This document shows, in pieces, positions 1 to 64,000 of a stretch of 64,000 nucleotides of DNA. Within the stretch, counting starts at the first letter, position 1. The number at the start of each line of letters is the position of its first letter. The stretch comes from an uncultured candidatus Porisulfidus sp. GTDB lineage: Bacteria; Pseudomonadota; Gammaproteobacteria; Poriferisulfidales; Oxydemutatoraceae. The notes under the pieces are model-generated. The model made no database searches. It worked only from the letters and a program-made list of their open reading frames with translations, and was not told where the DNA came from. Where the stretch lies: NCBI GenBank assembly GCA_965215125.1, contig OZ244052.1, positions 896,001 through 960,000 of the forward strand, read 5' to 3'. Made by a program: the position numbers and the translations under genes.

Positions 1-2
1 CC

Positions 3-254
3 GATGCAATCAAATCGACCGATATAGTTTGGGGAGATGAGACCATACGCGAATTCGTAAAGGCACCGCGCACTTATATCGCCGGTACAAAAATGATTTT
101 TATAGGTATCAAAGACGATAAGGTGATAGATGACTTATTGGCTTATCTAAAATCGGTCACAGGTGCCGAAACCGGTTCCGAGACTTCCGATACCGAGACC
201 TCGGATGCCGGCTCCGCCGCCGAGATGTCTCCGACCGAAGCGACTGTAGAATAG
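3..254 (+). CDS. Class I cytochrome c (c2-like), C-terminal part, 5'-truncated by window edge
   Basis: Manual translation from nt 3: ...DIVWGDETIREFVKAPRTYIAGTKMIFIGIKDDKVIDDLLAYLKS...; the W...P...GTKM-x-F-x-G pattern carries the axial Met; acidic Ser/Thr tail, stop TAG 252-254. Confidence 0.85.
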   Translation, partial: DAIKSTDIVWGDETIREFVKAPRTYIAGTKMIFIGIKDDKVIDDLLAYLKSVTGAETGSETSDTETSDAGSAAEMSPTEATVE

Positions 255-274
255 TTTTTTATTACTTAAAGTTA

Positions 275-590
275 ATTCCCCTCCTGTGGAGGGGTGGCAG
301 GCGCAATAGAACCGCCGTTTGTTGCAAATAATCGTTCCTTGTTGCAGTAGCACAAGGAACATCACCTTATACAAGATTCAGCTATTTATGGCTGTTAGAA
401 ATAATACGAATAGCAAAGACAAACGGCGTGACATTGTGCAGAACCATAGCATATATACAAAATGTATGCCTTTTCATGGGGTGGTTGCTAAGGGTCTGTA
501 CAAGGTGCAGTGTCGGTACATTCCCCTCCTTCGGAGGGGTGGCAGGCGTAGCCTGACGGGGTGGTTGTGTGGTATCTGTACCAGTTAATT
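275..590. repeat. Mosaic intergenic palindromic repeat (REP/MITE modules)
   Basis: Two TTCCCCTCCT(GT/TC)GGAGGGGTGGCAGGCG hairpins; ~296-445 nearly identical to ~19582-19731. Confidence 0.9.
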
Positions 591-608
591 CCCTCCCTGA
601 TTTTTTCA

Positions 609-1145
609 TTAACAACCCTCCATGTATTCGTTTTTAAGAGACACATAAATCTCTGCCGAATAAACAAGAAACTCTCTGTCCATTGCGCTGAGTTTACGGA
701 TTTTCTTTATCGGCGAACCCAACCATAAATAACCTCCCTCGATTATTTTGCCCGGTGGTACCAAGCTGTTGGCACCTATCATCGCCTCACTGCAAACTAC
801 GGCACCGTCTAAAACCGTGCTACCCATACCGATCAACGAAGTATCTTCTACAGTACAAGCATGCAATATGCAGCGATGTCCTACCGTGACCTCGTTGCCT
901 ATCGTCAAATGATAGCCGTCGGGAACATAAGAACTTTGATTGACGATATGCAAAACACTACCGTCTTGTATGTTAGTACGATTGCCTATCGTGATAGTCA
1001 TATCCATATCACCGCGCACCACGCTTGCATGCCACACCGAACTGTCTTCTCCGATAACGACATCGCCGATGATATCGGCACTTTCGGCGATATACGAGGA
1101 CTCGGAAATGCGCGGATAAATATTCTTATAAGGTCTTATAGGCAT
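609..1145 (-). CDS. Gamma-class carbonic anhydrase family protein (YrdA-like)
   Basis: Hexapeptide repeats, RGD...IGNRTNIQDGSVLH, VTVGHRCILHAC motifs. Confidence 0.9.
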   Translation of the reverse strand: MPIRPYKNIYPRISESSYIAESADIIGDVVIGEDSSVWHASVVRGDMDMTITIGNRTNIQDGSVLHIVNQSSYVPDGYHLTIGNEVTVGHRCILHACTVEDTSLIGMGSTVLDGAVVCSEAMIGANSLVPPGKIIEGGYLWLGSPIKKIRKLSAMDREFLVYSAEIYVSLKNEYMEGC

Positions 1146-1174
1146 AATATTGTGCTAATAGCATTGATATAGGT

Positions 1175-1999
1175 CTACCGTTTGCGGCGTGTGCCCAACA
1201 CACCGCGGCGGGGGTCGTAACCGTACACCGCCATCGTCATGAATAGTACGGCAACACCTACAACGATTAGGAAAGCCTGAGTGTTGAACTCCGAGTAAAG
1301 TGAAAAGCGGATCAATTCGACGATATGGGTGAACGGGTTGTATAAACAAATATCGTGCAGTAGCACGCTGGACTCCTTGATGCGCCACAAAGGATAAAGT
1401 GCCGAAGAGGCAAAAAACATCGGGAATATAACGAAATTCATAATTCCGGCAAAGTTTTCCAACTGTTTGATCACCGACGATATGAATAACCCGATGGCAC
1501 TCAACATAAACCCGGTCAGCAGCAATGTCGGCAGCAGTGTTAAATAACCTAAAGTGGGCGGGCGTATTTCCCAGAACCAGGCGATTGCAAGAAACACATA
1601 AACCTGTAGTATCGAGATGACGGTGCCTGCCAATAATTTATTGACCAACAAAAACCAACGCGGTGCCGGGCTAGTCAGTAGAATTCTCATGCTACCCATC
1701 TCGCGATCGTAGACCATAGACAAAGAAGTTTGCATCCCACTGAACAACTGAATCATACCGATTAATCCGGGCGTAATGTATTCCTCGTAAAGCACATAGG
1801 TTTGATAGGGTGGAATAATAGATACACCCAATACCGAGCGAAAGCCGGCAGCGAATATGAACAGCCACACCAAGGGACGTACCAACGCAGCCACAAAGCG
1901 TTCGCGTTGTTGCAGGAAGCGTAATATTTCGCGCTCGACGATGCCCAAGAAAAAATAAAAATAGCTAAGTAGCGTTAATTTTGCAGCACTTTGATTCAT
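1175..1999 (-). CDS. ABC-2 permease of PQQ-alcohol dehydrogenase-associated (PedC-like) transporter
   Basis: REILRFLQQRERFVAALVRPLVWL, SLSMVYDREMGSMR, FPMFFASSALYP; operon context. Confidence 0.88.
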   Translation of the reverse strand: MNQSAAKLTLLSYFYFFLGIVEREILRFLQQRERFVAALVRPLVWLFIFAAGFRSVLGVSIIPPYQTYVLYEEYITPGLIGMIQLFSGMQTSLSMVYDREMGSMRILLTSPAPRWFLLVNKLLAGTVISILQVYVFLAIAWFWEIRPPTLGYLTLLPTLLLTGFMLSAIGLFISSVIKQLENFAGIMNFVIFPMFFASSALYPLWRIKESSVLLHDICLYNPFTHIVELIRFSLYSEFNTQAFLIVVGVAVLFMTMAVYGYDPRRGVLGTRRKR

Positions 2000-2006
2000 C
2001 GCTATC

Positions 2007-2729
2007 CTATAGAAGTTCGGCTAATTTTTTTCTCATCGCAATGGCTTCGTCGGTGTCGGTGAGTTGTTCGGCACTGCCGCGCAGCGCGATACTACCTTTT
2101 TTGAGTATCAACATGCGGTCGTCGGCTTGAACCTCGTCGAGCAGATGCGTAGTCCATAATACCGACAAACCTTCGCTGCACATTTTGCGTACATGCTTGA
2201 TAATCAGTTCACGGCTCTGCACATCCAAACCCACGGTGGGTTCGTCTAAAATCAGTAATTTGGGTTTGTTGATTAGGGCGCGTGCAATTTCTACGCGTCT
2301 CACTTGTCCGCCGCTGAGATACCTGATTTTGGTGTCCATTCGATCGGTCATTCCGATACGCTCAAGTTCTCGGGTAGCGCGCGCCATGCCTTCCTTCGAC
2401 GACAAACCGTACAAATGCGCCGAGTACTTAAGATTTTGGCGTACGCTTAGATCCATGTCCAGAGAGCGTTGCTGAAAGACCACACCGAGTTGCAATAAGG
2501 CTTTGGATGGTTTTTTGTGCATCGCACAACCGCAGATAGAAATTTGCCCACGACGGCTATGGTAAAGACCGGTAATCAGAGAAAATAATGTTGTCTTCCC
2601 GGCACCGTTGGGACCTAATAGTATGGTGAATTGACCGGCGGAAACCGAGAAGCTAATCGCATCGAGTGCCTTGATTGTTCCGTAGTTATAGCTAACTCCG
2701 TCAACTTTTAGAATTTCTTGCAAAGACAA
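2007..2729 (-). CDS. ABC ATP-binding protein (PedB-like)
   Basis: Walker A GPNGAGKT, LSGGQ signature, LILDEPTVGLD. Confidence 0.9.
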   Translation of the reverse strand: MSLQEILKVDGVSYNYGTIKALDAISFSVSAGQFTILLGPNGAGKTTLFSLITGLYHSRRGQISICGCAMHKKPSKALLQLGVVFQQRSLDMDLSVRQNLKYSAHLYGLSSKEGMARATRELERIGMTDRMDTKIRYLSGGQVRRVEIARALINKPKLLILDEPTVGLDVQSRELIIKHVRKMCSEGLSVLWTTHLLDEVQADDRMLILKKGSIALRGSAEQLTDTDEAIAMRKKLAELL

Positions 2730-2789
2730 TGTATCACCACTAATTCAAATTATAGAAACACGGCGCACCATGAAGCACGCATAAGATAT

Positions 2790-3300
2790 TATTTCATAAG
2801 CAAGCTATTATACATAACTCAAAGTACCGTTCGGAATAACCACAACCGCTCGCGTGCAGATACGCTGGGGCCGTTGAAAAAGTACTGTGTTTGCACAATT
2901 GCAACCGCTTTGCGCCACATAATTATCCAACCCACCTGTAGGGGCAGACCTGTGTGTCTGCCCTTAAGTACCGTTCTGCACGATACCAACCGCTTGCGCC
3001 ATATGGTTTTGGTTTCCATAAATCGGGTGGATTAATGTATAAATCTTGCAGATATGACACAACCACCCCGTCAGGCTTCGCCTGCCACCCCTCCGAAGGA
3101 GGGGAATGGACCACCCCGTCAGGCTGCGCCTGCCACCCCTCCACAGGAGGGGAATGTACCGATACCATACTGGTACAGATCCGATGCGACCACCCCGTGA
3201 AAAGGCTTACATTTTGTACCATTAAAGTTTTGCACAACGTTACGCCGATTGACCTACTGGCTCAATCGGCGATTCTATGCAACAAACGGCGGTTCTGCTG
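2790..3300. repeat. Mosaic REP/MITE cluster interrupting the ABC operon
   Basis: GTAGGGGCAGACCTGTGTGTCTGCCC GTAG-type REP (~2938-2963), two ACCACCCCGTCAGGC..GCCTGCCACCCCTCC..AGGAGGGGAA copies, GCCGATTGACCTACTGGCTCAATCGGC palindrome. Confidence 0.9.
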
Positions 3301-3307
3301 GTTCCAA

Positions 3308-4288
3308 TCAGCTGTCTTTGATTGCTACACCCCAAGGATAACTTCCGACCGCTATAGATTTTATTACCTTTTGGCTTTCAATATCTATAACCGAGATATC
3401 GTTGCTGACACCGTTCGTCGTATACACTCTGGTTTCGTCGGCATTGAAATCCAACTGCCAGACCCGTCTGCCGACCAATAGATATTTCTCCACTTCAAGG
3501 TTTTGTACATCTACTACGGCAACACGGCTCGCAGGTCCTAGTGCCACGAATGCGTACTTGTCGTCATCGGTGATGCGCACGCCGACCGGCTGTATTTCTT
3601 CTTTCTTCAGACCGGGGATCGAAAATTCAATGTCCTTTATTATTTTAGGGTTCTTTGCGTCGATCACGCTGACCGTGCTGCCGAGTTCGGCCGACACCCA
3701 GACCTGCTTGCCGTCGTGTGTGAATTCGGCAAAACGCGGGCGTGTTCCGACCAGCACATTAGCAGTCAATTCGCGGCTTCCGACATCCAGAAAGTGTGCC
3801 ATATTGCTCGTCTCCGATGTAACAACAACTGTTTTGCCGTCGGGACTAACGCCCACACCTTCGGGCTCCTCACCGACCTCTATTTCCGCAACGATTTTTC
3901 TCGCTGCGATATCAACGATCGAAACTTTGGCATCATCCTCGTTGGCAACATAGATCGTCGTGTTGTCCGGAGAAATTGCCATCAGTTCGGGATCGGGGCC
4001 GGAAGGCAAATTGCCGATTATTTCATGGGTAGCCAAATCAAGTATTTGGATTGTATCGTCGTCGCTTGCACAGATATAAAGAAACTTTTGCTCTCTACCC
4101 ATGATAAGCCCACGCGGCCGTTGCCCAACCTTGACGGTTTTAATCACTTCTAGTGATTCACCGTCGATAATACTGAGCGTATTATCCTTTTCGTTGGAAA
4201 CATAAATCGTTTCGGCAAACAAAAGTGGACTACACATGATAAGCGTAAAAAATACCATCCGCTTCAGATTACTTAAAAAATAAGACAT
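3308..4288 (-). CDS. YVTN beta-propeller repeat protein, PQQ-catabolism associated (PedA2-like)
   Basis: Signal peptide; YVSNEKD, YVANEDD, YTTNGVS repeats; GGAGG RBS before ATG 4288. Confidence 0.9.
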   Translation of the reverse strand: MSYFLSNLKRMVFFTLIMCSPLLFAETIYVSNEKDNTLSIIDGESLEVIKTVKVGQRPRGLIMGREQKFLYICASDDDTIQILDLATHEIIGNLPSGPDPELMAISPDNTTIYVANEDDAKVSIVDIAARKIVAEIEVGEEPEGVGVSPDGKTVVVTSETSNMAHFLDVGSRELTANVLVGTRPRFAEFTHDGKQVWVSAELGSTVSVIDAKNPKIIKDIEFSIPGLKKEEIQPVGVRITDDDKYAFVALGPASRVAVVDVQNLEVEKYLLVGRRVWQLDFNADETRVYTTNGVSNDISVIDIESQKVIKSIAVGSYPWGVAIKDS

Positions 4289-4302
4289 TTTATTACCTCC
4301 TG

Positions 4303-5538
4303 TCATCGTTTAACTTCATTGAGTTTACACTCTACTTCGTAGTCATCAAAACCCATTGTATCCAACTGGGATCTTTGATGAAGAAACTGGTTTTGAGGGG
4401 AAACCGAAACTAGTGAAGTCGGCGACACCAGTAATATCGGCTGGCGTAGTTGTTGGTTCCAAGGGCGGAATGTCATCGGTTGTCCCTTATATCCCGCTAA
4501 TTCGAATTTGTCGCTGATGATATACGCTGCTATATCGTTGCTGTCTACCGATTGCGAGCGAGTGACGGCTTCGCTTATGCTGCGTATTGCCGACCATACA
4601 CCGTAATCTTTTTCCGACATATAGCGTTCAAAGTTGTTGTGAAAACGTTTTTGTATTTGTGCCGCCCCCCACTGTTCGTGCGCTCTGTGCCAAGCGACCG
4701 GCATCAATCCTTGCGAACCTACCACCACCGAAGGTTTCCAAGTCCGATACATCAGGTATTCGCCGAATTCTCCGACCATATCGGCAACGACCAGCACATC
4801 GTAGTCCGGTGCATCTTGAGTAAAGACCGGCACGGTGGAAGCTGCGGTGCGGCGCATATCGGCGGTATCAAAGTCCCATTTTTTCTCGGCCACGATTTTT
4901 CCACCGAACTTTTTCGCTGCGCGCCGCAATGCTGCCGCAAAACCGGCATCCGATTTTCTCTTCCCTTCTATCAAAAACCATCTGTTCCATTTTTTCACGA
5001 TTAGATATTGAGCGAGTGCGTCGGCGCGCATCGCATGACTCGGTGTGAAGTGAAAGATATTTTTTCGGCATTGTTCGGTGCGTAGAAAATCGTCGTCTGC
5101 GTCGATATTATAAAACCACGATTGTTTGCCTTGTTCCGAATCGGCCGTGGCAAGCAACTCTTCGGCATCCAGATTGACGACGAAATGTCGTATGCCTTGC
5201 TTGAATAAATCGTCCAAAGCTTTTGCCGGATCGTCGTTCTCCCCGAGGATGGCCGATTTGAGCGTGTAGTTATGACCTAAGAATTTTCCGGTCGTATTGC
5301 TATCTTTTATACCTTGCATACCACCGAGCAGACCGTCATCTTCGGGCGGTAGTTCTATATTGGACATTTTGGGCAATACTTCGGTCTCTTTTTTGATATA
5401 GGCAATGTCAATATTTTTGACGGTTTGTTGGGCAATCGCCGTTGCGGTAAATCCGAATAGGCAAATCATCGCAAGGACATATTGCATCAGCCACCGTGGA
5501 TATTGAGGCTGTGATAAGAAGGGTTTGTTGTGACGCAT
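4303..5538 (-). CDS. ABC substrate-binding protein, PQQ-ADH system (PedA1-like)
   Basis: DSNTTGKFLG, MRADALAQYL, HEQWGAAQ, FRPWNQQLRQPILL, LDTMGFD motifs; operon context. Confidence 0.88.
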   Translation of the reverse strand: MRHNKPFLSQPQYPRWLMQYVLAMICLFGFTATAIAQQTVKNIDIAYIKKETEVLPKMSNIELPPEDDGLLGGMQGIKDSNTTGKFLGHNYTLKSAILGENDDPAKALDDLFKQGIRHFVVNLDAEELLATADSEQGKQSWFYNIDADDDFLRTEQCRKNIFHFTPSHAMRADALAQYLIVKKWNRWFLIEGKRKSDAGFAAALRRAAKKFGGKIVAEKKWDFDTADMRRTAASTVPVFTQDAPDYDVLVVADMVGEFGEYLMYRTWKPSVVVGSQGLMPVAWHRAHEQWGAAQIQKRFHNNFERYMSEKDYGVWSAIRSISEAVTRSQSVDSNDIAAYIISDKFELAGYKGQPMTFRPWNQQLRQPILLVSPTSLVSVSPQNQFLHQRSQLDTMGFDDYEVECKLNEVKR

Positions 5539-5577
5539 GGTAGTATCCTAAATATTTAGAGAGGGGACATAACTTGC

Positions 5578-6438
5578 TTACAATTCAAATTCTAAGCCGA
5601 TGCCGGCCCATGTTTGATCGTCATATTCTCCTTCTGCATCCTCGTTGTTGCGTTCGCGGCGGAGATTTTCCTCGGCAAAGGAGTGTGTAGCATACGCCCC
5701 CAAACTAACCGAGTCGGTCAACGGTACGGTGACCGCTAAACCAATAAGTATGTTGTTTAGTCCGTCGTATTCATCGGTAACATAACCGAAATCAATCAAG
5801 GCACCTACATAAGGTTCTATGCTGAAACGCTCCATCTCTATTTCTCTTGCCAGTTCAACTTCAACCATACCACCGTCCGCTTCTGTAGAGTATGTATAAG
5901 ACAAGTCCGGATTAATCTCAAAGGGCAAACATCCGTCGCATGAGAGGCTTAGGAAAAACTCGTGATCGTTAGGTTCTTCCTCTTCTTCGTCTTCATCCAT
6001 GTCACCGTCACCGTTCCCGTTCTCTTCCTCCTCGTCTCCTTCATCCTCATATACCCAGGTATAGCCGAGTGTCATGCTGTAGTCATTCCACTCCCACTCC
6101 TTACCTACGGTTAACTCGGATTCGCGAAAACTGCCCGACTCTCCTAGTTCTAGAACTACTAACTCGGCTCCGATAAAGAAACTCGGCACTTCAAAATCTC
6201 CGATTTCCAATCCTTCAAATTCAACCTCAAGCTCCGGTGTGAATACGGCGCGCCCCGGCACCTCAACGATACCTTCTTCTACAAATCTGTTGCTAAAAAA
6301 TAATTCTAACTCGGCGGAAATACCCTCTTCGTCATCGTCGTCATGATTGTCTGCATGAACGAACGAACTAAAACTAAGAACGATGAGAGACAAGCCGACA
6401 CATAAAAGATAAAGTAATCTTTTCTTGAAATTAAACAT
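5578..6438 (-). CDS. Putative outer-membrane beta-barrel (porin-like) with poly-acidic segments
   Basis: RBS GAGGAG before ATG 6438, signal peptide, amphipathic beta-strands, C-terminal WAGIGLEFEL; D/E tracts DDDDEEG and EDEGDEEEENGNGDGDMDEDEEEEE. Confidence 0.7.
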   Translation of the reverse strand: MFNFKKRLLYLLCVGLSLIVLSFSSFVHADNHDDDDEEGISAELELFFSNRFVEEGIVEVPGRAVFTPELEVEFEGLEIGDFEVPSFFIGAELVVLELGESGSFRESELTVGKEWEWNDYSMTLGYTWVYEDEGDEEEENGNGDGDMDEDEEEEEPNDHEFFLSLSCDGCLPFEINPDLSYTYSTEADGGMVEVELAREIEMERFSIEPYVGALIDFGYVTDEYDGLNNILIGLAVTVPLTDSVSLGAYATHSFAEENLRRERNNEDAEGEYDDQTWAGIGLEFEL

Positions 6439-6748
6439 CTTAGACTCCTCAAAAATTAAAAAATGTGCGTGACTATGTGCATAAATATGACATGACAATT
6501 GAACTTCGTAGCATAGCATATATAGCCGTGTAGTATAACAATCAATTAAGGCATGGAACAAGCGATAACGCAAAAAAAACAAAAAAAACGATATATAAAA
6601 TAAATTATGATTTTGCGCGAATAAAGGGTGATATCTGCACAATCACCAGCTAAAAACTCTAAATAGAGTAACCCCTCGGATGATTATCAATCTATCGCTA
6701 TCGGTTCATGCTACAATTTAAGTTTCTAATCTGAAAGGCATACCATAA

Positions 6749-7474
6749 ATGATAGATAACAAACTCAATTATCCGCATTTACTATTGTTGCAGTGGCTTA
6801 TTTTCATTTTTGTTTTAACATTCTTTACATGGTTGGCGTGGCAGCAAGGCGTAATACAAGATGTTCTAAAAACGGATCCGACCAGACTCTCTTTGATAAT
6901 CATGCTGATTTTTATCGTCGGCACTATCCATTGTGCGATACGCAGTGTGTTCTTGTCGCGACAATTAAACGAATTAGGAAAAATCATCAACGCACCGGGC
7001 AAATTACATTTTGCCGATAACCGCTTATATTTTGATAATCAAGTGCTAGCTTCGTCGTTGATAGCCGATTATTTGGTCGGCGTTTTTCGTTACCGCCAAT
7101 CGTTGGCCGATCAAGCCGGCGCGCAGCAAGCATCCAAACTTGACGAAGTATTAAGCGAGCACGCCAACGGCTCGCACGAAAGCGGGTGGTTTTTTTCGCA
7201 GTTGTTGATCAAGCTGGGATTGCTGGGAACCGTCATTGGTTTTATACTCATGCTGAAATCGCTATCTAGTTCGTCGTTGTCCGATGTTTCGCAAGTTTAT
7301 GTGTTATTCGGTGATATGGCACAAGGTATGAGAGTAGCACTCAACACCACATTAACCGGGTTGCTCGGTGCGATGTTGCTCGGGCTGCAATATCTGATGT
7401 TGGATCGTGGTGCCGATCGCTTGTTATCCGGTGTAACCCATTTCGCCGAGACTTACCCCGAGACGACCGAGTAA
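6749..7474 (+). CDS. MotA/TolQ/ExbB proton channel family protein
   Basis: Four hydrophobic helices; KLGLLGTVIGF and GMRVALNTTLTGL motifs. Confidence 0.88.
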   Translation: MIDNKLNYPHLLLLQWLIFIFVLTFFTWLAWQQGVIQDVLKTDPTRLSLIIMLIFIVGTIHCAIRSVFLSRQLNELGKIINAPGKLHFADNRLYFDNQVLASSLIADYLVGVFRYRQSLADQAGAQQASKLDEVLSEHANGSHESGWFFSQLLIKLGLLGTVIGFILMLKSLSSSSLSDVSQVYVLFGDMAQGMRVALNTTLTGLLGAMLLGLQYLMLDRGADRLLSGVTHFAETYPETTE

Positions 7475-7494
7475 AAATTCTTTTCCCAGATACG

Positions 7495-8106
7495 ATGGCT
7501 TTTAAGCGACAGGCACGAACCGCACTTGCGATGGATCCTTTCACCGATTTACTATTCAATGTGTTGCTGGTGTTTACTTTTTTATTTATGGTTGCAATTA
7601 TTTTTTTAAATCCGACATCCAAGGACGGCAATGTAGAATTAAAAGCCGAATATATTATTACGGTCAAATGGCCCGATCAAAGTCCGGACGATGTCGATAC
7701 ATGGGTAGAGGATCCGCAAGGACATCTTGTTTGGTTTAATAATAACGAGGCTGGTTTTATGCATTTAGATCGCGACGATCGCGGCACGAGCAACGATACG
7801 ATAATGGTTGACGGCAAAGCAGTCGTCAATCCCTTGAATCAAGAAATAGTAACGCTCAGAAAACCGATCCCGGGCGAATACACCGTCAACCTACATTACT
7901 ATAAATCCAATACCAAGAAGCCGGTAACCGCCGAGGTGACCGTGTCTAAGGTGAACCCGTGGCTTGAAATCGTCTACTACGGTGAAGTACTACTGGAGGC
8001 AACCAACTCGGAACGCACCGCAGTACGGTTCAGCGTCAAAGAAGACGGCAGCGTAGGCGAAATCAATACGCTACCGAAGTCTTTGGTTACCGTGGAGCCG
8101 ATATGA
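7495..8106 (+). CDS. ExbD/MotB-like single-pass partner with periplasmic beta domain
   Basis: DPFTDLLFN: Asp at the start of the only TM helix, directly after a MotA/ExbB gene; DDVDTWVEDP and LDRDDRG motifs. Confidence 0.65.
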   Translation: MAFKRQARTALAMDPFTDLLFNVLLVFTFLFMVAIIFLNPTSKDGNVELKAEYIITVKWPDQSPDDVDTWVEDPQGHLVWFNNNEAGFMHLDRDDRGTSNDTIMVDGKAVVNPLNQEIVTLRKPIPGEYTVNLHYYKSNTKKPVTAEVTVSKVNPWLEIVYYGEVLLEATNSERTAVRFSVKEDGSVGEINTLPKSLVTVEPI

Positions 8107-8615
8107 GTGCCGCGCTTATCGCAATCGTCACCGCTTATGTTGCGCTTGCGGTTTTGCTGCTGGGGTTATGTCTTTATTCGAGATGGCCGGTATGGGTTAA
8201 GGGAGGCGCGATCGTCTTGACCGGCTTTTTTTATTATGCAACCTATTTCTCTTTGCAGGGCTTGCTCGGGTGGCCGACACAAACCGATTTGCCCGTTGAA
8301 TTTATTTTATTGGCAGGCAAAGTAGAAGAACCCGCAGAAAAAAATAAAGACGGCGGTGCAGTCTATCTGTGGGCATTGCCGTTGGATGAAGAGAAAATCA
8401 AAGGTATGCCTCGCGCGTATAGAATGCCGTATTCCAAGTCTCTGCACAATAAAGTCGCCGCAGCCAATAAGAGGTTGCGCCGCGGTATCCCTCAAGTCGG
8501 CAAGCTCAAGAATGTCATCGTGCCGCAGCCGGGCATGGGTCGGACTTTGCTTGTGGAGCCTACACAACGCATTGACATTTACGACTTTCCCGACCCCGAA
8601 TTGCCCGACAAATGA
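8103..8615 (+). CDS. Hypothetical membrane protein (2 TM plus soluble domain)
   Basis: ATGA overlap with upstream gene; two N-terminal TM helices. Confidence 0.75.
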   Translation: MSAALIAIVTAYVALAVLLLGLCLYSRWPVWVKGGAIVLTGFFYYATYFSLQGLLGWPTQTDLPVEFILLAGKVEEPAEKNKDGGAVYLWALPLDEEKIKGMPRAYRMPYSKSLHNKVAAANKRLRRGIPQVGKLKNVIVPQPGMGRTLLVEPTQRIDIYDFPDPELPDK

Positions 8616-9328
8616 ATACCACGATGCTGTTTAGAATTTGTACGGTTGCGGTTGTTGCCGCGTGTATGGTTGCCTGCGACCGTGGCAAAGAAATGACTAG
8701 CAGCTATTTTCCGTTGCAACAGGAATTGGAATGGAACTATCTGGTTGTGAGTGAAACCCCTTATGATCGCAACGAAAGCGAACTGAAAATTGACAACGCC
8801 GGAATTTGGGAAGATAAAAATAAGCAGTACCATGTCCGTAGAACGAATACCGGAAACTACTACTATATACAAGACCGCAACGACGGCATTGTGCGAGCGA
8901 CAAAACGGACAATCGTCGAGGCTTACCCGCGTCTGGGCGTTGCCGAGCGTTATATAATCAAATATCCCGTGCAAGCAGGCACGCAGTGGTCGCATAAGGC
9001 CAAGCCTTATCTACTCGCTCGGCATACCCCTACCAGCAACGAACTCAAACAGATCGTCAATTACACAATGGATTGGGAGATCGTCGGCAACGACGCAAAG
9101 ATATCGGTGCCTGCGGGTGAATTTGAAAATTGTCTTCATATTCAAGGTAAGGCTTTGGTTGAGGTGCCCCGATCTCTGGGTGTTGCCACGGACGAAGTTT
9201 GGTTTGAAACCAATGAATGGTACGCACCGAATGTGGGGTTGATAAAACTCGTCCATGAAGAGAAAGCGTATTCCGACCAAGCATACGGTGGTTCCATATC
9301 GCTGGTTTTAATGTCTTTTAACGATTGA
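8612..9328 (+). CDS. Hypothetical lipoprotein
   Basis: ATGA overlap; lipobox-like MVAC; beta-rich with SVPAGEF and WYAPNVGLIK motifs. Confidence 0.75.
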   Translation: MNTTMLFRICTVAVVAACMVACDRGKEMTSSYFPLQQELEWNYLVVSETPYDRNESELKIDNAGIWEDKNKQYHVRRTNTGNYYYIQDRNDGIVRATKRTIVEAYPRLGVAERYIIKYPVQAGTQWSHKAKPYLLARHTPTSNELKQIVNYTMDWEIVGNDAKISVPAGEFENCLHIQGKALVEVPRSLGVATDEVWFETNEWYAPNVGLIKLVHEEKAYSDQAYGGSISLVLMSFND

Positions 9329-9338
9329 GAGGTTTGAT

Positions 9339-10061
9339 ATGAAAAAAACACTTTACCGTGCCATAAACTATATAGTTTTGATGTTTGCTATGGCTTTCGG
9401 CACGCTTGCCGATGCCGGCGATTTGAGTATTGAGAAAGCAAAGCAATATCTGGCCGACTCCTTTCCCAACGCCGAGATTGACAGCCTAAAACCGGCGGCA
9501 ATGCCCGGTGTCTACGAGATCGTCATTGCAGGTGGCGTTTACTATTTGACCGAAGACGGAAAGTTTTTACTCGCCGGCTCGTTGTACGATCTAGAAAGCG
9601 GTAAAGACCTCACCAAGCAGGCTAAGAACGAATTAAGGAGCAACATCGTTACGAAGCTCGCCGAGCGAGAGGCGATCACTTACGCACCGGCGGACTATCA
9701 ATACACACTGAATGTATTCAGCGATGTAGAATGTCCTTCGTGCCGCAATTTTCACAGTCAAATAGATCAAGTCAATGCGCTCGGTATACGCGTGCGCTAT
9801 TTTCTAACCCCGTTTCTCGGAGATACGGCATACCGGAAAGCAACCAGTGTTTGGTGTGCCGATGATCGCCCGACGGCATTGAACCAAGCCAAACTCGGTA
9901 TGACCGTAGAGGATAAACAATGCGACAACCCGTTGGACGAGAATCTTCGTGTGGCAGAGCTGCTCGGCATCAAAGGCACGCCTTCCTTTCTGCTCGAGAA
10001 CGGTGCATTGCTACAAGGTTATCGTACGCCCAAAGTGCTACTCGATGAAATCAAAAAATAA
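9339..10061 (+). CDS. dsbC: Disulfide isomerase DsbC family
   Basis: Signal peptide, N-terminal dimerisation domain (PGVYEI...YLTEDGKFLLAG), FSDVECPSC, GIKGTP. Confidence 0.88.
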   Translation: MKKTLYRAINYIVLMFAMAFGTLADAGDLSIEKAKQYLADSFPNAEIDSLKPAAMPGVYEIVIAGGVYYLTEDGKFLLAGSLYDLESGKDLTKQAKNELRSNIVTKLAEREAITYAPADYQYTLNVFSDVECPSCRNFHSQIDQVNALGIRVRYFLTPFLGDTAYRKATSVWCADDRPTALNQAKLGMTVEDKQCDNPLDENLRVAELLGIKGTPSFLLENGALLQGYRTPKVLLDEIKK

Positions 10062-10119
10062 AATCAACATATCGGTGATAGCGTAAATTACGTTATTGCG
10101 TATGCCCCCCATAACAGCG

Positions 10120-10869
10120 ATGAATATTAAAAAATTCCCGTTTATTCCGATTGCTTCGGTGGCAGCACTCATCACTATATGGTGGCTGGGTTCTTTAGGT
10201 TTAGGCAGGGATTCATTGCCGACCCCGCTGGATGTACTGACAGTCATAACCCGATACACGGAAAGCGGTGAATTATTCGTCCATATCGGCATCACGCTAT
10301 GGCGCGTGATTGCCAGCTTCACACTTGCCATCGTCATAGGTATGACGATCGGATTGCTGATGGGTGCTTCAATGAGAGCGAACGAAATACTCGATCCGTG
10401 GTTGTTGTTTTTTCTCAATCTACCGGCATTGGTCGTCATCATCCTCGCCTATATCTGGTTGGGGTTGACCGAAGTCGCCGCAGTACTTGCGGTTGCCGTC
10501 AATAAAATACCCAATGTCGTCGTGACTTTACGCGAAGGCGCACGCGCTATGGATAGCGGTTTGCAAAATATGGCACTCGTATTTCAATTCGGCTGGTGGA
10601 AAAAACTACGCCATGTCGTCATGCCGCAGTTGGCACCCTATATCGCGGCGGCAACGCGCTCGGGTATCTCGTTGATCTGGAAGATCGTGTTGGTGGTGGA
10701 ACTGCTCGGGCGCAGCGACGGTGTGGGTTTTCAACTGCATCTGCAATTTCAGTTATTCAATATCGCCGGGATTATGGCGTGGGGTTTAACCTTTGTTATT
10801 ATTATGCAGTTCGTGGAGTTGTTTTTGGTGCAACCCTTCGAACGATATGTCAACCGATGGCGCAAATGA
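10120..10869 (+). CDS. NitT/TauT-family ABC permease
   Basis: TM helices, EAA-like loop (REGARAMD...), WKIVLVVELLG. Confidence 0.9.
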   Translation: MNIKKFPFIPIASVAALITIWWLGSLGLGRDSLPTPLDVLTVITRYTESGELFVHIGITLWRVIASFTLAIVIGMTIGLLMGASMRANEILDPWLLFFLNLPALVVIILAYIWLGLTEVAAVLAVAVNKIPNVVVTLREGARAMDSGLQNMALVFQFGWWKKLRHVVMPQLAPYIAAATRSGISLIWKIVLVVELLGRSDGVGFQLHLQFQLFNIAGIMAWGLTFVIIMQFVELFLVQPFERYVNRWRK

Positions 10870-11606
10870 TGTCCACGCCATTGCTCTCGGTTAAGGTCGA
10901 TAAAAAGGATTTTATGCGCCACGACGGAAAACGAATTTCGGTGCTGCGCAATGTTGCGTTCACCATTCCGGATCACGAATTGATTGTCATCACCGGTCCG
11001 TCGGGTTGTGGAAAAACAACACTGCTCAATCTTATCGCCGGACTCGATGCCGACTACCACGGACACATTGAACTACCGCCGAATCCCGACGGTGAGTTGC
11101 CGCTGTCTTATGTATTCCAGAGACCTTGCTTATTACCGTGGCGCACATTAAAAGAAAACATCATGCTGGCTTTGCCCTCGCCACAACACAGCGAAGCAGA
11201 AGTTACATCGCTATTGGAAAAAATGGGCATAGCCGACGCCGCCGATAGTTATCCGAATGCACTGTCTTTAGGTATGGCACGGCGCACCGCCCTGGCACGC
11301 GCATTTGCGGTAAAAGCACCGTTGCTATTGATGGACGAAGCATTTTCATCCATAGACGAACTCACCTCGCAGCGGTTGCGAGAATTGCTTTTGTCGCAAC
11401 TGGAAATCTCATCGCGTATCGTCATTTTCTTGACGCACAACCTGCGCGAAGCATTATTCTTGGGCGATCGTCTGCTGGTCATGTCTAAACGGCCGTCCAC
11501 CGTGGTTGCCGATCTATCGTTGCCGGGAACGCGTGGCCGCCCGCCTGCCGAAGTTGAGTCATTGCATAAAGAAATTTTAGACCAATTCCCGAACATACTC
11601 GGATAA
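10866..11606 (+). CDS. NitT/TauT-family ABC ATP-binding protein
   Basis: ATGA overlap; GPSGCGKT, LSLGMARR, LLMDEAF. Confidence 0.9.
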   Translation: MMSTPLLSVKVDKKDFMRHDGKRISVLRNVAFTIPDHELIVITGPSGCGKTTLLNLIAGLDADYHGHIELPPNPDGELPLSYVFQRPCLLPWRTLKENIMLALPSPQHSEAEVTSLLEKMGIADAADSYPNALSLGMARRTALARAFAVKAPLLLMDEAFSSIDELTSQRLRELLLSQLEISSRIVIFLTHNLREALFLGDRLLVMSKRPSTVVADLSLPGTRGRPPAEVESLHKEILDQFPNILG

Positions 11607-11669
11607 TAAAACTTTATCTATTGTATTGATAAATATAATTATTAGTATTTGTTGTTTTTTAGCAACAGT

Positions 11670-11691
11670 TTTGTATCATTTTTGTATCATT
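11670..11691 (+). promoter_or_regulatory. Tandem 11-bp direct repeat upstream of porin (possible response-regulator box)
   Basis: TTTGTATCATT x2, perfect, ~110 bp before the porin start. Confidence 0.4.
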
Positions 11692-11798
11692 ACATATTTA
11701 CTTGCTTTATACTACAGGGCATCTAATTATTTAGATGTGTTAGTGGCTTGATTTCAAGCCTAATATTTAATCAGATTAATAACCCTCGGGAGGATAAA

Positions 11799-13136
11799 AT
11801 GAAATATCTCAAAAAACTAACAGTAACTATGATTAGCTGTTTACTCTTTACAATACCCACATCTGCATTCGCCGATGCATTTGAAGGTTTATCGATGATG
11901 CGCATGGGCGCATGGGAGGTTGACTTCAGCGGTAACGTAAATGCTTTTGCCACCATAGGCGAATGTGATCCGCAAATAGAAGGTACTTTAGTCGGAGGCG
12001 GTTTAGCCTGTCTAGGAAACGCTAACGACGAAGATTACACCGATGTCAGAGATGGTCTATTGCCGTCATGGTTCAACTTCACCGCTGCGACGGTCACCGA
12101 TAGCGGCATCAGAACCGCCGTTCATCTCAGTTTCCAGCCTGGTACCAGTACTGGGCCTAGTGGTATAGGTATTAATAGAGATGGTGCTCTAGGTCAAAAT
12201 GATGTTAACTTCCGCCAAGTCTTCTTGACTTTCGGCACCGAACAATGGGGCACGATCAAGTTGGGACGCGATCTGGGTGTCTTCGGCAGCGATGCAATCC
12301 TAGAAGATATGACGCTGCTTGGTGTCGGGTCGGGTGCAAATCTTGATGGCCACACTACGCTAGGTCGTATTGGTGTCGGTTATTTGTATGCCGACTGGAA
12401 AGCCCAAGTCCAATATACCTCGCCGAACATGAACGGTTTTACATTCACTGGGGCGATCGTTGATCCTTGGGAAGCAGGTACGCTTGCTGGTGCTCAATAT
12501 AGCCGCGTTGGTGCTCAAACTCAAGAAGATGATACCTATGGTATTGAAGCCAAGCTCAACTACAACTATGCGCTGGGTGACACTTCGGTGAAATTCTGGG
12601 CAGGCTATATCCGCCAAGATTTAGACTTTGAGGACGGCAACGATGCCGAAGCCGATGGTTATGATATCGGTGTCAAGTGGGGCCACGGCAGCTTTGATGT
12701 CGTCGGCTACTACTACGACGGCGAAGGCATCGGCACCACCGGTTTTCTGTTGGATGGCTTGGATGCCGACGGCAACGAGCGCGACTCGGACGGTTTTTAT
12801 ATCCAAGGTCGCTACCGTATGCCTACCGGAACCCTGCTCGGAGTCAGCTACGGCGAAAGTTCGCTGGACGAAACCGCTTATGACCGGACACAGAAAAACA
12901 TGGATAGAGCGAGAATAGCAGCCCTTACACCAACAGCAATAGCAGCAGACCCTACTCTCACCAACCCCACATATAACTTGGTTGATACCAACGAATCTGT
13001 GGTAGTCGGTCTTTATCATCCGATAGGTGAAGCGTTAAATTTAGTGCTTGAATACACCGATACCGAAGCCGAATCGCATAGCGGCATCACCAACGAGGAA
13101 ACAACATTGGCAATCGGTGCCATTATGTTCTTTTAA
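11799..13136 (+). CDS. Gram-negative outer-membrane porin
   Basis: GGAGG RBS, signal peptide, FRQVFLTFG...WGTIKLGRD, C-terminal AIGAIMFF. Confidence 0.9.
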   Translation: MKYLKKLTVTMISCLLFTIPTSAFADAFEGLSMMRMGAWEVDFSGNVNAFATIGECDPQIEGTLVGGGLACLGNANDEDYTDVRDGLLPSWFNFTAATVTDSGIRTAVHLSFQPGTSTGPSGIGINRDGALGQNDVNFRQVFLTFGTEQWGTIKLGRDLGVFGSDAILEDMTLLGVGSGANLDGHTTLGRIGVGYLYADWKAQVQYTSPNMNGFTFTGAIVDPWEAGTLAGAQYSRVGAQTQEDDTYGIEAKLNYNYALGDTSVKFWAGYIRQDLDFEDGNDAEADGYDIGVKWGHGSFDVVGYYYDGEGIGTTGFLLDGLDADGNERDSDGFYIQGRYRMPTGTLLGVSYGESSLDETAYDRTQKNMDRARIAALTPTAIAADPTLTNPTYNLVDTNESVVVGLYHPIGEALNLVLEYTDTEAESHSGITNEETTLAIGAIMFF

Positions 13137-13168
13137 GTACAACAATATCCTTCATATATACTCGTAAT

Positions 13169-13204
13169 GCTGTTGCCGGCTTATCACCGGCAACAGCCTT
13201 TCTT
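13169..13204 (+). terminator. Intrinsic terminator after porin
   Basis: GCTGTTGCCGG-N7-CCGGCAACAGC followed by T-rich run. Confidence 0.75.
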
Positions 13205-13207
13205 AAA

Positions 13208-13521
13208 AACACTCCCCCTAAGGGCGGACATGCAAGTCCGCCCCTACGGAGGGGTGTTAGGCGTAGCGTATCTGCACAAGTATAGTGTCAGTACATTCCC
13301 CTCCTTCGGAGGGGTGGCCTATGCATTTTGCAATGCATGCGTTTAGCAGTAATGTTGAGGTTCTGAACAAAGTCACGCCGATTGACCTACTGGTTCAATC
13401 GGCAGTTCTATTCAGCCTGACGGGGTGGTCTCCAACCGCTTGCGCCATTTGGTTTTGGTTTCCATAAACTGCGATGAATAAATGTATAAATCATGCAGGC
13501 GCAACGCGTTACAGGCGGACA
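13208..13521. repeat. Mosaic REP/MITE cluster including an unoccupied REP target GGGCGGACATGCAAGTCCGCCCCTAC (13222-13247)
   Basis: Hairpin REP ending CTAC; 13293-13430 nearly identical to 20197-20331. Confidence 0.9.
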
Positions 13522-13544
13522 GATATATTAAACCGCAGCTTATT

Positions 13545-13740
13545 TGATATAAGATAAACGCTTAGGTAGATGCAGTGCCTAGGAAGTCGGAGGAGACACG
13601 CTGCAGGACGGACAAGGCATTAAAGCCTGGTTGCATGAAAAGCACTCCTCCGGCGTTATGACTATAGAGCTCGAAAGGCATCTTGGGACTTTAGATCTCG
13701 TATTTATCTGTTTGAGCGGCGTAGTCATACTTTCCTAGAC
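13545..13740 (+). ncRNA. Predicted IS110 bridge RNA (target-binding and donor-binding loops); ends approximate
   Basis: GGACGGACA (13606-14)/hairpin/TTGCATG (13631-37) match target; AAGGCATC (13675-82)/hairpin/TATCTG (13705-10) match circle junction; enclosing stems GGAGGAG/CTCCTCC and ATGACTAT/GTAGTCAT. Confidence 0.85.
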
Positions 13741-13795
13741 TTTGCTTGCTACCTATTATTTCATTAACTCAACAACCCATATGGAGAACATTATT

Positions 13796-14782
13796 ATGGA
13801 AAACAAACAACCCGTCACAATTGGCGTTGATGTCTCTAAAGAGACTTTAGAAACAGCTCTATTATTCACCGATAATAGTTTTGCCGAGCAGCAATTCAGT
13901 AATGATGCCAAAGGCATTAAACAACTGTTATCTTGGGCTACCGAGCATGGTGCGCAACAGTGTCGCCTCTGCGTTGAGGCAACCGGCGGTTTTGAGCTAG
14001 ACCTGTGCATGGAAAGCTATGACCAACATCCCATCACGATTGTGCCACCTGTACAGGTCGCGAGCTACCGCAAAACGCTGGGTATGCGTAATAAAACCGA
14101 TGGCGTTGATGCGCAACTCATCGCACGCTTCGCATTTGCAGTCGGTGATATTCAAGACTGGGAACAGCCTACCGAAGCAGTATTCGCCTTGAGAGATACA
14201 CTGAAATGGCGCCGGCAATTAACCAAGTCCCATACGCAGTTAAGCAACTGTGCAAAGACGCTGCGCAGTATGCAGCTCAAAAAGAAGGCAGCTGCAGAAC
14301 TCGCTCACCTCCAGAAGCAAATCCATGAGTGTGACGCCTTACTTTACGAAATCATCGCTGAAGACGAACAACTCACACAGCAGTATCAATTGCTCTGCTC
14401 TATTACTGGAATCGGAACTCAAACCGCAGCCACCCTATGTGCAGCTTTTGATGATAATACGTTTCAACACCCAAAGCAACTTGCCGCCTATATCGGCATC
14501 ACTCCGATGCGCAAGCAATCCGGCAACTACGAGGCGAAGGCGCACATCTCTAAAATTGGCGATGCACACCTGCGCACCGCACTATTTATGGCGGCACTCT
14601 CGGCTCGGGTTCATAACCCAATCGTCCGTGCGTTCGCCGACCAGTTAAGCCGGCGGCGTCCGGATTTAACCAAAAAGCAGGTTATTGTTGCTTGCGCCCA
14701 TAAACTGACGCGTATCATTTACGGAATACTCAAGCACAAGAAACCGTTTGACCCGAATTATTGTTGCGTATCTGCGTCCTAA
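13796..14782 (+). CDS. IS110-family DEDD recombinase/transposase
   Basis: GVDVSK, VEATG, KTDGVDA (DEDD) and QSG (Tnp-domain Ser); GGAG RBS before ATG 13796. Confidence 0.95.
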   Translation: MENKQPVTIGVDVSKETLETALLFTDNSFAEQQFSNDAKGIKQLLSWATEHGAQQCRLCVEATGGFELDLCMESYDQHPITIVPPVQVASYRKTLGMRNKTDGVDAQLIARFAFAVGDIQDWEQPTEAVFALRDTLKWRRQLTKSHTQLSNCAKTLRSMQLKKKAAAELAHLQKQIHECDALLYEIIAEDEQLTQQYQLLCSITGIGTQTAATLCAAFDDNTFQHPKQLAAYIGITPMRKQSGNYEAKAHISKIGDAHLRTALFMAALSARVHNPIVRAFADQLSRRRPDLTKKQVIVACAHKLTRIIYGILKHKKPFDPNYCCVSAS

Positions 14783-14966
14783 ATTGATACTCAGAAGAGA
14801 AGATAGAAAAAGATAAAAAACGAATAAAATAACTTGACTTTGAATAAGGCATCATGCAAGTCCGCCCCTACAATTGGTTTGCGTAATTAGGGGGCGCACA
14901 GCGGTTGGATTTTTGCGCTGCCAATACTTTTACAACAGCCCCGTAGTTTAATGCTAAAATGGCGTA

Positions 14967-15785
14967 ATGCTTTCATACCACACATTCTATAAAATCATCG
15001 TTTATGTATCGGTAATCCTTGCGATACCGATAGGTGCATACGCTCAAGTCGGGCAATGGCAGGAGGGTGAGTTTGTCAAACTCGTGGCACGCGACGGTAC
15101 TCCCGGAATTAGTAATAACCACCCGCTTAAAATTAACCCGCAAACACTTACCGCCGTCCTCGCCGAAATAAAAATTTTGCCTAAAAAGGCGTCCGACGAC
15201 GACGAAGTACCGGAACTGCTGTTCTCAAAATCAAAAACCGAATCTTTGGGAATCAAACTGAGCGAAGCCTTCGGCAAAGCACGCCCGGACGAGGACATCG
15301 CTTTTCAGGTAATGGAAGTATCGCCGCTACTCGGCAAACTCATCAGCAAACCGGTTTATACCACCGGGCGTATGTTCTGGAGAAATAAGCGGTTGCAAAT
15401 AGTCTTCGGGTCTATACAACGAGGCATCGCCAAGCGTAAGTTATTGGGGCAAGATGCCGGCGTTATCAACCCACCGAAAATCGGTAGCCGTGAGCGTGTG
15501 ATTGATTCCGATTATAAGCCTGCGCTATTTCCCGGCACTCGCTACGCAGAAACTCGAAGCGGCACCGTGCGTAGCGACTGGCTTATGATAGACCCGCGCG
15601 AAACCTTGCGCGCACTTTCCGATGCCAAAGAGCAAACCGAGATGCAAACCGAGAACGAGCGCAAAGCGAAACCCGACAACTCCGTCGAGGCGCGTCTCAG
15701 ATATCTGAAAGGCTTGCGAGAACGGGATTTGATATCCGAAGAAAATTACCGATACAAAGTGCGCCAAATTTTGGATAAACTTTAG
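14967..15785 (+). CDS. Exported hypothetical protein with C-terminal SHOCT-like domain
   Basis: Signal peptide; C-terminal EARLRYLKGLRERDLISEENY. Confidence 0.75.
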   Translation: MLSYHTFYKIIVYVSVILAIPIGAYAQVGQWQEGEFVKLVARDGTPGISNNHPLKINPQTLTAVLAEIKILPKKASDDDEVPELLFSKSKTESLGIKLSEAFGKARPDEDIAFQVMEVSPLLGKLISKPVYTTGRMFWRNKRLQIVFGSIQRGIAKRKLLGQDAGVINPPKIGSRERVIDSDYKPALFPGTRYAETRSGTVRSDWLMIDPRETLRALSDAKEQTEMQTENERKAKPDNSVEARLRYLKGLRERDLISEENYRYKVRQILDKL

Positions 15786-15866
15786 TGTTTATCCGACGAC
15801 AAAATTCAAATCGGATATTACCCGATAGAATGATTAGATCAACTTAATACAAAGGAGGAAACCCTC

Positions 15867-16910
15867 ATGCCGAACGACTTTTACAACGAAAAAAATCATG
15901 GAAGCTATGAGATTTTTAATCTCGGTGATTTTGAATTACAACGCGGTGGGTCCTTGCCGAATTGCAAACTCGCTTATGCAACGGCGGGTGAACTCGCCGA
16001 CACAAAAGACAATGCGATACTCTTTCCGGTGATGTTCTCCGGAACCAGCGGTAGCCTGCAGCATTATATAGGCGAAGGGCTGGCACTCGATCCTAAAAAA
16101 TACTTCATCATTATCCCCAACCAACTCGGCAACGGGCTTTCCAGTTCCCCCAACAATAGCGAGGCACCGTTCGATGCAGGCTCGTTTCCACCGCTGGATA
16201 TCGCCGACGATGTACGGGCGCAACACCGCTTGCTCGGCGAACACTTCGGCATCACCGAACTACAACTGGTTGTCGGCTGGTCTATGGGAGCACAGCAGAC
16301 TTATGAATGGGCAGTGCGCTATCCGGAGATGGTACGCCGCGCCGCTCCGATTGCCGGCACCGCCAAGGTGACTCCGCACGACGCACTTTATGTGGATACC
16401 TTTTGTGAGGCACTCAAATCCGATCCGGTTTGGAACAACGGGAATTACGGGGACGATGTCGTCAAAGACGGTTTGCAACTTTTGGCTCGGGTATTCGCAC
16501 TGATGGGTGTATGCCCCGAATTCTACAAGCAGCAACTGTGGCAAAAGATAGACATTAAATCTATGGACGAATTTCTGAGCGGCTTTTGGGAAAAATGGTT
16601 TGCACCGATGGACCCCAATGTGCTGTTGTGCATGGCGGACAAATGGAAAAACGGCGATGTGAGTATCCCGTACGACGGCGATTTGAATAAAGCCTTGCAG
16701 CGTATTACCGCCCGCACAACCGTTATCGCTTTTTCCGAAGATATGTTTATACCCGAACAAGATTGCCGTGCCGAACAAGCGATGATACCCAACTCTAAAA
16801 TAGAGGTGCTGGATAGCCTATGGGGGCATTTCACGACCTTAGGTTTATTCGAAGAGGACTTTAAGCGTATCAACGAGATACTCGGCGACCTATTGGCTCA
16901 ATCGGCGTAA
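15867..16910 (+). CDS. Homoserine O-acetyltransferase-like alpha/beta hydrolase
   Basis: AAGGAGG RBS; LAYATAGEL, GNGLSSSP, GWSMG nucleophile, D and WGH triad residues. Confidence 0.85.
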   Translation: MPNDFYNEKNHGSYEIFNLGDFELQRGGSLPNCKLAYATAGELADTKDNAILFPVMFSGTSGSLQHYIGEGLALDPKKYFIIIPNQLGNGLSSSPNNSEAPFDAGSFPPLDIADDVRAQHRLLGEHFGITELQLVVGWSMGAQQTYEWAVRYPEMVRRAAPIAGTAKVTPHDALYVDTFCEALKSDPVWNNGNYGDDVVKDGLQLLARVFALMGVCPEFYKQQLWQKIDIKSMDEFLSGFWEKWFAPMDPNVLLCMADKWKNGDVSIPYDGDLNKALQRITARTTVIAFSEDMFIPEQDCRAEQAMIPNSKIEVLDSLWGHFTTLGLFEEDFKRINEILGDLLAQSA

Positions 16911-17050
16911 CATTGTGCAGAACTCTGATGCATAGTACAAAATGTAAAGCCTTTCCATGGGGTGGTTCCAACCTTAACCCACTCGCACGATTAACGCATC
17001 CACCCATTGATTTATGGGAGTCAAAACCAAGTGGCGCATGATAGTTTTCG
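16888..17050. repeat. REP/MITE module overlapping the 3' end of the hydrolase gene
   Basis: GACCTATTGGCTCAATCGGCG and ACATTGTGCAGAAC...GTACAAAATGTAAAGCCTTT match other copies. Confidence 0.85.
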
Positions 17051-17186
17051 CAACTCATCCATTTTTTTGATACCGTTCGTCGGAAATGTGAAACAGCACC
17101 AGATCGCCCATTTTATGATCCGACCCTGATTAAACGGCTTGCTATGACGCAAGCTCTTTTTTATAATTCAACTTAAGAGGTTAAAA

Positions 17187-17669
17187 ATGGAAAATATAGA
17201 GAGTGTAGATAACTTAACGATTGAAACCATTTACAAAATGGTGCTTGAAATGAAGTCAAAGCTGGACTTTCTAGAATCGGAAACGCATGCCCCACAATCT
17301 GACAAGGCAGGTTTATACATGGAAAGTATAGATCTAAGACTAAGCAATGTTAATTCCGACATCGTAGAAATAAGAGCCGATATAGAAAGCATAAAGCTAA
17401 GATCGAGCAATGTTGAGACTGACATTGTAGAAAGTATAAAGCTAAGACTGAGCAAAGTTGAAGCCGACATCGTAGACATGAAAACTGATATAGCGGTTAT
17501 AAAAGCCGATACAGAAAGCATGAAACTGCGACTAATCAGGATTGAAACCGACATTGCAGACATCAAAGCAGAACAATCTAAATTCTATAAATGGGGTTTA
17601 GCGTTAACCGCCGGCATTATTGTCTCGGTAAGTTCTATTGTTAGTTTGGTTGTAATTTTTACCAGCTAA
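17187..17669 (+). CDS. Coiled-coil repeat protein with C-terminal TM anchor
   Basis: Four ESIKLRLSxVExDIV-like repeats, also visible at DNA level; hydrophobic C-terminus. Confidence 0.75.
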   Translation: MENIESVDNLTIETIYKMVLEMKSKLDFLESETHAPQSDKAGLYMESIDLRLSNVNSDIVEIRADIESIKLRSSNVETDIVESIKLRLSKVEADIVDMKTDIAVIKADTESMKLRLIRIETDIADIKAEQSKFYKWGLALTAGIIVSVSSIVSLVVIFTS

Positions 17670-17679
17670 CTCCTAATCC

Positions 17680-17772
17680 ATAGCCTGACAGGGTGGTTGC
17701 AGAAATGGGGCTGTTGAAAAAGTATCCATGAACTATAGGGACGGTACATTCCCCTCCTGTGGAGGGGTGGCA
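17680..17772. repeat. REP/MITE module cut by IS1380 insertion
   Basis: GGGGCTGTTGAAAAAGTATCC...GGAGGGGTGGCA identical to ~19783-19848. Confidence 0.85.
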
Positions 17773-19581
17773 CCCTAATTCCGCAATAGACCACCTGCAA
17801 AAGTCCGTAATCTCTTATGTTGCAACACTCTCATGCATATTCCCAATTCACCCATTAGGTGAAACATAATTATTACTAATTTTTTACATAAAACTCTGTA
17901 CAACGCCTTATTTTTTTGTTACTATTTACCAATTAATAACTTCGGAGGTATTATGTCAAAACAAAAAAATCAGCACAATCAATCATCGTATACGCTAGCT
18001 ACCACCCACCAGAAATTGACCTCTCGTTGTGGTTTGTTGGCATTGATTAAAGTGCTCAAAGCACTACAACTTAAGCCACAAGCAGACACTGTGTTTGCGG
18101 CACCGGGTAGCAATCGTGGCTACCGCAATGGCGACATTCTAACGAGCTTCATCTTGATGCTCAACGAGGGTGCGAGATGCCTTGAGGATGTCTGCCATTT
18201 ACACACCGAAAGGGTGTTGCTTAAGCTGGGAGGTATTAACAAGATACCGGGAGCAGACACTTTGGCGAGGTGGTTGAAACGCCATGGTCAAGCCGGTGCC
18301 GGTTTAGTTCACCAGCTCAATCGCACGGTGATTGCCAAGACCCTGAAGTTGTGGAAAGTAAAGCATGTGACTTTGGATATTGATGCGACTACTATTTTGA
18401 CCGAGAAAGTCGGTGCTAAATGGACGCGTTTTAAGGAGCGTGGTTTCATGCTAATGGTCGGCACGCTAGCTGAAGTGGGTCAAGTCATCGCCGTTGAGTT
18501 GCGCCACGGCAATGTCTCCCCGAACTTTGATAATATCGGTTTCATCAAGACCTGCCAAGCACAGTTGCCGAGTGGCGTAATACTCAAGCGGGTGCGTATC
18601 GACTCGGCAGGGTATCAACAAGCAATCATTGAATATCTAGTAGCTCAAGGAATAGAGTTTGTTATTCGTGCGCCGATGTACCCGTCAATAGCGCAAGCGA
18701 TTGCTGGTCTGTCGGAAGCAGACTGGCGACCATTGCGATTAAGCGACGGCAGTTTATCACCCCACGACTATGTGGCTCGCTGCACTTATCAGATGTATCG
18801 CAGCAACCTCGTATTTACGCTAGTCATTCAACGCCGCCTCAAGAGCGAAGCCGCTCGACAGTCTAACCAACCGGAGTTGTCGGGACTGTCTGAACAGCTG
18901 CGCTATCAACCCGACAAGTATGACTATCGTGTGATTGCGACTAACATCAACGGGCTAGACGATGCACAGATTGTACATGAGTATAATCAACGCGGTGAGC
19001 ATTCCGAAAACCGCATTAAAGAACTCAAATCGGATTTTGTTGCCGGTCGTTTGCCGTGTAGTGATTTTGCTGCCAATGCTCTGTATGTTTGTGTGTGTGC
19101 TTTAGCCTACAATGTGTTCGCACTGATGCGTGCCGGCTTAGCTAAACAGTTTCGTTCCTCTAGAGCCCCGACGCTCAGGGTCCGCCTGTTTGGTTTAGCG
19201 GCGAAGATTGTACGACAGGGTCGGCAATGGAAGCTCAAACTACACGAAGTGCATCGTAGTTTATTGAGTGGAGTTTTCTCAGACCTTGATGAGACTATCG
19301 GCAAGCTATTGCCGGATATGCGATACCCCTTGCTACATTAACTAGCCACCTTATCTCTTCATTACTCATAAGGCATCAATCAAAGTAGATGCCATGCCCC
19401 AGCATACCCTAATACTAGAGATTAGAGTACTTTGATGCTTCATTTAGCTCTCAATAGGAGTTTATCTCCCGTCACCGAGCAATGATGTGGCATTCAGTTT
19501 CGGGTTCAGGCGATTGCCCTGATAATTTAGCAGTAAATTATCCATCACATGCAATTTTCATGCTCTATTGAGAAATTAGGG
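17773..19581 (+). mobile_element. IS1380-family element, copy 1 (1809 bp)
   Basis: IRs CCCTAATTCCGCAATAGA / TCTATTGAGAAATTAGGG; 5-bp TGGCA duplication. Confidence 0.93.
17953..19341 (+). CDS. IS1380-family DDE transposase
   Basis: LTSRCGL, TLDIDAT, LRHGN, RIDSAGY, YNQRG..ENRIKELK. Confidence 0.93.
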   Translation: MSKQKNQHNQSSYTLATTHQKLTSRCGLLALIKVLKALQLKPQADTVFAAPGSNRGYRNGDILTSFILMLNEGARCLEDVCHLHTERVLLKLGGINKIPGADTLARWLKRHGQAGAGLVHQLNRTVIAKTLKLWKVKHVTLDIDATTILTEKVGAKWTRFKERGFMLMVGTLAEVGQVIAVELRHGNVSPNFDNIGFIKTCQAQLPSGVILKRVRIDSAGYQQAIIEYLVAQGIEFVIRAPMYPSIAQAIAGLSEADWRPLRLSDGSLSPHDYVARCTYQMYRSNLVFTLVIQRRLKSEAARQSNQPELSGLSEQLRYQPDKYDYRVIATNINGLDDAQIVHEYNQRGEHSENRIKELKSDFVAGRLPCSDFAANALYVCVCALAYNVFALMRAGLAKQFRSSRAPTLRVRLFGLAAKIVRQGRQWKLKLHEVHRSLLSGVFSDLDETIGKLLPDMRYPLLH

Positions 19582-20475
19582 TGGCAGGCGCAATAGAACC
19601 GCCGTTTGTTGTAAATAACCGTTCCTTGTTGCAGTAGCACAAGGAACGTCACCTTATACAAGATTCAGCTATTTATGGCTGTTAGAAATAATACGAATAG
19701 CAAAGACAAACGGCGTGACATTGTGCAGAACTTTGATACATAGTACAAAATGTAAAGCCTTTCCTTGGGGTGGTCGCAGCGTGGGGCTGTTGAAAAAGTA
19801 TCCATGAACTATAGGGACGGTACATTCCCCTCCTGTGGAGGGGTGGCAGGCGTAGCCTGACGGGGTGGTTGTCAAATATGGAAACCATAATCGGGCGGCG
19901 CAAAGCGATTGGGTTCTTGCAAAACGGGACTTTTTCAACAGCCCCGTCGTATCTGTACTATGTTTATACATTTATCCATCCAATTTATGGAAACCATTAT
20001 TTGTTGGCGCAAGCGGTTGGTGTCGTGCAGAACGGTACTTAAGGGCAGACATCAGAATTGCCGATTGACCTACTGGCTCAATCGGCGGCTTTATCCTGCT
20101 CCTACAGGTGGTTTGCAAATATTCACGACGCAAGCAGTTACGGTTGCACGCTGACGATACTTTTTCAACAGCCCCAGAAATATCTGCACAATTTAATTCC
20201 CCTCCTTCGGAGGGGTGGCCTATGCATTTTGCAATGCATGCGTTTAGCAGTCATGTTGAGGTTTTGAACGAAGTCACGCCGATTGACCTACTGGTTCAAT
20301 CGGCGGTTCTCTTCAGCCTGACGGGGTGGTCGCCGGGGTCTTGCACAATGTCACGCCGATTAACCTACGGGCTTAATCGGCAGCTTTGTTCTGCCCCTAC
20401 AGGTGGTTTGGATAATTATGCGGCGCACAGCGGTTGAGTTTGTGCGATGTCCGCACTTTTTCAACAGGCCCAAGT
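19582..20475. repeat. Large nested REP/MITE cluster (~900 bp)
   Basis: Multiple GGCTGTTGAAAAAG/CTTTTTCAACAG ends, CCCCTCC hairpins, GCCGATTGACCTACTGG palindromes, GCCCCTAC REP ends. Confidence 0.9.
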
Positions 20476-20494
20476 AAGTTATCCGCGCAATCGG

Positions 20495-21481
20495 CTACGA
20501 CACTAATGCCGTAACGACTTTACGCGTGGCTTCGGTTATGCCTTCCTCCGACTGGCTGTGCCCGGCTTTTTCTACGGTGACAACTCGGCTGTACGGCCAG
20601 CGACGCGCTAAAGAATACGCGGTTTGCGGTGGACACAGTAGATCGTAGCGAGCTTGGACGATAATACCGGGGATATTATGCAAACAATCGGCGTTTTCAA
20701 GCAATCGCCCCGGCGATAGAAAACAATGATTGGAAAAGTAATGTGCTTCCATGCGAGGTGTAGCGGGCATTTGATCCCGTTTCCCGACGGCATCCAGCGA
20801 TAGCTTTGAAGGTAAAATTTGCTCGGTAGGCAACGGTGGTTGCAATACCGACAAAGCTCGCTCGTAATCGTGCCAAACGAAGATCGCCGGATGAGAGACC
20901 GACGGGTCGTCGTCGAGGATGCGTTTGTAATACGCTTGCAGAGGTGCTTGCCTTTCATCTTCGGGCAATAAACCGACAAAAATTTCGTACAGTTCGGGAT
21001 AAAAAATCTTAGGCAAGTCTATAAAAGCTCGCTGTATTTCATCGTCGCCGCCCAAAAACAAAGAGCGCAAAACAAGTCCGGCGACGGCGGAAGGGTAGTG
21101 TTCGGCATAGGCTATCGCCAGCAAGGCACCCCACGACCCACCGACTACCATCCATTTTTCTATTTTCAGATTACTGCGTATTAGCTCGATATCTTCAATC
21201 AGATATCGGGTCTCGTTTTGTTCTAGACAGCCTTTGGGTGTGCTGTCGCCGGCACCGCGCTGGTCGGGGGCAACGATGCGAAATTTCTCAAGATCGAACA
21301 AGTCGCATAGGCTATTGCGACAACCGCTACCGGGGCCGCCGTGTAGAAAAACAACCGGATAACCATTCTCGGAACCGTATTCTTTTACCATAAGTTTATG
21401 AACGGTATCGGTTTCTATCCGATAACTACAGCGAGGTTCAATATCGGGCATCTTAAATTTATGAGGATTGTCTGCTTTCAA
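20495..21481 (-). CDS. pip: Prolyl aminopeptidase (proline iminopeptidase, S33)
   Basis: LHGGPGSG, DQRGAG, GGSWG, EAHYF, RYDLLCP, AGHS. Confidence 0.9.
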   Translation of the reverse strand: MKADNPHKFKMPDIEPRCSYRIETDTVHKLMVKEYGSENGYPVVFLHGGPGSGCRNSLCDLFDLEKFRIVAPDQRGAGDSTPKGCLEQNETRYLIEDIELIRSNLKIEKWMVVGGSWGALLAIAYAEHYPSAVAGLVLRSLFLGGDDEIQRAFIDLPKIFYPELYEIFVGLLPEDERQAPLQAYYKRILDDDPSVSHPAIFVWHDYERALSVLQPPLPTEQILPSKLSLDAVGKRDQMPATPRMEAHYFSNHCFLSPGRLLENADCLHNIPGIIVQARYDLLCPPQTAYSLARRWPYSRVVTVEKAGHSQSEEGITEATRKVVTALVS

Positions 21482-21503
21482 TCGGTGTTTAACACACCGA
21501 GAA

Positions 21504-22622
21504 TCAAGCGGTTTTGATCGGTATTCCTCCTATGCGTCTATAATCAAAAGGTACTTCGGTACGATGCGATTCTAAATTGGCAATTTCTACCAGTTGCTCG
21601 TGATGTTCGGAGAACTCACAAGCCGGATCCATATTGGCGGCGTCGCCGGTGATTGCGAATGCTTGACAACGACAACCTGCCCAATCTATCGTATGCCGCG
21701 GGCAACTGCGGCATTTCTCGGGCATCCAATCGGTGCCTCGAAATCTTTCGAATGCTTCGGAGTTTTGCCAAATATCCACAAGGCTACGTTCTTTAACATT
21801 ATCGAAGTTTAGCGAGGTAATACTTTCGGCGGCATGGCACGGCATCACTTTGCCCGACGGGGTGATATTCAGAAATTGTCTAGCCCACCCGCCCATACAT
21901 GCCTTGGGTCGTTTGGCATAGTAATCCGGAACCACATAATCGATGGTCAAAATACCCTTGAGTTGTTCTATTGCCTTTTCTACAACTTCGGTTGCCACCT
22001 CCAGCTGTTTCCGCAACGGCATCAGTGCCGCACGGTTATGATACGCCCAGCCGTAGTACTGTACATGTGCCACCTCCAGCCGAGAAGCTCCCAGACTGAC
22101 TGCGAAATCAATAATGGAAGGAAGATTCTCTATATTCATTTTATGTATTGGTGCGTTGACGGTTAACGACAAGTTATTGTCCTTCACCGCTTTGGCAATC
22201 CTGACTTTCTGCTTGAAGCTATGTTTATTACCGCTGATGTGGTTGGCGGTGTCTTCTTTGCTATCTTGTATGCTAATTTGTACATGCTTCAACCCGTAGC
22301 GAGTGAGGGTTTCCATGCGTTGTTCGTCGAGCGAAGCTGCGGAAGTAATCAAATTACTATACAACCCGAGTTCTTCGGCTGCTTTTACCAAATCTTCGAG
22401 ATCTTTGCGAACCGCAGGCTCTCCGCCGGAGAAATGGACTTGCAAAATTCCCATACCTACCGCTTGCTCCAGCACATCGCACCATTGTTCGGTATTCAAT
22501 TCACCGGCGGCGCGTTCCAGTTGCTCGGGATTAGAACAATAGGGGCACTGCAACGGGCAGCGGTGCGTCAGTTCGCACAATATAGAAACCGGCATCCCGA
22601 TACTTTGATCTTTGGCACTCAT
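21504..22622 (-). CDS. pqqE: PQQ biosynthesis radical SAM/SPASM enzyme
   Basis: ELTHRCPLQCPYCSNP, QYYGWA, CMGGW, GCRCQA. Confidence 0.97.
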   Translation of the reverse strand: MSAKDQSIGMPVSILCELTHRCPLQCPYCSNPEQLERAAGELNTEQWCDVLEQAVGMGILQVHFSGGEPAVRKDLEDLVKAAEELGLYSNLITSAASLDEQRMETLTRYGLKHVQISIQDSKEDTANHISGNKHSFKQKVRIAKAVKDNNLSLTVNAPIHKMNIENLPSIIDFAVSLGASRLEVAHVQYYGWAYHNRAALMPLRKQLEVATEVVEKAIEQLKGILTIDYVVPDYYAKRPKACMGGWARQFLNITPSGKVMPCHAAESITSLNFDNVKERSLVDIWQNSEAFERFRGTDWMPEKCRSCPRHTIDWAGCRCQAFAITGDAANMDPACEFSEHHEQLVEIANLESHRTEVPFDYRRIGGIPIKTA

Positions 22623-22924
22623 ATCGTCATAAAGTCCTTATCTACTAAATCTTGTAGCATCGTTTTTACATCCTTCTGAATCTCTTCGGAAGGCGCATTA
22701 TACTCTTTTGCCAATTTCTCGGAAATAGCTGCAACCGTGGTCTTTCCGTCGCACAATCGCAAGATTTCCAGCGCAATCTCGTCCGGTGTCAATAAACGTT
22801 CCGGTGCCAATAATACCCAAGCGTCGCGTACCTTGTCATGGTGTAGCCTGATATGTGTCGGTAATATCGGTATAGATTCGGCCGATACCATTGTGCGGTC
22901 GGGGAGTGTTTGCTTATCGTTCAT
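22619..22924 (-). CDS. pqqD: PQQ biosynthesis peptide chaperone
   Basis: DKVRDAWVLLAPER, ILRLCDG; lies between pqqC and pqqE. Confidence 0.95.
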   Translation of the reverse strand: MNDKQTLPDRTMVSAESIPILPTHIRLHHDKVRDAWVLLAPERLLTPDEIALEILRLCDGKTTVAAISEKLAKEYNAPSEEIQKDVKTMLQDLVDKDFMTI

Positions 22925-23660
22925 TCGGTACGAAACAGTCCGGTGGCACTAGACACGGCTCTACATAAGAAAAGTACAACGCGTCCAGTTGGCTCCACAA
23001 AATATCACATTTGAATCGTAATGCGTTCAATACGCCTTCTTGCTCGTCGATTGTGTGGGCATGATCGAGCACATATTGGAGCGCAAAATCGACATCGCGC
23101 CGCGCTTGGGTCAGCCTCGGTTTGAAATAGGCTAAGGTCTCTTCGGTTATAAAATCGTAATTTTTCAACATACCGGAGACCCTTTCGGCAATAATCGTCG
23201 GTGAGAAGATCTCGGTTAACGACGATGCGATCGCTTCGAGTAGCGGCCGTTCCGATACAAAGCGTACATAGGCATCGGCAGAAAATTTTGATGCCGGCAA
23301 AGCACCGTCTTGTGATATTACATAATCGCGTATTAAACCCAAACCGTCGGTCAGTTTGAGCCAACGTTCTATTCCACCCCCGCTTGTTTCGCTGCCGTCA
23401 TGGTCTTCTATTCTTTGCCGCCACTCGCGACGCATAACATTACAAGGCATTCTCGCCATCAAGTAGGTATCTTTAATAGGGATGATGGCTTGATAGCAAT
23501 AGCGATTTAGTGCCCACGCCTGGACTTGTCCGCGACCAAGTTCCCCGGTATGCAACAAACGATGAAAAGGATGCTTGTCGTGGTAGTAACGCTCGCCTAT
23601 TTCGTGCAGATGTTGCTTGAGCTGTTCCGGCATCAATGTCTCTTTCAGAGTGATTCTCAT
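22914..23660 (-). CDS. pqqC: PQQ synthase
   Basis: YHDKHPFH, WALNRYCYQ, RIEDHDG, SSLTE, FKCDILWSQLDA; ATGA overlap with pqqB. Confidence 0.96.
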   Translation of the reverse strand: MRITLKETLMPEQLKQHLHEIGERYYHDKHPFHRLLHTGELGRGQVQAWALNRYCYQAIIPIKDTYLMARMPCNVMRREWRQRIEDHDGSETSGGGIERWLKLTDGLGLIRDYVISQDGALPASKFSADAYVRFVSERPLLEAIASSLTEIFSPTIIAERVSGMLKNYDFITEETLAYFKPRLTQARRDVDFALQYVLDHAHTIDEQEGVLNALRFKCDILWSQLDALYFSYVEPCLVPPDCFVPNER

Positions 23661-24586
23661 AATAAAATTTCCATTCCATCGTGCGATATCGTCCAACCTG
23701 CTGACTCTACCATTTTTCTTTCGGGTGAGTTTTGAAGTAGCACGGGATTAGTATTGTTGATATGAATATAAATTTTCCGATCGATATCAATATCGCTAAA
23801 AGTTTTGAGCGAACCGTCGTCGCCGTCCATGTTGATATGTCCCATCCGTTCACCGGTTTTTTGTCCGACTCCCATTTTAACCATTTCGTCGTTTCTAAAT
23901 AAAGTACCGTCAAAAAATAAAAGCTCGGCACCGTTTAACCTTTGTTTGAGCCAATCGGGTACTCGAGCGCAACCCGGAATATAGTAGAACGAAGCGTTGC
24001 TTTGCAAGTCGCGTACATGCAAGCCCACCGTATCGCCTTCCTGGGTGCCAAAGTTATCGCCTTGGTTTTGATCTTCCAAAAACAATGCGACTTTGCCGGG
24101 AACGGCAAACGCTTCAACCTCAAGACCTAAGGATTCATTTTGTGCGTCTTTAACCTCAAAGGTATCGGATAATTCAAAGGTGTTGCGTTTGACATAATCG
24201 GGGTTGAGCACATTAAATATGCTGTTTGATGCCAGTATGCTTTGTACTCTGTCGGATGCATAAATGCGAAAAGGCTCGCTTTCACGCATCGTGAGTAATC
24301 CGGCAACATGATCGACATCGCCGTTAGTTAAAATAACCGCATCAATCGGGCTACCTCTGAGTCCGTTGCACGGATGGAGTGCTTTGCTTTGGTTAACTTG
24401 ATAACGTAAATCGGGAGAGCAGTTCAGAAGTAAGAATTTGCGGTCATCGGATGAAACCGCTATTGAAGATTGGCTTCTCGGAACTGAAAGGGTATTGCCG
24501 TTTCTCGCTAATCTACAATACTCTGTGTTGCAGTTCCATTGAGGAAATCCACCTCCTGCTGCCGACCCTAATACAACAATTCGCAT
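23657..24586 (-). CDS. pqqB: PQQ biosynthesis metallo-beta-lactamase-fold hydroxylase
   Basis: LGSAAGGGFPQWNC, RSQSSIAVS, HINNTNP. Confidence 0.97.
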   Translation of the reverse strand: MRIVVLGSAAGGGFPQWNCNTEYCRLARNGNTLSVPRSQSSIAVSSDDRKFLLLNCSPDLRYQVNQSKALHPCNGLRGSPIDAVILTNGDVDHVAGLLTMRESEPFRIYASDRVQSILASNSIFNVLNPDYVKRNTFELSDTFEVKDAQNESLGLEVEAFAVPGKVALFLEDQNQGDNFGTQEGDTVGLHVRDLQSNASFYYIPGCARVPDWLKQRLNGAELLFFDGTLFRNDEMVKMGVGQKTGERMGHINMDGDDGSLKTFSDIDIDRKIYIHINNTNPVLLQNSPERKMVESAGWTISHDGMEILL

Positions 24587-24633
24587 TGTGAATTAGTTTT
24601 CGACAGCAGTCGGTAGATAACTAAATGATCTAT

Positions 24634-24714
24634 TTAGAGCTCGGCGCAGGCATAGCAGTTAATCTCCATGCCAACAGAAGTTTCTCTAATAGAAGGTTGT
24701 TTCCAGTATTTCAT
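24634..24714 (-). CDS. pqqA: PQQ precursor peptide (26 aa, absent from ORF track)
   Basis: MKYWKQPSIRETSVGMEINCYACAEL with W-x-x-P and E-x-x-x-Y; GGAGG RBS; directly upstream of pqqB. Confidence 0.95.
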   Translation of the reverse strand: MKYWKQPSIRETSVGMEINCYACAEL

Positions 24715-24926
24715 TTTTACCTCCAGTTTTATAAACTTTAATCAATTGCTCACAAGTATCCATTTAATAAACGGTTCTTAGTGAATCGTTAGAACATAGT
24801 AGCATGATACCCCTAATCTCACAATAGAATATACAATTAATAATCTATATTACAGCGATAATAAATATATTTATAAGGGTGATAAAATGTCCTATATATC
24901 AGCACTTTAACAGATAATTTTTGTTC

Positions 24927-25322
24927 TCAAAAACAACGAATTTCGGCTTCGGCCTGAGCCGTACGCAATGTCTCAAGTGCTTTATTGACCCATTCCACAT
25001 CACGAAATATTGCGGTGCGTTCTCCCGACATCTGTCTCATTCTAACCGTGGTCTCGGCATCCACATACTCGTCATAAGTCATTAACTCGGCAATCGTATC
25101 TACGCTACACGAGCATTTATCAAGCATTTCTCGTGACTGACCATTCGTACTCATGCATGCAAAGACATATTCCGCGCGCGCACTGGTCGGAAAATCATTT
25201 GCGCTGGCTTGCTCGGTCACTAGAAAACCAAACACCAAAAAAAACATCAATGATGTTTTTCTATGTCCTTTTATAATTTGTCCTAACTTCATTTTTACTC
25301 CTTTTTTGCTTTGTGAATACAT
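24927..25322 (-). CDS. Small exported Cys-containing hypothetical protein of the xox cluster
   Basis: Signal peptide; NDFPTSARAEYVFACM...KCSCSVD...RCF. Confidence 0.8.
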   Translation of the reverse strand: MYSQSKKGVKMKLGQIIKGHRKTSLMFFLVFGFLVTEQASANDFPTSARAEYVFACMSTNGQSREMLDKCSCSVDTIAELMTYDEYVDAETTVRMRQMSGERTAIFRDVEWVNKALETLRTAQAEAEIRCF

Positions 25323-25324
25323 TA

Positions 25325-26080
25325 TTACTTTGTCATGTCCATACGATTAAATCGTATTAGTGTGGACTCAATCGGCTCTGCGGACGAGTCGTCTTCTCCG
25401 TTACCGGTTTTGGAGGGTATCAGCGTGCTGATACTATATATTCCACCCGGCACCGCATCGCTAACAACAAATTCATAATACTTTTGGGGATAGTCCTTGT
25501 AGAGATCATCATCTTGTTGTTGAACCAGAGGTTGAAAAAACACTTTGTGTGCTGTTTCGCTACGACCCTCAAAATCAATTTTAATTTCCTCGCTATCGGC
25601 ATTGGTTAGAAATGCCTGACGCAGTAAGTGGCGAAAATAATGGTGTGTTACTTTGCTACCGCTGTCCATTTTTTCTACATCCCATTGCAGAAAAAACATC
25701 AGCAACGGGTTAGCATGAAAATCCTTGATATCGGAGTAGGGTCTGTTATTCTCACCGCTCAAGAATGAAACTTCTAAATCTTTGCCACCGCGCTCCGAAA
25801 TACCGGTAATAGTCAAAATAATCTCGTCGTTAAAACTAAGCGTATTCGCTCCGTGCTGATGAAAATCATAATACAAAGCAGCTTCGTTTTTTATATTATC
25901 CAAGTGCGGAGTAGAAAATAATAACTCTTGTGCTTCGGAATAGCCGTTGCCGACTTGTTCTTTTTGCTCTTCACTCGGTTGCGTGTCGGCAAACGCAAGT
26001 GTTATGCAAAACAATAAAACTGCGTATAAATATATGCGCATATTAAGTAAATATTTCATGTTAATTGTCCTTTTGTTCAT
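25325..26080 (-). CDS. Exported hypothetical protein of the xox cluster
   Basis: Signal peptide; co-oriented and overlapping with the rhodanese gene. Confidence 0.75.
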   Translation of the reverse strand: MNKRTINMKYLLNMRIYLYAVLLFCITLAFADTQPSEEQKEQVGNGYSEAQELLFSTPHLDNIKNEAALYYDFHQHGANTLSFNDEIILTITGISERGGKDLEVSFLSGENNRPYSDIKDFHANPLLMFFLQWDVEKMDSGSKVTHHYFRHLLRQAFLTNADSEEIKIDFEGRSETAHKVFFQPLVQQQDDDLYKDYPQKYYEFVVSDAVPGGIYSISTLIPSKTGNGEDDSSAEPIESTLIRFNRMDMTK

Positions 26081-26651
26081 TAATAAATTCGGGCATCGGT
26101 ACCGCTTTACTACGTTCCAATTTATAACCTAAGGTTTCCCATTCGTCGCTACCGCCGGGGAACCAATAAACGTTATGATAACCCAATTCGAGTGCACGCT
26201 TTGCCGCGTTCCACGACATCCAGCAATCCATAAGACAATAAAAAACCAATGGTGGATTATCCTTTCCTGCTACTATTTTCTCCAGATTTTCTATTAAATA
26301 TTTCTTAAACAACGGTGAAATAGGTCCGTCTCCGACATTGGGTAACCACACGCTACCGGGTAAATTATAGCGTGGTGGTGTGCGCCATAAACGGTCGGGG
26401 GGGAAATCGGGTGGCTTACGCTCGAGCGGCAATACATCTATCAATACGGTTTGCTTATTCTCTTGCATCAGAGCATATAGTTCGATGGAGTCCACTACGG
26501 TTGCCCCGGCCAAGGTGGCAGGGGTGGGTGTTCTATATTCACCCATACGATAGCCTTGTGGCTCGGGAATAAAGCCACTGGCATTCACCGGCATTACAAC
26601 GGCTATAGCGACTAGTAGGGGTGTAAGCGGTGTCAAAGAATGCATTTGCAT
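26061..26651 (-). CDS. PQQ-catabolism-associated rhodanese-domain protein
   Basis: YRMGEYRTPTP, LPGSVWLPNVG, FYCLMDCWMSWNAAKRA. Confidence 0.88.
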   Translation of the reverse strand: MQMHSLTPLTPLLVAIAVVMPVNASGFIPEPQGYRMGEYRTPTPATLAGATVVDSIELYALMQENKQTVLIDVLPLERKPPDFPPDRLWRTPPRYNLPGSVWLPNVGDGPISPLFKKYLIENLEKIVAGKDNPPLVFYCLMDCWMSWNAAKRALELGYHNVYWFPGGSDEWETLGYKLERSKAVPMPEFINEQKDN

Positions 26652-27472
26652 TATCTTGCCGATACTAGCGGCACACCGTATTCGGTTAAAATAGCATCTA
26701 TGTCTTCTTTATTCCGGCGTATGAATGTATTCAGGGTTTTCTTCCATTCAGCTTCTCCGCGCCTAATGCCCATCGTGATAGAAAAAACCATCGGATACGC
26801 CTCGGAGTCGGCTTCGGCCAAGGACACAATTTCAAAAGGTGAGTCATATTGCTTATTTAAGTATCCGGCAACCGGACCCCACAAAACCGCAACATCTAAT
26901 TTACCGTCCATCATATCTTTGATAATTTGTTCGCCCGGTGAGTCCGCTCGCGTATCAACCCACAAATGATACGGAGACACCTGCTCCATCAGACCTTGCT
27001 CCAGCAATAATCCGCTCGGTGGTGTTCCGGCAATCAAACCTATACGTAGATTTCGCTCTCTTATAACTTTATCCGTCAAGGAAGTCACCTCATAATCGGC
27101 TTGCGACGGATAAACGATTACAAAAGCCGATGTGTAGTATGGGTTGGTATTCAAGACTAACTCGTGGGCTGCCGAAAAACCGATGATTACGTCGCATTTT
27201 CGTGCGCGTAAGGTAGTACGAACGAACCCCATACTTTGCGGAAACCAAAAATAATTTACGGGTAATTCCAAGCTATCGGCAAGAAGTTTAGCTATTTTAT
27301 TTTCAAATCCTTGCTGTAATCTATTTGAAAACGGTAAATTACTCGGATCGCCGCATACACGCAACGATGTCCGTGATTTTATTTCGGTTATACCCTCGGC
27401 GGATACTTGAGAAGCATATATAAGCGATATAGCGAGGGCAATAGCTAGATAAAGTTTCATAATCTTTACCAA
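26651..27472 (-). CDS. xoxJ: XoxJ/MxaJ-family periplasmic binding protein
   Basis: LRVCGDPSNLPFSN...GFENKIA, GFVRTTL, WGPVAGY. Confidence 0.92.
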   Translation of the reverse strand: MVKIMKLYLAIALAISLIYASQVSAEGITEIKSRTSLRVCGDPSNLPFSNRLQQGFENKIAKLLADSLELPVNYFWFPQSMGFVRTTLRARKCDVIIGFSAAHELVLNTNPYYTSAFVIVYPSQADYEVTSLTDKVIRERNLRIGLIAGTPPSGLLLEQGLMEQVSPYHLWVDTRADSPGEQIIKDMMDGKLDVAVLWGPVAGYLNKQYDSPFEIVSLAEADSEAYPMVFSITMGIRRGEAEWKKTLNTFIRRNKEDIDAILTEYGVPLVSAR

Positions 27473-27530
27473 TATATACTATATGCGTTTTATCGGAAGC
27501 GGTAGAGCAATCGGATTACGCAAGTTTAGG

Positions 27531-28028
27531 TTATGAACCGAAGCAGGCTTTATCTCTTTCTATGGCTTCCTCGGGTTTAGCTTGTTTATCGGGACGTTCC
27601 GTTCCTATTACCTTATCGGCTCTTGCGTAAAGGTATGCATAAATATCATCCAAGAAACACATTACATTTAAGTTTGTCCCGAAAGCGGGCATAACATTCT
27701 GCATATCTGCACTAACATTCACTCTGCCGTTTACGACGACTTCCCAAAATTCTTCGTAACCAAGATTTTTCGTTGAATCGAGTAAATTAGGGGCAAAAGA
27801 ACTTCCCAAGCCGGCAGGCCCGTGGCACACATGGCATTCGGCGTGATAGCGCCTGAAGCCACTAAATGTATACCAGTCTACTCTGCCTTCATCATCGATG
27901 CTATAGGGTTTCTCCTCTTCTGCCAAATCTGCTTGGTCGGAAGATGCATAACCCGGCATCAATATCAAAGCGAGTAACATTGCGCCCAGAAACATCCAAA
28001 GTGATTGTCTTATCTTTTCAGAAATCAT
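27531..28028 (-). CDS. xoxG: XoxG c-type cytochrome
   Basis: CHVCH heme motif, VMPAFG; directly after xoxF; AGGAGA RBS before ATG 28028. Confidence 0.9.
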   Translation of the reverse strand: MISEKIRQSLWMFLGAMLLALILMPGYASSDQADLAEEEKPYSIDDEGRVDWYTFSGFRRYHAECHVCHGPAGLGSSFAPNLLDSTKNLGYEEFWEVVVNGRVNVSADMQNVMPAFGTNLNVMCFLDDIYAYLYARADKVIGTERPDKQAKPEEAIERDKACFGS

Positions 28029-28046
28029 AGTTTTATCTCCTGTAAA

Positions 28047-28088
28047 TAAAAAAGCCCGCCATCCGTACAAAAGTTCGGATGGCGGACA
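28047..28088 (-). terminator. Intrinsic terminator/attenuator between xoxF and xoxG
   Basis: CCGCCATCCG..CGGATGGCGG stem followed by T run on minus strand. Confidence 0.7.
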
Positions 28089-28134
28089 TCAAGACTTTAG
28101 AAGCCTTGTTTACTGTTTCTCTTTTAAGCTCTGA

Positions 28135-29916
28135 TTAGAGAGAGAATACAGTTAATACACCACCTAGGCGGGTATAGTTTTGTAGGTGACGATAGCCACC
28201 GACTGCACCCAAGCCATCGGAGTCTTCGGTCAATCCGGCAGCCATGCCTATGCCTGCCCAACCACCGACACCCGATAGGACAGCAACATATTGCGTGCCT
28301 CCGTGTTTGTAGGTCATAACATTACCGATAATCCCCGATGGGGTTTTGAACTTATATAGTTCTCTACCGGTTTTGGCATCAACAGCTTTCAGATAACCTT
28401 CAAGCGTACCGTAGAAAACGACACCGCCGGCTGTTGCCAAAGCACCGCTCCATACGGAGAACTTCTCTTCGTTGCTCCACTTAATCTCACCGGTACCGGC
28501 ATCCCAGGCAATGAAATTGCCCATGTGATCACCACCCGGAGCAGGATACATCTTGAGTGTAGCACCAACGTAGGGTTGCCCTGCAGTATAGCTCACTCTG
28601 AACGGCTCATAATCCATGCAGACATGGTTAGTCGGTACATAGAATAAGCCGGTCATCGGAGAGAACGCCGCCGGTTGTTGATCTTTGGTGCCTAGCGCAG
28701 CGGGGCAGATGTCGGTTGTATTGACATCTTCGCCTTGCTCACCAGGTGCATATTTAGCCACAACTTGCGGGCGACCGGTCTTCATATCAACGTGCGTTGC
28801 CCAGTTAACCACAGGGTCAAACTTTTCGGCAACCAACAATTCACCGGTTACACGATCAAGCGTATAGCCGAAACCGTTACGATCGAAGTGCACCAATGCT
28901 TTGCGCATTTGACCATTGACGGGAATATCGGCCAAGATCATCTCATTGATGCCGTCATAATCCCATTGATCCCACGGTGTCATTTGATAGACCCATTTGG
29001 CTTGTCCGCTATCCGCATCGCGTGCAAATATCGTCATAGACCAACGGTTGTCACCGGGACGCTGAACAGGGTTCCACGTGCTCGGGTTACCGGTGCCGTA
29101 GTAGACCAAGTTCACTTCCGGATCATACGAAAACCAGCCCCAGGTCGTGCCGCCACCAATTTTCCATTGGTCTCCTTCCCAGGTTGTCATACCTGAGTCT
29201 CTACCAACGGATTGGCCGAGGTGCGTCGTTGACGGTCCCATCAAAGTGTCGGAATCGGGTCCCATCGAGTAGCCTCGCCAGACTCTTTTGCCGGTATTGA
29301 TGTCGTATGCAGTTAAGTGACCACGAACACCAAATTCGCCGCCACTGATACCGATATAGACTTTGTCTTTGACAACCATAGGTGCCGCAGTACCGGTTTG
29401 TCCTTTGGAGATATCACCGTTTTTCGCACTCCAGATCATTTTGCCGCTTTTAGCGTCTAATGCGACCAGAGTGGTATCGGCTTGATGCAGGAATATCTTA
29501 CCGTCGCCATAAGCAACGCCGCGATTTACAGTATCGCAACACATCACCGGGATTGTTGCCGGATCTTGCTTAGGCTCGTATTCCCAAGCGATGCTTGCAT
29601 CGTTATCAAGATCCAGTGCCATCACTTTGTTCGGGAACGGTGTATGAACATACATCATATTACCAACCACCAGAGGGTTACCTTCGTGTCCTCTAAGAAC
29701 ACCTGTAGAGAAGGTCCACGCAACTTTCAGATCACCGACATTAGATGCAGTAATTTGATCTAACGAGGAGTATCTATGGTTGGCATAGTTACCAGTAGGC
29801 ATAACCCACTGATTGGGGTCGTCGGACATCTTCATAAGCATGCTGTTAGCATGCAGATTTGAAGTCCCGACCAGTGCAACTAATGTTGCAATAAAGAATG
29901 TAGATAATAATCTCAT
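28135..29916 (-). CDS. xoxF: Lanthanide-dependent PQQ methanol dehydrogenase XoxF
   Basis: [10 protein letters not shown], vicinal CC ([10 protein letters not shown]), WDYDG with the extra Ln-binding Asp; no mxaI; xoxG/xoxJ follow. Confidence 0.96.
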
Positions 29917-30255
29917 TTCTTCCTCCCTTTTGTACAAAAGAAAATAGAATCCATTCAACTCAGAAAATTTCATTTGCATGAAATTCCTCGGACCTCATGT
30001 CCTCGCACGAACAAACTTTTCTCTTATGCAGAGAAAAAGTTTCCACCTCCTCTCCGTTCTTTTATGACTATAGCAGAAAGACAGTATATTGTCCTTTTTA
30101 GAACGAACAATTTTATCAATTCAATTTGTACTAAAACATTTTCAAATAACCATAAAACATAAGCTATATAATGCTTTAACAATTGGATTAAAATAAATAA
30201 ATAAGGAAAATAGATAAAATAAATGTGATAATGCCCGTCGGGACATCAGAAATTT

Positions 30256-31260
30256 TTAGAAATATCCTTTTGACCAGAAAGTTCCGGGCATGAGTTGAGT
30301 ACTGTTACCGACCGCTTCGCTGCCACCAATTTCAGACAGTATCGCCATCAGTTGTACCGCACTCTTTCGATCGGTTTCTCCCCATTGTGACGGGATGCCC
30401 TCGCGATAGCGATCGCGTAGCGCGATAAATGTTGCTTCGTTCTCTGCGCGCATCATCGGTCGCAATCTGTTCCATGCTTCGTTGTCGTTGCGCAAAAGTT
30501 CGCGAGCATTGCGTATCGCATTATTGAATCTCACGACCAGCCCGTTATGTTGCTTTGCCCAATCGCCACGAAAAGTGTAGCCTACCATCGGTATCGGATC
30601 TATGCCCAAATCCTTCATCACATCGGACATTTTCACTAGGGGATGATAGTTTATAGCTTCCAAACGAGCGCAGTAGTGCCAAAAATTCAACACTGCGTCT
30701 AGGTTGTTTCGTTCTATTTGCCCATTCAATAGCGGCGGTGCTGCATAATTAACGTCAACACTGTCGGATAATTTAAAGTTATGTTCCTTGTTCCCCCAGG
30801 CCTGCAATAACAACCAACTTTTATCGTGTGCGCCGCCTGCAACACCAAGCCTCAGATCGCGTAAATCGGACAACGACTCGATATTGGAATTGGGTGGCAT
30901 CATCACCGCGCCCAACGACGAGGAATAAGGAATAAAACTAAAGTCATCCCCTTCGGCACGTTTGCGCGACACCCAGACCCAGTCGGTTACAATCATATCT
31001 ACTTCCTTACTCTGAAAGATAATATGTACGGCTTGCTTATTTGCATACGACATGACTTCAATGCGAATGTCTTGTTCGGTATCGAGACCGTAATGCCGCG
31101 CAGTATCGAGTTCCCAATTTACCGTACCGAACTGTAGTGTCCCGACACGCACCGTTTCGGCTGCATTGATGATACCGCTAATCAGCATTATCAGTACAAA
31201 TAAAGTCGGCGTTATAAATCTCTTCATCAAAACTCTCTCAAACATTTTTGGAAAAACCAT
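30256..31260 (-). CDS. NitT/TauT-type substrate-binding protein, probably PqqT-like PQQ-binding protein
   Basis: FGTVNWELD, TDWVWVS, GGAHDKSW; immediately upstream of xoxF; TGATG-coupled to acs. Confidence 0.75.
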   Translation of the reverse strand: MVFPKMFERVLMKRFITPTLFVLIMLISGIINAAETVRVGTLQFGTVNWELDTARHYGLDTEQDIRIEVMSYANKQAVHIIFQSKEVDMIVTDWVWVSRKRAEGDDFSFIPYSSSLGAVMMPPNSNIESLSDLRDLRLGVAGGAHDKSWLLLQAWGNKEHNFKLSDSVDVNYAAPPLLNGQIERNNLDAVLNFWHYCARLEAINYHPLVKMSDVMKDLGIDPIPMVGYTFRGDWAKQHNGLVVRFNNAIRNARELLRNDNEAWNRLRPMMRAENEATFIALRDRYREGIPSQWGETDRKSAVQLMAILSEIGGSEAVGNSTQLMPGTFWSKGYF

Positions 31261-33203
31261 CAGTTTCCCGCCGCTGTCGCTTTCTCGGCAATAATCTCTT
31301 TGATGCTCGACGGGTCGGCCAGTGTAGAGATGTCACCGAGGTCATCGGTATCGTCGCTCGCAATTTTGCGTAGAATACGTCGCATGATCTTGCCGGAACG
31401 TGTTTTCGGCAAATTGGGAGCCCACTGGATAATGTCGGGAATTGCGATTGCACCGATTTGTCGGCGTACTAATTCGAATAATTCTTGCTTTATTGCATCG
31501 TCCCCGACAGTGCCTTCCATTAGTGTCACATAAGCATAGATGCCTTGTCCCTTAATGTCATGTGGATACGCAACTACGGCAGCTTCCGCAACCATATCGT
31601 GTTCCACCAGTGCGCTTTCAATTTCGGCGGTACCCAAGCGATGCCCCGAGACATTAATAATGTCGTCGACGCGCCCGGTAATCCAGTAATAACCGTCCTC
31701 GTCTCTACGACACCCGTCGCCGCTAAAGTATTTGCCGGGGAAAGTACTGAAGTAGGTGTCTACGAACCGCTGGTGATCGCCGTATACGGTACGCATCTGA
31801 CCAGGCCATGGTTTAGTAATAACCAGATTGCCTTCACAAGCACCCTCAAGTTCGTTTCCTTTATCGTCTACTATCGCCGGACAAACGCCGAAAAAAGGCC
31901 GTGTTGCGGAACCTGGTTTTAGTGCAGTTGCACCGGGTAGCGGTGTAATCATGTGACCGCCGGTTTCCGTTTGCCACCATGTATCTATAATCGGGCAACG
32001 TTGATCTCCGACTGCTTTGTAGTACCACTGCCACGCTTCGGGATTAATCGGTTCGCCCACCGTGGCGAGGAGGCGTAGGCTACTGCGGTCGGTTTTATGT
32101 ACCGGTGCATCTCCCAAACGCATCAACGCGCGTATCGCGGTCGGTGCGGTATAAAAGATATTAACACGATGTTTGTCTACGACTTGCCAAAAACGCGAAG
32201 CGTCGGGATAAGTCGGGACACCCTCGAACATCAGTGTCGTGGCAGCGTTGGCAAGCGGGCCATAAACAATATAGGAGTGACCGGTAATCCAGCCGATATC
32301 CGCGGTGCACCAATAGATTTCTCCGTCGTGGTAATCAAAGCTGTATTTATGGGTTATTGCGGCATATAGCAAGTAGCCACCCATAGTATGCAAAACCCCT
32401 TTGGGTTTCCCGGTAGAACCCGAAGTATAAAGTATGAATAAAGGATCCTCGGCATCCATCGCCTCGGCGGGACAATCGGTATCTACCTCGGCACAGAGTT
32501 CGTGAAACCAAGCGTCGCGATTGTTAATAAAAGGTATTTCCTCGCCGACATGCTTAACAACAATTACACGGCGAACATTCGGGCATTGCGTCAAGGCTTC
32601 GTCCACATTGGCTTTTAAGGGAATCGGCTTGCCACCGCGTACACCTTGATCGGCAGTAATAACGACGCGACAATCCGAATCTAGGATACGACTGCGCAAC
32701 GATTCCGACGAGAAACCGCCGAATACCACCGAATGCACGGCACCGATACGAGCACACGCCAGCATCGCAACAACGGCTTCTACGATCATCGGCATATATA
32801 TGCAAACCCGATCACCTTTGCGTACACCGTCGGCTTTTAATGCGTTAGCAAAGCGGCATACAAGGTGGTGCAATTCATGATAACTGAAAGTTTTAGAGAC
32901 ATTTGGATCGTCGCTTTCCCAAATGATTGCAGTGCGGTCGCCGTGTTTATCCAAATGACGGTCTAGACAGTTATAGCAAACATTCAACTGGGCATCGCCA
33001 AACCAGCGTATCAGTCCTTTATGGTAGTCCCACTCGAGTACCCGGGACCAAGGACGCGACCAGCTAATAAATCGATGCGCTTGATCACCCCAGAATTTTT
33101 CGGGGTTGTTAATGGATTCACTATAAAGATGCCGATAAGCCTCTGAATCAATAAGTGTGTTTTCCGCAATCGTTTCGGGTACTGGGTATAAAGAAGGGGG
33201 CAT
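31260..33203 (-). CDS. acs: Acetyl-CoA synthetase
   Basis: [33 protein letters not shown]. Confidence 0.97.
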
Positions 33204-33229
33204 TTTAACTACGCTTAGTTATCAAAGAG

Positions 33230-33268
33230 AATGCCTGCCGATAGTGAATCATCTATCGGCAGGCATTA
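33230..33268. terminator. Long perfect hairpin between aldehyde dehydrogenase and acs
   Basis: AATGCCTGCCGATAG-N8-CTATCGGCAGGCATT. Confidence 0.55.
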
Positions 33269-33283
33269 AGGCACTTACTATGC

Positions 33284-34795
33284 TTAAGAGATATTAACCG
33301 TGACAGCTTTGAGTTCGGTATAGTTTTCCAATACTGCTTCACCCATTTCACGCCCCCAGCCGGATTGCTTATAACCGCCGAAAGGTAGTGCGGCATCAAA
33401 AACGTTATAGCAATTAATCCACACCGTACCTGCTCTCAAACGAGCTGCCAGACGATGTGCTCTGCCAAGGTCTCTGGTCCATATACCAGCTGCCAATCCG
33501 TAGATTGTGTCGTTGGCATTGTTGATTATGTCGTCGTCAAGTTGCTTGAACGGCATCATAGTGACTACCGGGCCGAAAATTTCTTCCTGATTAACTTGCA
33601 TATCTTGCTTGGTGTTAATCAGTACTGTCGGTTCAACAAAATAACCTGAACCGTCTTTTTTCTTTCCACCGACCACTGCTTCGGCACCGTCGCTTAGCCC
33701 CGAATCCAAATAACCCGAGACTCGCTCATGTTGAATTTTGGATACCATAGGCCCCATCTCGGTGTTTGGATCCAATCCCGGACCCAATTTGATCTTAGAT
33801 GCCATATCGGAAACGCCTTCAACAATCTTGTCAAAGACTTTAGTGTCGGCATATATACGCGAACCGGCACAACAGCATTGCCCATGGTTAAAGAAAATAG
33901 CATTGGCCGTGCCTTGAATAGCGACATCCATATCGGCATCGTCCAGTACGATGTTCGGAGATTTCCCTCCGAGTTCAAGCGAAACTTTTTTCAGGTCGTT
34001 TGCCGCAGCTTGTACGATCAACTTACCGACTTCGGTTGAACCGGTGAAAGCAACTTTATCTACACCCGGATGAGAAGCAAGTGATGCACCTGCGGTTTCT
34101 CCATAACCGGTGATGATATTAACCACGCCGTCCGGAACCCCTGCCTCTTGTATAATTTCTCCGAGCCTAAGTCCCGATAGCGGCGTTTCTTCCGCTAATT
34201 TAAGGACAATAGTGCAACCCGTTGCCAGTGCCGGAGCTAATTTCCAAGCTGCCATCAGTAGCGGAAAATTCCATGGAATTATTTGTCCTACTACACCGAT
34301 AGGTTCTCTCAGTGTGTATGAGTGATATTGTGCACCGGGAGTGTAAGGCACCGATAGAGAAAGTGTATCTCCGTGCATTTTCGTTGCCCACCCCGACATA
34401 TAATGGAATATGTCGGCTGCCAACGGCACATCGGCTACTCGCGCCACAGTGACGGGCTTACCGTTATCTAGCGATTCTATCTCGGCAAGTTCATCCAGAT
34501 TATCTAAAATCAAATCACCAATTTTGGCTATCATTCTGCTGCGCTCGGAAGGCGACATCGCCGGCCAACGCCCGCCTTCAAATGCCCTTCGCGCAGCTTT
34601 AACCGCCAAGTCAACATCTGCTTTATCGCCTTCTGCAACATGTGCAACAACCTCTTCGGTTGCCGGATTAACAACTTCCAATGTCTTACCGGATACCGAC
34701 GATACCCATTTACCGTCAATGAGCATTTTTCTTTGCTCTTGTATGAATTGTTGAACCGATGTATCCAGTTCAAACTTTTCAGCAGCTACATTCAT
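33284..34795 (-). CDS. NAD-dependent aldehyde dehydrogenase
   Basis: IPWNFP, FTGSTEVG, LELGGKSP, GQCCCAG, EEIFGPV. Confidence 0.95.
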   Translation of the reverse strand: MNVAAEKFELDTSVQQFIQEQRKMLIDGKWVSSVSGKTLEVVNPATEEVVAHVAEGDKADVDLAVKAARRAFEGGRWPAMSPSERSRMIAKIGDLILDNLDELAEIESLDNGKPVTVARVADVPLAADIFHYMSGWATKMHGDTLSLSVPYTPGAQYHSYTLREPIGVVGQIIPWNFPLLMAAWKLAPALATGCTIVLKLAEETPLSGLRLGEIIQEAGVPDGVVNIITGYGETAGASLASHPGVDKVAFTGSTEVGKLIVQAAANDLKKVSLELGGKSPNIVLDDADMDVAIQGTANAIFFNHGQCCCAGSRIYADTKVFDKIVEGVSDMASKIKLGPGLDPNTEMGPMVSKIQHERVSGYLDSGLSDGAEAVVGGKKKDGSGYFVEPTVLINTKQDMQVNQEEIFGPVVTMMPFKQLDDDIINNANDTIYGLAAGIWTRDLGRAHRLAARLRAGTVWINCYNVFDAALPFGGYKQSGWGREMGEAVLENYTELKAVTVNIS

Positions 34796-34954
34796 AATGT
34801 ATACCTCCTATAAATATGGATTATAAAAGGTTAGATTATAGCAAAATTACGAAATTAGTGACTTGTTGTTGCTTCATTTTACTTAAATTTTATTTAACAA
34901 TAGTTAATAAAAATTTTGTCTTTTTCTTGCCGGATTGGCTTTATATAGTTGGAA

Positions 34955-35207
34955 GTATGGGACTGTTGAAAAAGTACCCACGAACTGTAGGACGGTACAT
35001 TCCCCTCCTTCGGAGGGGTGGCAGGCGCAATAGAACCGCCGATTGAGCCAGTAGGTCAATCGGCAATTATGATGTCCGCCCGTAACGTATCATGTTTGCA
35101 CGATTAACGCGTTCACCCATTAATATTATGGAAACCATTATTTGTTGGCGCAAGCGGTTGGTGTCGTGTAGAACGGTACTTAAGGGCAGACACACAGGTC
35201 TGCCCCT
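34955..35207. repeat. REP/MITE cluster ending in REP GGGCAGACACACAGGTCTGCCCCT, split by an IS
   Basis: Same modules as other clusters; continues at 38785-38885. Confidence 0.88.
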
Positions 35208-35439
35208 GATATGGATGACCAGCTTGTCAAGATTAAATTTTTACCGAAGTCTACATTCCCAAGAGTCACCAGAACTCAAGGGTTAAATGACGGCACAGAT
35301 GATGCCAACAGGGAGCGAGCGATAGCAATGCGCCACCCCTCTTAAAGCATGCATCAGGTATGTGTATGCGCCACTTGTCGTGGCGGCTTTCGTGCACCTG
35401 CTTTATCTCCTTGTTAACGGCATCATGCTGTACCGAAGA

Positions 35440-35700
35440 GAGACAGAGCGAAGCACCGCTAAAGTACTCAACTAATGAGTCGTTCGGTATTATCAACCTC
35501 ATATTCGTGTACTTTGCTTTCGCATTACCACATGATAAGTCAATTGGATGAACTGTGCCCCTTAATCTACGGTCAGTTGCCTTGCCACGCATCATGCCTG
35601 GCAGTTTTCTATGGGCAGATACTCTAGGACGGCATCTAAGTTCGGAACTTGTCATTGACTTTAGCTTCAACTCTCTCGGTCTCTCAGAACTCTATCTGGC
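35440..35700 (-). ncRNA. Putative bridge/seek RNA in the 3' non-coding end of the IS1111-type element; ends approximate
   Basis: RNA sense UCUGCCCAU-hairpin-CCGUAG resembles target TCTGCCCCT/CTACGG; AUAUGAG resembles junction ATATCAG. Confidence 0.6.
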
Positions 35701-35980
35701 AGCCTCTTGCTTAACGAGCTTGCTCAACCACCGTTGCCGCGTGCAATGCGTTTTCAGCGGCCTGGGCAGCACGCAAGGCTTCCCACACAAAACCGAGTAG
35801 CTCTCTGGCACACGCCACCTTAATCTTGTTGAATGGTTTGTTGGCATGATACATCGTCTGATACTTCTTATACAAACGCTTCATGCAACGGTCGCCTATC
35901 TCTATAGCCACTAGGTCTTGGTCGGCGCGTCGGACACGCAATGCCTTATTCACGCTATAGCGTCTACCCGCCAACTGGCA

Positions 35981-37789
35981 CCCTAATTCCGCAATAGACC
36001 ACCTGCAAAAGTCCGTAATCTCTTATGTTGCAACACTCTCATGCATATTCCCAATTCACCCATTAGGTGAAACATAATTATTACTAATTTTTTACATAAA
36101 ACTCTGTACAACGCCTTATTTTTTTGTTACTATTTACCAATTAATAACTTCGGAGGTATTATGTCAAAACAAAAAAATCAGCACAATCAATCATCGTATA
36201 CGCTAGCTACCACCCACCAGAAATTGACCTCTCGTTGTGGTTTGTTGGCATTGATTAAAGTGCTCAAAGCACTACAACTTAAGCCACAAGCAGACACTGT
36301 GTTTGCGGCACCGGGTAGCAATCGTGGCTACCGCAATGGCGACATTCTAACGAGCTTCATCTTGATGCTCAACGAGGGTGCGAGATGCCTTGAGGATGTC
36401 TGCCATTTACACACCGAAAGGGTGTTGCTTAAGCTGGGAGGTATTAACAAGATACCGGGAGCAGACACTTTGGCGAGGTGGTTGAAACGCCATGGTCAAG
36501 CCGGTGCCGGTTTAGTTCACCAGCTCAATCGCACGGTGATTGCCAAGACCCTGAAGTTGTGGAAAGTAAAGCATGTGACTTTGGATATTGATGCGACTAC
36601 TATTTTGACCGAGAAAGTCGGTGCTAAATGGACGCGTTTTAAGGAGCGTGGTTTCATGCTAATGGTCGGCACGCTAGCTGAAGTGGGTCAAGTCATCGCC
36701 GTTGAGTTGCGCCACGGCAATGTCTCCCCGAACTTTGATAATATCGGTTTCATCAAGACCTGCCAAGCACAGTTGCCGAGTGGCGTAATACTCAAGCGGG
36801 TGCGTATCGACTCGGCAGGGTATCAACAAGCAATCATTGAATATCTAGTAGCTCAAGGAATAGAGTTTGTTATTCGTGCGCCGATGTACCCGTCAATAGC
36901 GCAAGCGATTGCTGGTCTGTCGGAAGCAGACTGGCGACCATTGCGATTAAGCGACGGCAGTTTATCACCCCACGACTATGTGGCTCGCTGCACTTATCAG
37001 ATGTATCGCAGCAACCTCGTATTTACGCTAGTCATTCAACGCCGCCTCAAGAGCGAAGCCGCCCGACAGTCTAACCAACCGGAGTTGTCGGGACTGTCTG
37101 AACAGCTGCGCTATCAACCCGACAAGTATGACTATCGTGTGATTGCGACTAACATCAACGGGCTAGACGATGCACAGATTGTACATGAGTATAATCAACG
37201 CGGTGAGCATTCCGAAAACCGCATTAAAGAACTCAAATCGGATTTTGTTGCCGGTCGTTTGCCGTGTAGTGATTTTGCTGCCAATGCTCTGTATGTTTGT
37301 GTGTGTGCTTTAGCCTACAATGTGTTCGCACTGATGCGTGCCGGCTTAGCTAAACAGTTTCGTTCCTCTAGAGCCCCGACGCTCAGGGTCCGCCTGTTTG
37401 GTTTAGCGGCGAAGATTGTACGACAGGGTCGGCAATGGAAGCTCAAACTACACGAAGTGCATCGTAGTTTATTGAGTGGAGTTTTCTCAGACCTTGATGA
37501 GACTATCGGCAAGCTATTGCCGGATATGCGATACCCCTTGCTACATTAACTAGCCACCTTATCTCTTCATTACTCATAAGGCATCAATCAAAGTAGATGC
37601 CATGCCCCAGCATACCCTAATACTAGAGATTAGAGTACTTTGATGCTTCATTTAGCTCTCAATAGGAGTTTATCTCCCGTCACCGAGCAATGATGTGGCA
37701 TTCAGTTTCGGGTTCAGGCGATTGCCCTGATAATTTAGCAGTAAATTATCCATCACATGCAATTTTCATGCTCTATTGAGAAATTAGGG
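35981..37789 (+). mobile_element. IS1380-family element, copy 2 (1809 bp)
   Basis: Same IRs and TGGCA duplication as copy 1; identical protein. Confidence 0.93.
36161..37549 (+). CDS. IS1380-family DDE transposase
   Basis: Identical translation to 17953-19341. Confidence 0.93.
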   Translation: MSKQKNQHNQSSYTLATTHQKLTSRCGLLALIKVLKALQLKPQADTVFAAPGSNRGYRNGDILTSFILMLNEGARCLEDVCHLHTERVLLKLGGINKIPGADTLARWLKRHGQAGAGLVHQLNRTVIAKTLKLWKVKHVTLDIDATTILTEKVGAKWTRFKERGFMLMVGTLAEVGQVIAVELRHGNVSPNFDNIGFIKTCQAQLPSGVILKRVRIDSAGYQQAIIEYLVAQGIEFVIRAPMYPSIAQAIAGLSEADWRPLRLSDGSLSPHDYVARCTYQMYRSNLVFTLVIQRRLKSEAARQSNQPELSGLSEQLRYQPDKYDYRVIATNINGLDDAQIVHEYNQRGEHSENRIKELKSDFVAGRLPCSDFAANALYVCVCALAYNVFALMRAGLAKQFRSSRAPTLRVRLFGLAAKIVRQGRQWKLKLHEVHRSLLSGVFSDLDETIGKLLPDMRYPLLH

Positions 37790-38886
37790 TGGCAGGCTTC
37801 CACGCACGCCGTGCGGATGTATTTGTTGCCCATCCCGGTAATACCCCCTTTGCGACTCTTGCCACCGGAACTATACTCACTGATACTCAAGCCGGCATAA
37901 CCGGCCAGATGACGCGCCTTGACAAACCGACCGATGTCGCCAATCTCAACAATCAGCGTCATCGCAATCAACTCGGCAATGCCTCTGATACAACATAAAT
38001 AGCCGACCGCCCGACGATACGGCTCGGATATCGCTAACTGATGTATATCGTTCTCATAGCGTCTGATAACCCCTTGTTGCGTCTCCAATAGATACAGCTT
38101 GTTCTCTAAATCGAGGCGGAAATACTTATCTAAACTGTCGTCGACTAGCAACCGCTTTAAGAATGCCATGTGTTGCTTCGTCCAATAGCTCTTAGCCTGC
38201 ATACTGGTGCGATAACTAATCCCGCGATAACGGCACGACGACAAAATCTGCAGTTTATAGATCTTGCAGGTGTTGACCACTTGTTGGCGTCCACGAATGA
38301 GTTGTCGGTGACCTTCGCTCTCAGTATCAATATCGTGGACGATTTTCAACATACCTTGTCGGTAGTATTCAGCCAGCTTAACGCTATCTAAATGATCAGT
38401 CTTGATGCGATCCGAGGGGCGCACCGGGATCAGCGACGGCGCAATCACATCGCAGTGAATGCCCAGCGCATCAAATTGTCGCTTTAACGAAAAGCCTAAA
38501 TAGCTTGCTTCATAACAGACCCTAATCTGTTCATACGGCAAAGCGATTTTGGTGATTGCCTTATGCAATGATGCAAAGTCCGGGCGAGTTTTAATGGAAT
38601 GATAATTATTGTGTTTAGAAATGGCTGTGGCAGTGAAACGATTATCATCAACATCAATGCCAACATACAGTATACTAGTCATGGATGACCTCCTTTGTTT
38701 AGTGGTTAATTAAACCCCTCTTAAGAGGGGAACTAAAATGAAAGTTTAACCAACTTTCAGCAAAGCTGGTCATCCATACTATCTACGGCTTGGTGGTTAT
38801 TATAAATTCACGGCGCAAGCGGTTACGGTTGCACGCTGATGATACTTTTTCAACAGCCCCGTCGTGTCTGTACGAAGTACAGTCGT

Positions 38887-39780
38887 CTATCGGGGTATGC
38901 GTTGAGATTTGATTTGTGCTTTGAGTATTTCTTTTTGAGTTTGCTGGCTTTGTCGGTCTTTGAGTTCTTGTTGTAGCAATCGAGTATTGTGTATTTCATA
39001 GCGGGATTGTGCTTGTGCGGCATGCCGGCGTTGTTTGGATAGCTTGCAGTATTGATGCTTGGCGTTGCGGTATATTTGAGTGAGCGGGATGTGGCTCGGG
39101 CAGACGGCATCGCACGAACCGCACAATATACAGTCGGCTAAGCCTTCGCTAATCGCCGCATCCGTGTCGCAGGCTTGTATGAGTTGATAAAGGCTGTGGG
39201 CAGGCAAATCCACCGGGCATATATCGTTGCAGCGATCGCAGTGGATGCAAGCTGTTTCTACTTTGGTAGGCTGATCGGTGATCTTGTCGGGCTTGGCTGC
39301 TATCATTTCTATGCAGTCCATCGGACACGGGGCTACGCATAGCTCGCAACCGGTGCAGTATTGTTCTATAACACTGTGCATGTATTCGTGCGTGCCGACG
39401 ATAGCATCAACCGGACATGCTTTGATGCATAAGGTGCAACCGATGCAATCGGCTTCTCTAATGCGGGCGACGAGCGCAGTTGCCTCTGCGACAGGTTGCC
39501 TGTTCGGAGCTTCGCGCCCTAATAATCGGCTCAATGCGACGATGGCGGTTTGTCCGCCCGGCGGACATTGATCTATGGGCGCATTGTTTTCCACGATGGC
39601 TTGTGCATAAGGTCTACAGCCCGGATAGCCGCATTGCGCACATTGTGTTTGCGGCAACAAGGCATTGACCTGAGAGACTAGGCTGTCGTCGGTGGGGGCA
39701 AGGTAGGCAGCCAAGCGTTCTACCGCATATCCTATCAACAGTGCGGTGGCACCGAAGATCAGTATCGCCATCGTCATCAA
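38887..39780 (-). CDS. rnfB: RnfB fused to an RnfC-like C-terminal 2x[4Fe-4S] and coiled-coil segment
   Basis: [38 protein letters not shown], then [12 protein letters not shown] and [17 protein letters not shown]. Confidence 0.85.
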
Positions 39781-40358
39781 CCGCTATCTAATCCGCTAAA
39801 GCCCATAAATGCTATAGACATAATGCCGGCAGTAATCATTGCAATGCCGGCACCTTTGAAGGGAGTCGGCACATCGGCGTGTTCCAGCTTTTCTCTAAGG
39901 CTCGCAAAAATAATTAACACGACGGCAAAGCCTATCGCTGCGCCGAAACCCATAAACAATGCTTCCATAAAACTTTCGGCATTGCGGCTGTTGAGCAAAG
40001 TAACCGCAAGCACCGAACAATTCGTGGTAATCAAAGGCAAATAGATGCCGAGCATGTTATGTATCAGCGGGTTCATTCTGTGTATCGTCATTTCGGTTAA
40101 TTGAACCACAACCGCGATCAGTAATATGAACACCAAAGCGTTCAGATATTCCAGCTTGTACGGCATCAGTAAATAATGTTGCACTAGATAACTGAGCACC
40201 GATGCCAGCGTCAGTACGAATAAGGTGGCAAGCGACATGCCGATTGCGCTGTCGATGCGGCGCGAGGTGCCTAGCAACGGGCATAGCCCCAAAAACTTGG
40301 CAAGTATGAAGTTGTTGATGAGCGCGACATTGATGACGATTAATATGTAGTCTTGCAT
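39777..40358 (-). CDS. rnfA: Rnf electron transport complex subunit A
   Basis: [36 protein letters not shown]. Confidence 0.95.
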
Positions 40359-40371
40359 GGCGGACGAAGCT

Positions 40372-42408
40372 CTAGCTGATTTTCAACCCGGCTCCCGCAC
40401 CTTGGTCGGGTGCCAATAAAAATAGATTGGTGCCGTCTCCCGCTGCCAAAACCATACCGTGCGAGGTGCCAAAGCGCATCTTTTTAGGCTCTAGATTGGC
40501 GACGACGACGACGTGTTTCCCGACTAAATCGGCACTGCGATAAGCACTTTTGATCCCTGCCAAGATCTTGCGAGGTTCTTTTTCCCCTAAATCCACCGAG
40601 AGTTCCAATAGCTTATCGGCACCGTCCACCGCTTCGGCAGCAACGATGCGCGCAACGCGCAAGTCCAGTTTCTGAAAGTCGGCAAGCGTAATAGTCTCGG
40701 CAGCGGATGACGATGCGGTTGTCGTTTTGTCGGTGGATGTCTTTTTCGCCTGTTGGCTTGCCGCCTCGTCTGCAATCATTGCCTCTACCGTCTTCGGATC
40801 GATACGGGTCATCAGAGGCTTGAACCGACCTATGGTGTGATGGCCTTTTGCTTCAAAGGGTGCGTCGTCCCAATGTACCACCGAGATATTGAGGAACTTC
40901 TCGGCTTGTTCGGTCATCACCGGCAAGACCGGTTTGAGGTATAGACATAAACGGCTAAATAGCAGTAACCCTAAGCTACATATCTCGTGCAGTTCGGTTG
41001 AGGCACCTTGTTCCTTTGCTATTGCCCATGGTTTGTGCCGGTCAATTAGGCGATTGGCTTCGTCGGCAAGCGACATAATCAAACGCATCGCAGCGGCGTA
41101 TTCCACCTTTTCATAGTTTCGGCAAATCTCCGCTTCCGCTTCCCTAAATTTCTTATAGCATGGATGTTTGAGTAGCTGTTCGGAACAGATTATTCGGTTG
41201 TCAAAGTATTTCGCTATAAAACTTGCGCAGCGCCCGGCGATGTTGATAACTTTGCCGACTAGGTCGCTATTCACGCGCAGAACGAAATCTTTCATATTGA
41301 GGTCTATATCGTCTATGCCTGAACCTAGTTTGGCGGCGAAGTAATAACGCAGATATTCGGGGTTCAGATGCTTTGCGTAAGTCTCGGCTTTGATAAAAGT
41401 GCCGCGCGATTTAGACATTTTTGCGCCGTCTACCGTCAGAAAGCCATGACTATAGATTCGGGTCGGCAGTCTCAGATTTGCACTGTCGAGCAGTGCCGGC
41501 CAAAACAGAGTGTGAAAATAGGCGATGTCCTTGCCTATGAAATGATGCAGTTCGGTATTGCTGTCGGCATCCCAGAAACGTTTGTAATCGAGCCCCTTGC
41601 GATCGCAATAATTCTTGAAGCTCGCGATATAACCTATCGGCGCGTCCAGCCACACATAGAAATATTTGTTCGGATGGTCGGGTATTTCAAACCCGAAGTA
41701 CGGCGCATCGCGCGAAATGTCCCAATCTTGTAACCCTGCCGAAAACCATTCGTCCAGTTTGTTTTTGATTTCCTGTTGGACGCGATCGGACGACAGCCAT
41801 GACTTTAGGTGCTCCTTGAGCATGCCGAGTTTGAAGAAATAATGCTCCGACTCGCGTAGCACCGGCTTGTCGCCGGAGATTACCGAGCGCGGGTTGATCA
41901 ACTCCGAAGCATTGTAAGTGGAACCGCAAACCTCACAACAATCTCCGTACTGGTCTTTTGCACCGCACCGCGGACACTCGCCGCGGATATAACGGTCGGG
42001 CAGAAACATCTTTGCGCTTTGGTCGTAGGCTTGGCGAATGGTACGCTTTGCTATATAACCCTTCTCTTTAGCACATTGATAAATATGGTTGCTGATGGAT
42101 TGGTTTTCTTTTGAATGTGTGGAATGGTAATTATCAAACCGAATATGAAAAGTGCTGAAATCCCTGATATGCGCTTTGCGCATTTCGGCAATCAACTGCT
42201 CGGGCTCTATACCGTCATCTTGCGCCTTGAGCATGACCGGCGTACCGTGTGCATCGTCGGCACATATATAGTAGCAACTGTTCCCGACCAACCGCTGAAA
42301 ACGCGCCCAAATATCGGTTTGTATGTATTCCACCAGATGACCGATATGGATCGGCCCGTTTGCGTACGGCAAAGCACTGGTTACAAGGATTTCTCTTCTG
42401 TCGGTCAT
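40372..42408 (-). CDS. metG: Methionine--tRNA ligase
   Basis: [12 protein letters not shown], Zn knuckle, KMSKS, C-terminal tRNA-binding domain. Confidence 0.98.
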
Positions 42409-42579
42409 AAGGTATTGCTATTATACATACTGCTAATTAAATGGAGGAACATGTTAATCGTGTCGTGTAAGCACCACATGTATTACACAATGCAAAGCCT
42501 CTCCTCGGGGTAGTTGCGAACGCACGCACGGCATGCACCTCTAAATTCTGTAATAGAGCATGTTATCATCAGCAAAGCC

Positions 42580-43314
42580 ATGACAAAATCAATAGACATA
42601 GTGGACAACACCGCCCTAACGAATGTTTACTCAAATGAGCGCAATATAAAATCGCCTAACTTGATATTACCAAAAAGTTTAGTTCTCAATAAACGCCTTA
42701 AAATGGACGGGCTAAAGTTCCTATCAAAGATACCGGACCGAACAATACCTGTGGCATTTTTTGACCCGCAGTATCGTGGAGTATTGGATAAATTAAGTTA
42801 TGGTAATGAAGGAGAACAACGAGGGAAAGCAAGAGCAAGTTTGCCACAAATGACAGAAGAGATAATAAAAAATTTTATACAAGGCATAGATAAGACTTTG
42901 ATTCCCAGCGGGCATTTATTTTTATGGATGGATAAGTTTCATCTCTGCACCGGTTTTTTGGATTGGTTAGACGGCACTACCCTAGAAGTTGTGGATATGC
43001 TAACTTGGGATAAAGGCAAAATCGGAATGGGTTATAGAACGAGACGAAGAAGCGAGCATTTAATCATACTACAGAAGGCACCGCGCAAAGCGAAAGGTGT
43101 TTGGAAGTTACACAATATACCCGATGTGTGGTTAGAGGAAGTAAATAGGAATGGATTTACACATAAAAAGCCCGTAGAATTGCAAAAAGAACTCATTGCA
43201 TCTGTTTCTAATTCAGGAGATATTGTTATAGACCCTGCTAGTGGCAGTTTTTCGGTTATGGAGTCTTGTAAACTGTGCGGGCGCAATTTTTTAGGCTGTG
43301 ACATAAACGGCTAA
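42580..43314 (+). CDS. Orphan N6-A/N4-C DNA methyltransferase (beta-class motif order)
   Basis: Motif IV FFDPQY before motif I IDPASGS; HKKP. Confidence 0.85.
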   Translation: MTKSIDIVDNTALTNVYSNERNIKSPNLILPKSLVLNKRLKMDGLKFLSKIPDRTIPVAFFDPQYRGVLDKLSYGNEGEQRGKARASLPQMTEEIIKNFIQGIDKTLIPSGHLFLWMDKFHLCTGFLDWLDGTTLEVVDMLTWDKGKIGMGYRTRRRSEHLIILQKAPRKAKGVWKLHNIPDVWLEEVNRNGFTHKKPVELQKELIASVSNSGDIVIDPASGSFSVMESCKLCGRNFLGCDING

Positions 43315-43329
43315 TATGGCGAGCGTTGG

Positions 43330-43678
43330 GAGCCTGTTAACTATTTTGTGTAACTTCGTTTTCCTCAATATCAAATCTACCTTCGTATTCAATAGCTAAT
43401 CGGTTCATCGCCGGTATCCAATTTCGTATCGGCAGCGTCCAGCGAGCAGAGGCTTTTTTGATTGCCAAATAAACTACTTTCAATGCCGATTGGTCGCTCG
43501 GGAATATCTTCCGATTGCGGATGGATTTTCTAATCACGCTATTGAGACTTTCTATCGCATTCGTCGTATAGATAATTTTTCTAATCTCCGACGGGTAATC
43601 AAATAAAGTAATCAGGTTGTGCCACGACCGTTCTATACTCGGATATTCCTTCTGACATTCCCCCATTTTTAGATGCAC
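43330..43678 (-). pseudogene. IS256-family transposase C-terminal remnant with one terminal IR
   Basis: IRKIIYTTNAIESLNS...FPSDQSALK; end GAGCCTGTTAACTATTTTGTGTAAC. Confidence 0.88.
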
Positions 43679-43760
43679 ATCTTAAGAAAGCCTTCACACT
43701 ATTGCACTCGCAAACACACCGGGCTTGATACGCTAAACTGTCATAGCATCATACGGAAAT

Positions 43761-43792
43761 TTGACCCCCCCCCCCCCGTGCCGTGCTACACT
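43761..43792 (+). promoter_or_regulatory. Sigma70-like promoter with C13 homopolymer in the spacer (candidate phase-variable)
   Basis: TTGACC (43761-66), C13 (43765-77), TGc-TACACT (43784-92); spacer currently 20 bp. Confidence 0.65.
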
Positions 43793-43853
43793 GATGATTT
43801 TTAATCTACAAAACACTAATAATAATGCAAACCACGATAGAAAGGAGTGAAAA

Positions 43854-46481
43854 ATGAAAAAAGTACAAATAGTAGTTTTAGTCTTATTAGCTTTATGTTT
43901 GCAAGCAGTTTCCGCCCAGCAAACAACAGAATGTAAAAATAAGGAATTTGACGTGTCTTTTAAGTTATTGAGAGTAACAGCATCCGGACCACCATTACTT
44001 CCGCATCAAGATACACGAAGACTGAGACTATATGGTGCGTGGGATCCGAGGGGTACGGTGACCCAAAGTCTCATCAACGATGAACTTAACCAATTTGGCA
44101 CTAGCTGGTGCATAGCAACCGGAGGTTATTCGAGAATAAGAAAAATTTCTGTTTATACAGATGGTTCGGATGCGGATTTTCTACTTATTAATGAAGCTGG
44201 CAGAGCCGGGGCTTATTCTGGTTCATTTCGTCATAGATTACCTAGTGCTTTTGTTTATTACTTCGATCGACCATCCCGTCGTGATCAATATTTAGGTGAA
44301 GTGATTGCTCATGAATTTGCACATAGTGCTTTAAAAATATTTGATGAATATCGAGAAAATCAAAGAGCAAGGTCGTGTTCTACACCTCTTGCAAATGATA
44401 ACCCTGTTCCAACTATAATGAACGATCACAGGCGGTTTACTAGATTTAGTATTGCAAGCGACTATGCTACTCTTCCTAGTATTCCTCCTAGTACGGCACA
44501 ATACCGTTGCTATGAAAAATCAGCATGGGAAACTCTTGTTCAAGACCCAAAAGACGATAAGACAAGGTTGAGGTTTCGAGGAGATTATCAGCGCCAGGGT
44601 CACTTTCAAGGTTGTGCAATACCTACGGTGCCTTCTACTTTTCGGGCGTGCGCCCCTCCTAACATAGTATGGGTCAATAATGAAAATAATGTGGTAATGT
44701 TGATTGACACCTCTGGTAGCATGGGTTCTGATGGGCGTATAGATATGGCTAGAAGAGCTACCATAAATGCTGCTGAAAGATTATCTAGACAAGAAAATAC
44801 TAAAGTAGCAATAGTAGGTTTTGATAATACGGCGAATGTTGTAGTTGGTTTAACAGATTTAATGAATTCTGGAAGTCTTGCACAAGTTAGAAGCCGAGTT
44901 AATGCTTTGCAAGCAGGCGGAGGGACTAATTTTCAGGCGGCTTTAGATGGAGCAGAGAGCATCTTGCGAGGTAGTAGTGAGGGAAGCCGCGGATTAGTCA
45001 TAATGCTCTCGGACGGTGAAGCAGAGGAACCTAACACCATGTATTTTGAAGACAATTCCATTCCGGTATTTACGGTAGGAATAGGGCAAGCAGATAAGAC
45101 AGTCTTAAGGGCAATCTCTAGGAAGACCGGAGGAAGGCATAGTTCCGGCAGTGTGGGACGGCTAGATCAATTTTTCTCAAATGCACTGAGAGCTTCGTCC
45201 ATTGATAGGAATAATCGGTTGATAAGCAATGAAAGTGCCTCTTTGTCGACCAACACGAGTGATACTCTTATTCCTTTTCCGATATCGGAGTTCTCAAACT
45301 TTGCTACCGTTGTCTTAAGGTGGGATGATACATCGGTACTTGACAGTTTTACCTTGCAGCAACCGGACGGCACAATTATTGATGAGGTCTATGCAGCGAC
45401 TACGGAAAATGTTAGCTATATGGAAGCCGCTGTGCAGGCGATATACAACATCCAATCGCCGCTAGCCGGAGATTGGGTCATGCAGATCAGAGGTGTCGGA
45501 GATTTTGAGTCTGAAGTCGCAGCCAACAGCCTAATCACCGCAGGGCTAAATTTGGGGCAGGAACTCCTGTCTACGACGATGACTCAAGAGATAGTCTATC
45601 CGCAACCTATTCCCATTATTGCGCATGTTACCGGTGTGAGACCTGTGGTTAATGCGGACGTTACCGCAGAGATTACCATGCCGGATGCTTCAACAACTGT
45701 GCTTGTTCTTTTGGATGACGGTAATTCTCCCGATTTACTTGAGGGAGACGGAGAGTATTCAGGGGCTCTGACCGATTATTCTCAAAATGGGATTTATGAC
45801 ATTGAAGTAACTATAGGCAATCCTGATGGTAACGCGATGTTTGATGATAATGCTGTGTCAGTAGGCACATTCCCAGGCACACCTACTACCCCGGTTCCTG
45901 TTCCAAAATTCCAACGCATTGTACAAGATCAGGTTGAGGTTACCGGTGTTCCGGACACTTTTGTTATGCCGTCACCGATGACACCTATTGATATCATACC
46001 CGACGGTAGCATATATTGGGGTAGAATTGGACTAACGGATCAAGTAGATTGGTATAGATTTAATGGGGTTATGGGGGAACAGTATCATATACAGACTCAT
46101 AATTTGATGGGGCATGAAGGGGTTGATATGGTGACAGAAGTCAATCTATATGAACCCACCGGAATGACCGTGATAGATTCTAGTACTCGCCATAGAGGCA
46201 CTAATGTTTCCAGCATCGCATGGCTTTCCGATAACGATGGCGACTACTTAGTTTCGGTTGCCCATGCGGAAGGGGGCGAAGGAATTTACGGACTGACAGT
46301 TAGTGATGCAGGTAGTATCTTGTCGGAATATGAACTAGAGCAACAAGCGACCACGATAGGTGGCGGAGGTGGCAGCGGCGGAGGCGGCACTATAGATACC
46401 TTATTGCTACTGTTGTTGGTAGTAGCATTCGCGCTGATAGTTTTAGCCATCAATAGAGGAAGGAATGGACAACTTAGGTAG
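43854..46481 (+). CDS. Secreted CLCA-like zinc metalloprotease/VWA protein with GlyGly-CTERM-like anchor
   Basis: Signal peptide; HEFAH..IFDEY; VWA MIDAS DTSGSM..T..SDG; LLDDGNSPD..GDGEYSG; PPC-like domain; GGGGSGGGG-TM-basic tail. Confidence 0.82.
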   Translation: MKKVQIVVLVLLALCLQAVSAQQTTECKNKEFDVSFKLLRVTASGPPLLPHQDTRRLRLYGAWDPRGTVTQSLINDELNQFGTSWCIATGGYSRIRKISVYTDGSDADFLLINEAGRAGAYSGSFRHRLPSAFVYYFDRPSRRDQYLGEVIAHEFAHSALKIFDEYRENQRARSCSTPLANDNPVPTIMNDHRRFTRFSIASDYATLPSIPPSTAQYRCYEKSAWETLVQDPKDDKTRLRFRGDYQRQGHFQGCAIPTVPSTFRACAPPNIVWVNNENNVVMLIDTSGSMGSDGRIDMARRATINAAERLSRQENTKVAIVGFDNTANVVVGLTDLMNSGSLAQVRSRVNALQAGGGTNFQAALDGAESILRGSSEGSRGLVIMLSDGEAEEPNTMYFEDNSIPVFTVGIGQADKTVLRAISRKTGGRHSSGSVGRLDQFFSNALRASSIDRNNRLISNESASLSTNTSDTLIPFPISEFSNFATVVLRWDDTSVLDSFTLQQPDGTIIDEVYAATTENVSYMEAAVQAIYNIQSPLAGDWVMQIRGVGDFESEVAANSLITAGLNLGQELLSTTMTQEIVYPQPIPIIAHVTGVRPVVNADVTAEITMPDASTTVLVLLDDGNSPDLLEGDGEYSGALTDYSQNGIYDIEVTIGNPDGNAMFDDNAVSVGTFPGTPTTPVPVPKFQRIVQDQVEVTGVPDTFVMPSPMTPIDIIPDGSIYWGRIGLTDQVDWYRFNGVMGEQYHIQTHNLMGHEGVDMVTEVNLYEPTGMTVIDSSTRHRGTNVSSIAWLSDNDGDYLVSVAHAEGGEGIYGLTVSDAGSILSEYELEQQATTIGGGGGSGGGGTIDTLLLLLLVVAFALIVLAINRGRNGQLR

Positions 46482-47277
46482 ATATTTTATAGGTATTTTT
46501 CCACTTAGCACTTTACTCTGTGCGAGTCAAATAGCACTTTCGGCATCCGTAATTTCCCTAGAGGAATCACCGGAATGGTCCCCGGGCAATCCTATAGAAA
46601 TTCGTCGTATTGCGATAAATGATGCAGGTGAGGGACAAGTTGTTTTAACGCGAGAAGACACGGAGATCAACCAAGTGATAGCAATTTCCTCATTTCAATT
46701 TGCGCCGGATGAGTTTGCGCAAAAATATAACGAGTATTTGAAATATAAAGATTTTTACGGGGTCGATGAAGATATGGATGGAATAATTGTAGAGGGCAAT
46801 CCACAGACGATCATACTTTCTTTTTTCTCCGACGGTCAATCGAAAAAATCTATACATTTAGTTGGTATCGCCGCTTATGCTGATGTATCAACAAACCCGT
46901 TTCAAGTCCCTATTGGAATAATAGAACTAAGAGACATGATATTCACTTATGCAGAGAAAGCAATACTTCAAGACAAAACAAAATACTACTTGACGACCCA
47001 GCCATATAGTTCCAACCAATTATATTGGCTCTTAGAATCTCACAGCATAGAGTCTATCCCCATAATTTTTAATGGCTTAGATAAAAAGAGTGCTGTTTTC
47101 CTGAGAGAAGTGACCCAAAATGCACCCATTTTTTATCCGCTGGAGGAAACGCATTTTGTTGAATTGAAAAAACAACTGAGTCTTCCAGATGATTTGCAAA
47201 GGCCAACTTTTAGATTATCCAAAGCGAATGATGCTGTTGCTCAGATCCAGTTTTTTACAGGCACAAGCATTTATTAA
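46465..47277 (+). CDS. Exported hypothetical protein overlapping the CLCA-like gene
   Basis: 270-aa ORF, N-terminal hydrophobic segment, 17-bp overlap. Confidence 0.65.
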   Translation: MDNLGRYFIGIFPLSTLLCASQIALSASVISLEESPEWSPGNPIEIRRIAINDAGEGQVVLTREDTEINQVIAISSFQFAPDEFAQKYNEYLKYKDFYGVDEDMDGIIVEGNPQTIILSFFSDGQSKKSIHLVGIAAYADVSTNPFQVPIGIIELRDMIFTYAEKAILQDKTKYYLTTQPYSSNQLYWLLESHSIESIPIIFNGLDKKSAVFLREVTQNAPIFYPLEETHFVELKKQLSLPDDLQRPTFRLSKANDAVAQIQFFTGTSIY

Positions 47278-47376
47278 TACGCACAACCGGAAAGCTATTC
47301 GGCAATTAAGTGCCCTTTTTTAGTGATTAAATTTTTCAGTTGTCCTTGCAGTACTGCATGGAGGCTGCCGTCATGC

Positions 47377-47591
47377 TATTTTAGAATCACATCCATAGTG
47401 AGTTTTCATGCTGTCACCCTCAAGAGCCGACATTTCTATCCGTCCTCTTTGTTTTGAAGTTACCCGCAGTGGGGTATAATTGCATTTCGCCTTGATATTA
47501 GGTGGATTATTTTTTATACATCGTAGAGAAAAGCATTATGGCAAGCGTTACGATAGAAGACTGCATTGAAAAAGTCGGCAGTGATTTTTGA
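47377..47591 (+). pseudogene. Diverged duplicate of rpoZ promoter, RBS and first 17 codons
   Basis: Aligns by eye with 49978-50190; encodes MASVTIEDCIEKVGSDF* (47538-47591). Confidence 0.9.
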
Positions 47592-47595
47592 CTCT

Positions 47596-49956
47596 ATGGA
47601 TAAACAACAATCTAAAGAGTTTCTGTCTGAATTACTGTCATCATTCTCAACAGATGAAGTAGATAATACTCTCAAACGATATGATATTTCAGACGCAGAT
47701 TGGTCTAACTACGGTGGCCGCTCTAAAAACTGGGATACAGTTTCTAATCAGCAGAGCAATGCAATCGGTGCCTTAACCGAACTTATTACTAATTCAATTG
47801 ATGCTGTTTTATCCAGAAAAGTATATGAGAGTGGCATCAATGACTTGTCTAGTGATGAAGCACCTAAATCAATGCACGATGCCGTACGTCATTGTTATAA
47901 CGTCTCCGAAGGAAAATTATCCAGTCTTGAAGTAACAGAACGTACCAACTTGGCTAAAGAAAGTATTTTAATAGGAGTGAAGCGTAAGACAAGGAGATCA
48001 ACCACGCCGACGATAACTATTGTTGATTTCGGAGAAGGACAGGAACCACAAAAATTTAAGAAAACATTTCTCAGTTTAAGTGAGAACAATAAAGAAGGTA
48101 TCGGTTTTGTTCAAGGCAAATTTAATATGGGATCTACCGGTTCTATACGTTTTTGCACTAGGTCAGACATCACCAAAGGACATTATAAACTTATCATAAG
48201 TAAACGCTATGACCTTAAATCGTCATGGGGTTGGACCTTAATCAAGGTGGCACAAGTAGAACGAGGTAGAGAATTGCCGATCGTAAAATATCTAGCTCCT
48301 AACGGCGAGATCCCATCGTTTGAATCCGAATCAATTCGTGCATTTAATGATGATGAGATTGGGGTGATAGAGCAAGGTTCGGTTATCAAATTATTTGACT
48401 ACGATGTCGGAGGTAAAGCACATCAGGTAGATTTTGGTCTAGATAATGCACTTACATTAAATTTGCTGGACTGTGCATTGCCTATTAGGATATACGACTT
48501 TGATGCACAAAGAAACCCGGAGATAAACAGATTGAGAGGCAGAGGTATAATTGATAGAACATTTACAGGCATGCAAGTCAAACTTTGTGACAAGCTTGCC
48601 GATATTTCGCATCAAGATCCCCCGCTTAACTTCGAAAAACCTAGTGAAGAGACAACAGAATTTATACATTTAGTATCCCAATATAATGATGATGAAATTG
48701 GAGAAATAAAAATAATAGCTGTTGGATCCAGTAAACATCCCATCTATTTGAGAGAGAGCAAAAAGCGTATTTTCTATACAATCAATGGGCAAACGCATGC
48801 AACCGAGAATGCCAGTTTTTTAAATCTTAAAGATGTAGGTTTAGGTGAGTTGGAAAATCATGTCGTTGTTGATGTTCAGTGCGAAAAAATGGATAAAACG
48901 GCACTATCCACTATATTTATGGGAAACAGAGAAAAAATAGCGGATAATAGGCTATCAAGACAACTAAAGGAAATAGTAAAAAAGAATTTAAAGAAAGATA
49001 AGAAATTAAAAGAATATGAGAATATTATCCGAACTAGAAGAGTATCAAAAATCATTGAAGAGGATGAGGAAACCAAAGAATTGTTGGGAGACTTTATTAC
49101 TCAAGATCCAGCAATTAGACAACTGTTAGGACTTGGTGATACTGTTTCCGGTGAATCTCAAACAGGGAGAGGACCTGACCCGTGGAAAGGAGGAAAACAA
49201 TTTCCGACATTCCTGGAGCCTATTAGTATAAAGAAAATTGATAATAGTTTTTTCAAAGAATTACCCATTAACATCTTTCGTAAGATAAAATGTAAAACAG
49301 ATGCTGCCAACGATTATTTAATAAGAAATCATAGTCCCGGACGAATATATCTACCAAATCGTCCTTCCCAAGTTAATATAGAAACTAGTTTAAATAATGG
49401 TATAGCCACTTTTACTCTTTCTCCTTCATCTAAAGAACCTCCCGGCGTTGGTCAAGAATTGTCGTTTGATATTGGTTTTGACGACGATGGGCCGAGGGGT
49501 GAGCCTATTACATTTAATTTAAGAATTAAATTTATTGAAGGGCAAAAACCCAAGAAAAATCCTAGTGGAACATCCTCTTCCGGTGTTGCAAATAAAGAAG
49601 ATAAATCATTTGCCGATCCAACCAAATGGATTCACAAAGAAAATTGGGATGATTACAACTTTGATGAAAAGTCAGGTGCTGTTGTCGTAGCAGGTGGGGA
49701 AAACAATCCAACAATTTATGTCAACTATCATCATGAAGTTCTCGAAAAAATGCGCAGACAAGAGCGAGATGAAGCAAGGCGTCAACTAAATGAAAACCGT
49801 TTTAGAATATGTCTTGGTTTCCTGACACTTGCTATTTATAAGCATTATAATGAAAATGAAGAGAAGGCTCAAGAAAAGGCACGGGGATCCTCGGATGCCG
49901 TAGCACCTTATATTCTCTCCTTAATTGTAAGATTCGGAGAGGGCGCGCGATTATGA
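47596..49956 (+). CDS. Large GHKL (MORC/Hsp90-like) ATPase-domain protein
   Basis: ELITNSIDA, VDFGEGQ, QGKFNMGSTG motifs; AT-rich relative to flanks. Confidence 0.75.
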   Translation: MDKQQSKEFLSELLSSFSTDEVDNTLKRYDISDADWSNYGGRSKNWDTVSNQQSNAIGALTELITNSIDAVLSRKVYESGINDLSSDEAPKSMHDAVRHCYNVSEGKLSSLEVTERTNLAKESILIGVKRKTRRSTTPTITIVDFGEGQEPQKFKKTFLSLSENNKEGIGFVQGKFNMGSTGSIRFCTRSDITKGHYKLIISKRYDLKSSWGWTLIKVAQVERGRELPIVKYLAPNGEIPSFESESIRAFNDDEIGVIEQGSVIKLFDYDVGGKAHQVDFGLDNALTLNLLDCALPIRIYDFDAQRNPEINRLRGRGIIDRTFTGMQVKLCDKLADISHQDPPLNFEKPSEETTEFIHLVSQYNDDEIGEIKIIAVGSSKHPIYLRESKKRIFYTINGQTHATENASFLNLKDVGLGELENHVVVDVQCEKMDKTALSTIFMGNREKIADNRLSRQLKEIVKKNLKKDKKLKEYENIIRTRRVSKIIEEDEETKELLGDFITQDPAIRQLLGLGDTVSGESQTGRGPDPWKGGKQFPTFLEPISIKKIDNSFFKELPINIFRKIKCKTDAANDYLIRNHSPGRIYLPNRPSQVNIETSLNNGIATFTLSPSSKEPPGVGQELSFDIGFDDDGPRGEPITFNLRIKFIEGQKPKKNPSGTSSSGVANKEDKSFADPTKWIHKENWDDYNFDEKSGAVVVAGGENNPTIYVNYHHEVLEKMRRQERDEARRQLNENRFRICLGFLTLAIYKHYNENEEKAQEKARGSSDAVAPYILSLIVRFGEGARL

Positions 49957-50139
49957 GGTATTCTATTTGACCTTCCTCTATTTTTAGAACCGCCGGCAAA
50001 GTGAGTTTTCATGCTATCGTCCTCAAAGACCGGCATTTTCCCCACCCCTTCGCTTTGAACTTCCCCGTAGCTAGGGTATAATTGCATTTCGCCTTGATAT
50101 GAGGCGGATTATTTTTCACCCATCAGAGAGAGAGGCATT

Positions 50140-50517
50140 ATGGCAAGAGTTACGATAGAAGACTGCATTGAAAAAGTCGGCAGTCATTTCAGGGTAGTCC
50201 AGATAGCGTCCCACCGGGCGCACCAGCTGGAGTTGGGCGCAAAGCCTATGGTTGATAAGGAAGGAGATAAGCCGGTAGTCGTCGCATTGCGGGAGATTGC
50301 CGAGGGCAAGATAGACGAGAGGGTGCTCAGCAAGCCTTTAGGTGAAAAAGAGCCTTGGGAACAAGAGCAAGGTTTATTGACACAGTCCGACGATGTCGGA
50401 GAGATTGTTGCAGATATAGAAAACTACGGCGACATGAACGAAGTAGAAGGCGAAGATGCCGCACCGGCGCAAGAGGCAGATTCGGGGGATGAGGAGCCTA
50501 AAACAGGCGAAGCCTAA
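50140..50517 (+). CDS. rpoZ: RNA polymerase omega subunit
   Basis: MARVTIEDC...RAHQL...KPVVVALREIAEG; precedes spoT. Confidence 0.97.
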   Translation: MARVTIEDCIEKVGSHFRVVQIASHRAHQLELGAKPMVDKEGDKPVVVALREIAEGKIDERVLSKPLGEKEPWEQEQGLLTQSDDVGEIVADIENYGDMNEVEGEDAAPAQEADSGDEEPKTGEA

Positions 50518-50557
50518 TACCGCTATAGCAGACTTTTTAATCGGGTTTTAGTCTGCT

Positions 50558-52726
50558 ATGGAAGCGTCAAAAACCTTTGTGGGGAATTTTCATAGCAGGC
50601 GTGGCAAACTTCCGGTACACAGCACGGCACTGGATAAATTGCACGATGCCGTGAGTCGGTATATGACTGCCGAGGAAGTCCGTCGTGTTCATAATGCTTA
50701 CTTATTCGGTGCCGAAGCGCATTTGGATCAAAAGCGCATCTCGGGGGATCCTTATATTTATCATCCCATAAAAGTCGCGCAAATAATGGCAGAACTGCGT
50801 TTGGATGCAGTCACCATTTCTGCCGGGTTGTTGCACGATGTATTGGAGGACACCGATATTACTAAAAACCAGTTGTCCAAGCAGTTCGGCAAGGCGGTTG
50901 CCGAGGTTGTTGACGGAGTAAGTAAATTGCCCAAGCTGGAATTTGAAAGCAAGGAAATCGGGCAAGCTAAAAACTTTCAGAAAATGCTGTTGGCGATGGC
51001 CAAAGACCCGCGTGTCATACTGGTCAAGCTGTCCGACCGTCTACACAATATGCGTACAGTCTACTATTTGCCTTTTCCCAAACAAAAAAGGATAGCACAA
51101 GAGACGCTCGAGATATACGCACCGTTGGCGCAGTGCTTAGGCATAGACAGGATACGCTTGGAGTTGGAAGACCTGTCGTTCAAAGCCTTGTATCCGTTGC
51201 GCTATAGGGCACTTGAGAGGGCGGTGCGCAGATACGATAAGCGCAAAGCGTTGGTAGAGAAGATGTTGGAAATCTTTCGCGTGCATTTGAAGTCTGCCGA
51301 GTTTTCGTGTCGCATGTACGGACGTAGCAAGCATCTTTACAGCATTTACCGAAAGATGAAAGAGCGTGGACATTCTCTGGGTCAAATCTTTGATATTTAT
51401 GCAATTCGCATCATTGTTTCAAATGCGGATCATTGCTATCGCATGCTCGGATTGTTGCATAATTTATTCAAGCCGGTGCCCGGTCGTTTCAAGGATTACA
51501 TTGCATTGCCCAAACCCAATGGTTATCAATCGCTACATACGGTGGTAGTCGGCTCGCAAGGCATCAAGCTGGAAGTGCAGATTAGAACGCAAGAGATGGA
51601 GGAAATCGCAGAAAGCGGTATCGCCGCACATGCACTTTATAAGACCGGTGAATCCAATCGGTCGACGATGGCGCGCCGTTGGATGCAAAATCTTATAGGT
51701 TTGCAACAAAAGACCGGAAACAACTCGGCCGAGTATATGGAAAGCCTAAAAAGCCAGCTTTTTCCTGCAGAAGTCTACGTTTTCACACCGAAGGGAAAAA
51801 TTATTGTTTTACCGCGTAAGGCAACGGCACTTGATTTTGCTTTTGCTATCCATACCGATTTAGGGCTTTCCACCGCGAGGGTTCGTGTTAACGGCCATAT
51901 AGAAGCTCTGAACTTTAAGCTACAAAGCGGACAAACGATAGAGGTCATTACTGCGGATAATGTTGCCCCCGATTCTAGGTGGCTGGAGTTTGTAGCAACC
52001 GCCAAAGCCCGTACGGCGATAGTGCAGTACTTAAAACATATAGAGTCGTACGAAGCAGTCGAACTAGGGCGTTATTTATTAAAGCAAGCTCTAACAAGTT
52101 GTCAACAGCGTTTATCGGATATATCTAAATCTCGTATGAGAGAAGTTCTGGAGTCCTTAAAGTTAAAAAATTTGGACGAATTGTTCAAAGAGATAGGACT
52201 GGGTCGGCAACTTCCCTCACTGGTTGTGGTGCTTTTGACCGATGTTTCTCAAGCCGACGCGCAACTTAGCTTGGAGATAGAGCCGGAGGCTATTATCAAA
52301 GGCGTTGAGGGCATGGCTGTAGTCTGTGCCCAGTGTTGTTATCCTATTCCTGGTGACTCGATTATCGGAACGATGAGCCCGGGCAAAGGTTTGGTGATAC
52401 ATCGCAAAAGTTGTTCCAATGTACGCGCTAAGAATGTGCGGAGGATTTTACTTAATTGGGCGGACACGCGAAATACCCTATCGGAGTATTCCGCCGCTAT
52501 TCGTATCGTCGTGCCCCATCAAAGCGGTGTGTTGGCAACTTTAGCGTCAAAGATAGCGCAAACCGGTTCCAACATAAAGAATGTCTCCTTAGACGAGCAG
52601 GGTATCGGTAGTGCTGCGGTTACTTTTGTGCTCAGCGTGCGCGATACAAATCAATTGGATAGAATAATGAGACGCATCAGCCAAGCATTTGAAGATGTTA
52701 AAGTATCCAGAGTTAAATCTCACTAA
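50558..52726 (+). CDS. spoT: (p)ppGpp synthetase/hydrolase
   Basis: PYIYHP, LHDVLED, DRLHNMRT, YQSLHT, TGS and ACT domains. Confidence 0.96.
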   Translation: MEASKTFVGNFHSRRGKLPVHSTALDKLHDAVSRYMTAEEVRRVHNAYLFGAEAHLDQKRISGDPYIYHPIKVAQIMAELRLDAVTISAGLLHDVLEDTDITKNQLSKQFGKAVAEVVDGVSKLPKLEFESKEIGQAKNFQKMLLAMAKDPRVILVKLSDRLHNMRTVYYLPFPKQKRIAQETLEIYAPLAQCLGIDRIRLELEDLSFKALYPLRYRALERAVRRYDKRKALVEKMLEIFRVHLKSAEFSCRMYGRSKHLYSIYRKMKERGHSLGQIFDIYAIRIIVSNADHCYRMLGLLHNLFKPVPGRFKDYIALPKPNGYQSLHTVVVGSQGIKLEVQIRTQEMEEIAESGIAAHALYKTGESNRSTMARRWMQNLIGLQQKTGNNSAEYMESLKSQLFPAEVYVFTPKGKIIVLPRKATALDFAFAIHTDLGLSTARVRVNGHIEALNFKLQSGQTIEVITADNVAPDSRWLEFVATAKARTAIVQYLKHIESYEAVELGRYLLKQALTSCQQRLSDISKSRMREVLESLKLKNLDELFKEIGLGRQLPSLVVVLLTDVSQADAQLSLEIEPEAIIKGVEGMAVVCAQCCYPIPGDSIIGTMSPGKGLVIHRKSCSNVRAKNVRRILLNWADTRNTLSEYSAAIRIVVPHQSGVLATLASKIAQTGSNIKNVSLDEQGIGSAAVTFVLSVRDTNQLDRIMRRISQAFEDVKVSRVKSH

Positions 52727-52784
52727 GTACTATGTCCGCTCGGCTAGAGTGATCTTTTAGAAACATTTTTAACGGAGGTGATTG

Positions 52785-53168
52785 ATGACCAAAGAAATTA
52801 TAAAAACAGACCATGCCCCCGAAGCCATAGGGACTTATTCTCAGGCGGTAAAGGTTGGGCAAACCGTTTATTTGTCGGGACAGATTCCGCTATCTCCCGA
52901 AACGATGGAAGTCGTCGCCGGCGACATCACGGTGCACACACGCAAGGTGTTTGATAATTTGAGTGCGGTGGCAACTGCCGCCGGAGGCTCTTTGGTGGAC
53001 ATCGTCAAATTAAATGTTTATCTTTGTGACTTAAGTCATTTTGCCAAGATAAACGAAGTGATGGCGGAATATTTCTCCGAACCGTATCCGGCGCGTGCAG
53101 CGGTGCAAGTTTCGGCGTTGCCCAGAGGCGTGGATATAGAAATTGATGCAATCATGCATTTGTCTTAA
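52785..53168 (+). CDS. RidA/YjgF family protein
   Basis: [23 protein letters not shown]. Confidence 0.93.
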
Positions 53169-53202
53169 GAATAGATAACCACCCCCGACATCCATTAGTT
53201 CT

Positions 53203-55269
53203 ATGACGGCACTTACCGCATTGCGTGGCATTGGGTCTGTAGCCGAAGCATCGTTGAATAAGCTGGGTATCGGTTGCGTCGAGGATTTGCTGTTTCATTT
53301 TCCGCTGCGGTATAAAGATAAAACCCGCGTCAGGCGGATCGACGAACTGCGCATAGGCGACGAGGCTTTGATAGAGGGTGTGCTGGAGTCGGCTCGCGTC
53401 GCTTACGAAGGGCGTAGGGTTTTGATCGCTGTAGTCAGAGATGCAAGCGGTGCGACCCTGCAATTTCGTTTTTTTCATTTTTCCGAACGGCAAAGGTTTT
53501 TTTTTAAGCCCGGCGCGCGTCTATACGCCTACGGAGAAGTCAGGCTTGCGCGCAAAGTAAGGTATGAAATGATCCATCCGGAATATCGCTTTATCAAGGA
53601 TCATGAGCCGGTGCCGGTGCAGTCTTTCTACACCCCGATTTATCCCACAACCGCCGACTTAAAGCAAGCGAGTTTGTATCGTTATATCGATAAATCGTTG
53701 CAGTGGCTATCCGATTCGCCCGATTTTTTAGAAGAGTTGCTGCCTGCGGAATGGGCTTACGATATTAGTTTGGCGGATGCGATAGGCTTGATACATCGTC
53801 CACCTCCGGACACCGATTTGGATGCTTTGCTGGAAGGCGAGCATGTTGCTCGGCGGCGTCTGGCGTTTGAGGAACTGCTGGCTAATGTCGCTAGCTTAAA
53901 GAAACTGCGCTTGCAGAACCGTGTGGAAAGAGCCGTAAACCTAAAAGGCGAAGACTTTTTGTTTAAGCGTTTGTTGTCGTCACTGCCGTTTGATTTGACT
54001 GCCGCACAACATCGGGTGGTTGCGGAAATAACCGACGATTTGTCTAAATCGGAAGCGATGATGCGTCTAGTGCAGGGCGATGTGGGTTCGGGCAAAACCA
54101 TAGTTGCCGTTGCTGCAATGCTAAAAGCGGTGTCGGCAGGTTATCAGGCGGCGATGATGGTGCCTACGGAAATTCTAGCCGAACAGCACTATACCAATCT
54201 ACGCACTATTTTAGAACCTTTAGAAGTGCGTATCAGTCTGTTATTGGGTAATCAAAAGGTGGTCGAGAAGCGCGCAATATTAAGGCATATCAGACACGGG
54301 GTTTCGCAAATCGTCATCGGCACGCACGCATTATTTCAAGAGACGGTCAGTTTTGATAAATTGGCGGTTGTCGTGGTTGACGAACAACATCGTTTCGGTG
54401 TGCACCAGCGATTGTTATTGAAGCAGAAAGGTGAGCAAAGAGACTATCAACCTCATCAATTGATTATGACCGCAACACCCATTCCGCGCAGTTTGGCAAT
54501 GACGATGTACGCCGACCTTGATTATTCGGTTATCGATACGCTACCGCCGGGGCGCCAAGAAATCAAAACCGTCGCGGTATCCGACGAGCGTAGAGACGAA
54601 GTTGTGGCGCGCGTGCATTCGGCATGTCGTCAAGGCAGTCAAGTATATTGGGTTTGCACCTTAATAGAAGAATCCAAGACTCTGGGTTATCAAGCTGCCG
54701 AAAACAGTTATGAATTTCTCAAAACGGCGATGCCGGACATAGCAATAGGATTGGTTCACGGTGGAATGAAGGCTCAGATGAAAGAACAAGCGATGCAGGC
54801 ATTTAGGAAACAGCGCACCCAATTACTTGTCGCTACCACCGTGATAGAAGTCGGTGTGGATGTTCCGAATGCAACGCTGATGGTCATAGAAAATGCCGAG
54901 CGTTTGGGTTTGGCGCAGCTACACCAGCTGCGCGGACGCGTCGGCAGAGGTGAAAAAAAAAGCACTTGTGTGTTGATATATCACCCGCCTTTATCGGAGA
55001 ATGCCGAGGCGCGCATCAAAGTAATGCGTAAGACCAACGACGGGTTTGAGATTGCCAAAGAAGATCTGCGGCAACGCGGTTCGGGTGAGATACTCGGCAC
55101 TCGACAAACCGGACAGACCTACTTTAGGGTTGCCGACCTCACGCGCGATAGAGAACTACTGAAAAAAACCTACACCGTTGCCGACCACCTCCTCAAACAA
55201 TCACCCGAAACCGTAGATAAATTAATTGATCGTTGGCTCGGTCAATCTATACACTATGCCGATGTATGA
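53203..55269 (+). CDS. recG: ATP-dependent DNA helicase RecG
   Basis: QGDVGSGKT, DEQHRFG, MTATPIPR, QLRGRVGRG. Confidence 0.97.
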   Translation: MTALTALRGIGSVAEASLNKLGIGCVEDLLFHFPLRYKDKTRVRRIDELRIGDEALIEGVLESARVAYEGRRVLIAVVRDASGATLQFRFFHFSERQRFFFKPGARLYAYGEVRLARKVRYEMIHPEYRFIKDHEPVPVQSFYTPIYPTTADLKQASLYRYIDKSLQWLSDSPDFLEELLPAEWAYDISLADAIGLIHRPPPDTDLDALLEGEHVARRRLAFEELLANVASLKKLRLQNRVERAVNLKGEDFLFKRLLSSLPFDLTAAQHRVVAEITDDLSKSEAMMRLVQGDVGSGKTIVAVAAMLKAVSAGYQAAMMVPTEILAEQHYTNLRTILEPLEVRISLLLGNQKVVEKRAILRHIRHGVSQIVIGTHALFQETVSFDKLAVVVVDEQHRFGVHQRLLLKQKGEQRDYQPHQLIMTATPIPRSLAMTMYADLDYSVIDTLPPGRQEIKTVAVSDERRDEVVARVHSACRQGSQVYWVCTLIEESKTLGYQAAENSYEFLKTAMPDIAIGLVHGGMKAQMKEQAMQAFRKQRTQLLVATTVIEVGVDVPNATLMVIENAERLGLAQLHQLRGRVGRGEKKSTCVLIYHPPLSENAEARIKVMRKTNDGFEIAKEDLRQRGSGEILGTRQTGQTYFRVADLTRDRELLKKTYTVADHLLKQSPETVDKLIDRWLGQSIHYADV

Positions 55270-55310
55270 ACACAATATTCATAGCAACCGTAGATAAATG
55301 AATAGATGCT

Positions 55311-56672
55311 TTAACTACGCAGATTGTCGCTTAATCTAGCTAGCTTACGCAAATTATTCAATGAACCGATATCCCGGCGATACTCCAGATTGCCCTTCAT
55401 ATAGTTATCAATCGCGTGATTGATTGAGTCGGAAGCCTCTGCAATGCTTTTTGCTACTTTACCGAGAGCAAAAACACGCGATTTTTTAAGCGTCGCATAA
55501 GCATTTCCTTTTCGGACACACGATGCATAGTAAATTTTTATTCCCGTATCTCTAAGAGCTTGTTCGTCTATTTGAAATCGCGTGATACGGCGACTTTTAT
55601 CGGGATATTCTTTGGCAACTAGATACTTTATGACACTCGCTTTGTTGGTGAATTTTATTCGGTCGCCACCAAGTCGTCGATGCCAAAGGTCTTTTATGAC
55701 TTGAGAAAACGGCGTTTTTAAGATCGTCAATATGTTAAGTGCTTCGGGATCTCCGAACCGCCCGTTGAATTCCATAAATTGTATGCCTTTTTTGGTCTTA
55801 AAGAATCCTCCGTTGAGAATGCCTCTAAAATCCAAGCCATCCTGCCGCATCGCATCGATTATCTTTTGCATAATTTTTCGACAACCTCTAAAATCTTTAT
55901 CGTCCATAAAAGGTAATAACTTTTTAGAGTGGGTAAAACATCCCATGCCGCCGGTGCCCGCACCCTTATCATTTTCAAATCTATACGGATAGTCATAACT
56001 CGCCGGCGACATGACTAAATTATTTCCGTCGGTAAAACCCATAATGGTAAACTCTATTCCGTCGAGTTTCTCTACCAAAAGGACTTTTTCTCCTTTGTTT
56101 CGCTTTAGTAGCAAAGAAGCATAATCGGCACTATCCCGATAAGTTCTCAAATGTTCGCGCATGACCTTAACACCCTTCCCTCCGGTTAATCCTTGAGGCT
56201 TGACAACAACCAAAAGCTTTTTGTTCTTAAATTCTTTAATTGCACTTTCAAGTTCCCCTTCGGAAGAAATAGTTCTATGAAATGGTGTGAATTCGGGGCA
56301 ATTCTGCTCCATTAATTGCATTGCATAAACCTTATCCCACTCGATTCGAGTCGCTGCTTTGGTTCCGCCTACCGCCTTAATTTTATGCCTTAACAACTCG
56401 TCAACCACACCACTCGCCAAGGGTGCATCGGCATTGACAAAGGCATAATCTATTTTGTGTTTGCCGGCAAATTTTGCAATGGCGTGCGCGTTGGTCGTGT
56501 TTTCAACTAGATATTCTCCTCCCGATTCTTCGATACAATCAATCATTGTCGGGTTCTCATGGTCCATAACGGCATACAGACAGATATTGCCTTCTTCGTT
56601 GAGTTTTGATGCAAAGGCACTTTCGCGCCCTCCTGCTCCGACAACTAAAAACTTTTCTTTTTTTCTGCTCAT
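55311..56672 (-). CDS. purD: Phosphoribosylamine--glycine ligase (atypical PurD)
   Basis: VVGAGGRE, GLTGGKGV, GTGGMG, EFNGRFGDPE. Confidence 0.82.
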   Translation of the reverse strand: MSRKKEKFLVVGAGGRESAFASKLNEEGNICLYAVMDHENPTMIDCIEESGGEYLVENTTNAHAIAKFAGKHKIDYAFVNADAPLASGVVDELLRHKIKAVGGTKAATRIEWDKVYAMQLMEQNCPEFTPFHRTISSEGELESAIKEFKNKKLLVVVKPQGLTGGKGVKVMREHLRTYRDSADYASLLLKRNKGEKVLLVEKLDGIEFTIMGFTDGNNLVMSPASYDYPYRFENDKGAGTGGMGCFTHSKKLLPFMDDKDFRGCRKIMQKIIDAMRQDGLDFRGILNGGFFKTKKGIQFMEFNGRFGDPEALNILTILKTPFSQVIKDLWHRRLGGDRIKFTNKASVIKYLVAKEYPDKSRRITRFQIDEQALRDTGIKIYYASCVRKGNAYATLKKSRVFALGKVAKSIAEASDSINHAIDNYMKGNLEYRRDIGSLNNLRKLARLSDNLRS

Positions 56673-56877
56673 AGGAAATCCTTGTGGCTAATTATATGAC
56701 ATAAAGGTTGTATGTTTGATTTATCCCGCAACCGAAGTTTCCCTCATAGCCGGAATAATTGACCGACATCAAAATGTGATCTTGGAAATCTAGCCATTTA
56801 GGATTTTCAGTATTGGGTATGGAAGTGACTTATAATAAAGACCCCATTTAAGTTTTATCCTTAAAAATAAAGAAAAA

Positions 56878-57933
56878 TTGAACATAATGATTAGAACGGT
56901 CGGACGTAATCTTTGGTATCGCTCAAAGGCTTTGATAGTGGTTGTTGGCGCGCTTCATGTTGTACTTGCCGGGTATTACAAGAACAGGACACCTTATAAA
57001 GAAGTCCTGTTGTTCCCGCTATACTGGGAAAAATTAAAAAGAGGCCGATGTTTTACCGCGTATAACTTAAAGTCTGCTATAGATTCTGTTAAAGTTGCTC
57101 ATTCCAGGAATATTAAATTCGATAGCAAAAAACGTACAGGCAGTTCTATATCAACCCATATTTTTGCAATAATCGGAATGGCGTGGTTTGGTGAAAAAAT
57201 GAATATGAATATCAAGGTTGGTTGTCCTGACTTAGAAAGTATTTTTGACAATTTTGATCTAATGAATTCACAAAAAGACTTGCGCAAAGATCACGCGCTG
57301 CATATTAAAGAGTTTAGGTTGTGGGAGAATTATGCAAAGTTTGCAGTTCCAGCCGAGTTCGGCTACAAAATAATTTCCAAGCTGGCAATCAAAGCAGATT
57401 TTAAAGCGCAAGCCGACGAGTGGTTTAATAGCAAGCCACAAGGCGATTGGGTAGGTATTCACTATAGAGGTACCGATATTGACAAAGCGAAATTCAGATT
57501 AATAAGTGTAGAGTCCTATATTGCTTATCTAAAAGAGGTTTTGGATGATCGTTGTAATATCTTTGCTTGTTCCGATCAGGCGCAATTCATTGAGCAAATC
57601 AAGGAGGCATTTCCCGGTAGAGTTTTTTTTAGAGAAATTAAGCGGTCTTACGACAGTAGGCCCTTACACAGACGAGAATTCTATGATAAACAACGAATAG
57701 AGGACGCACTAATGGATCTCTTGCTTCTATCGAGAACTCAGTTAATCTATACCACAGGGTCGTGGTTTTCAGAAATAGTTAGATTTTTTAATCCCTCAAT
57801 CAAAATTATTTCTTTTCACTTATTATGGGTGAGATTTAAGTATCATCGGAAAGTCGATAACTTTATTCCGGTTCCTAAAGCTTCGATGTTACTTAAAAAT
57901 AGGAGCCGTGGTAAAAATCAAGTTCCCGGTTAA
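56878..57933 (+). CDS. NodZ/O-fucosyltransferase-like glycosyltransferase (start uncertain)
   Basis: VGIHYRGTD, IFACSD, DALMDLLLLS..SWFS fucosyltransferase motifs. Confidence 0.7.
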   Translation: MNIMIRTVGRNLWYRSKALIVVVGALHVVLAGYYKNRTPYKEVLLFPLYWEKLKRGRCFTAYNLKSAIDSVKVAHSRNIKFDSKKRTGSSISTHIFAIIGMAWFGEKMNMNIKVGCPDLESIFDNFDLMNSQKDLRKDHALHIKEFRLWENYAKFAVPAEFGYKIISKLAIKADFKAQADEWFNSKPQGDWVGIHYRGTDIDKAKFRLISVESYIAYLKEVLDDRCNIFACSDQAQFIEQIKEAFPGRVFFREIKRSYDSRPLHRREFYDKQRIEDALMDLLLLSRTQLIYTTGSWFSEIVRFFNPSIKIISFHLLWVRFKYHRKVDNFIPVPKASMLLKNRSRGKNQVPG

Positions 57934-57997
57934 ATTAGTGAACAGCAGGTGGTAGCAAAATAGTTTTCGAAATATTGCGGTTACGTTTGTGCTAGTA

Positions 57998-58681
57998 CTA
58001 AACTTTATGTGAGGAATATGCACTTTTGGATGTGGCTAAAGTCGTCATGCGTCTTAATGTTTGGTCTTTTTTTATGAAGTGATGATAAAGTGCGGCACCG
58101 GCGTGCAATGCAATTAAAACCCAAACTATGTAAGCCCCGCTTTCTTTATGAACGAAATCCATGATGGGCTCAAAACTTTCCCAGTCCATGCCCAGCCATT
58201 GTTCCACCAACAACGAATAGAGCGCGGTGTCGGAAAATTTCGGAATATCCACCAACAGGAAATAGTTTGCGTCTAGTTTTGTTCCCATATAACCGGTTAT
58301 CGGCATGATGATCATTACTGCGTAGAGTAGCCGGTGTACGGTACGGGCTGCAGAATGTTCAAACTGGGTTCCCGGAACCTCGTCGGGTGTTTGGTTAATC
58401 AATTTCCATGCAACGCGTAAAGCAACAAAAACACCGATCGTTATCCCGAATGACAGGTGCATATGCAAGGCAATCATACTGGGTGTCAACTCTCCGGTTT
58501 CACTGAATGAATTGTCGGTAAACCAATGGCGATAATATACTGCGACATAAGAACCGAGAAAACCCAGTGCGACAATCCAGTGCAGAGCAATAGCCCCTAG
58601 CCCGTAATATTCTTTTGTATTCTTAATATCCAATTGTGTCGTCCTTGTAGGTAGAAAAAAGTTCATTATACAATAACTCAA
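57998..58681 (-). CDS. Cytochrome b561 family protein (start uncertain)
   Basis: LHWIVA, HLSFG, VHRLLY, HAGAALYHH...TLRRM. Confidence 0.9.
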   Translation of the reverse strand: MSYCIMNFFLPTRTTQLDIKNTKEYYGLGAIALHWIVALGFLGSYVAVYYRHWFTDNSFSETGELTPSMIALHMHLSFGITIGVFVALRVAWKLINQTPDEVPGTQFEHSAARTVHRLLYAVMIIMPITGYMGTKLDANYFLLVDIPKFSDTALYSLLVEQWLGMDWESFEPIMDFVHKESGAYIVWVLIALHAGAALYHHFIKKDQTLRRMTTLATSKSAYSSHKV

Positions 58682-58758
58682 AAGTGGTGAATATACCCAG
58701 TTTTTAGGGTATATTCACTTTTTTATTACACATACCAGTGAATTGATATAATAAGAGA

Positions 58759-59640
58759 ATGGCTATTACTCAATCATATAGAAAAAAAATTCAGGCATTG
58801 CGGGAAGAGTATGCTTCTTTGAAAGGGGGTAAGGAGTCTCTTTTGGCTTTAATTGACGAGGCAGAGGTGCCCGAGAACGTCTATAACTCCAATGCTATCG
58901 AAAATTCTACGCTGACCTTAAAAGAAACCGAGAAGATTTTATTAGAGATGGAATTATCCCGTCGTGTATCGGTGCGCGAGTTGTTTGAAGCAAAGAATTT
59001 GAATCGGGTTATTGCATATAAGCGAGACAAAGCAGGCAAAGTACCTTTGACAAAGGATCTAATCTTGCTTTTTCATCGCATGCTTATGGGTGGTATTAAC
59101 GATGCCATTGCCGGACGTTTCCGGCGGCAAGGTGAGTATGTTCGGGTTGGTACGCATATAGCACCTCCACCCGAGCATGTGGAAAGGATGATTGAACAGA
59201 CCCTGTTTATTTATGAAAATGACATAGACAGTTATTTTCTGGATAAAATTGCCCGATTTCATTTAGAGTTTGAGACTATACACCCGTTTTGTGACGGCAA
59301 CGGCCGCATAGGACGAGTAATCATTAACTTCCATTTATTGGAATTGGGGTTTCCTAAAATTATTATTCGCAACAGAACGAAGCGCATATACTATCAGGCG
59401 TTCAATGAATATCGCCCTCGGAAGCGAACCAGAACAATGGAGAATATTGTAGCTTTGGGCATCATGGAAGCATTGCATAAGCGCATCGCTTATTTACGAG
59501 GAGAAAATATTATCCGCTTGTCCGAGTACATTGCGCAAAACAACCTTTCTCCATCGGCGGTAACCAACGCTGCCCGGCGCCAGACTATCGCGGCGTTTCG
59601 GGAAAAAGAAGTTTGGAAGATCGGAGAGAAATATCGGTAG
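58759..59640 (+). CDS. Fic-domain protein
   Basis: YNSNAIEN; HPFCDGNGRIGR. Confidence 0.93.
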   Translation: MAITQSYRKKIQALREEYASLKGGKESLLALIDEAEVPENVYNSNAIENSTLTLKETEKILLEMELSRRVSVRELFEAKNLNRVIAYKRDKAGKVPLTKDLILLFHRMLMGGINDAIAGRFRRQGEYVRVGTHIAPPPEHVERMIEQTLFIYENDIDSYFLDKIARFHLEFETIHPFCDGNGRIGRVIINFHLLELGFPKIIIRNRTKRIYYQAFNEYRPRKRTRTMENIVALGIMEALHKRIAYLRGENIIRLSEYIAQNNLSPSAVTNAARRQTIAAFREKEVWKIGEKYR

Positions 59641-59699
59641 CGTTGATGCGAGGTTATACTAAAATTTTCGGTTTCAGGTTTTAGTAGAATATCCCCACT

Positions 59700-60626
59700 A
59701 TGGCAGTTTCATCTAAAAAACAAAGTGTTCGTTATATCAAAGTGTCGGAGGCATACAACGGACAGCGGATTGATAATTTCTTATTTAGAGAATATAAGAA
59801 TGTACCCAAGAGTTATATTTACAGGGTCATTCGTTCGGGTGAATTACGCGTCAATAGTGGGCGCGTGCCACCCTCTTACAAGCTATCCGCCGGCGATAAA
59901 ATACGAATACCGCCGGTTGCGCACACATCTCCCGCATCCCCTCGTTTGTCGGATGCCGATGCCGATGTGCTATTGAGGTGTATTATTTACGAAGATGACG
60001 AAGTTTTGGTTATCGATAAGCCTGCGCACCTTGCGGTTCACACCGGAACCGCGCACAGCTTTGGTTTGATAGACTTGCTCAAATATAAATACTCCGATGA
60101 TGTAGGTCTTGTCCATCGTCTTGATAAAGATACCAGCGGCTGCCTTATCGTTGCGAAGTCTCGCGATGCCCTGCTTCGTTTGCAAAAGTTGTTTCGCGAA
60201 TCACAGGTTGAGAAAATCTATCAGGTTTTAGTGGTCGGGCGATGGCAACAATCGCGCCGCGTTTCCATGCCTTTGCATCGTGCGATGCAGAAGCAAACGG
60301 TAGCCGACAACGGCAAGCATGCCGTCACCGATTTCACCGTCATCCGTTCGTTCGAAGACTATAGCCTGATGTCCGTATCGCTGATTACCGGCCGCACCCA
60401 TCAGATTCGTGTGCATGCGGCACATTGCCGGCACCCCGTTGCCGGCGATAACAAATACGGAGACTTTTCAAGCAACCGTAAGCTCGCTCGGTTGGGACTC
60501 AAGCGTATTTTTTTACACGCCCACAAGGTATCGTTTAAGTGGTGTGAGAAGGTGTTATCGTTTGAAGCCCCGCTACCCGAGCCTCTGCAAAAACTCATAG
60601 CGCGGTTAGATAGAACCTCGTTTTAA
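59700..60626 (+). CDS. rluC: 23S rRNA pseudouridine synthase RluC
   Basis: GQRIDNFL S4 domain, HRLDKDTSG, TGRTHQIRVH. Confidence 0.9.
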   Translation: MAVSSKKQSVRYIKVSEAYNGQRIDNFLFREYKNVPKSYIYRVIRSGELRVNSGRVPPSYKLSAGDKIRIPPVAHTSPASPRLSDADADVLLRCIIYEDDEVLVIDKPAHLAVHTGTAHSFGLIDLLKYKYSDDVGLVHRLDKDTSGCLIVAKSRDALLRLQKLFRESQVEKIYQVLVVGRWQQSRRVSMPLHRAMQKQTVADNGKHAVTDFTVIRSFEDYSLMSVSLITGRTHQIRVHAAHCRHPVAGDNKYGDFSSNRKLARLGLKRIFLHAHKVSFKWCEKVLSFEAPLPEPLQKLIARLDRTSF

Positions 60627-60698
60627 TATAAAATGATAGAACCGGTTGATGCGAGACATGTCGTAGCAGTAGATCAATAAACATCATAGAGGTTCAAA

Positions 60699-61682
60699 AT
60701 GGATATCAAAGACCAATCAAACACTTCCTCGGAAGGCTCCAATCCGTCTTCCGATAACGAGCGGTGGGCGCAAAACACATTGCGTTCGCTGCTAGACGAT
60801 CATTTACAAGAGCAACGGCGGGCGAGGCGGTGGCGTATTTTTTACCGGCTACTAATCGTCGGTATCATTGTTGCATTGATCGTGTCGGTAGAGCCGCCTA
60901 GGGGTATGCAACCGACGATACTGGAGGAGCATACTGCGCTCGTCAAATTGGAAGGACCGATTATTGAAGGGACACCGGCTGCGGCGAAAGATATCATAGA
61001 GACTTTGCAGGAGGCGTACGAAACCGAAAATGCCAAAGCCGTTATCTTGCAGATTAATAGTCCGGGCGGTAGCCCCGTTCAGAGTGCTCAAATCAGCGAT
61101 GAGATTCTACGCTTGCGTTCCGAGTACACCGACAAGCCGTGCTATGTTGTCATTACCGATATCGGAGCATCGGGTGCTTATTATGTCGCTGCGGTTGCCG
61201 ACGGGATTTATGCCGACAAAGCGAGTTTGGTCGGTTCTATCGGTGTTATTTTTAACGGCTTCGGTTTGGTCGACGCAATCCATAAGTTGGGCATAGAACG
61301 GCGCGTGCAGAAGGCGGGAGAATATAAAGATATGCTCGATCCTTTTGCAGCGACCGATCCGATCGTGAAAGCGCATATGCAGAAGTTATTGGATCAAGTG
61401 CATCAACAATTTATCAGCCGTGTCAAGCAAGGCCGAGGCGACAAGCTCGCAACCGACAGTCGGTTATTTTCCGGTTTGATATGGACGGGCGAGGAAGCCA
61501 AGGAATTGGGTTTGATAGATAATTTTGCATCTGCCCAACAAGTTGCCAGAGAAGTCGTCGGAGTTGAAAAAATCGTGGTCTATCAGCCGCAGCAGAATCT
61601 CCTGGATAGGGTTGTCAACAGACTCGGTACCCGTATCGGCAACATGCTGTTATGGCGATTTCAAACGCCGTCTCTATATTAG
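60699..61682 (+). CDS. sppA: S49 signal peptide peptidase
   Basis: INSPGGS, ASGAYY, VGSIGV. Confidence 0.9.
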   Translation: MDIKDQSNTSSEGSNPSSDNERWAQNTLRSLLDDHLQEQRRARRWRIFYRLLIVGIIVALIVSVEPPRGMQPTILEEHTALVKLEGPIIEGTPAAAKDIIETLQEAYETENAKAVILQINSPGGSPVQSAQISDEILRLRSEYTDKPCYVVITDIGASGAYYVAAVADGIYADKASLVGSIGVIFNGFGLVDAIHKLGIERRVQKAGEYKDMLDPFAATDPIVKAHMQKLLDQVHQQFISRVKQGRGDKLATDSRLFSGLIWTGEEAKELGLIDNFASAQQVAREVVGVEKIVVYQPQQNLLDRVVNRLGTRIGNMLLWRFQTPSLY

Positions 61683-62278
61683 GATGCGACTAATAACGGC
61701 ACGCCGCTCTGCTCTAACATTCGCGAAAGCGTAATCAAGGGTAGCCCCAACATCGCACTCGGGTCGGTGCTTTCCATTCGCTCGCATAGCGCAATTCCCA
61801 AACCTTCGGAGCGATGGCTACCGCAACAATCAAAGGGTTGTTCTATACGCACATAAGCCTCCGCTTGGTCAGTGTTAAAAGCGCGGTAGTGTATGTGGGT
61901 CAGCACGCGCTCGTATTGGCAGTCTTGGTTTTCGGTATTGAGCAAGCACAAGCCGGTATGAAATATGACCTCTTTATCGGAACACATCGCAAGTTGCTTA
62001 CACGCTTGTTCGGCGTTGTCGGGTTTGCCGATGATATGACCGTCGACTTCGCCGCATTGATCGGAACCTATGATTAAAGCGTTTGGATAACCATTTGCTA
62101 CGGCGCGCGCTTTGGCACACGAAAGACGCTTTACTAGTTCCGCAGGCTGTTCGCCGTGATACGCCGTCTCGTCAACATCCGCCGCATGGGTTATAAAGTC
62201 AAGTTTCAGACGTTTCAACAGCTGATAGCGGGATTTAGAACCGGAAGCCAGTACGATAACAGGTTTTTGATCAGCCAT
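61679..62278 (-). CDS. Maf family nucleotide pyrophosphatase (YceF-like)
   Basis: VLASGSKSR, IGSDQ, GKP, GLPL. Confidence 0.92.
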   Translation of the reverse strand: MADQKPVIVLASGSKSRYQLLKRLKLDFITHAADVDETAYHGEQPAELVKRLSCAKARAVANGYPNALIIGSDQCGEVDGHIIGKPDNAEQACKQLAMCSDKEVIFHTGLCLLNTENQDCQYERVLTHIHYRAFNTDQAEAYVRIEQPFDCCGSHRSEGLGIALCERMESTDPSAMLGLPLITLSRMLEQSGVPLLVAS

Positions 62279-62416
62279 AATGAAGTTTACTAATTGAAAA
62301 GAGTGACATTGTACCTTACAAGCGCATTACATCAGCATAATGTTAAGGGTCTTAAATTGTTTTATACCAATTAGGGTTTTTATGAGATAATGAAATTTTA
62401 ATTTTGAGGAGTACCA

Positions 62417-62671
62417 ATGTCAGACATAGCTTTATACAATGTACTAACAAAGTTAGGTGTCAAGCGCGAGGGAGCGGAAAAAGCTGTGGCCGATGTTGTC
62501 GGTTCCAAAGAAGTAGCAACTAAGTCGGACTTGGCAAAACAGGAGGCGCGATTAATAGAAAAAATAGCGGATGCAAAAAACACAATGATTGTATGGGTTG
62601 TAGGCGTGAATGTCGCCATATTTTTAGGACTATCTGCGGTAATTTTCTCCGTTGTTGGTTTGTTAAAGTAA
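62417..62671 (+). CDS. Small DUF1640-like coiled-coil protein with C-terminal TM
   Basis: GAGGAG RBS; VATKSDL motif; hydrophobic C-terminus. Confidence 0.7.
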   Translation: MSDIALYNVLTKLGVKREGAEKAVADVVGSKEVATKSDLAKQEARLIEKIADAKNTMIVWVVGVNVAIFLGLSAVIFSVVGLLK

Positions 62672-62729
62672 TCCTGGTTGTGGTTTTCATGAATAATGCC
62701 TTCGCAGAATTGCAGAGGAGAGGCTATTG

Positions 62730-62845
62730 AGTAGCCGACTATTGCCGAGTAACCCTGCTACTTGTTCCGAATAATCGTTCCTTGTTGCAGTAGCACAAGT
62801 GTCGGTTCTATTGTGCGATACCAATACTTTTTCAACAGCCCCCCA
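62730..62845. repeat. REP/MITE module
   Basis: AATAATCGTTCCTTGTTGCAGTAGCACAAG and CTTTTTCAACAGCCCC as in other clusters. Confidence 0.8.
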
Positions 62846-62874
62846 TAATCTAATTGGATCCTTACGCTAAATAA

Positions 62875-63663
62875 ATGTCTTCACAACTTCATATTGCCGA
62901 GAAAGCGGCACTTGCCGCCGGTGGCATTATTGCTCGCAATGCTAATTTCATAAACAAAATTGATATCAAACATAAATCGGTCAACAATCCGGTCAGTAGC
63001 GTAGACCTTGCTTGCGAGCAGGAAATCATAAAGATCATCCAAAAAGCATATCCGCAACATTCAATCATGACCGAGGAAAGCGGTTTATTGGATAACGATC
63101 CGGAATGGCAGTGGGTGGTAGATCCTTTAGACGGCACGACCAACTTTATCAGAGGATTCCCGCATTGTGCGGTGTCTATCGCCTTAAAACATAAGGGCTT
63201 GGTAATTCTGGGTGTAATATACGATCCTTTTAAGAATGAATTATTTGCAGCGGCAAAGGGTGAAGGGGCGACCTTAAATAGGCGGCGGATACGTGTTTCC
63301 GACCATGCACGGTTGGCAGGGGCAATGTTGGGAACCGGCCTTCCTTTTAGGTTGGATCAAAATGTAGAACACGATATAGAAGTGCTGAACACGCTACTAA
63401 AGGAAAATGTGCATGTGCGTCGCGCAGGAGCTGCTGCTTTGGATATGGCTTATGTCGCTTGCGGACGTTTTGACGGATTTTGGGAGTTTGGTTTATCGCC
63501 GTGGGATATCGCCGCCGGAGAAATTATTGTCAAAGAGGCGGGTGGCTTGGTGGGGAAAACCAGCGGTGGTGTAAAACATTTAAGCTCTGGTAACATATTA
63601 GCTGCTAACGCAAAGCTGTTTAAGACCATTTTGGCAAAAATAAGCATGCTCAAAAGTGTTTAG
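62875..63663 (+). CDS. suhB: Inositol monophosphatase SuhB
   Basis: WVVDPLDGTTNF, RRAGAAALD, WDIAAG. Confidence 0.95.
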   Translation: MSSQLHIAEKAALAAGGIIARNANFINKIDIKHKSVNNPVSSVDLACEQEIIKIIQKAYPQHSIMTEESGLLDNDPEWQWVVDPLDGTTNFIRGFPHCAVSIALKHKGLVILGVIYDPFKNELFAAAKGEGATLNRRRIRVSDHARLAGAMLGTGLPFRLDQNVEHDIEVLNTLLKENVHVRRAGAAALDMAYVACGRFDGFWEFGLSPWDIAAGEIIVKEAGGLVGKTSGGVKHLSSGNILAANAKLFKTILAKISMLKSV

Positions 63664-63698
63664 TGCATAGAGAAAATTACAAGTTTTAGAGATTTTAG

Positions 63699-64000
63699 AT
63701 GACAACACAAACTTCCGAAATAACGTTGCGGCATTGCATACAAAAGGTTGCAACAGGTCCCGAATATAGCAAAGATTTGAACTTTGAAGAATCGTATTCG
63801 GCAATGAGGCAAATACTAGATGATGCGGTAGACCCGGTGCAAGCGGGTGTTTTTCTGATTGCACTGAGAATGAAGCGAGAAACCCAAGACGAGAACAAAG
63901 GTGCATTACAAGCTATTCGAGAAACAATGGATATTGTTCCGGCTCCCGTTAAAACCGTTTTGGATATTGCCGATCCGTACGATGGATTTCTACGGCATTT
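63699..64000 (+). CDS. Anthranilate phosphoribosyltransferase-like (YbiB-type) protein, 3'-truncated by window edge
   Basis: Manual translation MTTQTSEITLRHCIQKVATGPEYSKDL...QAGVFLIALRMKRET...DPYDG. Confidence 0.75.
   Translation, partial: MTTQTSEITLRHCIQKVATGPEYSKDLNFEESYSAMRQILDDAVDPVQAGVFLIALRMKRETQDENKGALQAIRETMDIVPAPVKTVLDIADPYDGFLRH

Follow-up and report, generated by a model that had tools for sequence, protein, structure and literature searches.

A hyper-acidic outer-membrane barrel encoded at the head of a PedA1A2BC-type operon, a candidate metal entry pore

By which route does a PedA1A2BC-type lanthanide importer receive its substrate across the outer membrane? Outer-membrane passage of lanthanides is known only for TonB-dependent chelate receptors, and a review on ped genes from 2026 describes the route in P. 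putida as unresolved, with low-affinity porins among the options. The question is raised here by a gene for a hyper-acidic protein, P0001, located at the head of such an operon within the window, as the whole 64-kb stretch of DNA under analysis is called. The original prediction proposed that P0001 is a porin for lanthanides. The evidence presented below is purely comparative and derives from uncultured symbionts; it makes P0001 a plausible candidate, as yet short of proof, for a pore through which metals enter.

P0001 is encoded on the minus strand at 5578..6438, from an ATG at 6438 to a stop codon at 5578-5580 (included in the coordinates), and comprises 286 aa. An alternative TTG start upstream extends the frame to 6642; the ATG at 6438 corresponds to the start of the alignment in all 21 relatives. 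These homologues, their conserved columns and a confidently modelled fold led to the rejection of a spurious ORF. The N-terminus, MFNFKKRLLYLLCVGLSLIVLSFSSFVHA, resembles a signal peptide (aa 1-29, 6352..6438, ending in VHA) that is kept among relatives; AlphaFold2 models residues 2-26 as a helix, and the likely cleavage site was placed by applying the AxA rule to the sequence. It is followed by an acidic tail, DNHDDDDEEG (aa 30-39, 6322..6351), which includes DDDDEEG at aa 33-39 and would lie at the periplasmic end of the barrel. Residues 25-32 have a pLDDT below 50, and the tail is found in the ped-linked clade and is shorter in paralogues. The central acidic tract, EDEGDEEEENGNGDGDMDEDEEEEE (aa 131-155, 5974..6048), spans the end of strand 5 and loop L3 (aa 134-156, predicted to be extracellular); it contains a weak 9-bp repeat, TTCTTCCTC, and is modelled with low confidence (block means 70 and 62). 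A cysteine pair, C167-D-G-C170 (5929..5940), is found at the end of strand 6 and in turn T3, on the presumed periplasmic side, and a third acidic tract, EDAEGEYDD (aa 266-274, 5617..5643), is located in loop L6. All of these features are on the minus strand, and what had been described for the protein, a signal-peptide-like N-terminus, a CxxC and three acidic tracts, can all be read in its translation.

P0001 is separated by a 39-bp spacer (5539..5577) from a series of genes on the same strand, which encode a PedA1-type periplasmic substrate-binding protein (4303..5538; TIGR03863, 459.6 bits versus a cut-off of 413.6), a PedA2-type YVTN beta-propeller protein (3308..4306; TIGR03866, 485 versus 287.3 bits), a PedB-type ABC ATPase (2007..2729; TIGR03864, 315.3 versus 302.25 bits), and a PedC-type ABC-2 permease (1175..1999; TIGR03861, 399.4 versus 241.35 bits). 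Judged by these NCBIfam scores, this is a bona fide PedA1A2BC set, and the operon position first attributed to P0001 holds. P0001 would be co-transcribed with the importer. A crude scan for minus-strand promoters and terminators around the spacer found none; with no more sites than in shuffled sequences, it is uninformative. PedA1A2BC is required for growth of P. putida at low La3+ (PMC6839425). The genome has a single PQQ alcohol dehydrogenase above cut-off, which is encoded in the window (28135..29979, minus strand; TIGR03075, 774.9 bits) and carries the motif WDYDG (D340-Y-D342). According to a review, the second Asp of the D-Y-D motif marks lanthanide enzymes, and this enzyme is presumed from its sequence to use a lanthanide.

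An outer-membrane protein gene is also part of the P. putida ped cluster, where PP_2662 is given as a putative short-chain alcohol porin (PMC12997753). A second outer-membrane gene is present in the window at 11748-13136, and this gene is the more likely candidate for a PP_2662 counterpart than P0001.

The AlphaFold2 model of P0001 (mean pLDDT 88.6, pTM 0.80) displays 12 long strands following the signal peptide, in a KdgM/NanC-like fold. Its top structural matches are all 12-stranded barrels, a result with which Foldseek concurs, and include KdgM (Z 17.0, rmsd 2.6 over 169 residues), VhGalP (Z 15.7), NanC (Z 15.5), and PcoB (Z 14.5). The beta-barrel patterning noticed in the sequence is thus borne out by the structure prediction that had been proposed as a check, and P0001 can be modelled with confidence as a monomer-sized 12-stranded outer-membrane beta-barrel.

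The acidity of P0001 is far beyond chance. Asp and Glu make up 28.8% of the mature protein, whereas for the 1469 ORFs of at least 150 aa in the genome the median is 11.9% and the 99th percentile 19.5%, and its mature net charge of -65 is the most negative among them, so that "hyper-acidic" was an apt description. A halophile-type acidic proteome was rejected as the cause because of this genome-wide median. Lumen and lipid faces were assigned by hydrophobic alternation, and orientation by textbook topology, independently of model coordinates. On this assignment, the strands would expose 22 D/E and 0 K/R to the lumen and 2 D/E to the lipid. Of the 22 putative lumen positions, 17 carry an acidic residue in 85% or more of 15 close relatives; among 61 distant relatives, 7 are acidic in half of the sequences or more, and basic residues there do not exceed 7%. 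The wider family is acidic as well, with a median net charge of -22 over 124 representatives.

A search of Pfam and NCBIfam with P0001 returned 0 families at E <=0.01, in agreement with the first reading of the protein as one not recognised among described components. Among 41 family members searched against Pfam, a single one reached a gathering score (Porin_4, 27.1 bits versus 27), while the others gave either nothing or sub-threshold porin, OMP_b-brl or MipA hints. In the ESM Atlas, 26 of the 30 nearest clusters are unnamed, and in the other 4 a minority of the members is annotated as OmpA_membrane, MipA or Gcw_chp. The closest named relatives come from sponge-associated MAGs, and a metagenome scan with the close-family alignment recovered 2 loci, one of them duplicating L009. 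The nearest described family is that of TorF (TIGR02001 gcw_chp; PF09694), with which the P0001 family shares a signal peptide, a barrel-sized protein of about 240 aa, and an N-terminal motif of the S-x-Y-V/I-x-(E/R)-G type. When a 76-row alignment of the family was compared by hhalign with 23 TorF-like proteins, homology at the superfamily level was found (probability 98.6%, E 6.7e-16 over 194 columns), with an E-value that is optimistic because weak hits to this very profile had served to choose the TorF-like set, one member of which was confirmed as TIGR02001. TIGR02001 is matched by 3 of the 76 family members (best E 9.2e-8), and the 23 sampled TorF-like proteins are acidic too (net charge -2 to -45). 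P0001 itself does not match TIGR02001 or PF09694 at E <=0.01, and the same genome encodes a true TorF member (TIGR02001, 176.5 bits). Compared with TorF, P0001 has far more carboxylates, long acidic inserts in L3 and L6, and a cysteine pair, together with an inserted hairpin in turn T1. By profile comparison, the unnamed acidic family of P0001 is a remote homologue of the TorF/Gcw_chp putative porins. A literature search on the TorF names retrieved mentions only, and no established function.

Among barrels of known structure, KdgM, NanC, and VhGalP (PDB 4pr7, 2wjr, 8xua) are the best matches and are equal to P0001 in barrel size, but sequence identity is 7-11%. These channels carry acidic oligosaccharides and their interiors are basic, whereas the interior predicted for P0001 is purely acidic. 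Membership of the KdgM sequence family was rejected on account of this lumen composition and of the lack of a Pfam match. PcoB (PDB 7pge), the copper channel of the pco operon, aligns with P0001 over 194 of 198 residues and is likewise encoded in a metal-handling operon. It is described as a solved outer-membrane barrel whose electronegative funnel admits Cu inward and is, by analogy, the nearest functional analogue of P0001. The two nevertheless differ in metal and in operon, and the charge that sits in the funnel of PcoB would extend, in P0001, along the whole lumen and the loops. At 9% identity in the structural alignment, and with no Pfam or NCBIfam match, P0001 was rejected as a PcoB/CopB sequence member.

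The role proposed for P0001 is that of LutH/LanA in methylotrophs, which provide outer-membrane entry of lanthanides for the Lut/Ped importer. LutH/LanA are plugged, 22-strand, TonB-energised receptors for chelates, whereas P0001 is a plugless barrel of 257 residues, which would need diffusion of a free or weakly bound ion. Its identity as a TonB-dependent receptor of this type was rejected, as the 286-aa, 12-stranded protein has no PF07715 or PF00593 match. Pfam searches of 48 window ORFs (of at least 150 aa at 16-64 kb) gave 0 matches to TonB-dependent receptor families, and a crude EF-hand pattern, a weak test, found no lanmodulin-like ORF genome-wide; the two absences noted by the original prediction were thus confirmed within these limits. 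The whole genome has one plug/barrel TonB receptor match, about 140 kb away. This receptor is BtuB-like, scores under the B12-receptor cut-off, has no riboswitch around it according to Rfam, and could itself transport a lanthanide chelate. One plug-domain receptor per genome is the rule in the genus of P0001 (5/5 genomes), compared with 2-4 per genome in four of the five sister genera (11 genomes). Two of these 11 have such a receptor within about 6 kb of pedA1; the NCBIfam matches of both are only generic, siderophore-type and below cut-off, and they therefore cannot be called LutH-like. An inverse relation between barrel and TonB receptors agrees with the low count in the genus itself but is not strict, since genus g274 has a single TonB receptor and no ped-linked barrel.

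Gene order in other genomes gives a similarly divided picture of the linkage to ped genes. A barrel gene followed by pedA1 on the same strand occurs in all four genomes of the genus that have pedA1, across 67-92% protein identity, and is limited to this genus. Sister genera retain the divergent exbB-like/pedA1 arrangement with the barrel missing: 0 of 14 genomes carrying PedA1 have an adjacent barrel, and no family member at all was found in four genomes that are 100%, 99%, 97%, and 85% complete. These 14 PedA1A2BC sets imply that the importer does not need the barrel. Farther away, 0/5 gammaproteobacterial genomes outside the taxonomic family that have a homologue encode PedA1, and one of the five has a PQQ alcohol dehydrogenase above cut-off. 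One of them carries CbiM two genes upstream of the homologue, and at the other 4 of 5 loci no metal genes were found nearby. The linkage to ped genes that the original prediction called for is therefore seen in one genus only. Within the taxonomic family, the commonest conserved partner of the barrel family is a periplasmic P19-type Fe2+ transport protein (PF10634), with the barrel gene directly upstream, first and on the same strand, in six sister-genus genomes that span three genera. The tree places the ped-linked copies in a 100/100 clade inside the genus, beside unlinked paralogues; the paralogue in the genome of P0001 itself is 56% identical to it (BLASTP) and has the same features.

The acidic tracts, whose conservation the lanthanide proposal called for, proved to vary. 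Loop L3 is 10-41 aa long across 23 relatives, and both its length and its composition differ even between proteins that are 90% identical. Only the 3 closest sequences have the insertion that bears the third tract. The cysteine pair is almost invariant in the close subfamily, spaced as CxxC or CxC, and is missing from the alignment of the wider family. Three ped-clade proteins have Met/Gly-rich inserts in L3, and judging from their sequences, such hypervariable loops fit poorly with a tuned Ln3+ site.

P0001 would most likely be a selective, passive channel for multivalent cations. Its acidic loops and tail would attract metal cations and concentrate them at the cell surface, and a ladder of carboxylates within the barrel would pass them on by successive binding and knock-off, until in the periplasm they are taken over by the binding protein that the adjoining gene encodes. 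The gene would be a recent duplicate inserted, in this genus, at the head of the pedA1A2BC operon, and P0001 would deliver the substrate of the importer, most plausibly Ln3+, to PedA1 for use by the lanthanide-type PQQ alcohol dehydrogenase. That P0001 is a metal-cation channel of the outer membrane, recently duplicated and recruited to the Ped operon to feed it most plausibly with Ln3+, is a tentative reading, well within the possible. The more specific version, in which a duplicate of a P19-iron channel became a TonB-independent, porin-type Ln3+ route, with capture of trace Ln3+ from seawater or sponge tissue and direct hand-over to PedA1, seems rather unlikely as a whole. The lanthanide porin of the original prediction is thus supported in part, by the barrel, its acidity, the Ped adjacency, the D-Y-D enzyme, the single TonB receptor of the genome and the relatives that precede other periplasmic metal-uptake proteins, and is weakened by a linkage confined to one genus and by the variability of its tracts.

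Much of the comparative evidence could also be accommodated if P0001 were a cation-selective porin of a general kind, or conducted an abundant or other metal (Fe2+, Ca2+ or Mg2+) as its paralogue would; a rearrangement specific to this genus would then have placed it before pedA1 without functional coupling to lanthanides. This explanation is doubtful, if a serious contender. It accounts for a ped linkage that is derived and restricted to one genus, for the equally featured unlinked paralogue, for P19 as the commonest conserved partner, for a wider family not linked to ped/xox genes, and for the sister genera in which the exbB-like/pedA1 arrangement is intact without a barrel; moreover, IS elements are common in the window, so that rearrangement would be easy. 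A mere accident of position is, however, at odds with its occurrence in 4/4 genus genomes with pedA1 despite the divergence of the proteins, and with the 39-bp same-strand spacing lacking a terminator-like site. In addition, the order of barrel and then periplasmic binder repeats the P19 arrangement, which argues that the position in front of pedA1 is used.

The variability of L3 raises the alternative of a surface protein that does not transport, in which the barrel is an anchor for loops that bind host material or Ca2+, or that phages or a sponge host drive to vary. Such variation typically marks exposed loops that change through diversification or slippage. The sponge-associated origin of the closest named relatives would suit this idea, as would a sister genome in which tandem barrel copies lie beside a 1705-aa acidic Calx-beta protein. 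It is nonetheless unlikely: the acidic interior, rather than the loops, is what is conserved, and it would be left unexplained why the barrel gene repeatedly precedes genes for periplasmic metal binders. Furthermore, contigs assembled from 4 DNA runs (2 studies) have the gene in identical form, its acidic tract free of indels, and hence no within-population variation is seen there. A role as the outer-membrane exit of an ABC-2 type PedBC export pump is most improbable. PedB and PedC do match the drrA and drrB (daunorubicin resistance) and nodI (NodIJ) exporter models, all below cut-off, but the operon encodes a substrate-binding protein, from which, along with growth data, import was argued by Wehrmann et al. 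Neither a 12-stranded, 257-residue barrel without a periplasmic duct nor the sister-genus operons that lack the barrel gene would be expected of such an exit.

If P0001 is the metal-cation channel tentatively proposed here, a small carboxylate-lined barrel heading a PedA1A2BC operon offers a concrete candidate, cheap to test, for a chelator-independent lanthanide route. With 257 mature residues, it is also attractive for structural, metal-binding or separation studies. Finally, the gene orders, with the barrel placed before P19 in six genomes and before PedA1 in four, provide a first functional lead for this family and its TorF relatives, whereby the P0001 family may act as the outer-membrane partner of periplasmic metal-uptake systems.

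The hyper-acidic protein P0001 is encoded by a 286-residue ORF on the (-) strand, with its ATG at 6438 and its stop codon at 5578–5580. Every feature ascribed to it in the original prediction is present: a basic and hydrophobic N-terminus ending in VHA, three acidic tracts (DDDDEEG at residues 33–39, EDEGDEEEENGNGDGDMDEDEEEEE at residues 131–155, and EDAEGEYDD at residues 266–274), the cysteine pair C167-x-x-C170, and a 39-bp spacer (5539–5577) to the next gene on the same strand. Asp and Glu make up 28.8% of the mature protein (74 acidic and 9 basic residues, net charge -65), the genome median being 11.9% over 1469 ORFs of at least 150 residues. Its net charge is the most negative of this set, in which a second, ped-unlinked copy (hereafter the own paralogue) ranks fourth by acidic content. 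The acidity of P0001 is beyond chance. A promoter and terminator scan gave no (-)-strand site around the 39-bp spacer and no more sites than in shuffled sequence.

No Pfam or NCBIfam model matched P0001 at E ≤1e-2 (0.01). An AlphaFold2 model built with a 76-row alignment (mean pLDDT 88.6, pTM 0.80) consists of a signal-peptide helix and twelve long strands, with low confidence confined to residues 25–38 and the central acidic tract. In a fold search independent of Foldseek, 12-stranded outer-membrane barrels rank first: KdgM is the top match (Z 17.0, rmsd 2.6 over 169 residues), and VhGalP (Z 15.7), NanC (Z 15.5), the copper channel PcoB (Z 14.5), a COG4313 channel, and autotransporter barrels are also among the leading matches. 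The Foldseek result is consistent with these. Model and fold search agree with the beta-barrel patterning first read from the sequence, and P0001 almost certainly adopts a barrel fold. Outer-membrane barrels have both termini in the periplasm. On this rule, the long connections L1, L3, and L6 would be extracellular, with the central tract forming loop L3 and the third tract lying within L6; the N-terminal tract would be a periplasmic tail, and the cysteine pair would sit at the periplasmic turn T3. With strand faces assigned from hydrophobic alternation within the model strands, the predicted lumen face carries 22 Asp/Glu and no Lys/Arg, and the lipid face two acidic and two basic residues.

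A word-indexed search returned 21 relatives of P0001, and an exhaustive search of 1.84 billion representatives returned 164 clusters at E ≤0.001 (29 at ≤1e-10 and one at ≤1e-30), mostly of 220–270 residues and matching best in the C-terminal half. When 41 family members were scanned against Pfam, a gathering score was attained by one (Porin_4, 27.1 bits vs 27), the others giving no hit or sub-threshold porin hints; in NCBIfam, TIGR02001 (TorF family, putative porins) was matched by 3 of 76 members. The same genome encodes a canonical TorF-family putative porin (G000:C1:511754–512530, (-) strand; TIGR02001, 176.5 bits), which the P0001 family profile picks up weakly (E 4.7e-7). A profile–profile comparison of the P0001 family with 23 TorF-like proteins gave a probability of 98.6% over 194 columns, with an E-value that is optimistic because these proteins were chosen via weak matches to the same profile. 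Together, these matches place P0001 in an unnamed branch of a TorF-related superfamily. Under the names TorF and Gcw_chp, the literature yielded only a passing mention of the family. High acidity is common to both groups, since the TorF porin of this genome has a net charge of -35; the median for the P0001 branch is -22 (124 representatives of 190–300 residues).

The trait conserved in the family is the predicted acidic interior. Of the 22 predicted lumen carboxylates, 17 stay acidic across 15 close members at a frequency of 85% or more and 7 across 61 distant members at 50% or more, and basic residues are almost absent from these positions among relatives. Conservation does not extend to the acidic loop tracts on which the original prediction had relied: L3 measures 10–41 residues across 23 relatives and differs in composition even among 90%-identical proteins, and the L6 tract is limited to the three closest sequences. 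The cysteines are limited to the close subfamily, with CxxC or CxC spacing. Three relatives in the ped-linked clade (P0003, P0004, and P0008) carry Met/Gly-rich L3 inserts of the MGGxM or MPxGM type, which we take to resemble methionine-rich Cu(I) motifs.

The four genes downstream of P0001, initially described as PedA1/A2/B/C-like, all exceed the curated NCBIfam cut-offs for the PQQ-system ABC transporter: PedA1 (TIGR03863, 459.6 bits vs 413.6), PedA2 (TIGR03866, 485 vs 287.3), PedB (TIGR03864, 315.3 vs 302.25), and PedC (TIGR03861, 399.4 vs 241.35). The nearest named records are gammaproteobacterial MAGs of Candidatus Oxydemutatoraceae and Candidatus Porisulfidus; the genome that carries the window is complete (2.22 Mb). 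A ped-like oxidation island lies within the window as well, with pqqB, pqqC, and pqqE, an aldehyde dehydrogenase, an acetyl-CoA synthetase, a MoxJ-like protein, a CXXCW protein, a methanol-type cytochrome c, and the genome's sole PQQ alcohol dehydrogenase above cut-off. This dehydrogenase has the motif W-D-Y-D-G (D340, D342); its second Asp corresponds to the lanthanide ligand of XoxF and PedH, which lies two positions beyond the catalytic Asp and which Ca enzymes lack (PMC11845868). In P. putida, PedH-dependent growth at low La3+ requires PedA1A2BC, and the same study found no LutH homologue there (PMC6839425). A 2026 review describes the outer-membrane lanthanide route of P. putida as still unresolved, and a 2026 preprint implicates a pyoverdine, FpvA, TonB, and ExbBD. 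Insertion sequences interrupt the ped/pqq island of the window: two DDE_Tnp_1_4 transposase ORFs with the same length and the same scores (17953–19341 and 36161–37549, (+)), an IS110-type transposase ORF (37753–38682, (-)), and a transposase-like ORF recognized by eye only (13742–14782, (+)).

PedA1 is encoded by 18 of the 19 genomes of the taxonomic family in the collection, the own genome counted. The expected linkage of the barrel to ped/xox genes holds in the own genus, where four genomes (G000, G301, G303, and G304) are collinear over the entire neighbourhood; in the fifth (95% complete), pedA1 was not found. It fails elsewhere: no barrel-family member adjoins PedA1 in the 14 genomes of five sister genera, and four of them (G305, G308, G316, and G317) yielded none at E ≤1e-15. 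The nine sister-genus loci read have the same exbB-like gene in divergent orientation to pedA1, either next to it or separated from it by a 200-aa gene of unknown function. Outside the family, five gammaproteobacterial genomes with near-full-length homologues include none with PedA1 and one with a PQQ-ADH above cut-off, and ped genes were not found at Kiritimatiellia loci with barrel relatives. The tie to ped genes is thus a narrow one. In a maximum-likelihood tree of 35 rows, drawn from the 21 close relatives, family loci, and a few distant representatives with many others excluded, the ped-linked copies form a 100/100 clade nested in the own genus beside unlinked paralogues, which makes the linkage a recent, derived state that came after a duplication. 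Divergent from the operon, a four-gene cluster (6749–9328, (+)) encodes a protein of the MotA/ExbB family (PF01618), a 203-aa protein with an N-terminal transmembrane segment that appears ExbD/TolR-like, a membrane protein of 170 aa, and a DUF3108-like protein of 238 aa. This cluster also faces pedA1 in sister genera without the barrel, and may itself be part of the ped or lanthanide system.

In six genomes from three other genera of the family (G254, G310, G309, G307, G311, and G314), the gene next upstream of a P19-type 'Fe2+ transport protein' gene (PF10634) codes for a barrel homologue, on the same strand and with gaps of 0–45 bp (P19 calls at E 4e-31 to 1e-24 in four, and by tblastn at 60–84% identity in two). 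The order of barrel first and periplasmic metal-binding protein second recurs with two binders, P19 and PedA1, and it is mainly on this recurrence that we read the family members as probable cation channels of the outer membrane and regard the ped-linked copy as recruited, not stranded. In one genome outside the family, CbiM lies two genes upstream of the homologue. Other contexts follow no pattern (the own paralogue, beside an IS element and a truncated sugar dehydrogenase; G306, G313, and G302; G312, with a convergent PstS-like gene; and four distant loci).

Some of these loci have further features. Downstream of the own paralogue, a stretch of about 3 kb (L003, 6356–9405) has no ORF of at least 100 aa and may hold decayed genes or RNA genes. 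In the own genome (G000:C1:527220–530973, outside the window), the P19-type gene has no barrel-family neighbour and is preceded by a PepSY-like membrane protein, an RnfG/FMN-bind-like protein, and an acidic porin-like protein of 479 aa (net charge -37) that has a coiled coil at its N-terminus. In the own-genus member in which pedA1 was not detected (L077, G302:C1:12300–25100), a homologue lies directly upstream of type III secretion-like genes for an SseC-like translocon protein, TPR chaperones, and a CesT-like chaperone. At L068 (G309:C1:179000–193000), tandem barrel copies with a P19 gene downstream lie beside a convergent, very acidic 1705-aa Calx-beta protein (net -129).

An inverse relation between barrel and TonB-dependent receptors had also been proposed. 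The own genome has one such receptor, 140 kb from the window and adjoining thiC, whose best match, a B12-receptor model, is far below cut-off. Among these genomes, which are kin and not independent samples, plug domains number one in all five of the own genus, one in all three of the sister genus g274, and two to four in the 11 of the other four genera. These counts suggestively fit replacement of a receptor by the barrel in the own genus; g274, which lacks both a further receptor and a ped-linked barrel, keeps the relation from being strict. Two genomes, G313 and G308, have a receptor no more than about 6 kb away from pedA1, with generic siderophore-type matches only; the one in G313 comes after the exbB-like cluster and dsbC. 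At 10096–13136 (+), the window holds a NitT/TauT-type ABC permease and ATPase, then a 462-aa outer-membrane-like protein without a family match; this set is kept in the genus, and the G313 receptor after dsbC occupies the matching position.

Some 20 uncompensated lumen carboxylates would have to hold counter-cations. By analogy with acidic selectivity filters in calcium channels, the tightest binding would be that of multivalent ions, which would pass by knock-off, and the disordered acidic loops would enrich cations locally. A precedent for metal entry of this kind is PcoB, a solved, electronegative outer-membrane barrel that admits a metal (PMC9210255). That the acidic lumen conducts or binds cations is likely; that P0001 is functionally coupled to the ped importer with Ln3+ as its cargo is possible but less probable. 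Against lanthanide specificity count the sister-genus ped operons that dispense with the barrel gene, the hypervariable loops with their Met-rich variants, and the occurrence of relatives beside P19 genes. Foremost among the rival readings is a cation channel of general or iron-/calcium-type whose position beside the ped genes is incidental; the P19 neighbours agree with such cargo, and the recurring gene order speaks for recruitment. Of lower rank are a surface protein without transport and with variable loops, and an outlet serving an exporter; conservation in the family resides in the acidic interior, and the binders next to the barrel are of the P19 and PedA1 types.

P0001 stands as a real and unusual protein: hyper-acidic, and one of an unnamed family of 12-stranded outer-membrane barrels related to TorF. 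The proposed TonB-receptor-independent lanthanide entry route survives in weakened form as a fair hypothesis, with the ped-adjacent order in the own genus in its favour. Overall, gene order and conservation point to metal-cation uptake in general for this family, with a probable genus-specific recruitment to the lanthanide importer.

Follow-up and report, generated by a model that had tools for sequence, protein, structure and literature searches.

The window, by which we mean the whole 64,000 nucleotide stretch analysed here, contains a 3577 bp composite mobile element on the minus strand (35208..38784), formed by an IS1111-group insertion sequence with an IS1380-like element nested inside it. 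These limits, which include one copy of the two-base AG core (38784-38783), were fixed using five copies within the genome and a number of empty sites. On the plus strand the flanks rejoin to GGTCTGCCC-CT-ACGG, with CT found both at 35206-35207 and at 38783-38784. The ends carry sub-terminal inverted repeats of 13-14 bp, TATGGATGACCAGC (38778-38765, in transposase sense) and GCTGGTCATCCATA (35223-35210), beyond which extensions of 7 nt and 3 nt remain if the repeat is taken as one base shorter or the left extension includes the core AG; IS1111-group elements have repeats of 7-17 bp with 7 nt left and 3 nt right extensions. The left end (38765..38784, minus strand) consists of the AG core, an extension of 4-5 nt and the repeat TATGGATGACCAGC, an architecture shared with 42 relatives. 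The right end (35208..35230, minus strand) consists of an outward-facing -35 box, TTGACA (35230-35225), the repeat at 35223-35210 and an extension of 2-3 nt ending in C; a -35-like box is found at the equivalent place in the right ends of relatives. An earlier, sequence-only reading of the locus had given the same rejoined flanks, sub-terminal repeats at 3 and 7 nt and outward TTGACA, and its coordinates were confirmed throughout.

The IS1111-group transposase gene is split at around codon 298 by the IS1380-like element (35979..37791, plus strand), which is 1813 bp long and delimited by 10 bp terminal inverted repeats, CACCCTAATT and AATTAGGGTG. This encodes a 462 aa transposase (36161-37549, plus strand) with a DDE_Tnp_1_4 domain (PF13701, E 1.5e-43), and such a transposase between terminal inverted repeats is characteristic of the IS1380 family. 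Although members of this family generate target duplications of 4-5 bp, the duplication here is at most 1 bp (G). All six copies in the genome lie at TGG^CAGGC, with 123 occurrences of the empty target GGGGTGGCAGGC and none of GGGGTGGGCAGGC. The nesting order originally proposed, with a broken IS1111-type element at the tail of a Repetitive Extragenic Palindrome (REP) and an IS1380 element inside it, stands.

The transposase and the copies of the element

Approximately the first 297 codons of the IS1111-group transposase are retained at 37792..38682 (minus strand), covering the DEDD/RuvC-like domain and most of Transposase_20, and this N-terminal part is 97% identical to that of an intact copy. 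The C-terminal remnant, around the last 85 codons, lies at 35711..35978 (minus strand), where the normal TAA stop codon reads CAA in the window copy, such that the frame continues for three codons further. Matches to both DEDD_Tnp_IS110 (PF01548, 29.9 bits relative to a cut-off of 29) and Transposase_20 (PF02371, 61.3 bits) are the domain signature of the IS110 family. Across 21 aligned relatives, residues D10, D99, S271 and G273 do not vary, and E58 and D96 vary hardly at all. The source genome, G000, harbours five copies, of which two, elsewhere in the genome and about 1.76 kb long, are intact, a check that the sequence-only reading had proposed; empty target sites are present as well. The open reading frame of the intact copies encodes 382 aa, not the 385 aa previously suggested, and is longer than the 330-350 aa reported for IS1111-family transposases. 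Likewise the C-terminal motif, GL/F-I----SG, has isoleucine in place of the proline of the IS1111-group GL-P----S/TG, as does the consensus of the 21 relatives, and IS5708-type plasmid matches are just 23-24% identical among the matches listed. By contrast, the non-coding region of 509-511 nt downstream of the transposase gene, compared to 102 nt upstream, fits the IS1111 group. On these sequence characteristics, the element is very probably an IS1111-group insertion sequence of the IS110 family, encoding a DEDD recombinase and employing the RNA-guided mechanism described below.

The target is a REP with a GGGCAGA..TCTGCCC hairpin (35184-35205) followed by the CT core in its flank (35206-35207; together 35184..35207, plus strand), and the insertion site beside the hairpin, in transposase sense, reads CCGT-AG-GGGCAGA. 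Uninterrupted sites in the genome include five exact instances of the 13-mer CCGTAGGGGCAGA, two of which show no difference from the rejoined flanks across ~70 nt, and 23 of GTAGGGGCAGA; the genome has 34 GGGCAGA-N5-9-TCTGCCC hairpins and 88 of the wider REP family. AG is found at both junctions of all four copies having both ends and once in empty sites, with no target duplication, and this site-specific insertion without duplication, leaving the same core dinucleotide at either junction, is typical of the IS110 family. Among the sequencing runs, none of RNA is listed as containing the sequence. DNA contig joints skipping 3577 nt and 1814 nt were found in all four sequencing runs, but with sides of only 22-30 nt these are explained by paralogous empty REPs and the intact copies, and so demonstrate neither excision nor polymorphism.

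Not all sites are exact: copy D lies at CCCT-AG-GGCATAC and a derivative in genome G003 at CCCT-AG-GGGCTTA, both imperfect matches to the guides. Six copies were fetched from a sister genome, G004, the transposase of which is 74% identical; five are inserted at CTTT-AG-GGCGGA and one at CGTT-AG-GGCGGA. A metagenome scan with a single transposase protein recovered just one distant locus.

A second mobile element in the window, the first in order (13514-14873), is inserted inside a REP loop at GGCGGA-CA-TGCAAG, whereas the composite (35208-38784) lies just outside a REP stem, at AG/CT. In the source genome the first uses the CGGA subtype of REP and the second the CAGA subtype, and both subtypes are present in both G000 and G004. 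The suggestion that two unrelated bridge systems partition one REP family by site holds as a description, of loop CA as against stem-foot AG/CT, although the two cannot be termed unrelated, as both are DEDD elements of the IS110 family.

A putative RNA with target and donor guides

The putative bridge/seekRNA gene (35486..35636, minus strand) occupies ~150 nt at the start of the 3' non-coding region, with a target-binding loop preceding a donor-binding loop on a scaffold common to relatives. The right-target guide, UCUGCCC (35613..35619, minus strand), is antisense to GGGCAGA, and the left-target guide with the core, CCGUAG (35567..35572, minus strand), is the sense of CCGT-AG. Both covary with the target. 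In G004 and G001 the former reads UCCGCCC, the target there being G|GGCGGA, and in G004 the latter reads CUUUAG, for a left target of CTTT-AG; the rest of the G004 RNA is conserved. Compared with G004 and the family, pairing of the right guide in the source genome is displaced by one base away from the core, and the core A faces A or G there instead of U. In the second loop, AUAUGAG (35498..35504, minus strand), the left-donor guide with core, is the sense of the right end ATATG plus AG, and in 47 of 49 relatives the corresponding segment, either AUAUGAG or AUACGAG, agrees with the right end of the element itself. The window copy departs from this pattern: its right end is ..CCATATC, in comparison to ..CCATATG in the other three copies having that end, so the terminal C mismatches the donor guide G.

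All three segments had been noticed previously, together with AGGGGCA (35556..35562, minus strand), and all four positions proved correct. As target and donor halves, UCUGCCC, CCGUAG and AUAUGAG are supported by covariation. AGGGGCA was rejected as a guide, being unchanged across G000, G003, G004 and G001 in spite of their different targets; it aligns with the stems closing the target loop, providing the 3' strands of P2 (UCCU/AGGG) and P1 (UGCC/GGCA), and the stems homologous to these covary in the family. A segment absent from the earlier proposal, UUAUC (35534..35538, minus strand), is the probable right-donor guide, antisense to the left end G|ATA(G/A), for which support is moderate. The equivalents are AUUAUC in G004 (left end AG-ATAAT), AUCUU for AAGAT in clade-2 relatives and ACCUU for AAGGT in L072; the match is clear in clade 2 and G004, and weak in clade 1, where it is usually of ~3 nt.

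In 20000 mononucleotide shuffles of the 503 nt non-coding region, TCTGCCC arose in 1.7%, CCGTAG in 10% and ATATGAG in 4.2%, whilst TCTGCCC followed by CCGTAG within 80 nt arose in 0.015%. A broader comparison used 80 loci fetched from other genomes, of which 42 have a left end of the form AG+4nt+TAT(G/A)GA(T/C)G and 51 a right end of the form ..ATA+2nt+AG; the RNA scaffold is common to over 60 relatives at 36-52% protein identity. The covariance model of the 3' end advocated by the sequence-only reading was built from 24 relatives and, at all 61 loci to which it was applied, places the RNA immediately downstream of the transposase gene (39-153 bits). Pairing in the alignment extends to 94.4% of cells, as against 84.1% for shuffles and 22-46% when the partners are slid, and 18 of the 23 pairs of the family structure exhibit compensatory change, counts that derive from an alignment fitted to the model and from relatives that are not independent. 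RNAalifold, run on a plain MAFFT alignment of 46 sequences, returned only three pairs because the stems are out of register between clades, and was replaced by a hand-set structure and covariance models; manual alignment of 46 sequences has 20 invariant columns. The family model, R2, recognises the source lineage weakly, matching 35624-35483 in the window at 17.3 bits (E 0.054) and G004 at 26.5 bits (E 3.7e-4), with the 5' half mis-registered, for which reason homology of the target loop rests on MAFFT alignments and conserved motifs. Rfam gave no matches over the window at gathering scores, and at E values up to 10 only three sub-threshold chance matches within 35150-35800.

The flanks of the relatives are unrelated to one another and to the source REP. 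At the position homologous to the right guide, 22 of 41 distinct relatives matched their own right flank over at least 6 nt, in comparison to 4.3% of 1624 mismatched pairs. Similarly, the left guide matched the relative's own left flank plus AG in 14 of 26 cases, relative to 4.9% of 594 mismatched pairs; guide matches of at least 6 nt are lacking on the right in 19 of 41 relatives and on the left in 12 of 26. Handshake-like dinucleotides following the donor guide gave too weak a signal to be of use, with both bases fitting the right flank in 13 of 48 cases (18% when mismatched) and the first base in 35 of 48 (58%).

These tests bear on the idea that the target-like words are no more than a fragment of REP picked up by the element, the hairpin being read by the protein and nothing being guided. 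UCUGCCC does indeed match the distal REP arm exactly, REPs are abundant in the genome and only 13 nt are involved. However, the words hold fixed positions in the scaffold of more than 60 relatives with unrelated flanks, where the same positions match those relatives' own flanks, and CCGUAG lies outside the REP stem and becomes CUUUAG along with the target in G004. We consider this explanation extremely improbable. A different possibility is that the RNA serves mainly the donor side, in excision, and that the choice of target also requires the folded REP or a host factor, a 13 nt word being insufficient. No part of the RNA is better conserved than the donor guide (47 of 49), the target guides are short, the left one being 4 nt plus the core, and within the genus all insertions are at REPs; furthermore, the right guide is perfect at three of four right-hand junctions, and the left CCGT exact at two of five copies. 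Relatives outside the genus nevertheless match their guides at flanks that are not REPs, and IS1111 seekRNAs are described as having been reprogrammed via the target matches alone (PMC11187229), making this a very unlikely account. Guiding of both target and donor by the RNA is preferred to either.

Proposed mechanism and remaining functions

The element would excise as a circle, as is established for the family, and re-insert through strand exchange catalysed by the recombinase at the two-base core, which is AG when read in transposase sense, or CT on the plus strand of the window. The site would be chosen by the non-coding bridge/seekRNA encoded directly after the transposase gene, once made and bound. 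In the first loop, UCUGCCC is predicted to pair with the top strand of the right half, GGGCAGA, and CCGUAG with the bottom strand of the left half and core, CCGT-AG; in the second, AUAUGAG would pair with the right end and core and UUAUC probably with the left end. This would specify a site of 13 nt, CCGT-AG-GGGCAGA, lying at the base of a REP hairpin.

Joining of the ends would also create a putative junction promoter. The TTGACA of the right end would be separated by 18 nt from the left-end GATAGT, a candidate -10 box, read from the two ends, that matches at only four of six positions; no promoter-like or terminator-like site was found inside 35100-36000. In the leader (38672..38784, minus strand; fold -43.2 kcal/mol, z -6.4), the left inverted repeat pairs with GGAGGUCAUCCAUG, which holds the Shine-Dalgarno sequence and start codon. 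The internal inverted repeat previously spotted at the start codon is an inverted copy (38690-38678) overlapping the ribosome binding site and ATG, and is found in 35 of 42 relatives, where it covaries with the sub-terminal repeat. In read-through transcripts, the left repeat may fold over the ribosome binding site and start codon and block translation.

Beyond the bridge RNA lies an extra structured domain of ~250 nt (35235..35481, minus strand), which is absent from relatives outside the genus: the non-coding region is 509 nt long in the source lineage, as against no more than 305 nt in 49 of 51 relatives. Its minimum free energy is -90.3, compared to -69.3 +/- 5.2 for shuffles, and two pairs are compensatory between G000 and G004; no separate copies were found in the source genome. 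It is not a second, decayed bridge RNA, as its local alignment score with the bridge part, 17, equals the shuffle mean of 16.9, and R2 gives no second match in an intact copy. Nor does a 134 aa open reading frame (35670-35266, minus strand) appear to be a gene, since, although open in copies A, B and C, it is broken by 1 nt and 7 nt indels in G004 and has no Pfam match. A function as a third RNA module, either a platform for processing or stabilisation or a regulator of excision versus insertion, is a speculative suggestion that we regard as rather unlikely; were it correct, this would be a bridge RNA with an accessory domain.

As its recombinase gene is cut while the RNA gene and both ends remain, the window copy could at most be mobilised in trans, by the two intact copies. 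There is an even chance that it is a wholly inert relic, immobile even in trans owing to the right-end base and 1.8 kb of extra DNA. Its right end is ..ATATC where the guide is AUAUG, and there was no sign that the composite has moved; copy D has also been struck by the IS1380-like element, but in the opposite orientation, and so represents an independent event rather than a transposed composite. On the other hand, the core, the RNA gene and the sub-terminal repeat at either end have all survived intact, and published systems are described as moving unrelated cargo between their ends (PMC11187229).

Comparison with known systems

Elements with bridge RNAs or seekRNAs have already been described, and in that respect this one is ordinary. 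Its interest lies in part in the natural re-targeting pair formed by the RNAs of the sister genomes, which share one scaffold and differ at three guide positions and by a one-base indel beside the right guide. The covariance model and alignment, in addition, represent a clade found in several phyla, with ISEc45 among its members, in which all four guide positions can be read and for which Rfam 15 has no model detecting the RNA. The extra RNA domain specific to this lineage is a further point of interest, and the locus itself illustrates how, in the small genome of a symbiont, one site-specific mobile element can inactivate another.

In the IS1111 group, as outlined in PMC11187229, sub-terminal inverted repeats have 7 nt and 3 nt extensions, and the 3' non-coding region yields a seekRNA with the top-strand match 5' of the bottom-strand match; according to PMC11208160, 93% of IS1111 elements have a predicted bridge RNA in their right end. 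The closest named relative among the matches listed is ISEc45, so named by PGAP, on the Escherichia coli plasmid pAA-09EL50 (NC_018654; tblastn identity 29.9% over 94% of the query). This too has a long transposase (1134 nt CDS) and sub-terminal inverted repeats, and the same RNA model matches directly after its stop codon (33.9 bits, E 2e-7), but its repeat sequence is TATGACCTTT and its non-coding region does not include the ~250 nt extra domain.

REPs are targeted by other members of the family. ISPa11, an IS1111-group element of Pseudomonas aeruginosa, resembles the present one in its REP target, sub-terminal repeats and 3' non-coding region, and its seekRNA is reported to co-purify with the transposase and to have the top-strand match 5' of the bottom-strand match (PMC11187229); the likeness is one of description, the host and REP being different. 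ISPpu9, of the IS110 group in P. putida, similarly has a REP target, an AG crossover in transposase sense and an extra RNA module downstream of the transposase gene, although that module, ssr9, is described as having its own pair of ends and moving independently (PMC12288879). IS621, also of the IS110 group, shares the target and donor loops, one guide per strand flanking a two-base core and a DEDD recombinase (PMC11208160; PMC13626964), but its RNA lies 5' of the gene, its guide order is reversed and it has no long sub-terminal repeats.

A parallel for the sister genomes is provided by ISEc11 and ISXne4 of the IS1111 group, described as an experimentally demonstrated seekRNA system with a junction promoter and as a natural re-direction in which the stems are conserved while the target matches have changed (PMC11187229). 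The pair formed by G000 and G004 resembles this re-direction, with the difference that here the switch is between two subtypes of a single REP family.

Insertion site and copies of the IS1111-type element

The IS1111-type element (window 35208-38784, minus strand) carries a transposase ORF at 38682-37753 on the minus strand (Pfam DEDD_Tnp_IS110 and Transposase_20) and a nested IS1380-like element with its own ORF at 36161-37549 on the plus strand (Pfam DDE_Tnp_1_4). The flanks rejoin as the sequence-only reading had proposed, with the plus strand running GGTCTGCCC-CT, element, (CT)-ACGG; in transposase sense, the left junction is ..CCGT|AG-ATAGTATGG.. and the right ..CCATATG-AG|GGGCAGA.., AG being common to both with zero target duplication. 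The source genome, G000, a single contig of 2.22 Mb, retains empty sites (five uninterrupted CCGTAGGGGCAGA and 23 GTAGGGGCAGA), two of them exactly matching the rejoined flanks. The target is therefore a 13-nt word at the foot of the repeated GGGCAGA..TCTGCCC hairpin (REP). Contigs from four sequencing runs jump exactly 3577 nt and 1814 nt, consistent with the element boundaries; these skips are explained by paralogous sites and intact copies. Target words are also repeated at regular intervals (about 267, 193, 85 and 125 nt) in the same-genus genomes G004 (C2:265432-272294) and G003 (C1:470255-471027, 633015-633270 and 1019378-1019753), which suggests tandem arrays containing the REP.

The terminal features described in that reading were likewise found. 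The two sub-terminal inverted repeats read TATGGATGACCAGC (38778-38765, transposase sense) and GCTGGTCATCCATA (35223-35210), the repeat occurs once more, inverted, over the ribosome-binding site and ATG (38690-38678), and TTGACA faces outward at 35230-35225.

BLAST against the source genome identified five copies, of which two are intact, two are disabled by IS1380-like insertions and one is truncated. The window copy, A, spans 3577 bp including the nested 1813-bp element, while B and C, at about 1.76 kb each, are the intact copies that, with their targets, had been sought. The intact transposase ORF is 382 aa long rather than the anticipated 385 aa. Copy D carries a nested element identical in type and position to that of A, itself split by another IS. 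This further IS (about 1.13 kb, G000:C1:1116904-1118036), which has nine full-length copies in the genome including the one in D, brings the nesting to four levels. Copy E (G000:C1:1427342-1429620) has a full transposase ORF and lacks the right end; only the first 87 nt of its non-coding region are left, abutting a piece, in reverse orientation, of the IS110-type element found at window 13514-14873.

The IS1380-like element (1813 bp, with 10-bp terminal repeats) is inserted at ..TGG^(G)CAGGC.. in all six of its copies in the source genome, in either orientation and with a duplication of at most 1 bp (window 35979-37791 and 17771-19583; G000:C1 331084-332896, 1075486-1077298, 1115590-1118540 and 1434048-1435860). 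Such strictness of target choice is unusual among DDE elements of the IS1380 family. Four copies lie inside an abundant repeat (GGGGTGGCAGGC, 123 occurrences in the genome) and two inside the IS1111-type transposase gene, at AACTGGCAGGCTT; as these two are oppositely oriented relative to the gene in A and D, they represent independent hits on a single hot spot.

A predicted bridge RNA and its guides

The best match in a large protein search was 75% identical, the next tier being at most 49%. When a single genome was scanned for each species, 80 loci emerged with best-segment identities of 36% to 96%: eight belong to the same genus (six in G004, one each in G001 and G003), and the remainder, at 36-52%, to Bdellovibrionota, Gammaproteobacteria and other phyla. 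Of these loci, 42 showed a left end of the form AG+4 nt+TAT(G/A)GA(T/C)G and 51 a right end of the form ..ATA+2 nt+AG. An element with a 74% identical transposase is present in G004 in at least six copies; G001 has a 3' fragment, and G003 an internally deleted derivative in which codons 1-78 are fused to the non-coding region. The derivative (L092:1399-2256) retains both ends and the whole RNA region, 93% identical to that of G000 with the right-target guide altered to UUCGCCC, and may be a non-autonomous form.

Relatives share a putative RNA scaffold starting directly 3' of the stop codon, in which stems P1 and P2, a variable segment, hairpin P3 (base CUUAG/CUGAG) and a second variable segment plus AG are followed by the strands that complete P2 and P1 on the 3' side; next, enclosed by the two strands of stem P4, come a short segment, hairpin P5 and GAAUA(U/C)GAGG. 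The covariance model that had been called for, built from 24 sequences, recovered the RNA at every one of the 61 loci from relatives (39-153 bits). In the model alignment 94.4% of cells are paired, the corresponding values being 84.1% for shuffles and 22-46% when partners are slid, and 18 of 23 pairs show compensatory change, figures which lean towards structure given a model-fitted alignment of related sequences. A second model, from the 61 matches, detected ISEc45 of E. coli directly after its stop codon (33.9 bits, E 2e-7); its matches to the Porisulfidus lineage are weak (G004, 26.5 bits; window, 17.3 bits, E 0.054), with the 5' half out of register. Homology of the RNA in this lineage rests on position, guide behaviour and conserved motifs, 20 columns being invariant among 46 sequences.

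The four words picked out earlier were located in RNA sense: UCUGCCC (35619-35613), CCGUAG (35572-35567), AGGGGCA (35562-35556) and AUAUGAG (35504-35498). The first two occurred in that order, at most 80 nt apart, in 0.015% of 20000 shuffles of the 503-nt non-coding region. Roles for them as right- and left-target guides are supported by comparison with G004, where the RNA is conserved and, apart from an indel of one base next to the right guide, three letters differ exactly in step with the targets: UCUGCCC becomes UCCGCCC (right targets GGGCAGA and G|GGCGGA) and CCGUAG becomes CUUUAG (left targets CCGT-AG and CTTT-AG). Of the six G004 copies, five have CTTT as left target and the sixth has CGTT. 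Each genome contains both REP subtypes (GTAGGGGCAGA 23 times in G000 and 76 in G004; TTTAGGGCGGA eight times in G000 and 45 in G004), so the difference reflects re-targeting rather than a shortage of sites.

Relatives' guides also match their own flanks above mismatched pairs. Antisense matches of at least 6 nt to the right flank were found in 22 of 41 distinct relatives, versus 4.3% of 1624 mismatched pairs (homologous windows), and sense matches of at least 6 nt to the left flank plus AG in 14 of 26, versus 4.9% of 594. The right guide pairs bases +1 to +7 past the core in G000, where the RNA has one extra base 5' of it; in G004 and most relatives the core G is included. Two insertions match imperfectly: copy D (CCCT-AG-GGCATAC) and the derivative in G003 (CCCT-AG-GGGCTTA).

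AUAUGAG, as suggested, corresponds to the element's right end plus core, relatives being concordant in 47 of 49 cases: their segment is AUAUGAG or AUACGAG, tracking their own right end (exceptions L045 and L059). AGGGGCA, by contrast, had been taken for a guide; it is unchanged when the target changes and aligns with the 3' strands of P2 (UCCU/AGGG) and P1 (UGCC/GGCA), and is therefore a stem. The left-end guide is probably UUAUC (35538-35534), judging from its counterparts: AUUAUC in G004 (left end AG-ATAAT), AUCUU for AAGAT in clade 2 and ACCUU for AAGGT in locus L072, the match in most clade-1 relatives being about 3 nt only. In the Porisulfidus lineage the 5' side of the donor loop (35528-35552, minus strand), GUUCAUCCAAUU(G/A)ACUUAUC, resembles, given small insertions, the whole left end in reverse complement, repeat included; this resemblance is absent from relatives' RNA.

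Extra domain and predicted expression signals

The non-coding region is 509-511 nt long in the G000 element; 49 of 51 relatives have at most 305 nt. An additional stretch of about 250 nt, shared by G000, G001, G003 and G004 as a conserved sequence, separates the bridge RNA from the right end. It folds at -90.3 kcal/mol (shuffles -69.3 +/- 5.2), with a long-range stem, CAUGAUGCC/GGCAUCAU, and compensatory changes at two pairs when G000 and G004 are compared. Rfam gave no match to it, and it does not occur separately in the G000 genome. An origin as a copy of the bridge part was ruled out by comparison with the latter.

Between the right-end TTGACA and the last base of the element there are 17 nt, and relatives have a -35-like box at the equivalent place. 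Joining of the ends at the AG core would put 18 nt between this TTGACA and GATAGT of the left end. For the 113-nt leader (38672-38784, minus strand) the predicted folding energy is -43.2 kcal/mol (z -6.4), with GGAGGUCAUCCAUG as the pairing partner of the left repeat. Of 42 relatives, 35 have their own left repeat present again in inverted form (at least 8/9 nt) over the start codon, covarying between the two clades. The arrangement is consistent with a start codon that is occluded in transcripts entering from outside; a junction-promoter transcript would begin within the 5' arm and evade it. The portions of published accounts examined do not mention a start-codon copy of the terminal repeat.

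A second element on the REP and comparison with known systems

An IS110-type element (window 13514-14873) lies inside the REP loop, as GGCGGA-CA-[element]-CA-TGCAAGTCCGCC, and its empty site, GGCGGACATGCAAGTCCGCC, is present in the genome; the two elements therefore use different positions of one REP family, and in G000 they occupy different subtypes. The earlier idea of two unrelated bridge systems partitioning the family by site thus stands as a description of the partition and fails as to 'unrelated', both being DEDD elements of the IS110 family. The IS110-type element has a CA core and TTGACT near its right end, and elsewhere in the genome there are three near-identical copies (96-100%) and four of an 81% relative.

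The element studied here belongs to the IS110 family by the definitions tested; the layout of its ends and the location of its RNA are those of the IS1111 group, and its clade includes ISEc45. From sequence comparison and published work on relatives we infer an RNA-guided mechanism, of a kind already known. Relative to the published description of the IS1111 group (PMC11187229), its transposase is longer (382 versus 330-350 aa) and its C-terminal motif, GL-I----SG, is missing the proline. The same source reports that IS1111-type seekRNAs carry the top-strand match first, and this order agrees with that seen here, where the top-strand match is 5'.
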